This document shows, piece after piece, positions 1 to 64,000 of a stretch of 64,000 bases of DNA. Numbering within the stretch: the stretch's first letter is position 1; each line of letters opens with the position of its first letter. A program made the position numbers and the translations under genes. The notes beneath the pieces were generated by a model, which did no database searches, was not told where the DNA came from, and saw only the letters and a program-made list of their open reading frames with translations. Location: assembly GCA_965204375.1 (NCBI GenBank), contig OZ241986.1, forward strand, positions 4,128,001-4,192,000. The letters run 5' to 3'. The stretch is from Candidatus Latescibacterota bacterium. Lineage in GTDB: Bacteria; Latescibacterota; UBA2968.

Positions 1-173
1 AAGTTAGAAGTTAGAAGTTAGAAGTTAGAAGTTAGAAGTTAGAAGTTAGAAGTTAGAAGTCCACCCAACACCGCCCTAAAGCTGGTGCCTCATCCCATTT
101 CACACTTCCTACTTCCTACTTCACACTTCACACTTCACACTTCACACTTCACACTTCCTACTTCACACTTCAC
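1..173. repeat. Heptamer-arm element: (GAAGTTA)n - core CCACCCAACACCGCCCTAAAGCTGGTGCCT - (ACTTCAC/ACTTCCT)n; left end cut by window edge
   Basis: Directly visible tandem 7-mers; arms are approximate reverse complements; core shared with copies at about 45050, 57900 and 59820. Confidence 0.9.
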
Positions 174-184
174 AGGAGCCTCTC

Positions 185-1027
185 ATGGCAACCGCCGAAA
201 CACCCATCGCGATACATGAACCATCCCTCTACGACACAACCAGACGGGCCGACTATCTCGACACCCTCGCCGACATCGACGACCGTCAAATCGCCCGATT
301 CCACGAACAGGGATACCTCGCCATACGGCGGGCATTTACGCCACAACAAATCGAATCCGCGGGCCAGGCCATGTGGGACCTCATCGACGGCAAAAGCCAG
401 GACTTCAAAGGCGTAATGGCCGAAGCCGCCAAACGCGGACAATTTTCCGAACTCATAGGCGAAGCCAAACGCGACAGCGTGCGCAAAATCTGGAAATTCG
501 TCGATTATGACACCCGGCTCAACGACCTCGCCCATGACCCAAATATCCTCTCCGTCCTCTCCCGCATGATGGACGACACACCCGTACTCTTTCAGGACAT
601 GGGACTGATCAAACCTCCGCACATCGGCCGCGAAAAACCCTGGCATCAGGACTGCGCGTACTTCAACTACCCCGTCGGCACCACCGTCGTCGGCGTATGG
701 ATCGCCATTGACGCCGCAACAGAAGAAAACGGATGCTTGCACATCATCCCCGGTTCCCATCGCGAAGGACCCATCCCGCATTTCAGGCGACGCGACTGGC
801 AAATATGCGACACAGACGTCGCCGTACCCAGAAACGTCACCGTCCCCCTCGACCCCGGCGGCTGCCTCTTCTGGCACGGCATGACCCACCACGGCAGCCC
901 AACCAACCGATCATCCCACCGCCGCAGGGCACTGCAATACCACTACCGCCCCGAAAGCACTGAAGAAATGACCACAAAAGAACGCCTCGCCATCTACGGC
1001 GGCGACGAACTCGGGGTAACGTGCTGA
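185..1027 (+). CDS. Phytanoyl-CoA dioxygenase (PhyH) family Fe(II)/2OG oxygenase
   Basis: GY N-terminal motif, PWHQD, VWIA, IPGSH, distal H (THHGS) and R; AGGAG RBS. Confidence 0.9.
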   Translation: MATAETPIAIHEPSLYDTTRRADYLDTLADIDDRQIARFHEQGYLAIRRAFTPQQIESAGQAMWDLIDGKSQDFKGVMAEAAKRGQFSELIGEAKRDSVRKIWKFVDYDTRLNDLAHDPNILSVLSRMMDDTPVLFQDMGLIKPPHIGREKPWHQDCAYFNYPVGTTVVGVWIAIDAATEENGCLHIIPGSHREGPIPHFRRRDWQICDTDVAVPRNVTVPLDPGGCLFWHGMTHHGSPTNRSSHRRRALQYHYRPESTEEMTTKERLAIYGGDELGVTC

Positions 1028-1121
1028 ACCAACTTTAGATATTGTTAAGATCAGTATTTTGGGTATATTTGATTGTCCTCACCCTTCTCCTTGCGTATAA
1101 GACAATAAGAGGATAACGCCC

Positions 1122-1931
1122 ATGCCAAATGCTACGTACTCTATTACGCTTAGAAATGCGACGCCAGAGACTACCCCTTTGGGCGAATTGGCAAAATTGA
1201 TTGAAAAATTAGATGTTGCCATCATTGAAACAGCTCGTGACCGCAACATAGAGTTGCCCGAAGATGAAGCTGCTGTTTCATTGGTAAACATTGAAGAGGG
1301 TAGCAATCGCCTCGTTTTTACTCTGGCACCTTTCATGTGTCCAGTTCTCGCTGAATTAACCCATTCGATTGAAGAAGGAGATTTTGTCGCACTCCCCGCA
1401 AAAGCACATAATGCACTGTATGATATATCTCGTCAGGCAAAAAAACAACACTGGGACGTTTTGTTTCCAGAGCAACAGGGCCACAAGAACCAGGACCAGA
1501 TGTATCATATTCAGAAAACCGAAATATCGACACAACGACCAATAACGCCTCCAAAACCTCAATTCATTAAAGGCACAACCACGATTTTTGGTATGTGTGT
1601 GAGAGTTGGAGGAAAAACACCTAAGGTGGATCTATCATTGGCCAATCGCGATCGGTTGCTCCACTGTGAAACGACCAGAGAGATTGCAGTTCGTTTGTCG
1701 CGCAGCCTCTATAAAAATGTCGCTTTATTCGGACAAGCTTTGTGGCATCCCGACACCTGGGAATTGGTCGAGTTCAAAGCTACAAAGATCGCCAATCAGG
1801 TATATGATGATTCACCTGTAAACGCTCTTGAAGAAGTTTCTAAAGTCGTTGGCGATCAGTGGAAAGATGTTGATGTCGTGGAATTTGTCAATAATGTTCG
1901 TTCGGGTGATACGGGTCGGGATGGTGCTTAG
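1122..1931 (+). CDS. Hypothetical protein, first gene of a pair with a PIN-domain gene
   Basis: 269-aa ORF, GAGGA RBS, lower GC than flanks, abuts the PIN gene. Confidence 0.75.
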   Translation: MPNATYSITLRNATPETTPLGELAKLIEKLDVAIIETARDRNIELPEDEAAVSLVNIEEGSNRLVFTLAPFMCPVLAELTHSIEEGDFVALPAKAHNALYDISRQAKKQHWDVLFPEQQGHKNQDQMYHIQKTEISTQRPITPPKPQFIKGTTTIFGMCVRVGGKTPKVDLSLANRDRLLHCETTREIAVRLSRSLYKNVALFGQALWHPDTWELVEFKATKIANQVYDDSPVNALEEVSKVVGDQWKDVDVVEFVNNVRSGDTGRDGA

Positions 1932-1934
1932 ATT

Positions 1935-2412
1935 ATGGTTTGTCTTGACACACGTTATTATTTGGGGCATTAAAGAGGAGGCAGCACCGGGTCAAGAAAA
2001 TATGGTGCAACGTGCCAAAAGTTACATCAAACATCAGGTTAGTCAGGGGGTCGATTTAATGCTCCCTGCACCCGTTGTAGCCGAAGCACTGATACGTGGT
2101 GAAGTGGATCACTTGCGAACCATCCGAACCATTATTGAGAAATCTTTTTTTATTGCTGCTTTTGATTCTCCCGCTGCTTTTTTGGCTGCAGAATTAGAAC
2201 GAAGCCGGGGAGTCGTTGAATTACTCGAAGAGGGACAAGTTCCACGTAGCCATATAAGAATTGACACCCAAATTGCTGCAATAGCGATCACCCAGAACGC
2301 GGATATGATCATATCTCATGACCCACATATGCGTACGGTCGCACAGGATCGCATTCAAGTGGTTGAAATACCAGATATTCCCGAGCAAGAAAATTTGCAA
2401 TTTGAGCAGTAG
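1935..2412 (+). pseudogene. PIN-domain (VapC-like) nuclease with probable 2-bp deletion at about 1950
   Basis: ATG 1935 reads MVCLDT, then a shifted frame continues HVIIWG...VVAE...IDTQIAAIA...SHD (PIN acidic residues). The intact frame from ATG 1921 lacks the first Asp. Confidence 0.7.
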
Positions 2413-2426
2413 TGCCCTCCTACCCT

Positions 2427-3767
2427 CTATCCTACAGCCCACCCCTCTGAAAGCATCTCTGCCTGTTTCAAAACCGTAAGCGTCGCGCCATCCGCTTTAT
2501 CCGGCGGATACCCGTGTTTGCGCAAAATCCGCTTAACCAACCGGCGCAAATTCGCGCGCACATTCTCTCGCAACGTCCAATCAATCGTCACATTTTCTCG
2601 CACAGTCCGCACCAATTCGCGTGCGATCGTGCGAAGCGTCTCATCGCCCAGAATTTGAACCGCACTATCATTGGTCTCAAGCGCGTCGTAAAAAGCCAAT
2701 TCCTCCTCGGTCATACCAAGGTCTTTACCCCGCGCCTGGGCCTCGCGCATCTCCTTCCCCAGCGCAATCAATTCCTCAATAATATACGCCGCCTCAATCG
2801 TACGATTCTGGTAGCGTAGAATGGTCTGCTCCAGCATATCGGCAAACGACCGCGCCTGCACCACATTCTTCCGCAAGCGACTGGAAATCTCGCCCTTGAG
2901 CAACTGCCGCGTCTCACCCACCGCCACCCGCACTGCGTGAAACTGGTGATAACCCGCCATCTTCTTCATCAACACACCACTACCATCATCCTCAAAAACA
3001 ACAAAATCGCGCACCAGAAAAAGAAAACGCCCGAAATCGCAGACGCCTTCGAGCATCACCTGCAATTCGGGCATATTGGAATCAGCCACATCCTTACCAG
3101 AAATCGTACGCCAGGGCTTAAACCACTCGCGCCCGGCAGTCAGCGTACCAACCCGTGCCTCCATCCCATCTGAAACCATCAAAGCCGCATTCATCGCAAA
3201 CAGAGACTGCAACTCCGCCTTATACGTCTGAAGTTGCTGCCACGCCGTCCATATCGTCGCATCCTCATCCACCGGATTCTTAAGCTCGATAATCCCCAGA
3301 GGCAAACCATTCACGAACAGCACAACATCTGGACGTCGGGTATTCTTATTCTCAGTAACAGTGAATTGATTGACCGCGAGCCAGTCATTATTGGAGGGAT
3401 CGTCAAAATCAATAACCTTCACCTGCGCCCCGCGCACACCCCCACCTACATCCCGGTACTCCACCGTAACACCATCCACCACCAAACGATGAAAAACGCG
3501 ATTGCGAAACGCCAGCGATGTACCTTCAAGCCGGGTCAGCTTGCGAAAAGCATCATCCAACGCGCCCGCGGGAAGATCAGAATTGAGCCGCACAAGCGCA
3601 TCCTGCAACCGCCCTGCCAGAACCACATCTCCATAATCCCTCCGCTCTGCACCCGGCGTATCAGGCGCTATATCGGGACCATGGGCAACGCCCCAGCCGA
3701 GACGCTCCAAATAGGCGAGCGCAGCGTCTTCTACGGTGGATTCATTCAAGCTACTCACGCCATTCAT
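2427..3767 (-). CDS. hsdR: Type I restriction HsdR with in-frame internal deletion (HSDR_N nuclease fused directly to DUF3387-like C-terminus; helicase absent)
   Basis: [22 protein letters not shown] and YHQFHAV, then a jump to LLKGEI...KNVVQARSF...TIDWTLRE...HGYPPD; 446 aa versus about 1000 typical. Confidence 0.9.
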
Positions 3768-4432
3768 GCCGGGACCACCATGTGAACCACACCCCGTTCG
3801 TCCGGATGTATTGATTCCGCAAACGAGCCACTCTGGGCAAAGAGACCATCAGTATATCGCTCATCCGCAGTGTTGTAGAAATTTCTAAGAATAAAATCAA
3901 TAAACCATAGAGGCGTCATTGGGGCTGTCACCGGGATTCGGCAGTCCTCATATTGACCGAGCGTCAAGTGAGATTTGGGATGTACCAACTTCTGGTGGAG
4001 ACTATCCCGGGCATTATAGTCAAAACGCACCGGGAATGGAACGATGTTTCTGGCGATCACATCGGCATAGATTTCATCATCTCGATAGACATCCGGGTTA
4101 TTCTGGTACTCTTCAAGATGGGGTGCAGGGAAAAATGCAAGGCGGTGACTTTGAAGCGTTCCATCAGCGAATGCATACATCATCTGAATCAACGCACCAT
4201 CAAGCATTTTCACATTGTAAGCATCTGATTCCACCAGACGCTTATAAATCTCATTATAGGGAAGATCCTTTAAAGCTATTGGAACATGTCCAGCGTTGTC
4301 AAAAGTGATCTCCACAACGTTACCACTCTCCTGTCGTTGGAATGCATAATATTGAATGTTCGAGAGACTAACTTTTACCAGGTATCCGATGAGTTTGTTG
4401 ATCTGCTCTTCAATCTCGTTGGGTGTGAGCAT
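3764..4432 (-). CDS. DUF2290 family protein
   Basis: [40 protein letters not shown] motifs; follows the helicase. Confidence 0.85.
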
Positions 4433-4437
4433 AGTTG

Positions 4438-6606
4438 TTATCTCTTCTGCATTAAAAATTCTCTAAGCCTATCAACTGCTGTCTCATCCAGATCTTCAAT
4501 ATGTATATTACCGGATTCAATGTCCTTGATCAGACCAAATAAACTCTTCTGGCGTTGTTCTAACCGCCTGCGCTCTGCCGTTGTCATGTCTCGATGAACG
4601 ACCCGCAACTGCTCGCGCTGCTTCTCAGTCGGATAGGTGAATTGCAGATCGAAATTTTGAGATTTCAATTTGTCATATTCTTTTATGATTTCTTTCATTC
4701 TGTTACCAACACCGAGTACGCGAATCCAGGCTTTACTTCTCGTGATGGCCGTGAAAAGTTGGTTGCGAATACTTGCCAAATTTCGTAATGACGAGTGACA
4801 ATCCTGAGCATTGATGATGTAAACCATTCCAGCCTCGTTGCCCTTGGCGCGATAAATCCCGGTAAAGGTCACTAAATCTTGGCCCGTTTGAAAAAAGGTG
4901 TCGGGAGTAGTGTCAACTCCGGCAAGATGAGAGTTGATGTTCATTTCGAATAAACGACTGCGTATAGGCGCAACGCTCGACCGCGTCGTGCGAGGATCGG
5001 GATTGATTACAATAATGTCTTCGGATCGCAGTTCATCTATCTTCAAATTTTTTTTAATCTCACTTGACAGCCAATCGGCTTGTTCCTCCTGGCTGTCGAA
5101 GGAAGTGAACTGTATCAAGTCGTCGATATGCGAATGGTCTTCGAGAAATTTTGGGCTTGTCTCTTCCGGCCTGTAGAGGGTTACGGAGGAGCCTTCTTCC
5201 AATTTCCCGTCTCGTCTCTGATAACCAATCTCCTCCCACAACTCCGGATGGTCGAACATCTGGATAAGTCCCGTTCCACCTGGCGGAAGTGCATCTCGAT
5301 ATATCCCAAACCCGAGCGCGTGAGCTGTTACGAGAACGGGACGCGAATTGCGGTAGCATTTCTTTAGAATGATATCGCGTTGCGCCTCATTACCGCTTAC
5401 ATCGTCAAACCGCACTTTGGGAGACCCATCAACCTTCTTCCCAAAAATCTCCTCCGGTGAAGGTAGGGAATCTCCAGAGAGGTTTTGCAACTCATCGTAG
5501 GCGTAAACCAGTCTTTTGGAGTCTTTCCCCCTTAATAATTCATAACAAAGCCGGAGAAAAGCCGGAGAAAAATCCTGTGCCTCATCTACCAGAATTACAT
5601 CGTAGAGTTGTATGTTTTCACGAGCCTGACCAAGCGCGTGTTCGCACGCTCCGGTAAATGCATTTTCCCGACCGAATTTGTCACTCGCCATCCCGAAATC
5701 GAAATATGTAATATCGTGGATACGACAATATTGATAATAGATGCCATCACGATCACGGCTACCTGGAGCCCCCCAGGCGTGTATAATCTGCAGATAGTCC
5801 CAGTCCGGCTCCTCACCTGTCTTTTCGAGGGTAAATCTTTCGATCAAACGACGGAAATGCCCCTTGAGCGAACGTGTATTAAAGGTAACACCAATACGCC
5901 AATCGGGATGTTGGGCGTGCAGATAAGCCGCCTTCAGTGCCAGAACAATCGTCTTACCCGAGCCAGCCAACCCGCGAATGCGTTGCACCCCTTCGACGGT
6001 TTCGATAACAGCTCTACGCTGATCATTGTCCAGTGTAGCGATTGAGTCTTCTAAATTTTGCAGCTTATTACCTCGAGAGTTTTTTTTCTTAATTGTTCTT
6101 CTCACCCCACTCTGGCGAATCGTAGAAATGCTCTCAATCGCCGATAGAGCTTTTTCATATACCTTCTTATTAGGCTCTTCCCACGTAAGATTTTGCAGTT
6201 TTGGCATTAGTGACGAGGCATTCACAATCGAATAAACCTCTTGATCTTCTGAGTTTAGATTAAGGATTCCCGGCGCAAACGAAATCGTATGAATATCGAT
6301 CAAGAGTTTTCTGCGATCCATCAATTCACGATGAGTCTTGAGCCGGGCTTCGAGAATATTGGCCGAGTCATCTTGTCGTGACCTATAGTCGCCAGTATTG
6401 GATCCTTCGATCAGATCGAATAAGATGATTCCCTTATCTGCGGATATTAGGAGAGCGTCAATCAGATGTGGGCCGCCGGGTGTAGCCATGACTGGAAATC
6501 CAATAAGTAATTGACCGGAAAAACCGGTCTCACGAGACATGAGTTTAGTCAAGCTGTCACTGGATACAGGTTTATCATTGGTGCCTCGAACGATATCAAT
6601 GCTCAT
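4438..6606 (-). CDS. Superfamily I (UvrD-like) helicase with N-terminal nuclease-like domain; Helicase-DUF2290 anti-phage system
   Basis: GLAGSGKT Walker A, VDEAQDF Walker B, YRN, AKGNE, FTAITRS; adjacent to DUF2290. Confidence 0.85.
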   Translation of the reverse strand: MSIDIVRGTNDKPVSSDSLTKLMSRETGFSGQLLIGFPVMATPGGPHLIDALLISADKGIILFDLIEGSNTGDYRSRQDDSANILEARLKTHRELMDRRKLLIDIHTISFAPGILNLNSEDQEVYSIVNASSLMPKLQNLTWEEPNKKVYEKALSAIESISTIRQSGVRRTIKKKNSRGNKLQNLEDSIATLDNDQRRAVIETVEGVQRIRGLAGSGKTIVLALKAAYLHAQHPDWRIGVTFNTRSLKGHFRRLIERFTLEKTGEEPDWDYLQIIHAWGAPGSRDRDGIYYQYCRIHDITYFDFGMASDKFGRENAFTGACEHALGQARENIQLYDVILVDEAQDFSPAFLRLCYELLRGKDSKRLVYAYDELQNLSGDSLPSPEEIFGKKVDGSPKVRFDDVSGNEAQRDIILKKCYRNSRPVLVTAHALGFGIYRDALPPGGTGLIQMFDHPELWEEIGYQRRDGKLEEGSSVTLYRPEETSPKFLEDHSHIDDLIQFTSFDSQEEQADWLSSEIKKNLKIDELRSEDIIVINPDPRTTRSSVAPIRSRLFEMNINSHLAGVDTTPDTFFQTGQDLVTFTGIYRAKGNEAGMVYIINAQDCHSSLRNLASIRNQLFTAITRSKAWIRVLGVGNRMKEIIKEYDKLKSQNFDLQFTYPTEKQREQLRVVHRDMTTAERRRLEQRQKSLFGLIKDIESGNIHIEDLDETAVDRLREFLMQKR

Positions 6607-6890
6607 GATTAATTCTCCGTAATTTTAATTTTTTGTTTTATAACGTATGAATATGATTTTTTTTATTTAATCCGGAGCGAACTACAGTCCGCAATATACA
6701 ATAATAGACGATATTGACCCTTCGTGCAAGGCCGGTATTACTATAGACACTCACGGTGGAACGACCAGTCTAAACTGTGGATAAATCACTGACATTACGC
6801 AAGAACCACCGAGGCAGTCACACCGGCAAGCGGTACATATCTTTCACATAACCGCCCACTCATCGCTCAAAATGTACCCTTTCGCCTTTC

Positions 6891-6920
6891 ATCTGTGCCC
6901 ATCTGCGTCCATCTGCGGAT
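6891..6920. repeat. (ATCTGCGTYC)n-ATCTGCGGAT decamer repeat element
   Basis: Same motif at 29075, 38914 and 40601. Confidence 0.8.
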
Positions 6921-7024
6921 TTAAATTCAGGTTGTAAACAAGTGTATAATACAGCATATTTAAAGCACAATGCGGTGTTTAGACGTCTGCCAACGCAAAA
7001 TATCGCTCAATTTTTGGAGGCATC

Positions 7025-7378
7025 ATGGACATCTTGCGCGAATCATCACTTTTTCAATCCCTTACTCAACAAAGCAGAGAGGAAGCCAGAGAGAAGGGCC
7101 TTGAGGAGGGTCTTGAGCAGGGTCTTGAGCAGGGTCTTGAGCAGGGTCTTGAGCAGGGCCTTGAGCAGGGCCTTGAGCAGGGCCTTGAGCAGGGGGTCAG
7201 GCAACGTGCCATCGAAGATATCCTCGAAGTGTTGGAGATTCGATTTGACTTGAGCGAAGCGCACCCCCTATCCACACGTATTACCGCCATTGACGATTTG
7301 CAACACCTCAAGCAGTTGCACCGTGCGGCAATACAGGTACCCAATATCGAGGCATTTCAGCGCGTGTTAGATGCGTGA
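7025..7378 (+). CDS. Stand-alone Rpn/PD-(D/E)XK-transposase C-terminal-like protein with GLEQ repeats
   Basis: MDILRESSLFQ, 8 x GLE(E/Q) (12-bp tandem repeat 7097-7192), ILEVLEIRF...LKQLHRAA; GGAGG RBS. Confidence 0.75.
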   Translation: MDILRESSLFQSLTQQSREEAREKGLEEGLEQGLEQGLEQGLEQGLEQGLEQGLEQGVRQRAIEDILEVLEIRFDLSEAHPLSTRITAIDDLQHLKQLHRAAIQVPNIEAFQRVLDA

Positions 7379-7395
7379 CGTGATTGCCCAATGGA

Positions 7396-8618
7396 TCATG
7401 TGTCATCGGCGTCGAGACCTCGCAAACGTTGCTCCGCCAAATTTGCGAGGCTGTCATTGCCAGCCTCTCGTGCCAAGTCTCGTGCGTTCCCGAAATCCTG
7501 CCGCGCTTCGTCTATTAGATCTAACTCGCCTTTTGCAACACCCTTGTGGATGTATGCTTCCGCGTAGTCTGGTTTCAACCGAATCGCCTCGTCAAAATCG
7601 GCAATAGCGTCCTCATGCTGGCCTAATTCGCCTTTCGCAACACCCCTGTCGTAGTATGCATCGGCGTAGTCTGGTTTCAACCGAATCGCCTCGTCAAAAT
7701 TAGCGATGGCGTCTTCATAGTGGCCTAATTCGCCTTTCGCAACACCCCTGTCGTAGTATGCATCGGCGTAGTCTGGTTTCAGGGAGATTGCTCGGTCATA
7801 GGCCGAAATGCTGTCTTTCGAGTTCCCGAGCAAATAACCGACGGAGAACCACGCTCTTGCTGCGAACTCATTATCGCTTTCTTCCGCGACGTGAGCAACA
7901 GCGCGCCATTTCTCGATTGCCTCTTTTCTCTTGCCTTGCTGCTGGAAAAAAATGGCCTGAGCAATTGCCTTATGTATCAGCGATGCAGTGGGGTTTACAC
8001 GGATGTTCACGACTGCCTGCTTTGCTTCTTCAGGGTCATCGGCAACCTTTTCAGCGTCCATTCGTCGGAGGATCTCTTCAGTGTTATCTTCGATCTTATT
8101 AATCTTTTCTTCAAGGTGGCCCTGATCTCGCGTCTTGATCTCATCAATACTACCTTCGAGGGCTACCGAAATAGGGCTTTCCAGACTTGATGAACTTTCC
8201 TCAAGAGATTGAATTTGTCTTTTAATTTCGGTTTTGGCTTCTTCAACGCTATCGAGGTCTTGGTGATCAACTTGTATTGTTCTCATAGAGCCGACATCAA
8301 AAGGAATGTCCTCAACTTTGTTAATAATCTGAATGAGCGACTTGCCGATGTAATGCCGAATGGCTAATAAAAAATGTTGGCATTCTGTCCTGTTAAATCG
8401 GCTATGACCAAAGGAGCGTCAACAACATGTTGAATGATCTGATTAGTAATCATACCGGGCTGAGGGATATCGTCGGCACGAACAGCTTTGTAACCGCACG
8501 ACTCTACTACCGGACGAATAATGTGTTCTAAAACCTGATCAGATCGTTTGCGGATATCCGATCTCGGTTCACCGATGGGCGCAATGACGAAACAAATCTT
8601 CTCGCTATTATCTGCCAT
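7396..8618 (-). pseudogene. Nucleoside 2-deoxyribosyltransferase/TIR-like domain + TPR protein, split by a 4-nt deletion at about 8365
   Basis: CFVIAPIG...ADLTGQNANIFY* continues in a shifted frame as (L)AIRHYIGKSLIQII...IPFDV into ORF 7396-8286, which carries 34-aa TPR repeats. Confidence 0.8.
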
Positions 8619-8620
8619 GT

Positions 8621-10009
<1,389 letters not shown>

Positions 10010-10031
10010 TTTGTTTTAATCGCGTGTAGTC

Positions 10032-10072
10032 AAAAACCTCTGGATCGCGGCTCAACACCATGCCGCGATGAC
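10032..10072. repeat. Palindromic REP-like element CTGGATCGCGG...CCGCGATGAC
   Basis: Hairpin; copies at 13202 (half), 42136 and 55462. Confidence 0.85.
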
Positions 10073-10127
10073 GATTTAGTTGATAGATCGGGACGAATGT
10101 CAACATTTTCTTGCTTATCGTCGTCCT

Positions 10128-10433
10128 CTACACCATCACTTGCCGGGGTTTCACGCGCTTAGCAATGCGCTCGCCCACATCGATCTCAGCTTGACGAAGC
10201 TCGTAGGTCTTCTGCAGATTCAACCAGACCTGCGGCGTCGTTCCGAAATAGCGTGCTAACCTGAGTGCGATGTCGGCAGTTACGCTCTGCTGACCATTGA
10301 GGATCGCGGTGACGCAGCCTGGCGATACATCGAGTGCTTTAGCCAGCGCGTTAGCCGACAGACCGAGTGTGTCGAGTTCCTCGCTCAGTATCTCACCAGG
10401 ATGCACAGGTCTCATACCGTTTTTGACGTCCAT
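10128..10433 (-). CDS. higA: HigA family antitoxin
   Basis: PVHPGEIL...ANALAKAL...TADIALRLARYFGTTPQVWLNLQKTYEL. Confidence 0.95.
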   Translation of the reverse strand: MDVKNGMRPVHPGEILSEELDTLGLSANALAKALDVSPGCVTAILNGQQSVTADIALRLARYFGTTPQVWLNLQKTYELRQAEIDVGERIAKRVKPRQVMV

Positions 10434-10437
10434 GTTC

Positions 10438-10496
10438 TTACTCCCTGTGAGTGATAGTCCACGATCTCCACATCAACAGATAAATCTGATAATCAT
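10438..10496 (-). pseudogene. higB: HigB toxin remnant (N-terminal MIIRF joined to C-terminal VDVEIVDYH)
   Basis: ATG ATT ATC AGA TTT at 10496 and GAT GTG GAG ATC GTG GAC TAT CAC just upstream of higA. Confidence 0.75.
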
Positions 10497-12232
10497 GGCT
10501 TAAACGGCCGGTACTCGACCAGTGCTGATCGGCCTACGATATCGACAATGCGAACGAGCATCTCCGTTCCATCCGCATCAGTTAATCGCAGATCTTCACC
10601 GGGAAGAAAGTGAACTGGCGGCTGTTCGCCTTGATTGATGGCAATATTGGAAGCGTACAGATAGGTTCTATCGAGATTATCGCGTTTAGGATTCAGCCTA
10701 CCTTTAAGCCCCGGAAGGGAACCAGTCGCCTCTGGGAAAATGACCGCACCACCGTCGGGAAGCGGCTTCAATTCAACTGTGAGCGCACCTTCTGAGGGCA
10801 TCCACTCTTGTTCGCAGTGCGCGGCAAAGCCGCGGGCAGCGACGAACACAGTCATCGGCAAATCAACCGTATGCAGACCAACAACGGCCTCGCCCAACGT
10901 ATCCGTCGTAGCCTGTCTCCAGGTCTTGTTCGGAAACAGTACCAGTACTTCCGCATCGGCAAGCGGTTGCTCGTCGGCACGCACGGTAATGAGCACGCGG
11001 GCCGGGCTCGGCTCAGTAGAGGCCGCCGGTAGCGTAACGCGAAGATCTGCTCTCCCAACCAGATCGAATCGCGGTAGGCGCCCGGCGAGTTCGCGTGTTT
11101 CTCGTCGAATGATGGGGACACCATCCCCGCGCCTTTCCATGATGAAAATCCGACCACCAGCCCCCTGGATACTGCTGGTCGGCATCCGGCCTAAAACCGA
11201 GGCAAGCACCTCGTTGCGCGTCGCCTGCCGATATTCCAACTCATCTACTGTCAGACGATTGGCTAATGTACCCGGCGACTGGATTTCCACTCGATCGGCG
11301 AACATCGACAGACGAATCCGGCTACCGCGCATCGAATAGTCGCGATGGACCACAGCATTGGTGAGAGCTTCAAATAAGGCTTCTGCGCTGTACTGCGGCA
11401 AATCCATGCGAGCCGGATCTTTGTAAGCACCGACACGCATATTACGCACGGCAAAGGCGACCGCTTCGGCAATTTGTCGGTTGAGGGGACCAGTAATCGT
11501 CTGGGTGTCGAGTTGTCCGGAGGCGCGATCAGTGCCGCGGTAATGGGTGGCTGTAATACAGGCATTGGGAAACCATTCCTCCGGGGTATGACTACAAAAG
11601 AGGAGGCCAGCAACAGTCGCTCGCACCGTGCCGTGTTCGTCCTGTCCAAGAAGACCCATTTTTTCCAATGCCGTTTCTGGATCATCCCTGCCTTCCGCAC
11701 TCAACAACGGTTTCCACAGGGCTTCGTCCAGCGTTCCCAATCCTGTATTGGACACCGGCTGCTTGTCGAACCAGAGGAACCTCGCTTGTCCCCGCAGTTG
11801 CGCCAAACGCAGTCGCTCATCACTCGTCATCCTCCGCTTTGACCCGCCTACCCGAACATAACTACCACCCGGACTATCATGCTGCGATTCTCCCTGCGGC
11901 ACTTCGACCAGCAGCAACCGCTTGCCATCCAGTTCTCTGTGATAAGTGTTGATGCGAACAGCTGGTTTGATGGCATCAGAGCTAACCTCAACCAGAACAG
12001 AATCCAGCGCGACGATCTGTTCACGCGACAGGCCCTGAATCTCACCTGCGTCGGTAACGCCGCAGAGCAGCATACCGCCGTTCGCATTGGCAAAAGCCGC
12101 GATCTCATCGGCCAAATCATCGCGGCTCGGACTTCTGGGCCGATTCCCGGAAAACGCGATCTGCTTAAATTCCCATAAACTATCCTCACCCAGACGCAGT
12201 TGGCGTGCAATATCCTGGTCGCTATAGTTCAT
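10493..12232 (-). CDS. AlbA_2 (Schlafen) + HATPase_c_4 (RecG C-terminal-like) protein with extra C-terminal beta-rich domain
   Basis: GEDSLWEFK, AFANANGG, EALTNAVVHRDYS, SPG, MERRGDG. Confidence 0.85.
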   Translation of the reverse strand: MNYSDQDIARQLRLGEDSLWEFKQIAFSGNRPRSPSRDDLADEIAAFANANGGMLLCGVTDAGEIQGLSREQIVALDSVLVEVSSDAIKPAVRINTYHRELDGKRLLLVEVPQGESQHDSPGGSYVRVGGSKRRMTSDERLRLAQLRGQARFLWFDKQPVSNTGLGTLDEALWKPLLSAEGRDDPETALEKMGLLGQDEHGTVRATVAGLLFCSHTPEEWFPNACITATHYRGTDRASGQLDTQTITGPLNRQIAEAVAFAVRNMRVGAYKDPARMDLPQYSAEALFEALTNAVVHRDYSMRGSRIRLSMFADRVEIQSPGTLANRLTVDELEYRQATRNEVLASVLGRMPTSSIQGAGGRIFIMERRGDGVPIIRRETRELAGRLPRFDLVGRADLRVTLPAASTEPSPARVLITVRADEQPLADAEVLVLFPNKTWRQATTDTLGEAVVGLHTVDLPMTVFVAARGFAAHCEQEWMPSEGALTVELKPLPDGGAVIFPEATGSLPGLKGRLNPKRDNLDRTYLYASNIAINQGEQPPVHFLPGEDLRLTDADGTEMLVRIVDIVGRSALVEYRPFKP

Positions 12233-12263
12233 CGGACACCTCCAAAATCAGCACTCGTTCTAT

Positions 12264-13100
12264 TCATCCTTCACCCCTCTTCACCTGCGGCTCTCTCGGA
12301 AGCAGTACTTGCGGTTGAACGATCCGGCGGCGTTGTGGCGTAAGGCGTTCCAGCAACTCGGGTGAAGGCTGGTACCCGTGCCGGAAATTCCCCCACGAAG
12401 GCCCGTACCGATACACCACGACACGCCGCGTCCCCTCATTCACCCGCTTCGCCGACCCGTGTGAAATCCCATCCACAAAAACCAGCGCATCGCCCGCCTT
12501 CATAAACACCTCAATCGCACCCACCGTACCCTCCACAGACCTGTCTTCCCCCATCCTCTGCTTATCGTAGTACGGATGTCTGAAATTCGCCTTGTGACTC
12601 CCCGGAATCAACATCGTCCCCCCGTCGCCCGGACCGATATCCGTCAGCGCCATCAGCACATTCACCTGCCCGCACATAAACCGCCCGCCGTGAAACCGGA
12701 ACTGATTCCTCGTAATCGGCGGAAACCCGCCCGAATGCAACCCAATCGCCTCGCCCGGCTCGCGAAAATTGGCAAAACACTCATCGATAAACATCGGACC
12801 GTGATGGTGATCAAACGACCCCTCCGCGCCGATAAAAAGCTTCACATGCTCAAACCACGACGGATGATCAATCAAATCTTCAAACGGCTCGCCCGCCTCG
12901 TAAATCTGCTGATAATTGATCCCCGACGTCACATCGCCATACGAATGTCCCTGAACATACCCGAACCACTCCCCCGGCCTCAGCGCGGGAATCTCATCCA
13001 AACCATCATTCAACGCCTGAACCTCATCCGAAGTCAGTGCCCCTTCCAAATGCAAGTACCCCCGCAGGTCAAACAAATAAACATCGAGATCTGGAACCAT
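12264..13100 (-). CDS. PhyH-family Fe(II)/2OG oxygenase (HxG variant)
   Basis: FDLRGYL, LHSGG, LTDIGPGDGGT..IPGSHK, SHGS, RR. Confidence 0.85.
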   Translation of the reverse strand: MVPDLDVYLFDLRGYLHLEGALTSDEVQALNDGLDEIPALRPGEWFGYVQGHSYGDVTSGINYQQIYEAGEPFEDLIDHPSWFEHVKLFIGAEGSFDHHHGPMFIDECFANFREPGEAIGLHSGGFPPITRNQFRFHGGRFMCGQVNVLMALTDIGPGDGGTMLIPGSHKANFRHPYYDKQRMGEDRSVEGTVGAIEVFMKAGDALVFVDGISHGSAKRVNEGTRRVVVYRYGPSWGNFRHGYQPSPELLERLTPQRRRIVQPQVLLPREPQVKRGEG

Positions 13101-13192
13101 TGTCACGCTCCTTGTCAACATGATCTATTCATATCGCAAGTTATGATAAACTCTTACACGCTTAAAAGCCATATCATTTTTTGGCAGTCAAC

Positions 13193-13305
13193 AAAACCCT
13201 CCTGGATCGCGGCCATAAGAAGTGAGAAGGCCACCCAACACCTCTCACGTCTCGCGTTTTACGTTTCACCTGCCTTTCACACTTCACACTTCCTACTTCA
13301 CACTT
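13193..13305. repeat. Half CTGGATCGCGG element plus degenerate heptamer-arm element
   Basis: AAGAAGTGAGAAGGCCACCCAACACC ... (ACTTCAC)n. Confidence 0.75.
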
Positions 13306-13363
13306 GCCTCATTCCCCTCCACACTATATAATTTGGAAACATCGTGAAAACGGATACTCAAAC

Positions 13364-14209
13364 ATGGAACGACAAAACCCAAAAAACATGCGTGAACGCA
13401 CACCTGAAACCATGCGCGGTGAAGAAACCGAAGAAGAAACGCTCATCGAGGAAGAAGAAGAAACGCAACCCCTGCTCGAAGAACGGCTCACCTTGCGAAA
13501 ACCGCTCGGCTTATTATTTGACCTGGGCGACACCCTCTTAACATACCTCAGATTTGATCCAGAAGCCGGGCATGCGGCCACACTTAACATCGCCAACAAC
13601 CCATTGGGTTACACAGTCGCAGACATTGACAACCACATAAAAAAACTCAACCGCGACCTCATACCCCGCAGGGAAAAAGCACAAGTAGAATTTCATCCCC
13701 ACATCATCCAGCGCCACGTCTATGAAGCCCTGCACATCACCTTTGACCGCACCCCTGAAGAAGTCGAACGCGTATTCTGGCGTGCGGCAACATCGTGGCA
13801 GCCCGAACCGGGCGTAGAATACGTCCTCGAAATATTGCGAAACAAAAACATACCCATGGGCATCGTCAGCAACGCCGCATTTTGCGGCAACACATTGATA
13901 TGGGAAATCGAACAACAGGGAATCGCGGACTACTTCCGCTTTCTCATGTCCAGCGCCGACTACTGGGTGCGCAAACCCCATCCCCTCCTGTTGGAAACCG
14001 CCGCCGCCAAACTCGGATTCAAACCCGCAGACGTATGGTATGTGGGCAACTCACCACAATACGATATCGCAGCCGCGCACAACGCCGGCATGGGCGCCGT
14101 ATGGTACAACCGTTTGGACGCCCCTCTCGATGGACCCGACCCCCATGTCGAAATCAAAAGCTGGCGCGAATTTTTAGAACTGGTCGAAGGCTTTTATTTA
14201 AAAATATAA
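13364..14209 (+). CDS. HAD-superfamily hydrolase (start uncertain: 13364/13388/13412)
   Basis: LLFDLGDTL, VSNA, RKPHP, YVGNS..YD. Confidence 0.9.
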   Translation: MERQNPKNMRERTPETMRGEETEEETLIEEEEETQPLLEERLTLRKPLGLLFDLGDTLLTYLRFDPEAGHAATLNIANNPLGYTVADIDNHIKKLNRDLIPRREKAQVEFHPHIIQRHVYEALHITFDRTPEEVERVFWRAATSWQPEPGVEYVLEILRNKNIPMGIVSNAAFCGNTLIWEIEQQGIADYFRFLMSSADYWVRKPHPLLLETAAAKLGFKPADVWYVGNSPQYDIAAAHNAGMGAVWYNRLDAPLDGPDPHVEIKSWREFLELVEGFYLKI

Positions 14210-14222
14210 AGGGAGAACCACG

Positions 14223-15458
14223 ATGTCCGATTTTTCAATCGCAGAAGCCGTACACAACGCATTTCAAAACCACGCCATCGTCGATATACACACCCACCTC
14301 TATCCCGCCTCCATGGGCGAACTCTACCTCGCGGGACCCGACGAACTATTGACCTATCACTACCTCAAAGCCGAATGCTCGCGCATGTTGCCCGAAGGCA
14401 TCGCAGTTGACACATTCAACAACATGCCCACCACAGAACAAGCCGACATCATCTGGCAACAACTCTTCGTCGGCAACAGCTCCCCAATATCCGAAGCCCA
14501 ACTCGGCGTCGTCACCGTCATGAACCGCCTGGGACTAAATCCCCGCGCAAAAGACCTGTCCGAATTTCGCGCCTTCCACAAATCAAAAACACCCGAAGAA
14601 TACACCGACATGGTCTTTGAAAGCGCTGGCGTCGCCTGTGTCTATATGACCAACGACCCCCTCGACGACACCGAAGGACCCATGTGGCAACAGGACATCG
14701 ACATCGACCCGCGCTTCAGAGCAGTCCTGCGCCTGGACAGCGCACTCATGAACTGGCCCGCCCCCGCCGACAAACTCCGCGCGTTGGGATACGATGTAGA
14801 AGACTGCCTATCCGACAAAACCTTCTCGGAACTGCGGCGCTACCTCACCGACTGGGCACAAAAAATGAACGCCCGATACATGGCCATATCGCTCCCCCCG
14901 GACTTTGCTTATCCCTCTGAAGACAGCATCTCACAAATGATGGGCAACGTCGTATATCCCACAGCCCGGGAATTGCAAATCCCCTCGGCAATGATGATCG
15001 GCGTCACGCGGCAAGTCAACCCAACCCTCAAAGACGGCGGCGACAGCCTGGGCAAATGGGACATCGCCAACCTCGAACGCATCGCGCGCGACTGGCCCGA
15101 CGTCAACTTCCTCATCACCCTCCTCTCGCGCGAAAACCAGCACGAACTCTGCGTCACCGGACGCAAATTCCCCAACGTACACCCCTTTGGCTGCTGGTGG
15201 TTCTTGAACAACCCCAGCATCATCCGGGAAATCACAGCCGAACGCCTCGAACTCCTCGGCACCAGCTTTGTACCTCAGCACTCCGACGCCCGCATCCTGG
15301 ACCAGCTACTCTACAAATGGACCCACTCCATCGGCGTCATAGCACCCGTCTTCATCGACAAATACGAATCGCTTCGCGCCGCGGGCTGGCCCCTCACCCC
15401 GGCGGATATTCAGCGCGACATCTCCACCATGTTTGGAGGCGGCAAATTACTGGACTGA
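14223..15458 (+). CDS. uxaC: Uronate (glucuronate) isomerase, amidohydrolase fold
   Basis: DIHTHL, DELLTYHYL, MTND, GCWWFLN, PQHSDARILDQLLYKW. Confidence 0.85.
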   Translation: MSDFSIAEAVHNAFQNHAIVDIHTHLYPASMGELYLAGPDELLTYHYLKAECSRMLPEGIAVDTFNNMPTTEQADIIWQQLFVGNSSPISEAQLGVVTVMNRLGLNPRAKDLSEFRAFHKSKTPEEYTDMVFESAGVACVYMTNDPLDDTEGPMWQQDIDIDPRFRAVLRLDSALMNWPAPADKLRALGYDVEDCLSDKTFSELRRYLTDWAQKMNARYMAISLPPDFAYPSEDSISQMMGNVVYPTARELQIPSAMMIGVTRQVNPTLKDGGDSLGKWDIANLERIARDWPDVNFLITLLSRENQHELCVTGRKFPNVHPFGCWWFLNNPSIIREITAERLELLGTSFVPQHSDARILDQLLYKWTHSIGVIAPVFIDKYESLRAAGWPLTPADIQRDISTMFGGGKLLD

Positions 15459-15566
15459 TGGAGGACCAGCCAGCCAAAACAATGAGGATACCACTTTGGG
15501 CATCAAAAAAGCGCCATCCTAACAGGACGACGCGCTTTCAATCATATTTCTATTAGAGGTTTCAAA

Positions 15567-16328
15567 ATGTCACCTGTCAATCCAGGAAGTACATTAGGTC
15601 AAGCAATTGGCAATCTCTTTGAGAGCAAACTTGAAGAAATTCTGAGAAAAGTTGTAGAAAATTCTGGATATGTATATCACAGCGGTCGCGATCCTTTACC
15701 GGATTACACCGGAAAGACCTTGAGAGCAAAAGACAAAAATGGCAAATTCTGGAGCATTGATTCAGCAGTAACGGACGAAAACGGCCATCTCATCATCTTG
15801 GGAGAAATGAAATATATCCAGAGGGCAAAACATGCCACCGATAAAGGAAGTTGGATCTGTAATTGTCATACACTGCTTCGCCAAACTTATCCCACCATAC
15901 GCGCATCCATAGCAATGCTGGCAGGTGGATGGACTGAAAATGTGCGCGAAATGATACGAGATACCGGAACAGATATCTTTTTTGTACCTTATGAGGAGGT
16001 TGTGAACACATTTTCGCAAAAAGGAATCGCGATTAACTGGACCGATGCCACAAGCGATGTGGCTTCTCAAATTGCCTGGGAAGCATTTGGTCATCTTGAT
16101 GAACAAGCGTTAGATGAAATTAAGGACTCTATAATCCAAAAAATCGCAGAACCTTTGAAAATGCACGTCGAGAACATATTAAACGACAAACAAGAACGAA
16201 AGATCACTAAAATCGAGATCAATATTCAAACCAACAAAGGCGAAACAATTAACGTGCAACATTCCAATGCAGAAGAAGCGCAAGCTGCTCTTAAAAATCT
16301 ACAGTCTCATCCTTTTTTTGAAAACTGA
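15567..16328 (+). CDS. Putative type II restriction endonuclease (PD-(D/E)XK)
   Basis: GNLFE...IDS...GEMKY; low GC; convergent with the DNA methyltransferase. Confidence 0.7.
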   Translation: MSPVNPGSTLGQAIGNLFESKLEEILRKVVENSGYVYHSGRDPLPDYTGKTLRAKDKNGKFWSIDSAVTDENGHLIILGEMKYIQRAKHATDKGSWICNCHTLLRQTYPTIRASIAMLAGGWTENVREMIRDTGTDIFFVPYEEVVNTFSQKGIAINWTDATSDVASQIAWEAFGHLDEQALDEIKDSIIQKIAEPLKMHVENILNDKQERKITKIEINIQTNKGETINVQHSNAEEAQAALKNLQSHPFFEN

Positions 16329-16330
16329 AG

Positions 16331-17653
16331 TCATTTGATTAGCGTCAAAATACCTTCGCTCAATTTGACCGAATGACGCTGAGGGTTATTTTTCCATTTT
16401 CCACCTCTTGTTCTTAAAAGTTCGAAATCGTAATCAGAAAAGCCGATAGCTAAGCCCAATTTGCCAATATATTCATAGATGGGAATATATACGCCATACG
16501 GTGCTGAATCACCCAATACGAGATGGAATTTTGCTCCTTTTTTCATGGTTCGATACGTATCGCTTAAAACGCGAAACATATCATTATGGTAACCAGCAAC
16601 CATAAGATCATAACTCTTCTTACCTCCCCTAACGAGTCTCAATTCGGAAAGCTTATGAATCTTCTCAAGGAGGCCATTATATACTTCTCGGTTCCCCTGT
16701 TGGATGGCATCGTCCAAAGGATTAGCTTCAAAATCACCCCGGTTAATTTGAGTCGTTGCAGAGGTAATAAGCTGTGTTCTAACTTTTTTTGTGATCTCAC
16801 CCCAAGTTCTTGCAAACCCCCAAAAATAGGTCTCAAAACGCGTTCTATCAGCATAATCGTAATTGTTTAAATAGGGGGGCGATGTAAAGACACAATCAAA
16901 AATACCATCTTCGAGTATCCCCATTGTATTTCGACTATCTCCTTTAATCGGATGAGCACTGGCGAGTCCCTTTTGATGTGCATAAAGATATAGATCGTCA
17001 TACATCATCCACAGAACTTGCTTGAAAGAGACCAAACCATCCGTTTCTCGAATTTTCTTTTTAGGAGCAATATAGGGCCATCCTGTTGCCGCTCCTGAAG
17101 AAATACGCAGAGCACACGTCAACGCTGTTTTAAAAAATGCGTGATAAGGTTCTCGCTTTTTCTTTATTATTTCTCGAATAATGTGGAGGCGGGCGAGATT
17201 CGTGTCTGACAGACATTTCCGAATCAATTCGGGATATTCTGATAGATCAATTTGTTCAAGGTTGGCTGCATTGATTAAATCACTTGCTTTATTGATAACC
17301 TCTTGAATCTTAAAATAGAGCTTTTCATAGTCGAAATCCCAATACAATTTAGAAGAAGCAATTTCGTAAACAAAAGGATGAGCTTCTACACCATAAGATT
17401 CAATACCCTGGAGCTTGGCTACAATCAAAGTTGTACCTGTGCCCATAAAGGGATCATAGATAGTCTTGCCTGGACAAAGACCATCTTGGCGTATAATTTC
17501 TTCTACGGCCTTATAAGAAAAGCCTGCAGGATACTGGAACCATCTGTGTATCGGTGCTGTCTTGCTGTCTCGAAACGTCCCATAATTAGCCTTCAAACTC
17601 CCATTGACCGGTATACTTTTTTCTGTTTTTAAGGAAAGACCAAGCTGTGCCAT
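16331..17653 (-). CDS. Amino-type DNA methyltransferase (probably N4-cytosine)
   Basis: HRWFQYPAGFS, DPFMGTGTT (SAM-binding) preceding TSPPY (catalytic). Confidence 0.9.
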   Translation of the reverse strand: MAQLGLSLKTEKSIPVNGSLKANYGTFRDSKTAPIHRWFQYPAGFSYKAVEEIIRQDGLCPGKTIYDPFMGTGTTLIVAKLQGIESYGVEAHPFVYEIASSKLYWDFDYEKLYFKIQEVINKASDLINAANLEQIDLSEYPELIRKCLSDTNLARLHIIREIIKKKREPYHAFFKTALTCALRISSGAATGWPYIAPKKKIRETDGLVSFKQVLWMMYDDLYLYAHQKGLASAHPIKGDSRNTMGILEDGIFDCVFTSPPYLNNYDYADRTRFETYFWGFARTWGEITKKVRTQLITSATTQINRGDFEANPLDDAIQQGNREVYNGLLEKIHKLSELRLVRGGKKSYDLMVAGYHNDMFRVLSDTYRTMKKGAKFHLVLGDSAPYGVYIPIYEYIGKLGLAIGFSDYDFELLRTRGGKWKNNPQRHSVKLSEGILTLIK

Positions 17654-17819
17654 TGTTATCTCCCTTGGTAAAGAGTGAGGAGTGCTACAGAAAAGGTGAA
17701 TAGGGCAAGGGGAGAAATAAACTCTTGTCTGCCGAAAAAACGACATAAGTAGATAAGACAAAGTTGATATACTCACAAAAATTGAGTGTGTCAACCCTAA
17801 AACAGGACATTGATTCCCC

Positions 17820-18344
17820 ATGAATTGGCGTTATAATATCACGGTTATAATTAGTGTATGTTTTTTCCTTTCAGGATCGGGGTTGTGTGCGCCGTATAAA
17901 ATTTATATCTTTATGGGAGAAACCTGTCCGGTCTCGCGGCATTACACCTTAACGCTCAAAAAATTGCACGCAGAATACGCATCTGAAAAACTCGAATTCA
18001 TCGGCGTATTCCCCAATCGGCTCTCCACACCAGCCACAATTGCCGCGTTCAAAGAAAAATACGCCTTGCCATTCACCTGCATCGGGGACGCCACCCACAC
18101 ATGGGTGAACCGCCTGGGGGCAACCATCACGCCAGAAGTCGTCGTCACCGACACATCGCACACCGCCATCTATCGGGGTCGCATTGACAACACCTTTGCG
18201 AGCCTGGGCAAAAGACGCCGCATCATCACCGAACACGACCTCACAGAGATACTGAACGCCCTCAAAAACGAAAAACCCCCGGCATTTCGCCAAACCCGGG
18301 CCATTGGCTGCATCATAACCTCATGGCAAAATACAAAGGAATAA
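17820..18344 (+). CDS. Exported redoxin/thioredoxin-fold protein (CxxS)
   Basis: Signal peptide, TCPVS, GATITPEV, YRGRID, AIGC. Confidence 0.85.
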   Translation: MNWRYNITVIISVCFFLSGSGLCAPYKIYIFMGETCPVSRHYTLTLKKLHAEYASEKLEFIGVFPNRLSTPATIAAFKEKYALPFTCIGDATHTWVNRLGATITPEVVVTDTSHTAIYRGRIDNTFASLGKRRRIITEHDLTEILNALKNEKPPAFRQTRAIGCIITSWQNTKE

Positions 18345-18348
18345 AGCC

Positions 18349-19890
18349 ATGCGACCACTTATCCTCTCCATACTCGCGCTCCTCCTCGCCGTTGCCTCGC
18401 CGCACGCGAAAACCCCCACCTTTAGCGAACACGTCTCGTCCATCATATACAACAACTGCACATCGTGCCATCGAAACGGTGAAATAGGGCCTATGCCCCT
18501 CACAAATTACAGCGAAATCGCGGCATATGCAGACATGATCAAATACGTCACAGAAACCCAGTACATGCCCCCGTGGAAACCCGATTACAACTACAGCCAG
18601 CACATCGGCGCGAGAACACTCACCAAAACAGAAATCAACACCATCGCAAACTGGGCCAACGCGGGCTTTCCCCAGGGCGATATCGCCCTTGAAGCACCCA
18701 TGCCGGAATTCCCAACAGGCTCTGTACTCGGCACCCCCGACCTCGTACTCACCATGGCAGAACCCTTTACCATCCGCGGCGACAATGAGGACCAGTACCA
18801 GGTCTTCGTCATCCCAACCCACCTCACAGAAGACCGGGAAATCGAAGCCGTTGAATTTCGACCTGGCAACAGCAGAATCGTCCACCACGCCCTCATCGGC
18901 GCCGACATCACGGGCACTGGTCGCCAAAGAGACCTCGAAACCCCGGAATACGGCTACGAATCCTTTGGTGCATTCGGCGCGCCAACCGCTGTCGTCCTGC
19001 CCGGATATACACCCGGCGCAAAACCCTCGATATATCCCAAAGGCGTTGGACACATCCTCCCCAAAAACTCCGACTTATTGATCCAGGTACACTACGCACC
19101 CTGGCCGCTTGCAGAATCCGATCAATCCAGCGTCAACATATTCTTCAAAAAAGAACCCATCGAAAGAGAAGTGGGCTTTATCAGCTTTGCACCGCTCACC
19201 ACCGACGGTAAAACACTGAGCAGAATATTCAGGGTCCTGCTCGGAGAGGAACGACACGGCGGCACCCCCGTAGAAAAAATCCAAATCAACGACCTCTTTG
19301 TCATCCCGAAAGACCAGATCAAAACATTTCGCACAACGCTCTTCATCAATCGGGACATCAGCCTCCTGTCCATCTATCCCCACATGCACTTGCTGGGCAA
19401 ATCCTGGGAAATCTATGCCACGGACCCACAGGGCAACCGCACCAACCTCATCCGTATTGAAGACTGGGATTTTAACTGGCAGGGCAATTACACCTTCACC
19501 CAATATCAAAAAATAGCTGCGGGATCCCAAATCCACGCCATTGCCACCTACGACAACACCTCAAACAACCCGGTCAACCCCAACCATCCCCCCCGCAACT
19601 CGACCTGGGGCGAAAAAACCACCGATGAAATGCTCTTAGCGGTCATGGAATACATACCCTACCGACAGGGCGATGAAAACATCGCCCTCACCGTTGGCAA
19701 AGGCGGCGAAATGAGCATAGACTTCAACGGCAATGGACAACGGGACTTTGCCGACTTCCTCTTATTCATCCAGAACTTTGGCCTGAACCGAGGCGACACC
19801 AGCTATCAGCGTCACTTTGACCTCAACGGAGATGGACACATCAACTTTACCGACTTTATCATCTTCGCCAATCAATACGCAACGCAATAA
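18349..19890 (+). CDS. Secreted cytochrome c + type II copper monooxygenase-like protein with C-terminal dockerin/EF-hand-like repeats
   Basis: CTSCH, MPPW, VHHA, PHMH, DEM; DFNGNG..DFADF / DLNGDG..NFTDF. Confidence 0.85.
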   Translation: MRPLILSILALLLAVASPHAKTPTFSEHVSSIIYNNCTSCHRNGEIGPMPLTNYSEIAAYADMIKYVTETQYMPPWKPDYNYSQHIGARTLTKTEINTIANWANAGFPQGDIALEAPMPEFPTGSVLGTPDLVLTMAEPFTIRGDNEDQYQVFVIPTHLTEDREIEAVEFRPGNSRIVHHALIGADITGTGRQRDLETPEYGYESFGAFGAPTAVVLPGYTPGAKPSIYPKGVGHILPKNSDLLIQVHYAPWPLAESDQSSVNIFFKKEPIEREVGFISFAPLTTDGKTLSRIFRVLLGEERHGGTPVEKIQINDLFVIPKDQIKTFRTTLFINRDISLLSIYPHMHLLGKSWEIYATDPQGNRTNLIRIEDWDFNWQGNYTFTQYQKIAAGSQIHAIATYDNTSNNPVNPNHPPRNSTWGEKTTDEMLLAVMEYIPYRQGDENIALTVGKGGEMSIDFNGNGQRDFADFLLFIQNFGLNRGDTSYQRHFDLNGDGHINFTDFIIFANQYATQ

Positions 19891-19944
19891 AAAGCGGGCT
19901 GGTACGGGGGAGAGAAACTTTCAATCTTTACTGGAGTATTTGTT

Positions 19945-20151
19945 ATGCAACTCCCAACAGTGGAAAACAAACTTTCCGAGTTTGACGCCCGCTTGAGTCG
20001 TATTGAAGGTGTCATTGAGCAGATGAACACGCGCTTGAATGGTGTTGAGCAAGGCCAGCGTGAAATTTTGTCATGGATTCGCTGGCTTGTTGGAATCCAG
20101 ATCACAACCTTGTTGACCCTCGGAACGCTCATTCTGTTCAAACTCGGATAA
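19945..20151 (+). CDS. Small coiled-coil protein with C-terminal TM helix (DUF1640-like)
   Basis: GGAG RBS; paralog at 26067-26354. Confidence 0.7.
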   Translation: MQLPTVENKLSEFDARLSRIEGVIEQMNTRLNGVEQGQREILSWIRWLVGIQITTLLTLGTLILFKLG

Positions 20152-20157
20152 TAGCAG

Positions 20158-20198
20158 AAAAAAAAGGCTCCTGAAGATATGATCTCCAGGAGCCTTTA
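20158..20198. terminator. Intrinsic terminator hairpin between convergent genes
   Basis: AAAGGCTCCTG-N13-CAGGAGCCTTT with an A-run on the left side. Confidence 0.7.
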
Positions 20199-20208
20199 TA
20201 CATTCCAT

Positions 20209-20276
20209 TTCCTCCTTCACACTTCCTCCTTCACACTTCCTCCTTCACACTTCCTACTTCACACTTCTCACTTCAC
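20209..20276. repeat. Heptamer array (ACTTCAC/CTTCCTC) overlapping the stop codon of gene 20268-21146
   Basis: Directly visible; gene ends GTG AAG TGA inside the array. Confidence 0.85.
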
Positions 20277-21146
20277 CACCCGCGTTGTCTCGCCATCGGA
20301 CTCCAGCAGGGGCAACTGGCCCCCGTGATGGACCCCGGGACCGTACAAAACCGCTTGTTGTTCTGCCGTCAACTCACTCACCCAATCGCCATAGCGTTCC
20401 TGGGGCGTAAAATACTTGCCCACAGCGCGCGCCGCTGCGCGAGAAGCGTACTTATAAAGCACAGAACGCCGCTCCCCATCGCTGCGCCACGGCAGCGTGC
20501 CATGCGTCATCGTCTCCGCAAAAAAGAGCACATCGCCCGCTTGCATCACAGGTTGATAAACCAGACCCATATCGTCCTCTACAGAACGCACCTCAGCGGG
20601 TGTAGGCTCGGCTGTCTTATGACTCCCCGGCACACAGGCAAAACCACCATCGCCCTCATTCACATCCGTCAATTGCCACGCCACAGTAATACCCCGACAG
20701 AAAATCTTTCCATTCTGCTGGTGATACCACACCGACTGGCTAAACGGCTCGCCACCGCCGTGCAGTGTATGGCCCTCTGCACCCTTATGCGCGCTAATCA
20801 ACAGCGGACCGTGATCCAGGCGAAAACCCTTGCCACTAAACTCATTCAAACGACTCACCACAACCGGATGAACGAGCAACTTCCGAAACGGCTCGCGATA
20901 GGGTTCGGGCCAGCCCAACATACCCGTAAGCTCGCGCCGCCCCTCCTTCCCAGTAAGCGCGGACGAACCCCGCGCCAAACCGCCATCTTCAATAGACCGC
21001 GTCCTGATCTCATCGCCATAGTGATCAATCACATCATTACACGCCTTGACCTCATCCGCAGACAGAGCACCTCGCACGACCAGATAACCGCGCAGGTCAA
21101 AAAAGTACTTCTCCTCTTCACTCACTGTATAAAGGCTATTACCCAT
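20268..21146 (-). CDS. PhyH-family Fe(II)/2OG oxygenase (HxG variant)
   Basis: FDLRGYL, TLHGGG, GGFACVPGSHK, THGTLPW, RR. Confidence 0.85.
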   Translation of the reverse strand: MGNSLYTVSEEEKYFFDLRGYLVVRGALSADEVKACNDVIDHYGDEIRTRSIEDGGLARGSSALTGKEGRRELTGMLGWPEPYREPFRKLLVHPVVVSRLNEFSGKGFRLDHGPLLISAHKGAEGHTLHGGGEPFSQSVWYHQQNGKIFCRGITVAWQLTDVNEGDGGFACVPGSHKTAEPTPAEVRSVEDDMGLVYQPVMQAGDVLFFAETMTHGTLPWRSDGERRSVLYKYASRAAARAVGKYFTPQERYGDWVSELTAEQQAVLYGPGVHHGGQLPLLESDGETTRVVK

Positions 21147-21175
21147 GGTAAAACGCTCCTGTTCTTATACTACGC

Positions 21176-22033
21176 TTACGCCTCTATTTTCACACGCCCA
21201 TCTTCACAGACCTCCAGAGATGGCACGCGGCCCCTGTGATTGGAATAAGGACCATACATAACCGACAACTGCTCGGGCGTCATATCCTCGACAATCTCTC
21301 GATCCCAATAAATCTCCGGCGGCGACACCTCCTGAGAAGGACCGCCCCGCGCACATGTGCGAGCTGTGTATTTGAACAAAATGGACCGCCGCGTTGAATC
21401 CAACTTCCACGGCGTTGCACCGTGTGATTGCGCGCTATCCATAAAAAAGACGACATCGCCAGCCTCCACCACCGGCTGCTTGATCAAACCCATATCGTCA
21501 TCTCCTGTACGCACACCATTTGGCATCGGAAACATCGCCTTATGGCTCGATGGCACACAGGCAAATCCACCCATCCCCTCCTTGCAATCGTGCAACTGCC
21601 ACGCCACAGTCACACCACCCACCCACGGCTTGCCATTCTGATGGTGATACGCGACATACGGCCGATGTGGCTCGCCATTACCGTGCATCGTATGGCCTGC
21701 AGTACCCTTATTGCTCACAATAAACATCGGACCGTGATCCAGCCGAAACCCCGTGCCACACATCACATTGAGATACTTCACCAGCACCGGGTGTGCCAGC
21801 ATCTCCCGGAAAGGTTCACAATCCGGTTTTGGAAATTCCAGAATACCGGGCAACATAGGACGTCCCGTACCGGCAAAAGTAACCGAATCCCTCGCCGTGG
21901 AACCGCCAACCTGAACCCGACCCCAGTAGCGATCCACAATATCATTCGCCCGCGCAACCTCCTCTGTTGACAACACACCTTTCACGACGAGGTATCCCGT
22001 CAAATCCCAGAAATATCGCTCGCGCGCATCCAT
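21176..22033 (-). CDS. PhyH-family Fe(II)/2OG oxygenase (HxN variant)
   Basis: WDLTGYL, TMHGNG, GGFACVPSSHK, SHGATPW; tandem paralog. Confidence 0.85.
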   Translation of the reverse strand: MDARERYFWDLTGYLVVKGVLSTEEVARANDIVDRYWGRVQVGGSTARDSVTFAGTGRPMLPGILEFPKPDCEPFREMLAHPVLVKYLNVMCGTGFRLDHGPMFIVSNKGTAGHTMHGNGEPHRPYVAYHHQNGKPWVGGVTVAWQLHDCKEGMGGFACVPSSHKAMFPMPNGVRTGDDDMGLIKQPVVEAGDVVFFMDSAQSHGATPWKLDSTRRSILFKYTARTCARGGPSQEVSPPEIYWDREIVEDMTPEQLSVMYGPYSNHRGRVPSLEVCEDGRVKIEA

Positions 22034-22272
22034 AAGGCATCTCCTTTTGAGACAGGTGAATATTTTTTAACATGAATATCAATGAACCTAAAATTTAAAA
22101 AAGTCAATTTTTTTCGACAGAGCGCGGAGAGAAAATTACGGCACAGGAGATACATTCTATTTTAAACTGAACTTTGAAACCAAATTTTATTCAAAGAAAT
22201 CCTTGATGGTGTACAGAATTGTGCATACATTTTGGGTAATTATTTGGTATAATTTTGTGAAAGGAGATAGAT

Positions 22273-22521
22273 ATGGCAACCACAACCGTGAGAATTGACG
22301 AAGCAACCCGGGATAAACTCAGAATCATTGCGAACAGCGAAAACGAGCCTATACACGTTATTCTGGAGCGTGCAATTGAAGATTATCGCCGCAAGCGTTT
22401 CTTGGAAGATGCGAATCGCGCTTACAACGCGCTCCGTCAGAATCAAAAGGCCTGGGCAGAAGAATTAGAAGAGCGTGCAGTATGGGATGCAACACTTTCA
22501 GACAACCTTGAGGATGAGTAA
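22273..22521 (+). CDS. Ribbon-helix-helix antitoxin
   Basis: TTVRIDEATRDKL...W..EL..WD.TL.D; upstream of the PemK toxin. Confidence 0.85.
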   Translation: MATTTVRIDEATRDKLRIIANSENEPIHVILERAIEDYRRKRFLEDANRAYNALRQNQKAWAEELEERAVWDATLSDNLEDE

Positions 22522-22888
22522 ACATCTACACCATGAGAAATTAAGAATGCCAGAAATATTAAGAGGAGAAATTTGGTTGGTTGACTTGAATCCAACCCGA
22601 GGCCATGAACAAGCAGGTACACGTCCTTGTTTAATTGTATCAGTAGATATTTTTAATCAGGGACCAGCAGGTATAGTTGTCGTTCTTCCACTCACTACTC
22701 AAAATAAAAGAATTCCCTTCCATGTGGAAGTATCTCCACCAGAAGGTGGAATAAAAACAATGAGTTTTATCAAGTGCGAAGACATCCGAGCCGTTAGCAC
22801 AGGACGGCTAAAAAATAGATGGGGTGCGGTTTCCGTAGAAACTCTAACAGCTATTGAGGATCGACTACGCATTTTGCTCAATATCTAA
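22514..22888 (+). CDS. mazF: PemK/MazF family toxin (alternative start 22547)
   Basis: RGEIWLVDLNPTRGHEQAGTRPCLIVS...LPLTT...CEDIRAVS. Confidence 0.92.
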   Translation: MSKHLHHEKLRMPEILRGEIWLVDLNPTRGHEQAGTRPCLIVSVDIFNQGPAGIVVVLPLTTQNKRIPFHVEVSPPEGGIKTMSFIKCEDIRAVSTGRLKNRWGAVSVETLTAIEDRLRILLNI

Positions 22889-22899
22889 ATTCATCATTT

Positions 22900-23067
22900 T
22901 TAAGTCAAAACAAATCCATAAAAAGTGGTATTGCCCTCCACGGTATTAAACACAGAAGCGTACTGGCTCAAAAAATCTTTCTGTTTAACATCGGGCGCAA
23001 ACAACTCGCCCACCCACGCTTTATTGCCCCAAATCGGACAGCCCAAAAAATACCGTTCAATGCTCAT
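22900..23067 (-). pseudogene. DUF72 family N-terminal fragment
   Basis: LGCPIW...W.G..F...[18 protein letters not shown] then an early stop. Confidence 0.8.
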
Positions 23068-23155
23068 GACCGCCCCAGACATGCCAACCACCTATTGGGT
23101 GATTGACTCTTAAATAAATAAACCGTATTTTGAATAAAATGATAGGAACCCGACA

Positions 23156-23401
23156 ATGCTTGATCTACCTTATTCCTTGATCATTGAAGCCACAGAAGAG
23201 CCGGATTTTTTTGGCTTTTACTCCCCAGAACTCGAAGGTTTTACAGGTATTGGACATTCCATCGAAGATTGCATGTTCAAAGCAAAATGGGGAATGGAAG
23301 AACACGTTGAACTCTTGAAAGAACAGGGCCTTCCGGTACCCGATAAAAACCCCAATCCGAATATCCTCATCCAAAACCAACAGGCACTTTCTACCGTATA
23401 G
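23156..23401 (+). CDS. Orphan HicB-family antitoxin
   Basis: YSLIIE...FYSPELEGFTGIGHSIEDC...GLPVP; no hicA adjacent. Confidence 0.8.
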   Translation: MLDLPYSLIIEATEEPDFFGFYSPELEGFTGIGHSIEDCMFKAKWGMEEHVELLKEQGLPVPDKNPNPNILIQNQQALSTV

Positions 23402-23402
23402 A

Positions 23403-24962
23403 TCACTTTCCTCCCACCCACAACCCCACAACACATGGCTGATCTTTATCCTCAAACGGATTGATCAAATCGGTATTAAACCCGCCCCAATCACTCGATT
23501 TTCTCATCTTACTACTGCTCCGTTCACCCGTCAAAATCGCCATCCAATCCACCGTTATCGGCATCTCCCCACCCACAACAGACAAATCAATACGCGTATC
23601 CCCGCCCTCGGGCAAATACACCAGATACGCATTCCCTGCCAGCGCCAGACAAAGACCCCGCTCCACATATTCATTATCCCCAACCATCTGATTAAACGGC
23701 AAACCCGCCAAAAAATCCCGCAACTCCCGATACCTCATCCAACTCTCTGGCACCGGCTCAAACTTAATCAAATCCCACGACGTATTATCGTAATAATAAC
23801 ACGGATACGCGCCCGCCGCGTAAATCGCCCACGTCCACTTTAAAATATCATCCCATTCGGCAGTCGTGCGCCCGCGATACGTCTTGAGCTGCTCCTCAGC
23901 AAGCTCATACCCGTATTCCACATTCACATACGGCGTACCCGAATTGCGCATCCTGCGAATCGCCTCCCGATTGTAGCGCGCAGCATCGGACAAATGCACC
24001 TGATCCGTCACAAAATCCGACTGGCGATCGGGTTCAGAAAGCGTACCCGCGTTTCGGATCTCAACATCGTGCACCGTCAGCAAATGCCCATACGCATCTG
24101 CCTTGCGAATAATATCCATACGATCCAGAACATAATCGTGATCGCCCATCTCTCGATACAGATTCTTGCTCTCCTTGCCCACATCCCAGACCACATTGCC
24201 AAAAGCCTGGTACCGCGCAACCGCATAGCGCCAGAACCGATCATCTGCTTCTGTCTCGCGCGCCGGCCAATTCACCTGCTTATTTTGCACCTGCAGCATC
24301 AGATGAACCACAATCCCCTTCCCGTGCAAATAGCGCATCAACCGGTCAAAATCGCGAAAAAAAACGATATTCATCCGCTCGTGATCCGGCGCATCATTTG
24401 TGCCCTCAAACAAATACATCTTCGGCGGCCCAAAAATATACTCCGGCAACATCGGGCGCGTATCGTCATTCGGCCGCGAACCAAAACCCGTATGGGCGTA
24501 CAAATTCATCACAAAACAATTGAACCCCCGGCTCGCGACCAGATCGACATGCCGATAACACCGCGCCGCATCTGCCTGGTGATAACTAAACAACCAGTCG
24601 CACTCAAAACCCAAATATAAAAACGGCGTACCATCAGACCACGCAAACCGCTGTGGGTACTCTGGATCAATACCCACCAGACCATGCACATCGGGATTCT
24701 CATTCCCCACACATTGTACAGACCACTCAGCCCCATCCAGATCCAAATGCTCAGACCGAGAACATCCCCTCCAAACACCTTCTACACTTGGACTAAACCG
24801 GACAACCCACTTATCCCCATCAAAAAAACCGGGCAAATTTTCAACCACCTCGCCCAGTTCGTGTGTAAAAGTTGCGGTCACCTCGACCGCAAATGGATTT
24901 TTATCACCCACATCCGCATACAATTCAAAATCGCACACCGCGTATTGCTGCACTTCTAACAT
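23403..24962 (-). CDS. DUF5060/DUF4038 glycoside-hydrolase-like protein
   Basis: NPF..V.ATFTH, GFFDG..W.VRFSP, SDGTPFLYLG, VARY.AF.NVVW, VNVEYGYE. Confidence 0.75.
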   Translation of the reverse strand: MLEVQQYAVCDFELYADVGDKNPFAVEVTATFTHELGEVVENLPGFFDGDKWVVRFSPSVEGVWRGCSRSEHLDLDGAEWSVQCVGNENPDVHGLVGIDPEYPQRFAWSDGTPFLYLGFECDWLFSYHQADAARCYRHVDLVASRGFNCFVMNLYAHTGFGSRPNDDTRPMLPEYIFGPPKMYLFEGTNDAPDHERMNIVFFRDFDRLMRYLHGKGIVVHLMLQVQNKQVNWPARETEADDRFWRYAVARYQAFGNVVWDVGKESKNLYREMGDHDYVLDRMDIIRKADAYGHLLTVHDVEIRNAGTLSEPDRQSDFVTDQVHLSDAARYNREAIRRMRNSGTPYVNVEYGYELAEEQLKTYRGRTTAEWDDILKWTWAIYAAGAYPCYYYDNTSWDLIKFEPVPESWMRYRELRDFLAGLPFNQMVGDNEYVERGLCLALAGNAYLVYLPEGGDTRIDLSVVGGEMPITVDWMAILTGERSSSKMRKSSDWGGFNTDLINPFEDKDQPCVVGLWVGGK

Positions 24963-25088
24963 CGACCTTATCCTCTCTCACTTGTAAGATTTGATCACAT
25001 AATACAACAGCACACCCAGCACAATAATTACAACCCCCACCCAGATCAGTGCCCAAAATTGAACATCCATCTGGTAGCCCTCCGCCTG

Positions 25089-25898
25089 TCATTCCCCATC
25101 CTCAATCGACACATCCCGCACATCATCTGTCCAATCGATCCAGATATCATCTCCCGGGGGTTCTTCCTGAAGCTGGGGCATATCGTTCAGCTTAAAATCG
25201 TACAACACCGCCTTTCGAATCTGCCGCGAATAATTGGCCGACGCCATATGCCCGATGCGGTGGTGCCAAAAAACAATATCGCCGGGTTCGCCATGCGTCT
25301 GATATGAATTCTCGTCACAAGATTGAAACGCTTCCCTATGCTTCTCCATCCGGGGCAATGGTTCCCTGAGATATCGCGTCTGGTAATCGAAAAAAAACGT
25401 GCGATGACTCTTAGGCCACACCGTAAAACCACCGCCATCCTCGGGAACGTGATCGATATAACCCACCACTGCAAAATTGAACGCATGGGCATCCACATGC
25501 AAATGGCGCGGTTGGCGCTCCACATCGCCATAGGGCAACGTGCAATAAATACCGCGCACACCTGCAGGCTCAGGAAAATTCCCCTTGCCCAGCATCTGCT
25601 CCGCAGCACCCCACACAACCGGATTTTTTGCCAGCAACTCAATCATCCAGGGTTCTCTGCCCACCTTGCGGTATTGCCAGCGGTAACCGCGCTTGTAATT
25701 GCTGCTATCCATTGATTCCTCTTCCGGCTTAATAGGACCGACCCACGTATCGGGATCGTCTTTCTTCAGACTCGGCGGCGGATCGTCCCACAGGCGTTCT
25801 CGCGCGCGGGCGCACAACTCGGGATCCAGAGCACCCTTCTTCACCAGATAGCCCTCGCGTTTGAAAAAACGGATCTCATCTTCCGTAAGCACAGACAT
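25089..25898 (-). CDS. PhyH-family Fe(II)/2OG oxygenase (HxD)
   Basis: FFKREGYL, HLHVD, GGFTVWPKSH, GDIVFWH...GH. Confidence 0.85.
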   Translation of the reverse strand: MSVLTEDEIRFFKREGYLVKKGALDPELCARARERLWDDPPPSLKKDDPDTWVGPIKPEEESMDSSNYKRGYRWQYRKVGREPWMIELLAKNPVVWGAAEQMLGKGNFPEPAGVRGIYCTLPYGDVERQPRHLHVDAHAFNFAVVGYIDHVPEDGGGFTVWPKSHRTFFFDYQTRYLREPLPRMEKHREAFQSCDENSYQTHGEPGDIVFWHHRIGHMASANYSRQIRKAVLYDFKLNDMPQLQEEPPGDDIWIDWTDDVRDVSIEDGE

Positions 25899-25988
25899 GA
25901 CTCTCTCCTCTTTTATGCGAGTTGATACTGTCAATCCAATTATAGGCACTTACGCATCGGCAATAAAGTATAAAGTGAAGTGATACAA

Positions 25989-26020
25989 CAAAAAACCCGG
26001 TCTTAAACTGAGACCGGGGG
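25989..26020 (-). terminator. Intrinsic terminator downstream of 26067-26354
   Basis: CCCGGTCT-N7-AGACCGGG with a T-run on the minus strand. Confidence 0.7.
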
Positions 26021-26066
26021 AGAAATTTCATATTTGTAGTGGCGCATTCGAGAAGCCCTTTTCTGT

Positions 26067-26354
26067 TCAGGGCTTAGCAAAGGTCATAATGATTGAAACG
26101 GTTGTACCGACATTTGCAAGCAACACAACGACCAGCAGGCCAATAAGCCACCTGAAATTGCTGTTATTGCGAATGTCCATGTTGGCCAATCGGGTGTCCA
26201 TATTGGTCAACCGGGTGTCCATATTGGAAAAGCCGTTGTCAACGCGGGTTTCAAGGCCAGTCAAGCGCGTGTTCATTTGTTCAGCAATTCCCTCGACGCG
26301 CGCCAGGCGGGCGTCCATTTCGGCCAGTTTGTCTTGTGGTGTCGGAATCTGCAT
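26067..26354 (-). CDS. Small coiled-coil protein with C-terminal TM helix; paralog of 19945-20151
   Basis: MQIPT...DARLARVEG..EQMNTRL; internal 21-bp NMDTRL repeats. Confidence 0.75.
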   Translation of the reverse strand: MQIPTPQDKLAEMDARLARVEGIAEQMNTRLTGLETRVDNGFSNMDTRLTNMDTRLANMDIRNNSNFRWLIGLLVVVLLANVGTTVSIIMTFAKP

Positions 26355-26449
26355 GGGTTTCTTTCTTCGTGTGTGGTAGTCTATACTCCGTCTATGGAAT
26401 TATACCAGACCTTTTAGACTTAAGCAAGTCCTATGGGCTTTTTTTTCGT

Positions 26450-26492
26450 AAATCTGACACATGACGCCTATCTTTGTGAACGGACATCAAAA
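26450..26492. repeat. 43-bp direct repeat, copy 1 (copy 2 at 28657-28699)
   Basis: AAATCTGACACATGACGCCTATCyTTGwrAACGGACATCAAAA, 40/43 identical. Confidence 0.9.
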
Positions 26493-26554
26493 TCAAAGAT
26501 CCCCTTGAGAATCACATACCCCTGAGATTCAAACTGTTCTCGTAATGCACGCAT
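26468..26554 (-). pseudogene. PhyH N-terminal fragment truncated at the direct repeat
   Basis: MRALREQFESQGYVILKGIFD resembles the F..xGY N-termini of the PhyH paralogs. Confidence 0.55.
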
Positions 26555-26584
26555 AGCTAACAGAAAACTCGGTCACGGACCAGA

Positions 26585-26962
26585 CTATTTAGCCTGAAAC
26601 GGTATTTGTATCTTTTTTCCTTTTTGCTTCATTTGTCGCCGTTTCAGATATGCGGCTATTGAAGTGATAAAAAATAAAACAAGGGATCCAATCCCGCAGA
26701 CTGTCAGTGAAAATGAGAAACCAGATTGTATAATTGCGACGAGGAAGGCTATGAAGGCACTGAAAAGTGTAGAAGATATGAGAGCCCATATCTCGTATTG
26801 ACTAAGGACAGATGAATCCACCATCTCTATTTCAATAGTCTCCGGCACGGAAACCATTATGTTCAAAGCCCTCGCAAAAGGGGCTGAACTTGGCTCAGAT
26901 GAATCGGCATCAACTTCATCATGATCTACAGCAGACTCTATGTCTTTGCTTTCGTCTTCCAT
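26585..26962 (-). CDS. Hypothetical 2-TM membrane protein
   Basis: Acidic N-terminus, two hydrophobic helices, basic tail; start overlaps upstream stop (TGATG). Confidence 0.7.
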   Translation of the reverse strand: MEDESKDIESAVDHDEVDADSSEPSSAPFARALNIMVSVPETIEIEMVDSSVLSQYEIWALISSTLFSAFIAFLVAIIQSGFSFSLTVCGIGSLVLFFITSIAAYLKRRQMKQKGKKIQIPFQAK

Positions 26963-27258
26963 CAGGCGGTTCTCTCTCTTATTTTTGACCAGGCCGTTTT
27001 GGGCAACCAGCCATCGTATTGGCCTCCATACATTAAGGGGCTAATGACGAAGTAGGTCGTAGCAGTAGAACTCTCGGCTACTGCTTGAAGGTTTTCCCTA
27101 ATCCCTTCCCATGCTTCCTGACTGGGCACGCTGACGATGTAAAAAGTGCTGAGAGGTCGTACCCAAGAGTAACCTTCTAAACACTCTAGTAGTCGGGAGT
27201 TGATCTCGTCCCACTCTTTGTCTTCCGATTGAATATCCCACGACACTATAAAGTGCAT
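26962..27258 (-). CDS. Small ferredoxin-fold-like protein (Cas2/VapD-like N-terminus)
   Basis: MHFIVSWDI..., GWLP; AGGAG RBS. Confidence 0.65.
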   Translation of the reverse strand: MHFIVSWDIQSEDKEWDEINSRLLECLEGYSWVRPLSTFYIVSVPSQEAWEGIRENLQAVAESSTATTYFVISPLMYGGQYDGWLPKTAWSKIRERTA

Positions 27259-27374
27259 GACCCTCTCCTTATTTATAAAGCACCTGTCATGTTATGCACG
27301 GCAAGCTAAGTTAAGAGAGTATTGATCCCCATTTTTTGGCTATTGAGAAAATATGATGTAATAGTAATCTATTG

Positions 27375-28694
27375 TCAAGATGCTCGGCTCTGTTTATCCA
27401 GATAAACCGTAACCTGTCCATCAGTTTCATCCACGGTTGCGTTGGTGAATTGGCCGGTCAGACCAGACCCAGAAATATTCACCACCCCACCGTCAGACAC
27501 CACATCTAATGTATCAAGCCCCGCTATCGTCAACCTCAGAACGCCATTCATCAGCGGATGAGGACCCACTGCCACAGTCAGCGCCACAACATCATCCATC
27601 CTATCCGTCAGCATCTCCAGTTGACCACTCTCGTGATGGATGTGAACGAACCGCGAGTGAAGAACACCCCCTTCTACAATCACGAGATTACTGGGATCCG
27701 TACCACTTACCCACAGTGGCTCCGTATCAGGTGCGATAACAGACAAGCGCATGCCCACCTGTGAATCAAACGCTCGCCTTTGCTCAGATCGCTGTGCAAG
27801 CAGGTCTTGCACATCTACTCTTGCAACAGCCTCAAAATGCGCGATCTCCGATTCGGTAAATTCTCCACACTGACCCCCGCTCTTTTCGAGAACCTCTAAA
27901 AGATATACATCCAACGCCTGCGCATCATCCGCCTCAAATGCCGTCTTCCACATTGGCGCAAACGCATCGAGCAAAACCGCAAGCGCATGCCCTATCTCGT
28001 AGCAGCGTCCGCGCACCTCATTCGCGGCATAACCCTCCCGTGGCAAATCCACGCGCGTCCGGCCCACAGACATCGCCTCCACATAAGAGGCAAGCCCTTC
28101 CAGCAACTCTGTCCCCCGTTCATAGGTAGAAAACTCCAGCGCCATCCCCGCATATCGGTCCTGCCGCGCCCTCAGCGCCCTCAGCGTCCAGCATCGCTTC
28201 TCCTCGGACCCATTCGCAGCAAGCGCCCGTCGCAATGCCTCTGTCTCCATCCGCCGAAGAAATAGCAAATTCGCATCATCCACCGGAAAAAGATAACGTA
28301 CAACTTCGTTTCCCTGCCAGGTGGGATGGCAAGCCTGTTGATAGACGTGGAACGCCTCGTGAATTGCTACAGAAGCCAGAACTGTCGGCGCTTGATTTGC
28401 CGACCTATCGAACATAACGCTGGCCGTGGGCGTTCCCGCAATCTCAACAACACTGCTGGCCGTCACGACTGGATAGCGTCCATCGTACACAAGCACATCG
28501 CATTCACCAACCCGCATCTCCCTAAAACCCTCGGGAACCTCCGAACATCGAAAAAGATATGTATCCTCGCCATCATAGAAAACAAGAGGAATCGCGAGCG
28601 GATCAAAGCCCGGCCACAGTTCACCCTGTGCAACCAGACGCTCAATCTCACGCGCCAAATCTGACACATGACGCCTATCCTTGAAAACGGACAT
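27375..28694 (-). CDS. Hypothetical zinc metallopeptidase-like protein
   Basis: IHEAFH plus downstream EGLASY (gluzincin-type). Confidence 0.65.
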   Translation of the reverse strand: MSVFKDRRHVSDLAREIERLVAQGELWPGFDPLAIPLVFYDGEDTYLFRCSEVPEGFREMRVGECDVLVYDGRYPVVTASSVVEIAGTPTASVMFDRSANQAPTVLASVAIHEAFHVYQQACHPTWQGNEVVRYLFPVDDANLLFLRRMETEALRRALAANGSEEKRCWTLRALRARQDRYAGMALEFSTYERGTELLEGLASYVEAMSVGRTRVDLPREGYAANEVRGRCYEIGHALAVLLDAFAPMWKTAFEADDAQALDVYLLEVLEKSGGQCGEFTESEIAHFEAVARVDVQDLLAQRSEQRRAFDSQVGMRLSVIAPDTEPLWVSGTDPSNLVIVEGGVLHSRFVHIHHESGQLEMLTDRMDDVVALTVAVGPHPLMNGVLRLTIAGLDTLDVVSDGGVVNISGSGLTGQFTNATVDETDGQVTVYLDKQSRAS

Positions 28695-28699
28695 CAAAA
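28657..28699. repeat. 43-bp direct repeat, copy 2, spanning the queF stop and next start
   Basis: Matches 26450-26492. Confidence 0.9.
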
Positions 28700-29056
28700 A
28701 GACACTCCCTCATCCTCCCGCTGATACGACGCTGTAATCTCGTGATCGATACCACCGCGAATATTGAAGCGGCTGATCACCTCCATCTCAACCGGATCGC
28801 ACAGATCTACCAGATCGTTCAAAATCTGATTCGTCACAGGCTCCATATAAATCCCCTGATCTCGGAACGACCAGAAATAGTGCTTCAGCGACCGCAACTC
28901 CACGCACCGCGGACCCGGAACATACCAGATCACAATCGTCGCAAAATCCGGCTGCCCCGTCTTGGGACACAGCGACGTAAACTCCGGAAACGTAAACTCA
29001 ATCGTATAACGCCGTTCTGGATTCGGATTATCAAACGCCTCTAAGATCGAACTCAT
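28694..29056 (-). CDS. queF: NADPH-dependent preQ0 reductase (unimodular QueF)
   Basis: EFTSLCPKTGQPDFA, VELRSLKHY, RGGI. Confidence 0.9.
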   Translation of the reverse strand: MSSILEAFDNPNPERRYTIEFTFPEFTSLCPKTGQPDFATIVIWYVPGPRCVELRSLKHYFWSFRDQGIYMEPVTNQILNDLVDLCDPVEMEVISRFNIRGGIDHEITASYQREDEGVSF

Positions 29057-29059
29057 ACC

Positions 29060-29107
29060 TCATCCTCGCGCCCTATCTGCGTCCATCTGCGTCCATCTGC
29101 GGATCAC
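29060..29107 (-). repeat. ATCTGCG decamer element between the queF paralogs; contains a 15-aa mini-ORF
   Basis: GTG overlapping the upstream TGA; VIRRWTQMDADRARG*; ends 3 nt before the queF ATG. Confidence 0.7.
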
Positions 29108-29445
29108 GCCTCGCGCTCATACGCTACAGACACCCGCGTCTCAATACCACCTCGCACTGTAAAATCACCCGTCACATCCAACGTCACAGGATCGCACGCC
29201 GCTACAAAATCATCCACAATTTTATTAACCACACCCTCGTAAAACACCTTCTCATCCCGAAACGACCCCAAATACCGCTTCAACGACATCTGCTCCACAC
29301 ACACCTCTCCCGGCACATAAGAAATCGAAACCGCGGCAAAAATCGGCTGCCCCGTCACCGCGTACAGCGCCGTAAACTCCGACGTCTCAAATTCAATCGT
29401 ATAATCTCGCTCGCGCTCGGGATTTTCAACGCACTTTATTTTCAT
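29104..29445 (-). CDS. QueF paralog lacking the catalytic Cys and Asp
   Basis: EFTALYAVTGQPIFA versus EFTSLCPKTGQPDFA; VEQMSLKRY, RGGI. Confidence 0.85.
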   Translation of the reverse strand: MKIKCVENPERERDYTIEFETSEFTALYAVTGQPIFAAVSISYVPGEVCVEQMSLKRYLGSFRDEKVFYEGVVNKIVDDFVAACDPVTLDVTGDFTVRGGIETRVSVAYEREA

Positions 29446-29451
29446 AACACC

Positions 29452-30618
29452 TCACTCAAACGGCACCCGACTCGCGCCCACCGGATCGGGACTCGTGGGC
29501 CGAATCGGCATCTCCTCATAAGAACGATAAGCCACATCCAGATGCGGCGCCTCAACCCGCCTGTACCCCTCATACCGCGAATCTATCAACGCCTCCAGTG
29601 CGCCGGAAATCAGCAACGTGCGCTCAACCGGATACTGCGGCTTACCCGTCAAAAACATCTGCTGAATATTCAAACTCAAATAACTGAAATGCGCGTGCGG
29701 ATTATCCGGCAAAAAAACGCGCATATTATCCACCGCTCCATTGCGCCGCGCCGCAAAACCCCACCCCCGCGTGTACCCATTCAACATAAACGTCGCCGCC
29801 TTCAACCCATCTGCATACTCCAACAAAAAAACAGCCGGATTCTCGCAATGATCGCGCACATCGCCATCCTCCTTCGCCTCAATATGCGCCACCGCCGCCG
29901 CGTACAAATCGCGATCCCACGCACTCGACGCCCAGACATCATCCCCCTCCAGACACTGCACCGCCACAATCCCCGTCTCTCCACCTGTGCGGCGCTCAAC
30001 CATACACTGCAGCGTCTCCAGCGCGTGAAACCCATAAGAATCAAGCCCACCAAAAGCCACCGACACCGCCGTCTCAATCTCCGTATCCAACTCATACTCA
30101 AGCCACGGCTTGCGCCATGCAAGCGGCAGAGACGACCCCGCCATAAACGGCACATCGAGTTCCCGCGCGCGATCGCACATCCACTTTGCATCGTGCCAAT
30201 TATACGAAAGATGCTTATCGCTAAACACCGGCACAGACCGCCCCGACGAAGCGAACACCCCGCAAATCTGCTCAAAAAAATACTTGCGCGGATACATGTG
30301 TTGCTCCTTCTCATTCCACGGATAATCGCCGTGCTCCCCAATCAGCAACACCCCATCCACAGCAAGCTCATCACCCCCCAAAGTCAACGCCTGGTTAATA
30401 CTCCCGCACATCGGCACACCGTATTCCTCTGCAATCGCGCACCCGATATCATCTCTAAAATGCACCTGATCCAGATACATCGACACCACATCCACCTCTG
30501 GCGAAAGCAACCCGTCATCTGTTGGAAACCCCTTCAAAAACTTCGTCACAATCACATCGGCGTGTGACCGCGGAAAATACGACGTAATCACCGCTGCAAT
30601 TTTCTTTCGATCAGCCAT
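29452..30618 (-). CDS. Conserved hypothetical Gfo/Idh/MocA-like oxidoreductase
   Basis: SHADVI, VDGVLLIGEHGDYP, PVFSDKHL, MAGSSLP, YGFHALE. Confidence 0.7.
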   Translation of the reverse strand: MADRKKIAAVITSYFPRSHADVIVTKFLKGFPTDDGLLSPEVDVVSMYLDQVHFRDDIGCAIAEEYGVPMCGSINQALTLGGDELAVDGVLLIGEHGDYPWNEKEQHMYPRKYFFEQICGVFASSGRSVPVFSDKHLSYNWHDAKWMCDRARELDVPFMAGSSLPLAWRKPWLEYELDTEIETAVSVAFGGLDSYGFHALETLQCMVERRTGGETGIVAVQCLEGDDVWASSAWDRDLYAAAVAHIEAKEDGDVRDHCENPAVFLLEYADGLKAATFMLNGYTRGWGFAARRNGAVDNMRVFLPDNPHAHFSYLSLNIQQMFLTGKPQYPVERTLLISGALEALIDSRYEGYRRVEAPHLDVAYRSYEEMPIRPTSPDPVGASRVPFE

Positions 30619-30774
30619 AGCTTTTCCCTCCAATTGCGTGCCTCGTTTTATAATCGTTAAATTATATCACAATTCGAGAAAAACCAATATCTAAATATTC
30701 TTACATCCTCACGCCCAAAATTTGGTATCTTAAACACCTGAAATATAACTCTAACCCTTACCAGGAGGAATCAC

Positions 30775-31380
30775 TTGACCGAAGTAAAAGCCACCAACAT
30801 CGTCTGGCACGAAGGCCATGTCGGGCGCAAACAGCGCGAAGACCTGCTCGAACAGAAAGGCGCACTCATCTGGCTCACCGGCCTGCCCAGCTCGGGCAAA
30901 AGCACCATCGCATTCACCACAGAACACGCCCTGATCGAACGCGGGCGCATGGCCTACGTACTCGACGGCGACAACATCCGCCACGGCCTCAACAAAAACC
31001 TCGGATTCTCAGCCGAAGACCGCGCTGAAAACATCCGCCGCATCGGCGAAGTCGGCAAACTCTTTGCCGACGCCGGCATCATCACCCTATCCAGTTTTGT
31101 AAGCCCCTATCGCATTGACCGCGACGGCGTGCGCGAACTCATGGAAGACAAAGACTTCATCGAAGTATTCATCGACACCCCGCTCGACGTATGCGAAGAA
31201 CGCGATCCCAAAGGCATGTACAAAAAAGCGCGCACAGGTGAAATACCCAACTTCACCGGCATCTCTGACCCTTATGAACCGCCCGAAAACCCCGAACTCG
31301 TCATACACACCGTTGACAGCACCCCACAAGAGGCCGCATTGCAAATCATCGCCCTGCTCGAAACGCGTGGAAACATCTAA
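30775..31380 (+). CDS. cysC: Adenylyl-sulfate kinase
   Basis: WLTGLPSSGKST, LDGDNIRHGL, ENIRR, RDPKG.YKKAR, FTGISDPYE. Confidence 0.97.
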   Translation: MTEVKATNIVWHEGHVGRKQREDLLEQKGALIWLTGLPSSGKSTIAFTTEHALIERGRMAYVLDGDNIRHGLNKNLGFSAEDRAENIRRIGEVGKLFADAGIITLSSFVSPYRIDRDGVRELMEDKDFIEVFIDTPLDVCEERDPKGMYKKARTGEIPNFTGISDPYEPPENPELVIHTVDSTPQEAALQIIALLETRGNI

Positions 31381-31382
31381 CA

Positions 31383-32042
31383 ATGCCCATCATCGACCTC
31401 ACCATGCCCATTGCCGACCACTTCCGCTGGCCCGTAGAGCGCAGCCTCAAAAGCAGTTTTGAAACAGGCGACATGGCGCAAGTGACCCACATGGGATGGG
31501 CAGTCCACGGATTTACGCACGTCGATGCGCCGCGCCACATGTTCCCGGAAGGACCCACCACCAGCGACACCGAACTCGACCAAATCGTGGGACAGGCCGC
31601 AGTCGTCGATCTCTCGGGCATCGCGCCAGAAACGCCGATCACCGAAGCGCAGATTCGCGCTGCCGGACAGCACATACGATCCGAAGACATCGTCGTCATG
31701 AAAACGCGGTGGGACGAAGTGGAATCACATCAAACCCCTGAATTCTGGACCCGCGCGCCCTACATGTCGCGCCCCGCCGCAAAATGGCTACACGCGCAAA
31801 ACATCCGCGCCATCGCATTTGACTTTCCGCAAGACTATCCCATCCGCCAATTGCTCAGTGGCCAGAGAGCACCCCTCTCCGAATTCGTTACCCACGACAT
31901 CCTCTTGCGCGAAGGCATCATCCTCATCGAATACATCTGCAACACGGGCATGCTCACTGAGGACCGCGTACCCTTCTTCGCCCTGCCCTTAAAAATCCCC
32001 GAATCCGACGGCGCACCGGCTCGCGTCATCGCAATTCAATAA
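31383..32042 (+). CDS. Cyclase/kynurenine formamidase family protein
   Basis: HGFTHVDAPRH, GIILIE, LPLKI...DGAPARVIA. Confidence 0.9.
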   Translation: MPIIDLTMPIADHFRWPVERSLKSSFETGDMAQVTHMGWAVHGFTHVDAPRHMFPEGPTTSDTELDQIVGQAAVVDLSGIAPETPITEAQIRAAGQHIRSEDIVVMKTRWDEVESHQTPEFWTRAPYMSRPAAKWLHAQNIRAIAFDFPQDYPIRQLLSGQRAPLSEFVTHDILLREGIILIEYICNTGMLTEDRVPFFALPLKIPESDGAPARVIAIQ

Positions 32043-32060
32043 CCACAGGAGTTATCAGTA

Positions 32061-32128
32061 TAGGGGCGAAACATGTTTAGCCCTTCACACTTCACACTTC
32101 ACACTTCACACTTCACACTTCACACTTC
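32061..32128. repeat. GTAG-type REP-like hairpin followed by an (ACTTCAC)n array ending just before the next ATG
   Basis: TAGGGGCGAAACATGTTTAGCCCT then 7-mers. Confidence 0.8.
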
Positions 32129-32130
32129 CC

Positions 32131-33495
32131 ATGATCTACCACCAACTCTTCGCCCAAATTGACCGCACCGTACGCGTTGGCGTCATCGGCACCGGACACT
32201 ACGCCACAGCCCTCGTCACACAATCGCGCGTCGTCGATCAACTCCACGTCCCCGTCGTCTGCGACACAAACCCGGACGCAGCCCAAAATGCATATCATCA
32301 CGCCGGCCTGGACACCGACAAAATCATCTTATGCGACACCACCCAACAGGCTGCCGAAGCCATAGAACAGGGCAAACACGTCATCCTCACCGACGCCATG
32401 CAAATGATGGACCTGCCCCTCGACGTCATCGTAGAATCCACAGGCGTCCCGAGTGCAGGCGCGAAACACGGCATAGAAGCCATCCGACACGGCAAACACG
32501 TCGCCATGGTATCCAAAGAAACCGACGTCACCGTCGGACCCATCCTCAAACACCACGCAGACAAAGCCGGACTCGTCTATACCGCTGTTGACGGCGACCA
32601 GCACGGCCTGCTCATGGGCCTCGTACAATGGGCGCGCGGCCTGGGCCTCGAAGTACTCTGCGGAGGCAAATCACTGGACTCCGACCGCGTTTACGACCCG
32701 CAAACCAACGCCATCGTCTGGTCCAAAGGCAAAATCCAGATCCCCGACGAACAGATATTCTCCGCCCAAAATCCCTCGGCACATATCGCACAACGCCGCC
32801 AGATCATGGGCGAACTCGGCGCCATCGCCGGTTACGACGTCACCGAACTCACCATCGCCGCCAATGCCACCGGTCTCATCCCCGATACAGACACCCTGCA
32901 CACCCCCGTAGTCCGCACCGTTGAAATACCCGAAGTCCTCGCACCCAAAGAAGACGGCGGCATCTTATCCCACCGCGGCGTCATCGACTGTGTCTCCTGC
33001 CTGCGCCAGGCAAACGAACCCGGCCTCGGCGGCGGCGTCTTCATCGTCGTCGCCTGTGAAAACGCCTACTCCCGCCACATCCTCACCACCAAAGGACTCA
33101 TCCCCAACAAAAAAGGCACCACAGCCCTCATCTACCGCCCCTACCACCTCTGCGGCGTCGAAACACCCATCACAACACTCGTCGCCGGCCTCTTAAACCT
33201 GCCCACGGGCACCACCGACTACCGCCCGTCCTTCGACGTTGTGGGCCGCGCAAAAGAACCCCTCAAAGCCGGCGACCGGATCGGCAACGACCACAGCAAA
33301 AACATCGAATACCTCATGCGCCCCGCGCTACCAGTCGCGCCCCACAACCCCCTCCCCTTTCACATGGCCAACGGCAATACGCTAAGTCAGGATGTCCCGG
33401 CTGGCGCATTCATCACTGCCAGCGCGATACAACCAGAAAACAACGACCCCCTCTGGACCCTTCGCAAAGAACAGGACGAGTATTTTATAAACTGA
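32131..33495 (+). CDS. NAD(P)-dependent oxidoreductase with C-terminal SAF domain (homoserine-dehydrogenase-like)
   Basis: VGVIGTG, VESTG, KETDVTVGP, DGDQ, ANATGL, RPYHL. Confidence 0.85.
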   Translation: MIYHQLFAQIDRTVRVGVIGTGHYATALVTQSRVVDQLHVPVVCDTNPDAAQNAYHHAGLDTDKIILCDTTQQAAEAIEQGKHVILTDAMQMMDLPLDVIVESTGVPSAGAKHGIEAIRHGKHVAMVSKETDVTVGPILKHHADKAGLVYTAVDGDQHGLLMGLVQWARGLGLEVLCGGKSLDSDRVYDPQTNAIVWSKGKIQIPDEQIFSAQNPSAHIAQRRQIMGELGAIAGYDVTELTIAANATGLIPDTDTLHTPVVRTVEIPEVLAPKEDGGILSHRGVIDCVSCLRQANEPGLGGGVFIVVACENAYSRHILTTKGLIPNKKGTTALIYRPYHLCGVETPITTLVAGLLNLPTGTTDYRPSFDVVGRAKEPLKAGDRIGNDHSKNIEYLMRPALPVAPHNPLPFHMANGNTLSQDVPAGAFITASAIQPENNDPLWTLRKEQDEYFIN

Positions 33496-33656
33496 TGTTA
33501 CGCATGTTTCGCGTGTCTGTCATGCTGAGCGGAGTGAAACGGAGTCGAAGCATCTTTTCCACCCGTGTTGGTAGGAGATTCTTCGCCTCCACTGCGTTAC
33601 GGCTCAGAATGACAGGCGCATTATGCATTATATTGTGCCCGTGCGTAACGTCAGTT
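33490..33656. mobile_element. MITE-like element with about 15-bp terminal inverted repeats and an internal palindrome
   Basis: AACTGATGTTACGCA ... TGCGTAACGTCAGTT; internal GTCATGCTGAGC...GCTCAGAATGAC. Confidence 0.75.
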
Positions 33657-33722
33657 ATAAAATAAAAAAACGAGTACATCTTTGTAATGCACTCGTTTTC
33701 CTGCTAACATTATCCGATCTAT

Positions 33723-34310
33723 TCACCAAACTTCATCCAGACCCAGTTCAAATCCCCGCAAGACAGGATCGCCAGAAATGCGCGAAGGCCTCTCCAATTC
33801 TTCTATGGGCAAGCCAGAGCGATACACATAAACGCGCTGTGCATAAGGATCTATCAACCATCCCAAACCCAGGCCATTATCGAGATACTCCTGCATCTTT
33901 TCCTGCAACGGGGCCAACTGATCGCTTTCCGACCGCAACTCAATGACAAAATCGGGACACAATGGAACAAACCTGCGTCGGTCTTCTGAAGACAATGCCA
34001 TCAGCCGCGTATGTTCAATCCACGCGGCATCGGGTGACCGAACCGCCCCATTGGGCAACCGAAACCCACCTGAAGAATCAAAACTCGCACCCGTACCATC
34101 CCCTTTTGCCCAAAACCGCAACTGCATAGTAATCTCTGCATTGCGCTCGCTCGTCTCACCGCCTGCTGGCGGCATAATAATTACATCTCCCTGCGCATTG
34201 CGCTCAATGCAAACATCGCGATTGAGCCGACAAAACGCATAAAACTCCTCATCGCTCACCTCAATCACCGGCTGAAAATGCAAGACAGTTTCCATCTCCG
34301 CGATCTCCAT
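33723..34310 (-). CDS. Uma2 family endonuclease
   Basis: IERNAQG, FDSSGGFRLPNGAVRSPDAAW, PDFVIELRS, KMQEY..NG..LGWLIDP. Confidence 0.92.
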   Translation of the reverse strand: MEIAEMETVLHFQPVIEVSDEEFYAFCRLNRDVCIERNAQGDVIIMPPAGGETSERNAEITMQLRFWAKGDGTGASFDSSGGFRLPNGAVRSPDAAWIEHTRLMALSSEDRRRFVPLCPDFVIELRSESDQLAPLQEKMQEYLDNGLGLGWLIDPYAQRVYVYRSGLPIEELERPSRISGDPVLRGFELGLDEVW

Positions 34311-36985
34311 TATTGTCCCTTCAAAAAACCCCGCAACACCGTATGCAAAATCCCCCCATTGCGATAATAATCGATCTCCACTGGCGTATCGATACGCACC
34401 GTCGCAGAAAACGACCGTACATTCCCATCCTCATCCGTCGCCGTCACCGTCACATCTTGCAAAGGCTGCAAATCATCGCCCAGCCCGGTAATATCGTACA
34501 CCTCCCGCCCCGTAAGCCCCAGCGACTCGGCATTCTCACCCGCCACAAACTCCAGCGGCAACACCCCCATACCCACCAGATTGCTGCGGTGAATGCGTTC
34601 AAAACTCTCCACAAGCACCGCGCGCACGCCCAAAAGTAACGGACCCTTAGCCGCCCAATCGCGCGACGACCCCGAACCGTACTCCGCGCCCGCAATCACA
34701 ATCGACGGCACACCCTCATCCACATATTGCATCGCCGCATCGTAAATACTCATCTGCTCACCCGAAGGTAAGTACACCGTCACGCCGCCCTCTGTACCTG
34801 GCGCCAGCGAATTGCGAATGCGAATATTGGCAAACGTACCCCGCATCATCACCTCGTGATTGCCCCGCCGCGAACCATAAGAATTGAAATCCTTTGGCTC
34901 AACCCCTCGAGCAATCAAAAACTGCCCCGCCGGGCTATCCACTGCAATCGAACCCGCCGGAGAAATGTGATCCGTCGTCACCGAATCGCCCAACCGCGCC
35001 AGCACCCGCGCACCCGTAATATCTGTAATCGCGTCTAACTCCGGCGACAAATCCACAAAAAACGGCGGCTCCTGCACATAAGTACTCTCCGCCTGCCACC
35101 CATAGAGATCCCCCGCTTGCCCGCCAACCGCATTCCACATCTCATTGCCCTCAAACACATTGCCATAACGCGCCTCAAACATATCCGGCCTGACCGCCCG
35201 CGCAATCGTATCGCCAATCTCATCCTGACTGGGCCAGACATCCCGCAAAAACACCGCATTGCCATCCCCATCCAGCCCCAGCGGCTCCGCAGTCAAATCC
35301 AAATCCACCCGACCCGCCAGCGCATAAGCCACAACCAGCGGTGGCGACGCCAGATAATTCGCCTTCACATGCGGATGCACGCGACCTTCAAAATTGCGAT
35401 TGCCACTCAACACCGACGCAGCGACCAGATCCTCCTCGTGAATCGCGGCAACCACCGGATCGGGCAACGGCCCACTATTGCCAATACACGTCGTACAGCC
35501 ATAACCCACCGTGTAAAAACCCAACTGCTCCAAATACGGCGTCAAACCCGCCTGATCGAGATAATCCGACACCACGCGCGAACCCGGCGCCAGACTCGTC
35601 TTCACATGCGCGTGAACCTTCAACCCCTTTTCCACCGCCCTCTTCGCCAACAAACCAGCGGCCACCATCACAGACGGATTGCTCGTATTGGTACAACTCG
35701 TAATCGCCGCAATCACCACCGCCCCGTGACCCAGCTTGCCATTCGTCCTCTTTTGAGCATCATCATCATCCAGCCCAAAACCACTATTGCCCACCGGTGC
35801 GCGCAACGCGCCTTCAAACGCACCCTTCATCTGCCCCAGCGCAATGCGATCCTGCGGGCGCTTTGGACCGGCCAAGCTCGGCTCCACCGTACTCAAATCC
35901 AGCTCCAGCGTATCCGTAAACCGCGGCTCTGGCGTATCATCTGTACGGAACAAACCCTGCTCCTTCGCGTACCGCTCAACCACATCCACCTCTTCCGCCG
36001 TGCGCCCCGTACGCGCCAAATAGCGCAACGTCTCATCATCCACCGGGAAAAACCCCATCGTCGCCCCGTATTCCGGCGCCATATTGGCAATCGTCGCGCG
36101 ATCCGCCAGCCCAATACCCGTCAACCCCGTGCCGTAAAACTCGACAAACTTATCCACCACGCCCTTCTCGCGCAACATCTGAACCACCGTCAACGTCAAA
36201 TCCGTCGCCGTCGTACCCTCGGGCAACTGCCCATCCAACTTGAACCCGACAACCTCGGGCGTCAGCATATAAATCGGCTGCCCCAGCATCACCGCCTCTG
36301 CCTCAATACCCCCCACACCCCAGCCCACCACACCCAGCCCATTAATCATCGTCGTATGAGAATCTGCCCCCACCAGACTATCGGGAAAAGCCACGCCATC
36401 CCGGGCAATAACCCCCTTTGCCAGATATTCGAGATTGACCTGATGCACAATACCCGTCAGCGGCGGCACCACCCTGAAACTCTCAAACGCATTCGCACCC
36501 CAGCGCAAAAACTCATACCGCTCCCGATTGCGCTCAAACTCGATCTCTGCATTTCTCCGCAACGCATCCGAATTTGCAAAACTATCCACCTGCACCGAAT
36601 GATCCACAACCAGATCCACTGGAATCAACGGCTCAACCCGACTTACATCGCCCCCCATGCGCCCCATAGCCGAACGCAACGCCGCCAAATCCACCAGCGA
36701 AGGCACACCCGTAAAATCCTGCAACACCACCCGCGCGGGCTTAAACGGTATCTCTATGGGATTGGGATTGGTCCAATTCGCCAGCGTCTCCACATCTTCC
36801 TCCCGCACCTGATACCCATCCAGATTTCGCAGTGCCGCCTCGAGCAGCACCCGCACGGAAAACGGCAACTCCGACACCGACCCAACCCCATCAACCTCCA
36901 ACCGATCCAGCCGAAAAATAGCGAGATCACCCGCCATAGTAGAAAGTGTATCGCGTGAATTCAAAGGATTATGCGTTTGATTCAT
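34310..36985 (-). CDS. acnA: Aconitate hydratase A
   Basis: [66 protein letters not shown]. Confidence 0.98.
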
Positions 36986-37087
36986 AAACAAGTCCTTCTC
37001 TAAAAAGTTTTAAGCTACTTTGGTCATGACACTTTCTTACCAAAGTTATTGGCTGGGAAAGTGAGACTTTTCATCGGTTTGCACGCC

Positions 37088-38649
37088 TCAGGCAAGGGCT
37101 GTCTCGAATCCCACCAGATTGCGGGTCTCCCGGCTGAACTCTACCGCAATCAGATGAATCGGCTCGCCGCGGTCGCGGTATTTGTCCGCATAGCCTTTCT
37201 GTCTCAATTGCGCCATCGCGGCCCCCTCCGGTGCTAATTCCACCACTTTGAACTCGAACAGATACACACTGCCGTTGAAATGAACCGCCATGTCCAGACG
37301 ACCATGGCTGCTGCTGTCCTCCACAACGATGTCGAATCCCACCGATGCGAAATAGGAGTAGAATACGCTGGCGTAGTAGCCTTCATAGTCCGCGATGTTG
37401 TTATTCGTGTGCCACTGGTAAGGAATGCTGGCGAAGAATGCCTTGAACAGGCTCTCCAGACTCGCAAAGTCATTGACCAGCAATAGATCGTAGAGCCGGG
37501 CACGGTGCTCAGCGCGCTGCGAAGGATCGCCAGTCAGGTGGTTTAGAAGGCTTCTATTCAGACTTTGGCGCACCTCCTGATTCGGATAGGACAGCCGATA
37601 GTACATCTCCCCACCACGCGGTTCGGTATGGTGGATGGTCAAATATCCAGTCTGGAATAACAGTGCCTCAGTGGCGATATGGTCAACATCAAAGGCCGAT
37701 AGCAAATCGTCGCTACCCAGCATGTTATCCAGGGTCAGCGCACCGACCCCGCGCGATAGTAGCGTCTCGATCAGGAACGTCGGCGTACCTGTCTCGAACC
37801 ACCACGCGCCGAACTCGCGACTGTCGAAAAGCAGGAGGATGTCAAACGGGTTATAGACCCTCTCCTCTCCTCGCCGCGCCAGCTATAGCCATTGTACCAG
37901 CGGCGTATCTCATCCCTGTCCAGACCGGATAGTTCCGGTGCGAACACCGTATCCAGATCCACATCGGTATAGCCACATATAGATGAATAGCGTGGATCCA
38001 GCGTGATATCCTTGAGATTGTTGAGACCAGAGAACAGGCTGACCTTGGAAAACTTGCTGACACCAGTGAGGAACGTGAACTTGATGTACGCGTCATTAGA
38101 CTTGATCGTCGAATACAGACCCCGCAGAAAGTCGCGATTGGCGCATGCGACCTCGGGTACATCAAGAGCGTCCAGAATCGGCTTGTCGTATTCATCAACA
38201 AGTACCGCCACTGGCTGCCCGCTCCGCTCGCCCAATGCCTCAATCAGATAGGCGAAACGCCCCGGTGCTGTCACGGCCTCTGCAACCACTCCAGAGCGGC
38301 TTTCAATGGCGGTCAATTGCTCCATCACATTTGCCTGCAAGTAACCAGGCTCTTTGAAGTTGCCGCTACCAAAATCGAGCCGCACGACGGGATGGCGAAC
38401 TGACCAGTCCCAGCGATCATGGATATAAAGCCCCTCAAACAGCGGCTCATTACCCTCAAACAGTTCCTTCAATGTGTCCAGAAACAGGCTCTTGCCAAAT
38501 CGACGCGGGCGCGACAAAAAGTAGTGCTTGCCCTCGTCCATCATCCGCCGAATGTAGGTCGTCTTATCGACGTAGCAGTAGTTTTGCTCCCGAATCTCGC
38601 GAAAGGTCTGAATACCGATAGGCAACTTGCGTCTGTCCGATATGCCCAT
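37088..38649 (-). pseudogene. AAA-ATPase-like + PD-(D/E)XK nuclease protein, frameshifted by a 5-bp duplication at about 37860
   Basis: RPRRFGKS, VDEYDKP, WYNGY; GAG GAG AGG [AGAGG] GTC TAT AAC CCG restores ERVYNPFD; C-terminal GRLD...FEFK. Confidence 0.88.
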
Positions 38650-38829
38650 CTCTCATCTCCAGAGTGTGATGTCGGCACCAATCCAACGAAAATTTTGGTT
38701 TGTCCCTAAACCAGACAGCATGGCCCGCATCGAAGAAAATACCATAACAACCCATCTTTTCAAACCCTTTTTGCACGCTTCGTACTTGATCGAATCGGAA
38801 AGAATATATATTTTCTCTCGATTATCCAA

Positions 38830-38946
38830 GGCGAAAGATTTTTCGCCCCTACAATCGGGCAACCACGAGGGTTGCCCCTACGGTTGCTTCACCCTTCACG
38901 GCCCCTCTTCTTTATCTGCGTTCATCTGCGTTCATCTGCGGATCAC
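38830..38946. repeat. Cluster of two GTAG-type REP-like hairpins plus an ATCTGCG decamer element
   Basis: GGCGAAAGATTTTTCGCCCCTAC; GGGCAACCACGAGGGTTGCCCCTAC; (ATCTGCGTTC)n. Confidence 0.85.
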
Positions 38947-38952
38947 ACTTCC

Positions 38953-40518
38953 ATGACCGACCAACGCTTTGTCGCACTCATCATCCTTGACGGTTGGGGA
39001 TTAAACCCGCGCCGGGACCACAACGCCGTGGCCCTTGCCAGCACCCCGACAATGGACCGCATCTGGGCCAACTACGCCCACACCACCCTCAACACCTCCG
39101 GACGCGCAGTCGGCCTACCCGACGGACTCATGGGCAACTCCGAAGTCGGCCATCTCAACCTGGGCGCTGGGCGCACCGTCATGCAAGCCATGACCCAGAT
39201 CGACGACCGCATACGAGACGGCAGCCTGTACAAAAACGAAGCCTTAATCGCCGCCATAGACCGCATCAAAAACCACAACCGCAACCTCCACCTCATCGGC
39301 CTCGTCTCTGACGGCGGCGTACACTCATGGCCCGGGCACTACGAGGGCCTCATCAAAATGGCAGCCGAACGCGGCCTCCCCTCAGACCGCCTCTTCATCC
39401 ACGCCTTCACAGACGGACGCGACACACCGCCCCAAAGCGCAATCCACCGCATGCGCGAACTCCTCGCCATATTCAAAACCCACGGCATTGGCCGCGTCGC
39501 ATCCATATCCGGGCGGTATTACGCCATGGACCGCGACCACCGCTGGGAACGCACCCAAATAGCCTACGACCTCCTCACACAGGGCAAAGGCATCGCAGAA
39601 ACCGACCCCATCACAGCCATACAAAACGCCTACAACCGCGGCGAAACCGACGAATTCATCAAACCCATCGCCATCGCCGACAGCACAGGCAAAACCACCA
39701 TAAAAGACGGAGACAGCGTCATCTTCTTCAACTTCCGCGGCGACAGACCCCGGCAAATCACCCGCGCCTTTGCACTCAAAAACTTCGACGGCTTTCAACG
39801 CCACACCTGGCCCAACGTACACTTCACCACCCTCACCCGATACGAAGCCGACGTACCCGTCACGGGCATCGCCTATCCCCCCGACACCCTCTCGCAAAAC
39901 ATGCCCAACATCTGTGGATCGGTCATCGCCCGGGCCAACAAACGACAACTACGCATCGCAGAAACAGAAAAATACGCCCACGTCACCTTCTTCTTTAACG
40001 GCCAACAAGAAACGCCCTTTGACGGGGAAGAACGCATCCTCGTACCATCCCCCAAAGACGTCCCCACCTACGACCACAAACCCGAAATGAGCGCACCTGA
40101 AATCGCAGACCGATTTACAGAAGCCATCGCAACCAACCAATACGACGCTGCAATATGCAACTTCGCCAACCCCGACATGGTGGGCCACACCGGCATCCTC
40201 GAAGCTGCCATACACGCCGTCACCACCGTTGACACCTGCCTGGGCCGCGTCCTCAAAGCCATAGAAAAAGCAAACGGCGCAGCCATCGTCACCGCCGACC
40301 ACGGCAACGCCGAACAAATGATCCACTACGACACTGGCGAACCCCACACCGCACACACCACCAACCCCGTACCCTTTGTACTCGTTGACCCCACCTACAG
40401 GGGAAAACTCCGCGCTGGCGGCACCTTGCGCGACGTCGCCCCCACCCTGCTCTCCCTGCTCAACCTGCCAAAACCCGATGAAATGACTGGGGAAGATCTG
40501 AGACGAATAGACGAATAG
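38953..40518 (+). CDS. gpmI: 2,3-bisphosphoglycerate-independent phosphoglycerate mutase
   Basis: LIILDGWG, MGNSEVGH, DGRDT, GRYYAMDRD, AETEKYAHVT, NPDMVGHTG, TADHGN. Confidence 0.98.
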   Translation: MTDQRFVALIILDGWGLNPRRDHNAVALASTPTMDRIWANYAHTTLNTSGRAVGLPDGLMGNSEVGHLNLGAGRTVMQAMTQIDDRIRDGSLYKNEALIAAIDRIKNHNRNLHLIGLVSDGGVHSWPGHYEGLIKMAAERGLPSDRLFIHAFTDGRDTPPQSAIHRMRELLAIFKTHGIGRVASISGRYYAMDRDHRWERTQIAYDLLTQGKGIAETDPITAIQNAYNRGETDEFIKPIAIADSTGKTTIKDGDSVIFFNFRGDRPRQITRAFALKNFDGFQRHTWPNVHFTTLTRYEADVPVTGIAYPPDTLSQNMPNICGSVIARANKRQLRIAETEKYAHVTFFFNGQQETPFDGEERILVPSPKDVPTYDHKPEMSAPEIADRFTEAIATNQYDAAICNFANPDMVGHTGILEAAIHAVTTVDTCLGRVLKAIEKANGAAIVTADHGNAEQMIHYDTGEPHTAHTTNPVPFVLVDPTYRGKLRAGGTLRDVAPTLLSLLNLPKPDEMTGEDLRRIDE

Positions 40519-40623
40519 ACGAATAGACGGGCGGGTTAAACTGGCCTGAGAAACGGCCAGTTGTACATCGCTCGAAACCCGCCTCTACGTTTGATTTTTC
40601 ATCTGCGTTCATCTGCGGATCAC
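40500..40623. repeat. (ACGAATAG)3 + REP-like hairpin + ATCTGCG element between convergent genes
   Basis: Both flanking stop codons lie within the repeats. Confidence 0.8.
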
Positions 40624-42038
40624 CCTTCCCACACCGGAATCGTCCCCGCAGTTGGGCCATCTTTCACCAGAAGCCGTTCGCCATCTGTAAAGCCCTCGGG
40701 GCGACCGACCAATTCTCCAATCAGACGGGACCGCCACATAGCCACCTCGTCCGCCCATCCGGGATCATCGGCGAGATTGGTCATCTCGCACGGATCATTT
40801 TCCACATCGAAAAACAACTCCCGCCCCTGCCCGGGTAAATACGCGAACTTGCGCTTGCCATCCGTCACGTACTGCATCCCGCTATTCGACGTAGGTACAC
40901 TCGCGCACTCGCCGTGCACATAATCGCGCCATTCCGCTTGTGAATCGCGAATAATCGGCAACACACTCTCCCCATCCACCGTATCGGGAATCGGAACCCC
41001 CACCGCATCGAGCAACGTCGGCATAATATCCATCAACTCAACCGGACGATCGATCACCTGCTCCTGCGGCAACCCCAAACCACCGGGAAACTTCATCAAC
41101 AGCGGAACCCGCGCAGACGGCTCAAAAGGATTGCGCTTTCGCAGCCACTGATGATCCCCCAGCATCTCCCCGTGATCAGACGCAAACACCACAATCGTAT
41201 TACTCGGCAACACGCGATTGCTAACCAGACGCGCAATCTGGTGATCGATATGCTCGACACACCCGTAATAACCCGCGCGCGTCGCCTTCATCACCGGAGG
41301 ATCCAGACACAAGCGCCAGCACTCCGGCTGCAACCCCCGCACGGGACCGTCAAAAACCCGCGCCCAATCCCCCACATACGGCTCGGGCAAATCCATCGCC
41401 ATATACTTATCGAAATAATGTGCAGGTGGCGTAACCGGCTGGTGCGGATGAATAAAATTAACCGCCAGAAACCACGGCTGATCTCCCCTTTGCGCATCGA
41501 TAAACTCCAGCCCCTTTTGCGTACACCAATTGGTAAAATGCAAATGCTCATCCAAATGCCATGGACGCCCTGGAAAACCATTGCTATACATCCCATGCGC
41601 ATCGGAAGCCCGGTGCCACGCCGCACCATTCTCGCGCACATACTTCTGATAATCATTATCAACCCCGGAAATCGGACTATCCGCCCATTCTGCGGAATCA
41701 AACCCCAACTCCCTCGCAGGCGGACCCCAGTGGGCCTTGCCCGAAAGATGGGTGCGATACCCCGCATCGCGCAACACCCCGGGCAACGTCGGCCACGGCA
41801 GCGGTGCGGATGCATTTTGAAGCGCACCGTGATTGCTCGGCTTGCGCCCCGTAATCACCGTACGGCGAGCCGGCACACACACCGGACAAGCCGAATAAGC
41901 GTGGCGAAAACGCACCCCCGACGCAGCCATAAAGTCCAGATTGGGCGTCTGCAACACGGGATGGCCCTCAATACCCAGGCAATCGCCGCGCTGCTGATCC
42001 GTCATAATAAGTAAAATATTGGGTCTGTTATCTGGCAT
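40620..42038 (-). CDS. Cys-type sulfatase
   Basis: PNILLIMTDQQR, CVPAR, GKAH, HPH, SDHGEMLG. Confidence 0.93.
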   Translation of the reverse strand: MPDNRPNILLIMTDQQRGDCLGIEGHPVLQTPNLDFMAASGVRFRHAYSACPVCVPARRTVITGRKPSNHGALQNASAPLPWPTLPGVLRDAGYRTHLSGKAHWGPPARELGFDSAEWADSPISGVDNDYQKYVRENGAAWHRASDAHGMYSNGFPGRPWHLDEHLHFTNWCTQKGLEFIDAQRGDQPWFLAVNFIHPHQPVTPPAHYFDKYMAMDLPEPYVGDWARVFDGPVRGLQPECWRLCLDPPVMKATRAGYYGCVEHIDHQIARLVSNRVLPSNTIVVFASDHGEMLGDHQWLRKRNPFEPSARVPLLMKFPGGLGLPQEQVIDRPVELMDIMPTLLDAVGVPIPDTVDGESVLPIIRDSQAEWRDYVHGECASVPTSNSGMQYVTDGKRKFAYLPGQGRELFFDVENDPCEMTNLADDPGWADEVAMWRSRLIGELVGRPEGFTDGERLLVKDGPTAGTIPVWEG

Positions 42039-42050
42039 TACAATCTCCTT

Positions 42051-42194
42051 TCTGAATCAGGATTTACAGGATTTAAGGATGAACAGGATAACATCAAAAG
42101 CAAAAGCAAAGGCGAAGATGACAAACAAAAACCTTCTGGATCGCGGCTCAAAAACATGCCGCGATGACGGGCGGGCACGGGGGCCCGCCCTTAC
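42051..42194. repeat. Composite element: TCTGAATCAGGAT.. + AAAG(G)C repeats + CTGGATCGCGG palindrome + GTAG-type hairpin
   Basis: Same module order as 55314-55516. Confidence 0.85.
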
Positions 42195-42215
42195 ATATTG
42201 GATACGTCTCTGTTA

Positions 42216-42920
42216 TTACTTACCCCCTGTAAAATGATGCATACAAATCGCGGCGGCGGCAGACACATTGAGAGATCCGATAGCACCGCGAGGGGCAATG
42301 CGGCATATTTCATCGCACTTATCGCGCGTAAGGCGTCGCATGCCGCTCTCCTCATTCCCCAGCACGAGAAGCCAGGAACGATCTGCAGAAAACGCGCTCA
42401 AATCCTTCTCCGCATGCTCAGAAGTCCCCAAAACCCACAAACCCACATCCTTCGCCACATCCAACGCCCGGCTCAAATTGGTCTGAACGGAAAACGGAAC
42501 ATACTCGACACCCCCCGAAGCAACATCGTACGCCGCGCCCGTCAGCGAAGCGGAACGATCTCGGGTAAGCAAAACACCGCGCACCCCAAAAAAAGCCGCC
42601 GTGCGAAAAATCGCACCCAGATTTTGCGGATCCTGAACCGTATCCAGCGCCAAAAAAAGCCCCGCATTATCGGCAAACAACGCCGCGAGATCACAACCCG
42701 GATGTTCTTTAACCGCTGCTTCCGCATCTCCCCCACGAGATCGACCGTGTCCCTCTCCCCTCCCGGCAAACACGCGCACACCAATATCCTCTGCCCGCTC
42801 CCGCACCGCTCTCCACGTACCACTACCCTCCCCAGAAGACAATCGAATCTCAATCACATCTTGTGGACGCTTTTCTATCACCGCCAGAATACTGTGCGGA
42901 TTTTTGAGGTAAATCGGCAT
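42216..42920 (-). CDS. TrmH/SpoU family RNA methyltransferase (RlmB-like)
   Basis: LDTVQDPQNLGAIFRTA, VASG, LGNEESG, SLNVSAAA. Confidence 0.92.
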   Translation of the reverse strand: MPIYLKNPHSILAVIEKRPQDVIEIRLSSGEGSGTWRAVRERAEDIGVRVFAGRGEGHGRSRGGDAEAAVKEHPGCDLAALFADNAGLFLALDTVQDPQNLGAIFRTAAFFGVRGVLLTRDRSASLTGAAYDVASGGVEYVPFSVQTNLSRALDVAKDVGLWVLGTSEHAEKDLSAFSADRSWLLVLGNEESGMRRLTRDKCDEICRIAPRGAIGSLNVSAAAAICMHHFTGGK

Positions 42921-42927
42921 ATTGTCT

Positions 42928-43413
42928 CTATTTGCTCTCAAATTTATCGACTCGCGGCACGCGCTTCTCCAACTCAATCTGTGACGTAACTGGCTCTGTT
43001 CCAGCCCCGTACAAATAAACCAGATTTCCACCCGTATATCCCGCCGCGCACACCAGACCCGCGGTAACAAGACCAAAAACGAGATACACATAGCGAACAA
43101 TCCCGACAAACTTCTTCTTCAAAACAAAATGCGTGCGCACCAGCGCCAGCGCAACAGCGAGGAACGCAGTGACCGTCCCGAGCGTATCATGGTCGTCCAG
43201 ATCCGCCGCAATACCATCGATATGTTGCGCAACCTCGGCGGCACTATCCCCGGTAAGCGCGACCGGAATCGCGGTCAAAGCACCGAGCGAAAAGAGCAAA
43301 AACCCCGCTCTCAAAAAAAAATCGCGGTCATTTAATATCCCAATCGCATCGCAAACAACGCCGATGATCAGCAATACAATGGGAAAATGTGCGATAAGAG
43401 GGTGGATATCCAT
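42928..43413 (-). CDS. DUF2231 membrane protein
   Basis: HPLIAHFPI, TG..A...H...G, GYTGG.LVY.YGAG. Confidence 0.85.
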   Translation of the reverse strand: MDIHPLIAHFPIVLLIIGVVCDAIGILNDRDFFLRAGFLLFSLGALTAIPVALTGDSAAEVAQHIDGIAADLDDHDTLGTVTAFLAVALALVRTHFVLKKKFVGIVRYVYLVFGLVTAGLVCAAGYTGGNLVYLYGAGTEPVTSQIELEKRVPRVDKFESK

Positions 43414-43509
43414 AACAAAGTAAAAAAAATATTTCAATCCCGCGAAAAATCCATTACAATGGGCGGATTAAGATATAAACAAACAAGACCTACCACAAGG
43501 AAGGATTGC

Positions 43510-44835
43510 ATGAACGACCAACCAAACATCTTATTTATGCACTCGCACAACACCGGAACCTATATTGAACCTTACGGACACGCCGTACCAACGCCACACC
43601 TGCAGCAACTGGCAGAACAAGGCGTACTATTTCGGCGGGCGTATGCCACAGCCCCCACCTGTTCGCCCAGCAGAGCCAGCTTCTTAACCGGCATGTACCC
43701 CCATACCTGTGGCATGACAGGCCTTGCACACCGCGGCTTTGCCATGACGAATTACGACTGGCATGCAGCCCGCATCTTCAAGACACATGGCTATTTTACC
43801 GCAACCGCTGGCGTGGAACACACCGCACCGGACCTGGACACCATTGGATACCGCGAAATCCTCTCCGGACTGGACACAAATTACCCCGGACAGCCCAAAT
43901 GGATCGAACCCGCGGATGCCGTCGTAGAATTCTTAAAAAACGCCCCCCAACACCCCTTCTTCCTCAACCTCGGCTTAAACGAAACGCACCGACCATTTCA
44001 CAGTGCCGAACCCGACAAATACCCCGCAGAACGCGAACAATACTGCATTCCCCCCCGTCCCCTGCCCGACACACCGGAAACGCGCGCCGACACAGCCGAC
44101 TACAAAGCCTCTGCGCGCATCATGGACAACCACTACGGCAACGTACTCACAGCACTCGAAGAAACCGGCCTATCAGACAACACCCTCGTATTCTGCTTTG
44201 CCGATCACGGCCTGCAATTCCCGCGCAACATGTGCAACCTCACAGACCACGGCATCGGCGTGTACCTCATCATACGCGGACCCGGCTTTGAAGGCGGAAA
44301 AACCCTAAACGCGATGGTCAGCTTGATGGACCTCTTACCCACGGCATATCGCGCTGCCGGCATTGAAATACCCGACCACGTACAGGGAAAATCTCTACAT
44401 CCTCTGATAGACGAGGACCGCCACCGGGAAGAAATCTTTTCAGAAGTCTCTTATCACGCCGCGTATGAACCCATGCGAAGCATCCGCACGGAGCGATACA
44501 AATACATTCGGCGATACGACAACCGCGACAAACTCGTATTGCCCAACGTGGATGACACCCCCACAAAAGCCTTCTTACTCAACCAAAACTGGGAAAAATT
44601 GCCGCGAGATCAGGAAATGTTATACGATCTTATATTCGACCCCGATGAAACGCACAACATCATCGACCGGGCAGACATGGCACCTGTGCGAAAAGATCTG
44701 AGCCATCGATTGTACGCATGGATGAAAGAAACGCATGATCCCCTGTTGCCAGACGGACACGTCGCTGCGCCGGGTGGTTCTAAAGTCAACAACTCCGATG
44801 GCCGTTCGCCGAAAGAGGTACCGGAGGAAGTGTGA
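43510..44835 (+). CDS. Cys-type sulfatase
   Basis: PNILF, TCSPSRAS, THRPF, ADHG. Confidence 0.92.
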   Translation: MNDQPNILFMHSHNTGTYIEPYGHAVPTPHLQQLAEQGVLFRRAYATAPTCSPSRASFLTGMYPHTCGMTGLAHRGFAMTNYDWHAARIFKTHGYFTATAGVEHTAPDLDTIGYREILSGLDTNYPGQPKWIEPADAVVEFLKNAPQHPFFLNLGLNETHRPFHSAEPDKYPAEREQYCIPPRPLPDTPETRADTADYKASARIMDNHYGNVLTALEETGLSDNTLVFCFADHGLQFPRNMCNLTDHGIGVYLIIRGPGFEGGKTLNAMVSLMDLLPTAYRAAGIEIPDHVQGKSLHPLIDEDRHREEIFSEVSYHAAYEPMRSIRTERYKYIRRYDNRDKLVLPNVDDTPTKAFLLNQNWEKLPRDQEMLYDLIFDPDETHNIIDRADMAPVRKDLSHRLYAWMKETHDPLLPDGHVAAPGGSKVNNSDGRSPKEVPEEV

Positions 44836-45102
44836 AGGAGGAAGTGTGAAGGAGGAAGTGTGAAGGAGGAAGTGTGAAGGAGGAAGTGTGAAGGAGGAAG
44901 TGTGAAGTGTGAAGTGTGAAGGAGGAAGTGTGAAGGAGGAAGTGTGAAGTGTGAAGTGTGAAGGAGGAAGTGTGAAGGAGGAAGTGTGAAGGAGGAAGTG
45001 TGAAGGAGGAAGTGTGAAGGAGGAAGTGTGAAGGAGGAAGTGTGAAGGAGCACCAGCCTCTGGGAGTTGGGCGGGGCCTTCTCACTTCTCACTTCTAACT
45101 TT
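44823..45102 (-). repeat. Heptamer-arm element in reverse orientation with an about 225-bp (AGGAGGAAGTGTGA)n arm
   Basis: Array begins in the last codons GAG GAA GTG TGA; core GCACCAGCCTCTGGGAGTTGGGCGGGGCC; short (CTTCTCA) arm. Confidence 0.92.
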
Positions 45103-45119
45103 TATTAAGGAGGCACCCC

Positions 45120-46217
45120 ATGAAAATGCAAGCATCGCTACTCTATGAGCCGGGCAGGCCACTGGAAGTAGCCGACCTGGACCTGGAAGGACCAAAAGAA
45201 GACGAAGTCATGGTACGCATGATCGCCACTGGCGTATGTCACAGTTGTTTGCACGTCGTAGATGGAAGCTGGACCGGATATCCAATGCCCATGGTCCTCG
45301 GAGATGAAGGGGCTGGAATCGTCGAAGAAGTGGGACCTGGCGTTCGGCATGTAAAACCCGGCGACCACGTCATCCTATCCTGGGCACCCGCATGTGGGCG
45401 CTGTCACTACTGCGTAACCGGACTATCGCACTTATGTGAACACCAGATGCCGGGCAAAGGGGTATTGATGGACGGCACATCCAGAATGAAAATAAAAGGA
45501 CAAACCGTGTACCATTACGGACCTGCGTGCAGCTACGCCTCATACTCCGTCATGCCCGCCTCCTGTGCGGTCCCCATCCGAAATGACATGCCCCTCGAAG
45601 TAGCCGCACTAATCGGATGTTCGGTCATGACCGGTGTGGGATCCGTCATCAACACCGCAGCCGTAACGCCCGGAGCGAGCATGGCCGTATTCGGCACCGG
45701 GGGAATTGGCCTGAACGTCATACAGGGCGGTACCCTGGTACAGGCACACCCCATAATCGCAATAGACATCAACCCGGCCAAATTGGAATACGCAAAATCC
45801 TTTGGCGCGACGCATACCATCGACGCCAGCAAAGAAAATCCGGTCGAAGCCATAAAAGACCTCACCGGACGCGGGGCGGATTATTCATTTGTAGCAGTCG
45901 GCAACGCGCAAGTCATCAATCAAGCCTGGGACTGTCTCGCATCCAGAGGGCAGTGCTTACTCATCGGCCTGCCCCCAACCGGCTCCACTGTCACCTTCGA
46001 CACCGGCAGCCTCCAATCCAACGAACGCATCCTGCGCGGCTGCAGGTATGGAAGCGCGAGAACCTGGGACGACTTCCCGCGCATGGTAGAACTCTACCTG
46101 GCGGGCAAACTAAAAATCGACGAACTCGTAACCCGGCGATTTGACCTCGAAGGCGCCAACGAAGCATTTGACGCACTGGCGGCTGGAGAAGTCGCGCGGG
46201 GATTGATCGTTTTCTAA
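45120..46217 (+). CDS. Zn-dependent alcohol dehydrogenase (MDR family)
   Basis: GVCHS, GDEGAG, CGRCHYC...C, GCSVMTG, GTGGIG. Confidence 0.93.
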   Translation: MKMQASLLYEPGRPLEVADLDLEGPKEDEVMVRMIATGVCHSCLHVVDGSWTGYPMPMVLGDEGAGIVEEVGPGVRHVKPGDHVILSWAPACGRCHYCVTGLSHLCEHQMPGKGVLMDGTSRMKIKGQTVYHYGPACSYASYSVMPASCAVPIRNDMPLEVAALIGCSVMTGVGSVINTAAVTPGASMAVFGTGGIGLNVIQGGTLVQAHPIIAIDINPAKLEYAKSFGATHTIDASKENPVEAIKDLTGRGADYSFVAVGNAQVINQAWDCLASRGQCLLIGLPPTGSTVTFDTGSLQSNERILRGCRYGSARTWDDFPRMVELYLAGKLKIDELVTRRFDLEGANEAFDALAAGEVARGLIVF

Positions 46218-46218
46218 A

Positions 46219-46653
46219 TCAAAGACTATCTACAGAACTGGAAGCGGAAAAAATATTGATAATAGCGCGTTGCGAGAGCGTATCTGAAAACGAAACCCGG
46301 GGAGAATCGGTCCGGCTCGTATCCATAACCGCAACTGGCGATTCGGGAGATCCTGTCGCCGCGGGATCGGGCTGCGACTGGCGGATACCCAAAACCGCAA
46401 ACAGGACAATCCCCATCGCAAAAGCCATCTGATAAACGGGCAAGCGCACCGGGAACCTGAGAGAACGCAACACATTGAACCCACTGCGTTCTCGCGCGGA
46501 CATCTGGGCAACAACAGCATTGCGAATCGCCGGATCGGGTTCAAGACCGCCGGACCCGGGAACCGCAAGCGCCTGCTTCAACACCCCATCTACACCCTCT
46601 TTATTGTCAAACTCGATAGGAATAACCCGCCTCATATCCATCTCCTCATCCAC
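46219..46653 (-). CDS. Putative single-TM anti-sigma factor
   Basis: Overlaps the ECF sigma stop; one hydrophobic segment. Confidence 0.55.
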   Translation of the reverse strand: MDEEMDMRRVIPIEFDNKEGVDGVLKQALAVPGSGGLEPDPAIRNAVVAQMSARERSGFNVLRSLRFPVRLPVYQMAFAMGIVLFAVLGIRQSQPDPAATGSPESPVAVMDTSRTDSPRVSFSDTLSQRAIINIFSASSSVDSL

Positions 46654-47248
46654 ACAGGGAATTTCGCCCCTGGAGTTTCTCTGCCAACTTCTGCGTAACA
46701 TGGTGCAGCCTCGATTTGACCGTCCCCTCGGGACACTGGAGAATCTGGCTAATCTCTCGAATACTGCGACACTCCTGATGCCGCAATAAAAACGTCGTAC
46801 GCTGATCCACACTGAGCTGATCCAACTCATCCATCAACGCCTGCAAAAAAGCCCGCTCATCGCACGCCTTCTCAATATCATGATCACCGTCAAACCACCC
46901 ACAATGCAGATCGATATCGGGATCATTAACCACAATTTTCCGCACACTCTGCTTGCGATACTCATTCTTGCACATATTGTGTGCAACCGTATAAAGCCAG
47001 GACGCAAACGCATGACCCCGCTTAAACCGGGCGGGCTTTTCGACAATCTTCAAAAACAAATCCTGGAGAAAATCCTGCGCCTTCTCCTCGTCCCCCCCCA
47101 GCATGCGATGAAAATAGTAAAGCATCCGCTTGCTATATCGGGCATAGAGTTCGTCAAACGCGGCCGTATCGCCCCGCTGAATGCGGGCCATGAGCTTTTC
47201 ATCGGAAAGCGTGTGATATTTTCTCGGGAACATAAAAACCCAAACCAT
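46646..47248 (-). CDS. ECF RNA polymerase sigma-70 factor
   Basis: AFDELYARY, AQDFLQDLFLK, FASWLYTVAHN, EISQIL..PEGTVKSRL. Confidence 0.95.
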   Translation of the reverse strand: MVWVFMFPRKYHTLSDEKLMARIQRGDTAAFDELYARYSKRMLYYFHRMLGGDEEKAQDFLQDLFLKIVEKPARFKRGHAFASWLYTVAHNMCKNEYRKQSVRKIVVNDPDIDLHCGWFDGDHDIEKACDERAFLQALMDELDQLSVDQRTTFLLRHQECRSIREISQILQCPEGTVKSRLHHVTQKLAEKLQGRNSLCG

Positions 47249-47420
47249 GCGTGATTTACTGCGCGTCTCTACCTATTGCATACACCTGACATTGCCAAAA
47301 AGTTCAAACTTTTTTATTCAGCGTTAAAAATGGGTTGCCTTACTTGACACAAAAAGACATATTTTCTTAACGCAGGAACGGTAAATGAGCACTCAGGCAA
47401 TACCCTACAAGGAGTAATAC

Positions 47421-47843
47421 ATGGAAGCCACCATTACAAAGCCACCAGAGGAAGAAGCTGCTTCTCGATTGCTTTATCATTGTTGGAGGGGTCGATTTGA
47501 TGACAAACATGAAGCGTTTAGCTTTCCCGGTATTACAGAAGGAATGAGTGAAAAAGTATTAAAAGACACTGAACAGCCAGTCAACACATTCCAAATTGAT
47601 TTGCCATTAACGACTGGAAAGTGGCCTATCGTTTTTGAAGAATTTGTAGATGGATGGGTAGTGTTTTTTAAGGATTTTCCGAGTATTATCGCCAGTAGTG
47701 ACGATGGCAGTTTGGAAGATGCGCTGGACAGTTTAGCAGATATTGTGCTTGACGATTTTCAAATCATGGAAGAATACAAAAACAACGTTTCTTCATATAT
47801 GAAGAAACGGCATCAATTCTTAAAAAAGGTTTTCAAAACATGA
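47421..47843 (+). CDS. HicB-like protein
   Basis: DGWVVFFKDFPSI.....SLEDAL; ATGA overlap with the HicA-like gene. Confidence 0.6.
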   Translation: MEATITKPPEEEAASRLLYHCWRGRFDDKHEAFSFPGITEGMSEKVLKDTEQPVNTFQIDLPLTTGKWPIVFEEFVDGWVVFFKDFPSIIASSDDGSLEDALDSLADIVLDDFQIMEEYKNNVSSYMKKRHQFLKKVFKT

Positions 47844-48115
47844 ACTTGCAAGAACATCGAAGAAAGGTGCTTGTAAAGCTCGGATTTGTTAAAAAAGGCG
47901 GAACGAAACATGAAAGATGGATACTTATGGATGATGAAGGAACGCCATACGCAACAACGCGTGTGAGTCGCAATAAGCGTGATATTGGACCTACTCTCAG
48001 AAGATTATTCTGCGGTGAATTGCACATCTCAACAAAACAATACACGGAAATTGCATCATGCAACATGTCAAAAACCGATTATTACAATCATCTGCTTAAT
48101 AATGGAATTATATAA
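47840..48115 (+). CDS. HicA-like toxin
   Basis: LVKLGFVKKGGTKHERW...DIGPTL. Confidence 0.7.
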   Translation: MNLQEHRRKVLVKLGFVKKGGTKHERWILMDDEGTPYATTRVSRNKRDIGPTLRRLFCGELHISTKQYTEIASCNMSKTDYYNHLLNNGII

Positions 48116-48134
48116 CCTGTGTCGTGCGGAACAC

Positions 48135-48178
48135 AAAAATCGGGCTTGTTATGTTGGTAAGCCCGATTTTTTATTTTT
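48135..48178. terminator. Bidirectional intrinsic terminator
   Basis: AAAAATCGGGCTT-N11-AAGCCCGATTTTTT. Confidence 0.8.
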
Positions 48179-48649
48179 TTACTGCGTAACATCAGCTTCC
48201 ACGACAAATTTGACCTTACAGTTCACAATATGCAATAACGCCAGCAGTTGCCGAACAGATTTTCGATAATTGGTCTGGTCCAGAAGGCGGTAGTATTGCG
48301 CGGGTGACGTACCGAGCCGACGAATAATCTCACGGGTACTCAACGGCGATTTCTCCACAGCCTCCCGAACCCGACACGTCAACTCATAGAGCAACAAATC
48401 TGCCATATAGCCGGGATCGCGATTGTATTCGAGCACATGATCAATGTGAACCGTCCCCTCATCTCCAGAAGCGAGCACATAGACAAACCCCTCATTGTCC
48501 AACTCCGGATCCACATAAACGTTGACAACCCAGCGCCCTTTTTGCGGTATTGGTCGCACAACCGCATAGGGAAACACATAGGTATTATTGTACGTATGAA
48601 CTTCAAAAGCCTTCTTCCGATTATTCGGCACAACTCTTCGAATTTTCAA
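48179..48649 (-). CDS. Putative antitoxin (DUF2442-like + HTH)
   Basis: Coupled to the DUF4160 gene; STREIIRRLGTSPAQYYRL HTH. Confidence 0.7.
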   Translation of the reverse strand: MKIRRVVPNNRKKAFEVHTYNNTYVFPYAVVRPIPQKGRWVVNVYVDPELDNEGFVYVLASGDEGTVHIDHVLEYNRDPGYMADLLLYELTCRVREAVEKSPLSTREIIRRLGTSPAQYYRLLDQTNYRKSVRQLLALLHIVNCKVKFVVEADVTQ

Positions 48650-48840
48650 AGCATTCCCCTATCTTGCAATTCTTGGATATATCGTAAAATTTGACCCGTA
48701 GGCTTGCCCTTCATCGCCCTATTATTTTCCAAATCCCATTTCACAACCAGCTTGCCCGACCAATAGACGTGAACATGTCTTGGGGGATGGTCGCCAGCCC
48801 AAAACACAAAAATGAAATTTCCTCGCCGAATTCTACCCAT
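48646..48840 (-). CDS. DUF4160 family toxin
   Basis: DHPPRHVHV motif. Confidence 0.85.
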   Translation of the reverse strand: MGRIRRGNFIFVFWAGDHPPRHVHVYWSGKLVVKWDLENNRAMKGKPTGQILRYIQELQDRGML

Positions 48841-48845
48841 TCTTA

Positions 48846-48875
48846 AATGTAACCATATAAGGTTACACTTGTCAA
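48846..48875 (-). promoter_or_regulatory. Sigma70-like promoter with palindromic operator; probably a leaderless mRNA
   Basis: TTGACA-N18-TACATT; TGTAACC-N6-GGTTACA at 48848-48867; ATG 5 nt after the -10 box. Confidence 0.65.
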
Positions 48876-48994
48876 GAGCGGCAAAAAATTTTCATTTATA
48901 AAGTTCAAATTTTTTCTATTTTTTATTTATATTGAGTGGGTGTATGTCATTGTTTTTTGATCTATGCAACCCCTCAATTCAACCGGAGGCAATC

Positions 48995-50104
48995 GTGGAA
49001 AGCGTAAAACGTCGCGACTTCATAAAAAAAGCTGGCCTTGCCGGCGGTGCTGCATTCTTGGCGGGCTGTGCATCCCCACAGGAAACCGGGGCACCTGCTG
49101 TACAAACGCGCAAAAAATACGAATGGAAAATGGTCACAACCTGGCCGCCTCATTATCCCATCCTGGGTGACGCGGCTAATCATATTGCCAAATGGACGGA
49201 AGAAATGTCGGAAGGCCAACTCAAAATACAGGTCTATGGCGGCGGCGAACTGATCCCACCCCTGGAAGGATTTGAGGCCGTAAGCACGGGAACAGCGGAA
49301 ATGTGTCACGGCGTATCGTATTATTGGGCTGGAAAAGCACCGGCGACGCAATTTTTTGCCTCTGTACCCTTTGGCATGAACGCCCAACAGATGAACGCCT
49401 GGATCCTCAGCGGCGGAGGCCTCGCCTTATGGGAAGAACTCTACGCGCCATTTAACCTGCTGCCGATACCCGCTGGCAACACCGGCATGCAGATGGGCGG
49501 ATGGTTTAACCGCGAAATCAACGCAATAAGCGACTTACAGGGCCTCAAAATGCGTATTCCAGGATTAGGGGGCAAAGTCATCTCCAAAGCTGGCGGATCG
49601 GCAGTCTTATCGGCGGGTGCAGAAATTTTCACCAATCTGGAGCGAGGCGTCATTGATGCAACGGAATGGATTGCTCCCTTTCACGATTTTATGATGGGGT
49701 TTCACAAAGCCGCGAAATACTATTATTACCCCGGCTGGCATGAACCGGGCACCACGACAGAACTGATCATCAACAAATCCGCCTTTGAGGGCCTGCCCAA
49801 ACACCTGCAAGCAATTGTGCGAACCGCCACAGCGCGAGTAAATACATGGGCACTATCGGAGTTTGAAGCAAAAAACAATGCGTTTCTGAAAATCCTGACA
49901 GAAGATCACAATATAATATTGAAAAAATTCCCAGACGAAGTCCTCAAAATACTTCACAAATATTCAGAGGAAGTCATAGATGAAGTCGTCACGGCCGATG
50001 CCATGAGCAACAAGGTGTTTGCATCTTTTGAGGCATTCCGCAACAGAGTAAAGGGCTGGGCGGCGATATCGGAGAAAATCTATTACTCGGACTTGAGTGG
50101 ATAA
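48995..50104 (+). CDS. dctP: TRAP substrate-binding lipoprotein (TakP-like, Tat signal)
   Basis: KRRDFIKK..LAGC, WKMVTTWP, GNTGMQMGGWF, KMRIPGLG, YYYPGWHEPG. Confidence 0.92.
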   Translation: MESVKRRDFIKKAGLAGGAAFLAGCASPQETGAPAVQTRKKYEWKMVTTWPPHYPILGDAANHIAKWTEEMSEGQLKIQVYGGGELIPPLEGFEAVSTGTAEMCHGVSYYWAGKAPATQFFASVPFGMNAQQMNAWILSGGGLALWEELYAPFNLLPIPAGNTGMQMGGWFNREINAISDLQGLKMRIPGLGGKVISKAGGSAVLSAGAEIFTNLERGVIDATEWIAPFHDFMMGFHKAAKYYYYPGWHEPGTTTELIINKSAFEGLPKHLQAIVRTATARVNTWALSEFEAKNNAFLKILTEDHNIILKKFPDEVLKILHKYSEEVIDEVVTADAMSNKVFASFEAFRNRVKGWAAISEKIYYSDLSG

Positions 50105-50119
50105 CTGCGGATCACACTG

Positions 50120-51439
50120 CTATTCTATCAAATACCGCGGAAGAGAGGTCGCCATTTCGGGGAAGGTAATCACGAGCGTCACGCCAATAAGCTGAATAAT
50201 AATAAACGGAATAATCCCCCGATAAATATGACCCGTGCGGACTTCGGGCGGCGCGACCCCCTTCAGATAGAAAAGCGAAAAACCAAAAGGCGGGGTCAAA
50301 AAAGAAGTCTGCAAATTCATCGCAATCAGAATCCCCAACCACAGGAGATTGACATCCAGCGCGACAAAAATAGGCGCGACAACCGGAACAATAATAAACG
50401 TAATCTCGATAAAATCGATAAAAAATCCCGCCACAAAAATCATAACCATCACAAGCGCGAGAAACTCTCCCGGACTCATGTTCGCCGAGAGAATGAGATT
50501 GGTCAAATAAGCATCGCCGCGCATACCGCGAAACACCAGACCAAACGCCGTCGCACCAACCAGAATAATAAAAACCATACACGTCAGATGGGTCGTCTCC
50601 GCCATCACGGACTTCAGTGTCCGATATGAAAATTTCTTTTGCACCACCGTCAAAATCGTCGCGCCAAACGCGCCCACCGCTGCCGCCTCGGTAGGAGAAG
50701 CAAAACCCGCAAAAATAGAGCCGAGTACCGCAAAAACGAGAAGAGCGGGCAGAACAAACGCATTGAAAACGCGCTTCACCATCGCTATGCCGCGAAATTG
50801 GGCGAGTTCTTCTTCGGGCATAGCGGGCGCCCAGTCGGATTTGAAAATCGCAATAAAAATAAGATAGACCATATAAAGGCCAACCAGCACGAGACCGGGA
50901 AATACCGCGCCCAGGAACATATCCCCGATAGACACATTGAGGATGCTACCCAGGAGCACCAGCACGATACTCGGTGGGAGAATTTGCCCAAGCGTGCCCG
51001 ACGCCGAAATCGTCCCCGCAGCGACCTCGGCACGGTATCCCCTCTTCAGCATCGTCGGCAAGCTCAACAAGCCCATCGTGACAACGGTTGCCCCCACAAT
51101 CCCCGTAGATGCGCCGAGCATCGCACCCACAGCGACAACGGAAAGTGCCAGCCCACCGCGCAACCGACCAAAAAGCAGGGCCATCGTCTCCAGCAATTCT
51201 TCCGCCAGCCCGGACTTCTCTAACATCACCCCCATAAACACAAACAAAGGCACGGCAATCAGCACATAATTGGTCATCACCCCCCAGATACGCAGGGGCA
51301 AAAGATTAAAAAAGGTGGGACCAAACGTGAAGTAGCCGAGAATAAAAGAAACACCGCCAAGAGTGAAGGCAACGGGAAATCCGAGCAGAAGAAGGAGGAA
51401 GAGGACGCCAAAGAGAATCAAGGGCATAGCTTCGATCAT
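50120..51439 (-). CDS. dctM: TRAP large permease
   Basis: GFPVAF, ASGTLGQILPPS, SPTEAA, QTSFLTPPFG. Confidence 0.95.
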   Translation of the reverse strand: MIEAMPLILFGVLFLLLLLGFPVAFTLGGVSFILGYFTFGPTFFNLLPLRIWGVMTNYVLIAVPLFVFMGVMLEKSGLAEELLETMALLFGRLRGGLALSVVAVGAMLGASTGIVGATVVTMGLLSLPTMLKRGYRAEVAAGTISASGTLGQILPPSIVLVLLGSILNVSIGDMFLGAVFPGLVLVGLYMVYLIFIAIFKSDWAPAMPEEELAQFRGIAMVKRVFNAFVLPALLVFAVLGSIFAGFASPTEAAAVGAFGATILTVVQKKFSYRTLKSVMAETTHLTCMVFIILVGATAFGLVFRGMRGDAYLTNLILSANMSPGEFLALVMVMIFVAGFFIDFIEITFIIVPVVAPIFVALDVNLLWLGILIAMNLQTSFLTPPFGFSLFYLKGVAPPEVRTGHIYRGIIPFIIIQLIGVTLVITFPEMATSLPRYLIE

Positions 51440-51960
51440 GCATCCACCTCCTCATCCTGCCCGAGAATCGTGAGCAAAGACCGACACGCCAGAGCCAGGC
51501 CCTGAAGCAAAAGAAAGAAAAAACCGAGGGGAATAGCCGCTTTGAGCACCCATCGGGCGGGCAGGCCACCCGGATCGGGTGATATTTCGCCGATGCGGAA
51601 GGCATTGGCGACAAAAGACTGCGAACTGACAATGACAATCATGCAAAAAGGGATGAGAAATAGGAGGCTGCCAAAGAGATTCACGCACGCTTGTTTGCGG
51701 CGAGAAAAGCGGCTGTAGAACAGATCGACGCGCACATGGTTGTCGTGCTTGAGCGAATACGCGGCACCGATGAGAAAGATGAGGGCAAACAGATGCCATT
51801 GAAGTTCCTGAACAGCAACCAGACTATTCTTCAACAAATACCGGGTAAAAACATCGTAACACACCACCGCCACCAGCACAGCGGTAAGCCACGCAATCGC
51901 CCTGCCAACGCGCTCATTTAATCCATCGACAAATCGGATATATGCTCTTAACACCTGCAA
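51436..51960 (-). CDS. dctQ: TRAP small permease
   Basis: QELQWHL, HVRVDLFY, GEISPDPGGLP. Confidence 0.93.
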   Translation of the reverse strand: MQVLRAYIRFVDGLNERVGRAIAWLTAVLVAVVCYDVFTRYLLKNSLVAVQELQWHLFALIFLIGAAYSLKHDNHVRVDLFYSRFSRRKQACVNLFGSLLFLIPFCMIVIVSSQSFVANAFRIGEISPDPGGLPARWVLKAAIPLGFFFLLLQGLALACRSLLTILGQDEEVDA

Positions 51961-51993
51961 AATACGCTCCTGAAACTCGAGTTACCTGGAAAA

Positions 51994-52260
51994 TCACCCT
52001 TCCATTGCCTGCTGAATTTCATCTATCGTTGGCTCATCGCCAGGCTGCGTTTTTTGTAGAAAATCTCCAAATTTAGCGATCACAAGGTCAGGATTTTTTC
52101 CACTCAGACGACTTTTCATCCACTCGATAGTTTCATCCTGTTGGACAGCAGCTTGAAGCCAATAGTTTACCAAACTGTTAAAAGACATATTTTTCTTTTT
52201 TGCCAGCCGCATCGCTTTGTCCTTTAGTTCGTCCGGCAATCGTACAGAAATCGCGCTCAT
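51994..52260 (-). CDS. Ribbon-helix-helix antitoxin
   Basis: ISVRLPDELK...A....SFNSL. Confidence 0.8.
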   Translation of the reverse strand: MSAISVRLPDELKDKAMRLAKKKNMSFNSLVNYWLQAAVQQDETIEWMKSRLSGKNPDLVIAKFGDFLQKTQPGDEPTIDEIQQAMEG

Positions 52261-52276
52261 AGTCTGTCTCCATCGG

Positions 52277-52579
52277 CTATAGATACAGGTCACAGAATTG
52301 TTGAGGAGTCAAAACTACCAGATCTGGAAATCTCAACTCACCTGTTCGAAAGTCTGTAACATTTTTTGTTATCACTAAAGCGTTGGTTGCAACAGCCGCT
52401 TCTAATACAAAATTGTCCTCTTCATCGGGCAGGTTTGGACGCCATAAATAAAAGACTTCAGATGGAACTGTTGCCTTTTGAATATTCTGAAGAATTTTGA
52501 AACTGGGAGAGTCTATACGGCGACATAGTCCAGCTACAAGTACATTTGTATCGAGAACGACCAGTGGCGGCGTTGCCAA
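52277..52579 (-). pseudogene. PIN_3-type toxin with apparent internal in-frame deletion
   Basis: VLDTNVLVA and LWRPNLPDEEDNFVLEAA..T.N..DF present; central helix with the conserved Glu missing; only 100 aa. Confidence 0.65.
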
Positions 52580-52651
52580 GTTATCATCCCTTAAGCGATA
52601 AGTGGTTGCTTGCCTAACGTCGATAATATAAATAAATTCACAAAGTAAGCG

Positions 52652-52722
52652 ACAAAATATGATCCTTGATACAGAATCATATTTTGTGTAAATTTAATTT
52701 GTCATTTTGAATTTACACAAAA
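52652..52722. promoter_or_regulatory. Two overlapping inverted repeats upstream of the AAA ATPase
   Basis: ACAAAATATGAT..ATCATATTTTGT and TTTTGTGTAAATT..AATTTACACAAAA. Confidence 0.5.
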
Positions 52723-52731
52723 AACGCGCCC

Positions 52732-53883
52732 ATGAATTATCGTCCTCGACAAATTGAACCCATCCTGTCCGACTATCTCAATGCCTTCCCTGTAGTGGGC
52801 ATTACAGGACCCCGGCAATCAGGAAAATCTACGCTCCTCCAACACGTCCTGCGCGACGCTTACACCTATGTCACATTTGACGACATAAGACAACTGGCAT
52901 TATTTGAAGACGACCCCGAAAAATTTATGCAAATGTATCGCCACCGCGTTATATTTGACGAAGTGCAAAAAGCCCCCGCACTTTTCAACCACATCAAACT
53001 CGCCGTTGATCGAGACCGCAATACCTATGGCAAATTTGTACTCACCGGATCCAGCCAATTTTTGCTCATGCAAAATGTAGCGGATAGTCTGGCAGGGCGC
53101 ATTGGTCTATTGTCACTTCTACCCTTTGATCATAAAGAATTGCCCAAAGCACTTTGTGAAACAGCGATATGGCGCGGCTCTTATCCCGAACTGGTCACGC
53201 GCCATTATCGCAATGCCGACGACTGGTATGCCTCCTATATTGAGACCTACCTCGCACGCGACGTGCGAGACATAGCACAAATTGGCAATCTGCGCGACTT
53301 TCGGAACCTGATTCAGTTGCTCGCGGCAAATACGGCACAGGTACTCAACATGTCTCGCCTTGCCAGTGACCTGGGCGTCACAATGCCCACGATCAAACGG
53401 TGGATTTCCATATTAGAAATGTCTTACGTCATCTTTCTCTTGCCCCCTTATTTTCGGAATTTCGGCAAGCGGGTTATCAAACGCCCAAAAATATATTTTT
53501 ACGACACGGGACTGGTATCGGCTCTCACGGGCATTCGGACTGAAGAAATGTATGACCGCGGACCGATGGCCGGTGCGCTTTTTGAAAATCATATCCTATC
53601 TCAAGTACTCAAACACCACAAACACACCAATCGGCGTTGTGAATTTTATTTTTACCGAACCAGTCACGGCGTAGAGATCGATCTCGTTATTGACACGGGA
53701 CAAACCCGACATTTTGTCGAAATAAAAAAAACCGCGACCTTCCGGCCTCGTCTCATAAAAACACTCAACACACTTGCGCCTCAAGCCGACACAGCGACGC
53801 TGGTCTATCAGGGAGATTCCCTGCCTTACGGCAATATTCGCATTTGCAACTGGTCAAACTATCTCACCCACAACAAGGAGTAA
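52732..53883 (+). CDS. AAA_14 ATPase + DUF4143 protein
   Basis: GPRQSGKST, DEVQK, LTGS, SLAGR, PKIYFYDTG, EIDLV...EIK. Confidence 0.92.
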   Translation: MNYRPRQIEPILSDYLNAFPVVGITGPRQSGKSTLLQHVLRDAYTYVTFDDIRQLALFEDDPEKFMQMYRHRVIFDEVQKAPALFNHIKLAVDRDRNTYGKFVLTGSSQFLLMQNVADSLAGRIGLLSLLPFDHKELPKALCETAIWRGSYPELVTRHYRNADDWYASYIETYLARDVRDIAQIGNLRDFRNLIQLLAANTAQVLNMSRLASDLGVTMPTIKRWISILEMSYVIFLLPPYFRNFGKRVIKRPKIYFYDTGLVSALTGIRTEEMYDRGPMAGALFENHILSQVLKHHKHTNRRCEFYFYRTSHGVEIDLVIDTGQTRHFVEIKKTATFRPRLIKTLNTLAPQADTATLVYQGDSLPYGNIRICNWSNYLTHNKE

Positions 53884-53887
53884 CCCC

Positions 53888-55318
53888 ATGCCAGAACAAC
53901 CGAACATCCTCCTCTTCATCAGCGACCAACAGCGCACGGACACCTTGAAATGTTACGGCAACGACTGGATACAATCGCCGCATCAAGACGCCCTTGCAGA
54001 ACGCAGCTTCGTCTTTGAAAACACCTACGTCACCCAACCCGTATGCACCCCTGCCCGCGGATCGCTCATGACCGGACTATACCCGCACAACCACAAATGC
54101 ATGGTCAACCGCGACATATTACACGACGAAATCCCATCCATCGCAGAAATGCTACCCGACACCTATCGGAAAGCCATGTTTGGAAAATGGCACCTCGGCG
54201 ACGACTCCGTGCGACAACACGGCTTTGACGAATGGATCAGCACAGAAGACGACCACCGCAACAAATACTCCCGCCCCGGCCTGCCCTTCAGCAGCTATTA
54301 CTACTGGATGAAAGAACAAGGCATAGAACCCCAAAACAACAGCGCCACTGGAGAAATCATCTTCTCACCGCGCCAGCGCTCCCAACTCCCCGCAGAATAC
54401 CAGATGGGCACCTTCATCGCCAACCACTCCGAGCGATTCATCCGGGAAAACACACACCGCCCCTGGCTCCTCGTATTCAGCACATTTGAGCCACACCCCC
54501 CAATGACCGGACCCTACGACGGCATGTACGACCCCGATGCCCTGCCCGTTGGCCCCACCTTCATCAAAAAACCAGAAGGACACGCCCTGTTTAACCGCGC
54601 GCGTGCAGAACACTACCTCAGCAACAGGGTTGAAGGTCAAGACATGCGACAAGAAGCATCCTGGCGAAAACTGCGGGCGCAATACTACGGCAACGTAAAA
54701 ATCATCGACGACGCCATAGGCCGCATGGTACAGACACTGGAAGAAACCGGACAAATGGAAAACACCATCTTTGCCGTCACCAGCGACCACGGCGAAATGG
54801 CAGGCGACCACGCCATGTTCGAAAAACGCGCATTCTACGAAGAATCCGCGCGCGTACCCATGATCTTAAGCGTCCCGTGGCTCACACAATCGCAAAAGCG
54901 CATCGACGGCGTCTTTGGACACGCGGACCTGATCGCCACCCTCATAGAATTGGCCAATCAGCCACGCCTCCAAACCCTCCCGGGCCGCCCGTGTGCCGAC
55001 GTCTTAAACGGCGAAACCGACCTGCGCAATCACACCGCATTCATGGAATGGAACGGCATTGGCGACCGCAACCTGGGCAACCCCAAAATCAACCTCATGG
55101 CCACCTTGCCCTGGCGCTGTGCCGTAACCGGAGACCGGTGGAAACTCAACTTATGTGCCGGCGACCAGTGCGAATTATTCGACCTGAACAACGACCCTTA
55201 TGAAGAAACCAACCTCTATGACGACCCTGCGCACCGCGACCGGGCGCGGGAAATCGCGGCTCGCATACGACTGTGGCAACACGAAACAAACGACCACGCG
55301 CCATTGCCTGCGATCTGA
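53888..55318 (+). CDS. Cys-type sulfatase
   Basis: PNILLFISDQQR, CTPAR, GKWHL, EPHPP, SDHGEM. Confidence 0.93.
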   Translation: MPEQPNILLFISDQQRTDTLKCYGNDWIQSPHQDALAERSFVFENTYVTQPVCTPARGSLMTGLYPHNHKCMVNRDILHDEIPSIAEMLPDTYRKAMFGKWHLGDDSVRQHGFDEWISTEDDHRNKYSRPGLPFSSYYYWMKEQGIEPQNNSATGEIIFSPRQRSQLPAEYQMGTFIANHSERFIRENTHRPWLLVFSTFEPHPPMTGPYDGMYDPDALPVGPTFIKKPEGHALFNRARAEHYLSNRVEGQDMRQEASWRKLRAQYYGNVKIIDDAIGRMVQTLEETGQMENTIFAVTSDHGEMAGDHAMFEKRAFYEESARVPMILSVPWLTQSQKRIDGVFGHADLIATLIELANQPRLQTLPGRPCADVLNGETDLRNHTAFMEWNGIGDRNLGNPKINLMATLPWRCAVTGDRWKLNLCAGDQCELFDLNNDPYEETNLYDDPAHRDRAREIAARIRLWQHETNDHAPLPAI

Positions 55319-55516
55319 ATCAGGATTCTCAGGATTTAAGGATGAACAGGATGAAAGGCAAAAAGCGAAAGGCAAAAGGCGAAAGGCGTCTGAATCAGGA
55401 TTCTCAGGATTTAAGGATGAACAGGATGAAAGGCAAAAAGCGAAAGGCAAAATCAAAACCTCTGGATCGCGGCTTACACCCTGCCGCGATGACAAGTGCG
55501 CTCATCACGCCCCTAC
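55314..55516. repeat. Composite element with a 75-bp tandem duplication; supplies the sulfatase TGA
   Basis: TCTGAATCAGGATTCTCAGG.. at 55314 and 55389, then CTGGATCGCGG palindrome and GCCCCTAC. Confidence 0.88.
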
Positions 55517-55735
55517 TGAATTGACATTCAAACTCCTGTAATAATTTACCTTGCAAATAAGAAGAGAATGACTATATTGCATATTGAGTGAGAATGTGGA
55601 ATTGTGGTATTAGCGGGACTTCCCCTCCCTCTGGCTCTGCCTTCCGAATATCTCACTTTCCCCACTCATTCGGTCCGACTCTGTTTATATCAGAGAGCGG
55701 TGTAGTGTGTTTCACATCTCTTGAGGAATCCTGCC

Positions 55736-55951
55736 ATGGACGACGCGGCACTGTTAAAACTGCTGGAGGCTGGGATTGGCGAAGAAGTTGCTGCTACACA
55801 ATTAAACTTATCTCCCCAACAGGTAAAAGGACGAATCAGAGAATATTTGCAAGCAGGCATCTTAAATTGCAATGGCGAACGCGAAACCATCAACTGGAAA
55901 GCCTTTGGCAAATGGAAAAAACTGGCACAAACTGTTGAAACCGCGCATTAA
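55736..55951 (+). CDS. Small putative HTH DNA-binding protein
   Basis: GAGGA RBS; VAATQLNLSPQQVKGRI; followed by a hairpin with T-run at 55983-56015. Confidence 0.6.
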   Translation: MDDAALLKLLEAGIGEEVAATQLNLSPQQVKGRIREYLQAGILNCNGERETINWKAFGKWKKLAQTVETAH

Positions 55952-56031
55952 AAAAAGCAAAAACGGATTGATGTAACAAAATGGGCAGTCGCATGTGTGC
56001 AACTGCCCGTTTTTTATCTGAAAGCGTAAAA

Positions 56032-57234
56032 ATGAGTAACTGGTGTACCTCCATACTCTTTCTTTTAACCTTCGCAACAACTGTTCCAGCAACACAGGTA
56101 CAAATGGGCGTAGATGTATTTTTGGAACACCACACCTATCTAACAGAAAATGCACGGGTCGGATTGATCACCAACCCCACGGGACGCACAAAAACAGGCA
56201 CCACAACAATCGCCGCCCTGCAGCAGCACCCCGACATAAACCTCGTCGCCCTATTTGCACTTGAACACGGAATCAAAGCACAAGCAAAAGCCGGCGAACA
56301 CGTGCGCGACACGCAAATGGACAGCCTGCCCGTATATTCCCTCTACGGAAGCGGCCGCTCCCTGCAATCTGCACTGGACAACATCGACGTCATAATCTAC
56401 GACATCCAGGACGTGGGCAGCAGAGCCTACACCTACATCTGGAGCCTGACCAAAATCATAAAAGCCGCGGGCGAACACAACAAGCGCGTCATCGTCCTCG
56501 ACCGCCCCAACCCCCTCGGCGGGCGAACCGTAGATGGACCCATAAGCGAAAAAAAATGGCGATCATTAGTTGGAGGGCTATACCCGGTACCCCGCGCGTA
56601 TGGACTCACAGCAGGAGAACTCGCGCGATATCTCAACCGCGAACACCTGCTCGCGTGTTCCCTCACCGTCGTCCCCATGGAAGGATACCAGCGCAACACG
56701 CGCTGGGCGGACATCGGACGCGACTGGATCGAGCCATCGCCCAACATTCCATCTCCCGAATCTGCCATAACCTTTGCCGCAACCGGAACCATTGGCACAT
56801 TGGGAACCCTGCACATCGGCATAGGAACCGACATGCCCTTTCAAATCGTTGGCGCGCCGTGGATCAACGCAAAAAAAACAGCCCGCGGACTGAACGCCAT
56901 GCAACTGCCCGGCGTAGAATTTCAACCCATAATATTTGAACCCGACACATGGCTCTTTCGCAACAAAAAAGTACAGGCTATATTCCTGCACATAACAGAC
57001 CCCATCGCCTTTCGACCCACGCGCACAGAAATAACCATACTCACACATCTCATAGCAACATATCCCGAATTCAAAATCCCAAAAGACCGGTATAAACGCT
57101 TTGACAGTGCCATGGGAACCAGCACCGTGCGCGAAGCCCTCTTAAAAGGCGACAGCGCAAAAAAAATATGGGAACAGTGGGAGGAGGAATTGGAGGAATT
57201 TTCCACCGCGCGAGAAAAATACTTTTTGTATTAA
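56032..57234 (+). CDS. DUF1343 exo-beta-N-acetylmuramidase NamZ-like protein
   Basis: GLITNPTG, EHG, YDIQDVGSRAYTY, LDRPNP, T.GELA, SPNIP. Confidence 0.9.
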   Translation: MSNWCTSILFLLTFATTVPATQVQMGVDVFLEHHTYLTENARVGLITNPTGRTKTGTTTIAALQQHPDINLVALFALEHGIKAQAKAGEHVRDTQMDSLPVYSLYGSGRSLQSALDNIDVIIYDIQDVGSRAYTYIWSLTKIIKAAGEHNKRVIVLDRPNPLGGRTVDGPISEKKWRSLVGGLYPVPRAYGLTAGELARYLNREHLLACSLTVVPMEGYQRNTRWADIGRDWIEPSPNIPSPESAITFAATGTIGTLGTLHIGIGTDMPFQIVGAPWINAKKTARGLNAMQLPGVEFQPIIFEPDTWLFRNKKVQAIFLHITDPIAFRPTRTEITILTHLIATYPEFKIPKDRYKRFDSAMGTSTVREALLKGDSAKKIWEQWEEELEEFSTAREKYFLY

Positions 57235-57248
57235 AAAGGAGCATCATA

Positions 57249-57881
57249 ATGCCCGGCGTCATATTCTGGGATGTCGATACCCAATACGACTTCATCATGC
57301 CCGACGGCAAACTCTACGTCACCGCATCGGAAAAGCGCTTGCCGAACCTCAAAAAACTCACAGACCATGCGAGACAACGGGGCATCCCCATCTACGGCTC
57401 GGTTGACAACCACCAGATAACCGACCCCGAAATCTCCGACAACCCGGACTTTCTGGAAACCTTTCCGCCCCACTGCATCGCCGGCACAGAAGGACAAAAA
57501 AAAGTACCCGAAACCCAACCGCAAAACCCCCTCTGGATCGACCCGGACGCCCCGGGCGACCTCATCAGCCGGGTACAAAAACACCGCGGAGAAATCATCT
57601 TTCGCAAACAGCGCTTCGACGTCTTCACCAACCCCAACGTCGAACCTGTACTCAACGCCATCAAACCCGACCGCATCGTCCTCTACGGCGTAGCCCTCGA
57701 CGTATGCAACGCCTATGCCATCAACGGCTTCTTAAACCGCAACACAGCGCCTATCCAGCTCGTCCTGGACGCCACACAAGCCATCGACCCCGAACGCGGC
57801 GACCGCATGGTAGATAACTGGCAACAACAGGGCGTCGAAATTGTATCCACAGATAAAATCATAAAGGCAAGTGAGAAGTAA
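57249..57881 (+). CDS. Isochorismatase family (nicotinamidase-like) hydrolase
   Basis: DVDTQYDF..PDG.L, FPPHC..GT.G, K..FDVF, GVALDVC. Confidence 0.9.
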   Translation: MPGVIFWDVDTQYDFIMPDGKLYVTASEKRLPNLKKLTDHARQRGIPIYGSVDNHQITDPEISDNPDFLETFPPHCIAGTEGQKKVPETQPQNPLWIDPDAPGDLISRVQKHRGEIIFRKQRFDVFTNPNVEPVLNAIKPDRIVLYGVALDVCNAYAINGFLNRNTAPIQLVLDATQAIDPERGDRMVDNWQQQGVEIVSTDKIIKASEK

Positions 57882-57989
57882 GAAGTAAGAAGTGAGAAGG
57901 CCCCGCTCCACCACCCAAAAGCTGGTGCCTTATCCCACTTCACACTTCACACTTCACACTTCACACTTCACACTTCACACTTCACACTT
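57869..57989 (+). repeat. Heptamer-arm element (GAAGTRA)n-core-(ACTTCAC)n
   Basis: Core GGCCCCGCTCCACCACCCAAAAGCTGGTGCCT; supplies the TAA of the upstream gene. Confidence 0.92.
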
Positions 57990-57993
57990 TACT

Positions 57994-59778
57994 ATGAACG
58001 TCTTCCTTCGCCTCATCACCTATATCCGCCCTTATTTGGGCCGCGTGAGCATCGGCATCGGCGCCACCCTCCTCATCATCGGCCTCGACGCCGTACAACC
58101 CCTGCTCATGCGCGACGTCATCGACGACATCTTAACCCCCTACTTCACAGAAGGGCGTTACATCGGCGGCGACTTCGCCGACACAAAAATCGCAGCCGAC
58201 TTCGACCTGCTCCAATTCTACGCCCTGCTCCTCCTCGGCGTCTATATCCTCCGCACCATCTTCAGCTTCATCAACCGCTACCTCCTCAGCCGAACGGGAC
58301 AGGACATCCTCTTCAGCCTCCGCGTCCAGGTCTATGACCACCTCCAGCACCTGGGCCTGCGCTTTTACAACGACCGCAGCACAGGCGAACTCATGTCGCG
58401 CGTAACCGCCGACGTCGAATCCCTTCAAAACACCGTCACAGACACCCTGGAACGCGTACTCATCGACATCGCAACCGTCATCATCTTCGGCAGCATCCTC
58501 TTTGCCCTCAGCTTTGAACTCGCCCTCATCACCCTGTTGCCCATGCCCATATACAGCATCCTCATCATCTTCTACAACCGCACCATACGCCCCTATTACA
58601 CCATGGCGCGCGAACGCATCGCCGACATCAGCGCCCTCTTGCAAGACAACCTCTCCGGCATCCGCGTCATCAAATGCTTTGCCCGCGAAGGCCACGAACT
58701 CTCTCGCTTCACCCAAAAATGCAGAGCCTTCCTCACCATCAGCATCACCATCATCAAAACCCGCGTCGCCTTCTTCCCCCTCACCCGATTCATCATCTCC
58801 ATGGGCCCCCTCCTCGTCCTCCTCTTTGGCGGGCGACAAATCATCTCGGGCGACCTCACCATCGGCACCCTCTTCGCCTTTCAAAGCTACCTCTGGCAAT
58901 TCTACAGACCCGTAGAAAGCCTCACCCGCATCAACGACACCATCGTGCGCGCCTCTGCCTCAGCGCGTCGCATCTTTGAAATCCTGGACACCCAACCCGA
59001 AATAAAAGACACCCCCAACGCGCGCCCCTTTGACCGCCTGAACGGCAGCGTTGAATTTCGAAACGTCACCTTTGCCTACGAACACGGCCCCCCCGTCCTC
59101 CAGGGCGTATCCCTCAGCGCACAGTCCGGCCAACTCATCGGCCTCGTTGGACCCAGCGGCGCGGGCAAAACCACCATCATCAACCTCATCTGCCGCTTCT
59201 ACGACCCCGATTCTGGGACCGTGAGCGTTGACGGCCATGACCTCAAAAACATGCAACGCGCATCCCTGCGCAGCCAAATCGGCATGGTCTTACAAGAACC
59301 CTTCCTCTTCAACGGAACCATCCGCGAAAACATCGCTTATGGCAAACTCAACGCCACCGAAACCGACATCATCAACGCCGCCATGATGGCCAACGCGCAC
59401 GACTTCGTCTGCGGATTCCCGGACGCTTATGACACCCACATAGGCGAACGGGGCGTGCGCTTATCCGGCGGTGAAAAACAGCGCATCTCCATCGCCCGCG
59501 CCATCCTCAACGACCCGCGCATCCTCATCTTAGACGAAGCCACATCTTCTGTTGACACCGAAACCGAAATGCTCATCCAAAAAGCACTCGAACGCCTCAT
59601 GGAAGGCCGCACCACCTTTGCGATCGCCCATCGCCTATCCACCGTGCGCCGCGCCGACTGCCTCTACGTCATCGACCGCGGCAAAATCGTCGAATACGGC
59701 ACACACACCCAGCTACTCGCCAGCGACGGCCTCTACGCCCGCCTGTGCGACATGCAATTCGCGTTGGAAGAAGCGTGA
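57994..59778 (+). CDS. ABC transporter ATP-binding/permease (exporter type)
   Basis: TM domain, GPSGAGKT, LSGGEKQR, ILDEATS, IAHRLST. Confidence 0.95.
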   Translation: MNVFLRLITYIRPYLGRVSIGIGATLLIIGLDAVQPLLMRDVIDDILTPYFTEGRYIGGDFADTKIAADFDLLQFYALLLLGVYILRTIFSFINRYLLSRTGQDILFSLRVQVYDHLQHLGLRFYNDRSTGELMSRVTADVESLQNTVTDTLERVLIDIATVIIFGSILFALSFELALITLLPMPIYSILIIFYNRTIRPYYTMARERIADISALLQDNLSGIRVIKCFAREGHELSRFTQKCRAFLTISITIIKTRVAFFPLTRFIISMGPLLVLLFGGRQIISGDLTIGTLFAFQSYLWQFYRPVESLTRINDTIVRASASARRIFEILDTQPEIKDTPNARPFDRLNGSVEFRNVTFAYEHGPPVLQGVSLSAQSGQLIGLVGPSGAGKTTIINLICRFYDPDSGTVSVDGHDLKNMQRASLRSQIGMVLQEPFLFNGTIRENIAYGKLNATETDIINAAMMANAHDFVCGFPDAYDTHIGERGVRLSGGEKQRISIARAILNDPRILILDEATSSVDTETEMLIQKALERLMEGRTTFAIAHRLSTVRRADCLYVIDRGKIVEYGTHTQLLASDGLYARLCDMQFALEEA

Positions 59779-59891
59779 TGAAGTAAGAAGTAAGAAGTGA
59801 GAAGTAAGAAGTAAGAAGGCCCGCCCCAACCACCCAAAGGCTGGTACTTCCTCCTTCCTCCTTCACACTTCAACCTTCACACTTCACACTT
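59779..59891 (+). repeat. Heptamer-arm element
   Basis: (GAAGTRA)5 GGCCCGCCCCAACCACCCAAAGGCTGGT (CTTCCTC/CTTCACA)n fills the whole intergenic gap. Confidence 0.92.
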
Positions 59892-59895
59892 GCCT

Positions 59896-60438
59896 ATGGA
59901 CCTCATGATACAACCACTCATCCCAGAAACCATTGACTTATGTCAAAACGGCGACAGCCTGATCCTCTTTGCCGATGGAGAAGAACTGTACATCGATCAC
60001 ATCGTGCGCTGCTTTCCCTTTTCCACGCCCGACCAATGGATCAGCCTCCGCGACCGAGACGGAACCGAACTCGGCCTCTTGCCCACACTCGACGGACTAA
60101 ATGCACAATCGCGGGCACGCGTTGAAGAACACCTCAAAGACCGCTATGACATCCCCAAAATCCAGACCATACTCAACATCGAAAGCAACAAAGAAGGCGG
60201 CACAACCTGGGACATCGACACCGACGCGGGACCCATGAACTTCACAATCCGCGGCGATCAGAATCTCAACCTCAACGCATTTCCCGAAATCGTATTCACC
60301 GATGGCATAACGCGCAAACGCTACAAAATTCCCGACTACACCAAACTCGACCGCGCCAGCCAAAAAATCGCCCGCGCGTACCTGCCCATGAGCTCTCGCC
60401 ATTACTCAGGCCGCCGCGGAGGCAGGAGCAGAAGGTGA
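59896..60438 (+). CDS. DUF1854 family protein
   Basis: VRCFPFSTPDQWISL.D.DG.ELG, Y.IPKI..I, W.IDTD.G, D....RY.IPD...LD..S. Confidence 0.85.
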   Translation: MDLMIQPLIPETIDLCQNGDSLILFADGEELYIDHIVRCFPFSTPDQWISLRDRDGTELGLLPTLDGLNAQSRARVEEHLKDRYDIPKIQTILNIESNKEGGTTWDIDTDAGPMNFTIRGDQNLNLNAFPEIVFTDGITRKRYKIPDYTKLDRASQKIARAYLPMSSRHYSGRRGGRSRR

Positions 60439-60503
60439 ATTAAAAATTGAGAATTGAAAAAGCGGTAAGCAGGAGAAGCGGCCAGGATGGAGAAACTATA
60501 AAT

Positions 60504-60539
60504 AAAAAAAGCCAATCACACAGTGATCGGCTTTAAAAA
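60504..60539. terminator. Terminator-like hairpin between convergent genes
   Basis: AAAAAAAGCCAATCAC-ACA-GTGATCGGCTTT. Confidence 0.6.
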
Positions 60540-60581
60540 TAAAGGCGCGGGGCAATGCGAACCAGACGGGACAGGTCCTCC

Positions 60582-60839
60582 TCAATAATGATAACGAGCC
60601 TGTAGAAAATTAATGCGCTCATGGTCAACGTGATAGACAATGCGATGTTCGCGTGTCAAACGACGAGACCAGGTATTGCGGTCAAAGTATTTGAGTGGTT
60701 CTGGTTTGCCAATCCCTTTGAAAGGATCTCGCAGGATAGCTTCCACAAGTGTCAAGACGCGAAGGGCTATCTTGCGATCAGTTTGAACCCAATAGTGCAG
60801 GTCTGCACGAAATTCTGGATGAAAAACAGCATCGCGCAT
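60582..60839 (-). CDS. yoeB: Txe/YoeB toxin
   Basis: PFKGIGKPEPLK...WSRRLTREHRIVY...QARYHY. Confidence 0.95.
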   Translation of the reverse strand: MRDAVFHPEFRADLHYWVQTDRKIALRVLTLVEAILRDPFKGIGKPEPLKYFDRNTWSRRLTREHRIVYHVDHERINFLQARYHY

Positions 60840-60841
60840 TA

Positions 60842-61129
60842 TTATTCCAGCCCAACCTCTCGACGCAAGTCATCAACGGATTGAGCGGGTTCTGTTCCGG
60901 CTTTGGCTCGGTTTAGAGCAGTTGCCAATCGTTCCGCATTTTTAGGTGAGCTGAGAAGATGAGCGGTTTCTATAAGGCTGGAAAGCTCGGACACAGAAAT
61001 CAGAGCGACATCTTCATGCCCCCGACGAGTGATAATAACGTAATCATTTTCATCCGTCACATCTTTGCAAAGACTGGCAAGCCTGGCGCGTGCCTGAGTA
61101 CAGGTAAATGTTCTGGTCATATATTTCAT
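60842..61129 (-). CDS. yefM: YefM antitoxin
   Basis: ARARL...VIITRRG...ETAHLLSSPKNAERL. Confidence 0.93.
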   Translation of the reverse strand: MKYMTRTFTCTQARARLASLCKDVTDENDYVIITRRGHEDVALISVSELSSLIETAHLLSSPKNAERLATALNRAKAGTEPAQSVDDLRREVGLE

Positions 61130-61150
61130 AATAATATCCAGCGAAAATCC

Positions 61151-61179
61151 CTACTTCTCACTTCCTACTTCTCACTTCC
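61151..61179. repeat. Short heptamer array overlapping the pafA-like stop codon
   Basis: Minus strand AAG TGA GAAGTAG GAAGTGA GAAGTAG. Confidence 0.75.
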
Positions 61180-62629
61180 CCCTTCTCAACCCCATCATCT
61201 TCGACGCGATCTCGACCTCCTCGGCAAATGCCTCTGCCGCCTCGTCATACGTATCAAACGGATCGCGGAAACTCAAATGGTATTCATTTTCCAAATACAC
61301 CGAATCCCAATCCACAATATACCGCACCCGATTTTGCGACAACGTCTTCACCATCGCCGCCCGCGCCTTTGCCCGCGTATCAGCCGGAGGCGTTCCACAA
61401 GCCTCTTCAACGCGATCATCGGTCAACACGCGCTTCATCTTACCCTGTTGCTCCAGATCGAAATACAACCCGCGATTGGGATCGATATTGTGATACTCCA
61501 GATCCAAACTCTGCAACCACGGATCGTCCCAACCCAAATTCTCCGACTCGCGAAACGCATCCAACAACCACTTCTTCGCCACCCAGTCCACACGATCTGT
61601 CAACTGCATCGGATCGGATTCCAGATCATCAAGTGTGCGCTCCCACTCAGCCAGCACCCAATCCGACTCCTCATCCAGACCTCTCAAATGGCGCTGCGAC
61701 AAATCCAGATAAACGCGCTGAATATCAATCGCCGAAATAGACCGCCCATTCTGCCGGTCCAGAATCCACTTATGTGTTGGATCGCGCGAAATCTCCTTCA
61801 ACGCCCATACCGGATCACCCAACCCCAGATCCTGGGGAAAAATCTTCCGCTCTAAGAGATTCAGCACCATCGCAGTCGTGCCAACCTTCAGCGCCGTCGC
61901 ATACTCCGACATATTTGAATCGCCCACCAGAAGGTGCAAACGGCGGTACTTGCTGTGATCGGCCAGCGGTTCATCTCGCGTATTGATAATCGCGCGAGAA
62001 AACTGAATCCATTGATAAATCTCTGTCACAATATGATCCGCACGCTGAGAAATCTGGAAATTCACCGGATCTTCCCGGTTGTCGGCATCGCGCGCACTGT
62101 GCCCATAATAATAAAAACTGTCGTCATAACTGCCCACGCGACCTGCACCGCAAAAAATTTGGCGCGTCACCAAAAACGGCAACAGCGCGGGAATGACAAC
62201 CGTTGAAAACGGCACATTGCGCCTGACCAGATAATTTTCGTGACAGCCAAACGTCGCGCCCGTATAGTGATCGATATTATTCTTCAAAAACGACGCTTCT
62301 TTAGCCAACCCCAGCGCGTGCAATGCCCGATGCAAAATGAGATCGCCAGCCCGATCAAAAGCCACAATATCCCACAACCCCATACACTCCGGCGTCGCGT
62401 ATTCCAAATGCCCCATATCGATATAAACCCGCCCGGCATTAAACAAAAACCCCCCATTGCCCGGGGGTTCATCCCGTCCGCGATAGTGAATATCCACAAT
62501 CCCGATACGGTCAACGTGAAAAATATGATCCTTAACCTTCACCGAAATGGTATCGGGACTCACAAAACCCTCGTGCTCGGGAGCCAAACACCCATACTCG
62601 GTTTCTATGCCAAAAATGCGATCTCTCAT
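61172..62629 (-). CDS. pafA: PafA/PafA2-family Pup(UBact)-protein ligase
   Basis: RIFGIETEYG, HLEYATPEC, KNN, GCHENYL, SQRADHI, TRDEP, RLHLLVGDSNMSE. Confidence 0.85.
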   Translation of the reverse strand: MRDRIFGIETEYGCLAPEHEGFVSPDTISVKVKDHIFHVDRIGIVDIHYRGRDEPPGNGGFLFNAGRVYIDMGHLEYATPECMGLWDIVAFDRAGDLILHRALHALGLAKEASFLKNNIDHYTGATFGCHENYLVRRNVPFSTVVIPALLPFLVTRQIFCGAGRVGSYDDSFYYYGHSARDADNREDPVNFQISQRADHIVTEIYQWIQFSRAIINTRDEPLADHSKYRRLHLLVGDSNMSEYATALKVGTTAMVLNLLERKIFPQDLGLGDPVWALKEISRDPTHKWILDRQNGRSISAIDIQRVYLDLSQRHLRGLDEESDWVLAEWERTLDDLESDPMQLTDRVDWVAKKWLLDAFRESENLGWDDPWLQSLDLEYHNIDPNRGLYFDLEQQGKMKRVLTDDRVEEACGTPPADTRAKARAAMVKTLSQNRVRYIVDWDSVYLENEYHLSFRDPFDTYDEAAEAFAEEVEIASKMMGLRRGK

Positions 62630-62649
62630 GGGGCCTCTCAATGATAGAT

Positions 62650-62721
62650 GGGCGAGGCATGCCTCGCCCCTACAATGAACCACCATCCGCAACAACGGGC
62701 AGGTTTAAAACCTGCCCCTAC
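62650..62721. repeat. Two GTAG-type REP-like hairpins; one supplies the prcA TAG
   Basis: GGGCGAGGCATGCCTCGCCCCTAC; GGGCAGGTTTAAAACCTGCCCCTAC. Confidence 0.85.
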
Positions 62722-63509
62722 AATATAAACGGCGCCAGCGCGGGCGCAATTTCTTCTGCATCGACATTGCGGTACTTGTTTTTACCCACCCGCGACCGCT
62801 CGAGCACCACCGCCTCCACCTCCAGATCCACCAACTCCGTCACAAGCACATCAACCACATCGACCTCCCCAGCCACCTGATCCAACGCGTCGGCATCGGT
62901 GGGCACCTCGTCCATCTTCCCAATCCATCGCCCCATCGCCCATGCGCGAAGCGCGGCACCTGCGGCATCAGACAGAGACAACGCCTCCGTATCCAAACCC
63001 GACAACTCGCGCACCATCATCACATCCGCCTCCACAACGCCCCCCACAGCAGCACACCTCTCGTGCCGGTGAAACGCGCCATCGTAATCCACAGAATAAA
63101 AAATGTGCGCGCCCTCCTGCCCATCCAACTCCGCGAGAAGCACCCGCGCCAAAAAAGGAGACCGCACCACATCGTCAAACCCCGCCTTAATCGCAGGACC
63201 GAGACCAAAATACACAATCTGACGCAGTGTCACATCGTCTTCCGAATAATTAAACCCAATCGAATGCGCCATATCAATCGCAGCCTGCCGCAGATTCTCG
63301 ATATCCGTCGAATGCCCAATCCCCGCGAGCAAGATGCGATCGTACACCTCAAACACCTTTTGCTGACTCTGCGACAGCGTCAACAACAAAATCCCATCCT
63401 CGTAACCCACCCCCACGACCGGACTACCCTGCCGGATCTGATCCTCAATATAATCTCGCCGATTCGCAACCGCCTCTGCCCAGCGATACGGCTCATCAGA
63501 CAACATCAT
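62718..63509 (-). CDS. prcA: 20S proteasome alpha subunit
   Basis: RRDYI....GSPVV...Y.DGILL, KVFEVYDRI..AGIG, YDG, EAVVLER. Confidence 0.88.
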   Translation of the reverse strand: MMLSDEPYRWAEAVANRRDYIEDQIRQGSPVVGVGYEDGILLLTLSQSQQKVFEVYDRILLAGIGHSTDIENLRQAAIDMAHSIGFNYSEDDVTLRQIVYFGLGPAIKAGFDDVVRSPFLARVLLAELDGQEGAHIFYSVDYDGAFHRHERCAAVGGVVEADVMMVRELSGLDTEALSLSDAAGAALRAWAMGRWIGKMDEVPTDADALDQVAGEVDVVDVLVTELVDLEVEAVVLERSRVGKNKYRNVDAEEIAPALAPFIL

Positions 63510-63695
63510 GCGCGTCCCGCCTCCTCCCAATTAAACTTTCTCAATCTTCGTATCCTTCGTGTCCTTCGTGTCCTTCGTGGATACTGAATCATGCGCGTCC
63601 CGCCTCCTCCCAATTAAACCTTTTCAATCTTCGTATCCTTCGTGTCCTTCGTGTCCTTCGTGGATACTGAATCATGCGCGTCCCGCCGCCTCCCC
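63506..63695 (-). repeat. 83-bp tandem duplication at the prcB-prcA junction; each unit encodes a 28-aa Arg-rich ORF
   Basis: CATGCGCGTCCCGCC at 63507, 63590 and 63673; ORFs 63589-63675 and 63506-63592 linked by ATGA overlaps. Confidence 0.9.
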
Positions 63696-64000
63696 ATCCA
63701 CATATTGAACATAAAGCTGTCGCAACGCCTCGGTCTCAATCTCCGCCAGACCCGACGCCGTAATCGTCTTCACCGACGGAAAAATATCAGCCGACCGCTC
63801 GTATCGCCCCGTCGCCGAATCGTATTCCGACGCCGTATCCAGAAGCTGAAGCGCGTGTCCAATTGCCGCATCGCGATCCATATCCACAAACCGCCGACCG
63901 CCCCAGCGATTCAAATAATACATCGCACCGCGAATCGCCGGCGACCCCGACCCCGTCGTCGTAAAATCGGCACTCTCGAACTGCGCCCCCAGCGCATCGT
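63672..64000 (-). CDS. prcB: 20S proteasome beta subunit, C-terminal part (runs off the window)
   Basis: DALGAQFE...TGSGS, AL..A...DSATG; upstream of prcA. Confidence 0.85.
   Translation of the reverse strand, partial: DALGAQFESADFTTTGSGSPAIRGAMYYLNRWGGRRFVDMDRDAAIGHALQLLDTASEYDSATGRYERSADIFPSVKTITASGLAEIETEALRQLYVQYVDGEAAGRA

Follow-up and report, generated by a model that had tools for sequence, protein, structure and literature searches.

Two tandem 83-nt units at the prcB/prcA stop-start overlap of a Latescibacterota proteasome operon, a probable recent and lineage-specific structural mutation

The prcB/prcA junction and its mini-ORFs

The window, a stretch of 64,000 nt from the genome of a Candidatus Latescibacterota bacterium (contig OZ241986.1), contains prcA and the 3' part of prcB, a proteasome gene pair, on the minus strand, with two short open reading frames between the genes for the beta and alpha subunits. 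The genes and frames, from prcB onward, are:

63672..64000, minus strand: prcB (proteasome beta subunit), 3' part, from the ORF list, Pfam and tblastn; the gene is cut by the window end
63589..63675, minus strand: mini-ORF 1, 28 codons, with its ATG over the prcB TGA and its TGA over the next ATG
63506..63592, minus strand: mini-ORF 2, 28 codons, with its TGA overlapping the prcA ATG
62718..63509, minus strand: prcA (proteasome alpha subunit), 263 aa, from Pfam and NCBIfam; N-terminus conserved in 32 homologues
61172..62629, minus strand: Pup-ligase-family gene (PafA/Dop-like) downstream of prcA, from Pfam and NCBIfam

The prcA product matched the Pfam family Proteasome (E = 6.7e-10), and its match to the NCBIfam model 20S_bact_alpha was below the curated cutoff. 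The prcB fragment had a weak Pfam Proteasome match, below cutoff; the full-length prcB of a relative (locus L002) matched this family at 6e-25, and the prcB end was 88.9-98.1% identical (tblastn) to those of loci L001-L018. The gene downstream of prcA matched Pfam Pup_ligase at E = 2e-145, with matches to the NCBIfam PafA/Dop models below their curated cutoffs. Its ATG is at 62629, and the family scans were begun one codon upstream, at 62632.

The stop codon of prcB (TGA) is at 63672-63674, and the last sense codons together with the TGA span 63672-63697; in the ORF list the prcB fragment runs over 63672-63998. All three junctions (prcB/ORF1, ORF1/ORF2 and ORF2/prcA) are ATGA overlaps, and each has the layout of a termination-reinitiation pair: co-directional frames, a 4-nt ATGA overlap, and a Shine-Dalgarno (SD) sequence in the 3' end of the upstream frame. 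The two chained 28-codon frames leading from prcB to prcA, first reported in a preliminary description of this DNA, were confirmed in coordinates and frame from the minus-strand sequence and the ORF list, which gives the second frame as 63506-63613, starting at an upstream TTG. The predicted peptides are MIQYPRRTRRTRRIRRLKRFNWEEAGRA and MIQYPRRTRRTRRIRRLRKFNWEEAGRA. Mini-ORF 2 differs from mini-ORF 1 by two bases, which change Lys-Arg to Arg-Lys.

In locus L002 the gene order is:

5453-7225: AAA ATPase with proteasomal OB domains
7349-8872: Pup-ligase-family gene
9006-9197: UBact (PF20513 at 1.1e-19, NF033388 at 9.5e-23)
9201-10004: prcB
10001-10798: prcA
after prcA: second Pup-ligase-family gene, by homology to 61172-62629 of the window

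Pup and UBact are marked by a C-terminal Gly-Glu/Gln conjugation end. The UBact ORF of L002 has Gly-Glu at its end and immediately precedes prcB, and this gene order predicts that the real UBact modifier gene of the organism studied here lies upstream of prcB, past the window end. The mini-ORFs were rejected as Pup/UBact genes, as the preliminary description had already held, because they end in Gly-Arg-Ala, lie downstream of prcB, and match no family (Pfam, no match at E 0.1 or better for either 28-aa ORF; NCBIfam, no match for the 35-aa form); the UBact gene of L002 served as the positive control.

The 83-nt unit and the junction in relatives

Two 83-nt units, at 63670-63588 and 63587-63505 on the minus strand, make up the sequence between the genes, and they are identical at 81 of 83 positions (98%). 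Tandem Repeats Finder described the region 63505-63694 as an array of period 83 with 2.3 copies, 97% matches and a score of 359, and it also found a shorter array of nonamers within each unit. The nonamer, CACGAAGGA, was found only at this site within the window, with six matches against 0.44 expected, and the 18-nt double nonamer had six matches against 0.04 expected, so the repeat is far beyond chance. A repeat search also identified a 27-nt direct repeat present three times, the copy at the prcB end matching the others at 25 of 27 positions. The parts of the array are:

63671..63697, minus strand: direct-repeat copy 1, the native prcB end with SD and ATGAT (repeat search, relatives' junctions)
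63615..63670, minus strand: insert copy 1, 56 nt, without counterpart in relatives; nonamer array at 63629-63662 (Tandem Repeats Finder)
63588..63614, minus strand: direct-repeat copy 2, 27 nt, whose 23-nt 3' end is the junction of 13 relatives
63532..63587, minus strand: insert copy 2, 56 nt; nonamer array at 63546-63579 (Tandem Repeats Finder)
63505..63531, minus strand: direct-repeat copy 3, with the SD and ATGAT now serving prcA

Each unit consists of 56 nt that are foreign to the locus and rich in short tandem repeat (STR) sequence, followed by 27 nt copied from the junction, 24 of them exactly. The two insert copies are identical to each other at 54 of 56 positions. The claim that each unit duplicates the end of prcB was thereby confirmed, with 24-27 nt copied from the junction in each of two 83-nt units.

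With a profile of prcA homologues, 80 loci were retrieved from species-representative genomes, most of which are Latescibacterota MAGs. Both prcB and prcA were placed by tblastn in 75 of the 80 loci; the other five had no prcB match to the 108-aa fragment. In 48 of the 75 two-gene loci, prcB and prcA overlapped directly by ATGA, without any insert. This arrangement was found in all 30 of the loci L001-L030 (prcA identity 56-96%), including the closest relative, L002, in which prcA is 96% identical. The remaining 27 loci were mostly from Verrucomicrobiota and Poribacteria and had spacers of 0-33 nt, or in a few cases 51-96 nt. Nothing like the 83-nt unit was present at the junction in any of the 75 loci with both genes. 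In DNA sequence the genes of the nearest relatives share 92-96% identity with the window, and the lack of the insert in the relatives, including the closest, indicates a recent, lineage-specific insertion, which these comparisons place after the split from the nearest sequenced relatives. Orthologous junctions with a direct overlap had been named beforehand as the expected empty site; they were found in 30 of the 30 nearest loci and 48 of the 75 overall, and insertion into a former ATGA overlap is supported by the same loci.

The 23-nt 3' end of each unit was 100% identical to the prcB/prcA junction in 13 relatives. The copy still attached to prcB matched the junction of those 13 at 22 of 23 positions, with a derived A-to-C change that turns the Glu-Glu of the relatives into Glu-Ala in PrcB. 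In the last 8 codons of prcB, 2 of the 8 third positions varied across the 18 nearest relatives, compared with 26 of 33 in the preceding sequence. A doubled GGAGG also lies in the prcB end, some 10 nt ahead of the ATG, and the low third-position variation is as expected if these bases double as the SD and initiation region of prcA. The duplicated piece is thus the translation-initiation module of prcA (SD plus ATGA). Since SD, ATG and TGA were copied from the host junction, the units inherit start, stop and SD mechanically, and what is left to explain is the unit length modulo 3 and the lack of stops in the 56 foreign bases. Mini-ORF 2 provides no independent evidence on this point, because it is a copy of mini-ORF 1.

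To provide a null expectation, segments of 40-120 nt from the other spacers of the window, on both strands, were placed at the junction as the insert is. An open in-frame chain resulted for 52,938 of 429,972 segments (12.3%), and for 2,809 of the 6,448 segments of length 58 (43.6%). When the insert itself was shuffled by mononucleotides, 27.3% of 20,000 shuffles gave an open chain, and by inspection the nonamer is open in all six frames. The open coupled chain is unsurprising, and this part of the observation is not beyond chance. The coupling had initially been taken for a preserved, designed feature; this view was not supported, as SD, ATG and TGA are merely copies of the junction and the frame would be open by chance in about 12% of cases or more. 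Set against pure chance, a requirement to keep the coupling is favored about 8-fold at most (1/0.12), which is no more than suggestive, so some selection for a relay may have acted. A hint of such a filter could be seen in the nonamer STR, which is frame-neutral under slippage, whereas the STRs in the window are mostly heptamers. On paper, the non-polar architecture described for the insert was upheld: no promoter-like or terminator-like sites were found at the insert, and each cistron keeps an SD and an ATGA.

The spacers of the window are crowded with 7-14-nt tandem arrays, many with a GAAG/CTTC core, and with small hairpin modules. In relatives whose genes are 92-96% identical, the orthologous spacers hold entirely different STR and hairpin modules. 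A second fresh tandem duplication was observed at 55314-55452; it is 75 nt long, 100% identical, and begins 4 nt before a stop codon. Heptamer arrays known as STRR (short tandemly repeated repetitive) sequences occur in cyanobacterial spacers. The spacers of this genome resemble them in being packed with short tandem arrays, and the core of the insert is such an array; the phylum and motifs are different, and here the nonamer lies inside predicted translated frames. A search of the literature on Latescibacterota and on the proteasome system found nothing on fast turnover of STR and hairpin modules in spacers.

The prcB-prcA junction also appears, from the sequences of three more distant relatives, to have been hit independently. 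The spacer in L049 is 96 nt long and forms an STR-armed hairpin (-35.1 kcal/mol, z -5.31), that in L050 contains a REP-like hairpin (z -3.74), and that in L051 is 72 nt long with a predicted hairpin no better than shuffles (z -0.76). All of these inserts have stops in all three frames and no overlap. Because they are closed in every frame, the operon can do without coupling and a relay is not required, and junction inserts would not, judging from these three loci, generally keep one.

Alternative explanations of the insert

The most ambitious reading is that ribosomes are relayed serially through two Arg-rich mini-cistrons, forming a heritable, slippage-tunable dial of proteasome stoichiometry and, at the same time, a case of micro-ORF birth from repeat DNA caught in the act. 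Both the nonamer and the 83-nt unit can, by inspection, vary in copy number with the frame unbroken, so the locus would serve as such a dial. We consider this unlikely.

A related suggestion is a translational tuning device; the preliminary description had raised one responsive to AGG/CGA codons. Runs of rare CGA, AGG and AGA codons would delay the relay or break it off, and the PrcB:PrcA ratio would then track charged Arg-tRNA or the general translation state. The capacity for copy-number change just described would suit it, and prcA does lie downstream of two ORFs in each of which 9 of 10 Arg codons are the three rarest of the genome (AGG 0.07, AGA 0.09 and CGA 0.12 of Arg codons). The codon reference was 33 ORFs of at least 250 aa, taken from a crude greedy ORF map rather than from a gene finder. 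The CAI-like index of the mini-ORFs was 0.485 and 0.482, versus 0.68-0.83 for the 33 long ORFs, and among 459 gene windows, each 30 codons (90 nt) long, none scored as low. The composition and codon usage of the mini-ORFs look non-coding, and rare codons are equally expected from non-coding STR DNA. Furthermore, prcA has its own intact SD and ATG and need not depend on a relay. The predicted RNA fold did not stand out from shuffles, with z 0.02 over the whole region and -0.83 in a single unit, Rfam gave no match at E 1 or better for the insert region, and neither an alternative RNA structure nor a terminator was apparent. The insert is absent from all 75 two-gene loci and therefore is not a conserved regulator. 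In view of these results a tuning device is distinctly unlikely. A leader peptide or attenuator was rejected on the same absence, folds, lack of terminator-like sites and lack of an Rfam match. Short ORFs with regulatory roles are known inside operons, for example the two-codon minigene in axe-txe (PMC8708949), and the present ORFs resemble these and leader-peptide attenuators in lying upstream of a cistron whose translation their frame or distance could affect. Those ORFs and attenuators, however, are conserved and have demonstrated effects, whereas the insert is absent from relatives and has no attenuator structure.

The insert could also be a specialized, non-polar mobile element that targets stop-start overlaps, carries its own SD, ATG and TGA, and relays ribosomes. 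In favor of this, the insertion lies exactly at an ATGA overlap that relatives keep intact, and the chain of overlaps is perfect, with no terminator-like site. Neither the 64-kb window nor the 80 related loci (about 1.5 Mb) contained a further copy of the insert, and the plasmid and phage collections gave no match. Searches for a donor with blastn-short, using the unit and the 58-nt insert against the window and the 80 loci, returned only the insert itself and chance-level matches of 12-17 nt, and the exact 17-nt insert pattern had no match in the 80 loci. There were no inverted repeats within 63440-63760. Derivation of the insert from the flanking genes was likewise rejected, as local alignment to the prcB 3' and prcA 5' regions on both strands gave a best p of 0.07 against 300 dinucleotide shuffles. 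The flanking duplication of 24-27 nt is, to our knowledge, far longer than known transposase target duplications, and we know of no transposase that explains it. A MITE or other transposable element was rejected on this duplication, the lack of dispersed copies in the data searched and the lack of terminal inverted repeats, and with it the earlier notion of an element that enters operons was left unsupported. An exact-repeat scan of the window and L001-L023 (repeats of at least 18 nt, 30-400 nt apart) for other junctions of the form repeat-insert-repeat, which imperfect repeats would escape, found none; its hits were all internal gene repeats, STRs or dispersed hairpin modules. The CACGAAG-type motifs at two spacers of L044 were rejected as a separate dispersed motif rather than the insert. 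Rickettsia palindromic elements, which insert in frame, and the REP, ERIC and Correia-type elements found in operons are multi-copy and palindromic. The insert resembles them as a short, non-autonomous sequence that persists while expression of the host gene is undisturbed, and differs in being confined to a single locus in the data examined, with no inverted repeats or stable fold. A relay through such an element would be feasible, as the last 15 nt of the upstream gene are enough for termination-reinitiation in E. coli, while a spacer of about 20 nt nearly abolishes it (PMC10666635 and PMC6728339). However, the SD, ATG and TGA were copied from the host junction and did not come with the insert, the frame would be open by chance at the rate given above, and the other small junction inserts (L049-L051) are closed in all frames. 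A mobile element is therefore very unlikely.

The structure is known from one assembly, and tandem repeats are error-prone in assembly, so that an assembly or sequencing artefact could have duplicated a repeat-containing stretch. Error-prone assemblies do exist in the clade, as the prcA database entries of several close relatives are frameshifted. Among the prcA entries considered as insertion alleles and rejected, P0015, P0051, P0078 and P0092 were frameshifted, and P0032 and P0095 start internally. However, the two units differ by two substitutions and the third, partial copy by two more, while artefactual duplications are normally identical, and even a single unit would be an insertion relative to all relatives. 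An artefact is very improbable.

The Arg-rich 28-aa peptides might themselves be functional, for example as proteasome-associated or nucleic-acid-binding micro-proteins born de novo. The strong copied SD and ATG make translation likely, and the copies differ by two substitutions that exchange Lys and Arg without altering the charge. Two differences are too few to show selection, however, and the codon usage is unlike that of genes. Among 1.84 billion representatives, a search with the 35-aa form returned no homologue at E 0.001 or better; in addition, the peptides have no family match and the ORFs are absent in relatives. Functional peptides are thus extremely improbable, and the mini-ORF peptides are most likely without selected function. 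Cas1-Cas2 integration duplicates the repeat, and off-target, CRISPR-like integration could in principle have duplicated a 27-nt 'repeat' around an inserted 'spacer', since three 27-nt repeats and two 56-nt inserts resemble a repeat-spacer array; we give this a negligible probability, as CRISPR arrays have identical repeats and different spacers, the two 'spacers' here are the same sequence (54 of 56), which indicates a tandem duplication and not two separate acquisitions, a spacer of 56 nt would be long, and the insert is an STR in its own right.

Origin of the variant and its significance

The data presented above make it likely that the insertion arose recently, as a structural mutation in this lineage alone, and is not a dedicated device. 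The ancestor would have had a prcB/prcA ATGA overlap in which the last 24 nt or so of prcB also served prcA as its ribosome-binding region. We infer that 56 nt of STR-type DNA entered this overlap along with a 24-27-nt duplication of the junction module, and that the resulting direct repeats then allowed one round of unequal recombination or replication slippage to produce two 83-nt units. With an SD/ATG/TGA module in each unit and a unit length of 2 modulo 3, 28-codon cistrons chained by ATGA would follow automatically. Ribosomes ending prcB could reinitiate at mini-ORF 1 and pass onward to prcA. The prcA gene would keep an untouched SD and ATG, where de novo initiation may also occur. Termination-reinitiation, de novo initiation at the copied SD, or both probably lead to translation of the mini-ORFs as a by-product. 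Such by-product translation, with the prcA start intact, would make the insertion near-neutral and allow it to be tolerated, possibly with a lower PrcA yield from two extra reinitiation steps and runs of rare codons. A purifying filter against variants that break coupling may have contributed. A ribosome relay is mechanistically plausible, and nothing points to adaptation.

This structural mutation has the properties of a tandem duplication or minisatellite: head-to-tail, near-identical units (98%) that have 27-nt direct repeats at their borders and are missing from the ancestral site as seen in relatives, with a second example in the window in the 75-nt duplication at 55314-55452. It differs from the usual case in two ways. 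The first step, in which 56 nt and a duplication of the junction arrived together, is beyond slippage alone. In addition, the locus lies exactly on a stop-start overlap inside an operon, and as a result each copy becomes a complete mini-cistron.

The junction can also be compared with ATGA termination-reinitiation (Huber et al. 2019, PMC6728339; 2023, PMC10666635), which needs an overlap or a very short distance. As in the gene pairs described there, prcB and prcA are co-directional genes for subunits of one heteromeric complex, with a 4-nt overlap and an SD in the end of the upstream gene, and each mini-ORF junction repeats this layout with at least 24 nt of native upstream sequence. Unlike those pairs, the present locus has three overlaps and two 28-codon cistrons, for which a relay is predicted; no serial relay is described in the accessible portions of either paper.

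The locus is a neat, evolutionarily ordinary, lineage-specific variant, ordinary for the clade given the turnover of its spacers. As a strain-level structural variant, it provides a clean textbook illustration: once a stop-start junction is duplicated, coupled mini-cistrons follow automatically, and a tightly coupled operon can thereby tolerate an insertion. Of more general interest is how very quickly STR and hairpin modules turn over in the spacers of Latescibacterota. If the relay does carry prcA translation, then termination-reinitiation would extend beyond single overlaps to chains, and the locus would document the rise of new translated ORFs out of repeat DNA.

Inserts at the prcB-prcA junction in more distant relatives

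Small elements lie between prcB and prcA in three of the more distant relatives (L049, L050 and L051), where they were inserted independently, and all three contain stop codons in every frame. Their folding energies were compared with those of shuffled sequences (z).

Elements at the prcB-prcA junction of three more distant relatives
L049 9905-10003, hairpin with short tandem repeats as its arms, -35.1 kcal/mol, z -5.31
L050 8369-8428, REP-like hairpin, z -3.74
L051 9917-10000, spacer folding no better than shuffles, z -0.76

A dispersed spacer motif of CACGAAG-type words was observed at two sites (2983-3040 and 12417-12475) in L044, a more distant Latescibacterota genome, and it resembles the nonamer of the 83-nt units in word content only. 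In the protein database, four prcA entries that are nearly identical (P0015, P0051, P0078, and P0092) shift frame part-way, which suggests that this clade includes error-prone assemblies.

Hairpin modules and genes around the proteasome operon

At least two kinds of GC-rich hairpin module, REP-like in character, were dispersed in the window and in the relatives L011, L012, and L014. Two of these modules were found in the 88-nt spacer between prcA and the Pup-ligase gene, versus only about 8 nt at this position in the related locus L001.

REP-like hairpin module sites in the window
62630-62717, spacer between prcA and the Pup-ligase gene
55455-55490
10010-10127

Directly downstream of the proteasome operon, a YefM-like antitoxin was paired with a YoeB-like toxin (60582-61129, minus strand; Pfam 4e-17 and 6.8e-32, respectively), in a stretch that did not align to the relatives.

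Tandem repeats in the spacers of the window

Two 100% identical copies of a 75-nt unit form a tandem duplication at 55314-55452, which starts 4 nt ahead of a gene's stop codon, so that each copy opens with that stop. Judging from block coordinates, the unit is probably present once in L001.

Dense tandem arrays with 7-14-nt units were seen in spacers across the window, many of which had a GAAG/CTTC core in common.

Tandem-array spacer sites in the window
1-184
13122-13303
20142-20324
32043-32130
44823-45050, 14-mer, 16.3 repeats, GGAGG in every unit
57860-57995
59776-59896
61130-61171

At several spacer sites the elements were composite, with a conserved core flanked by opposed heptamer arrays. 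The orthologous spacers of close relatives held modules that differ from those in the tandem-array spacers of the window.
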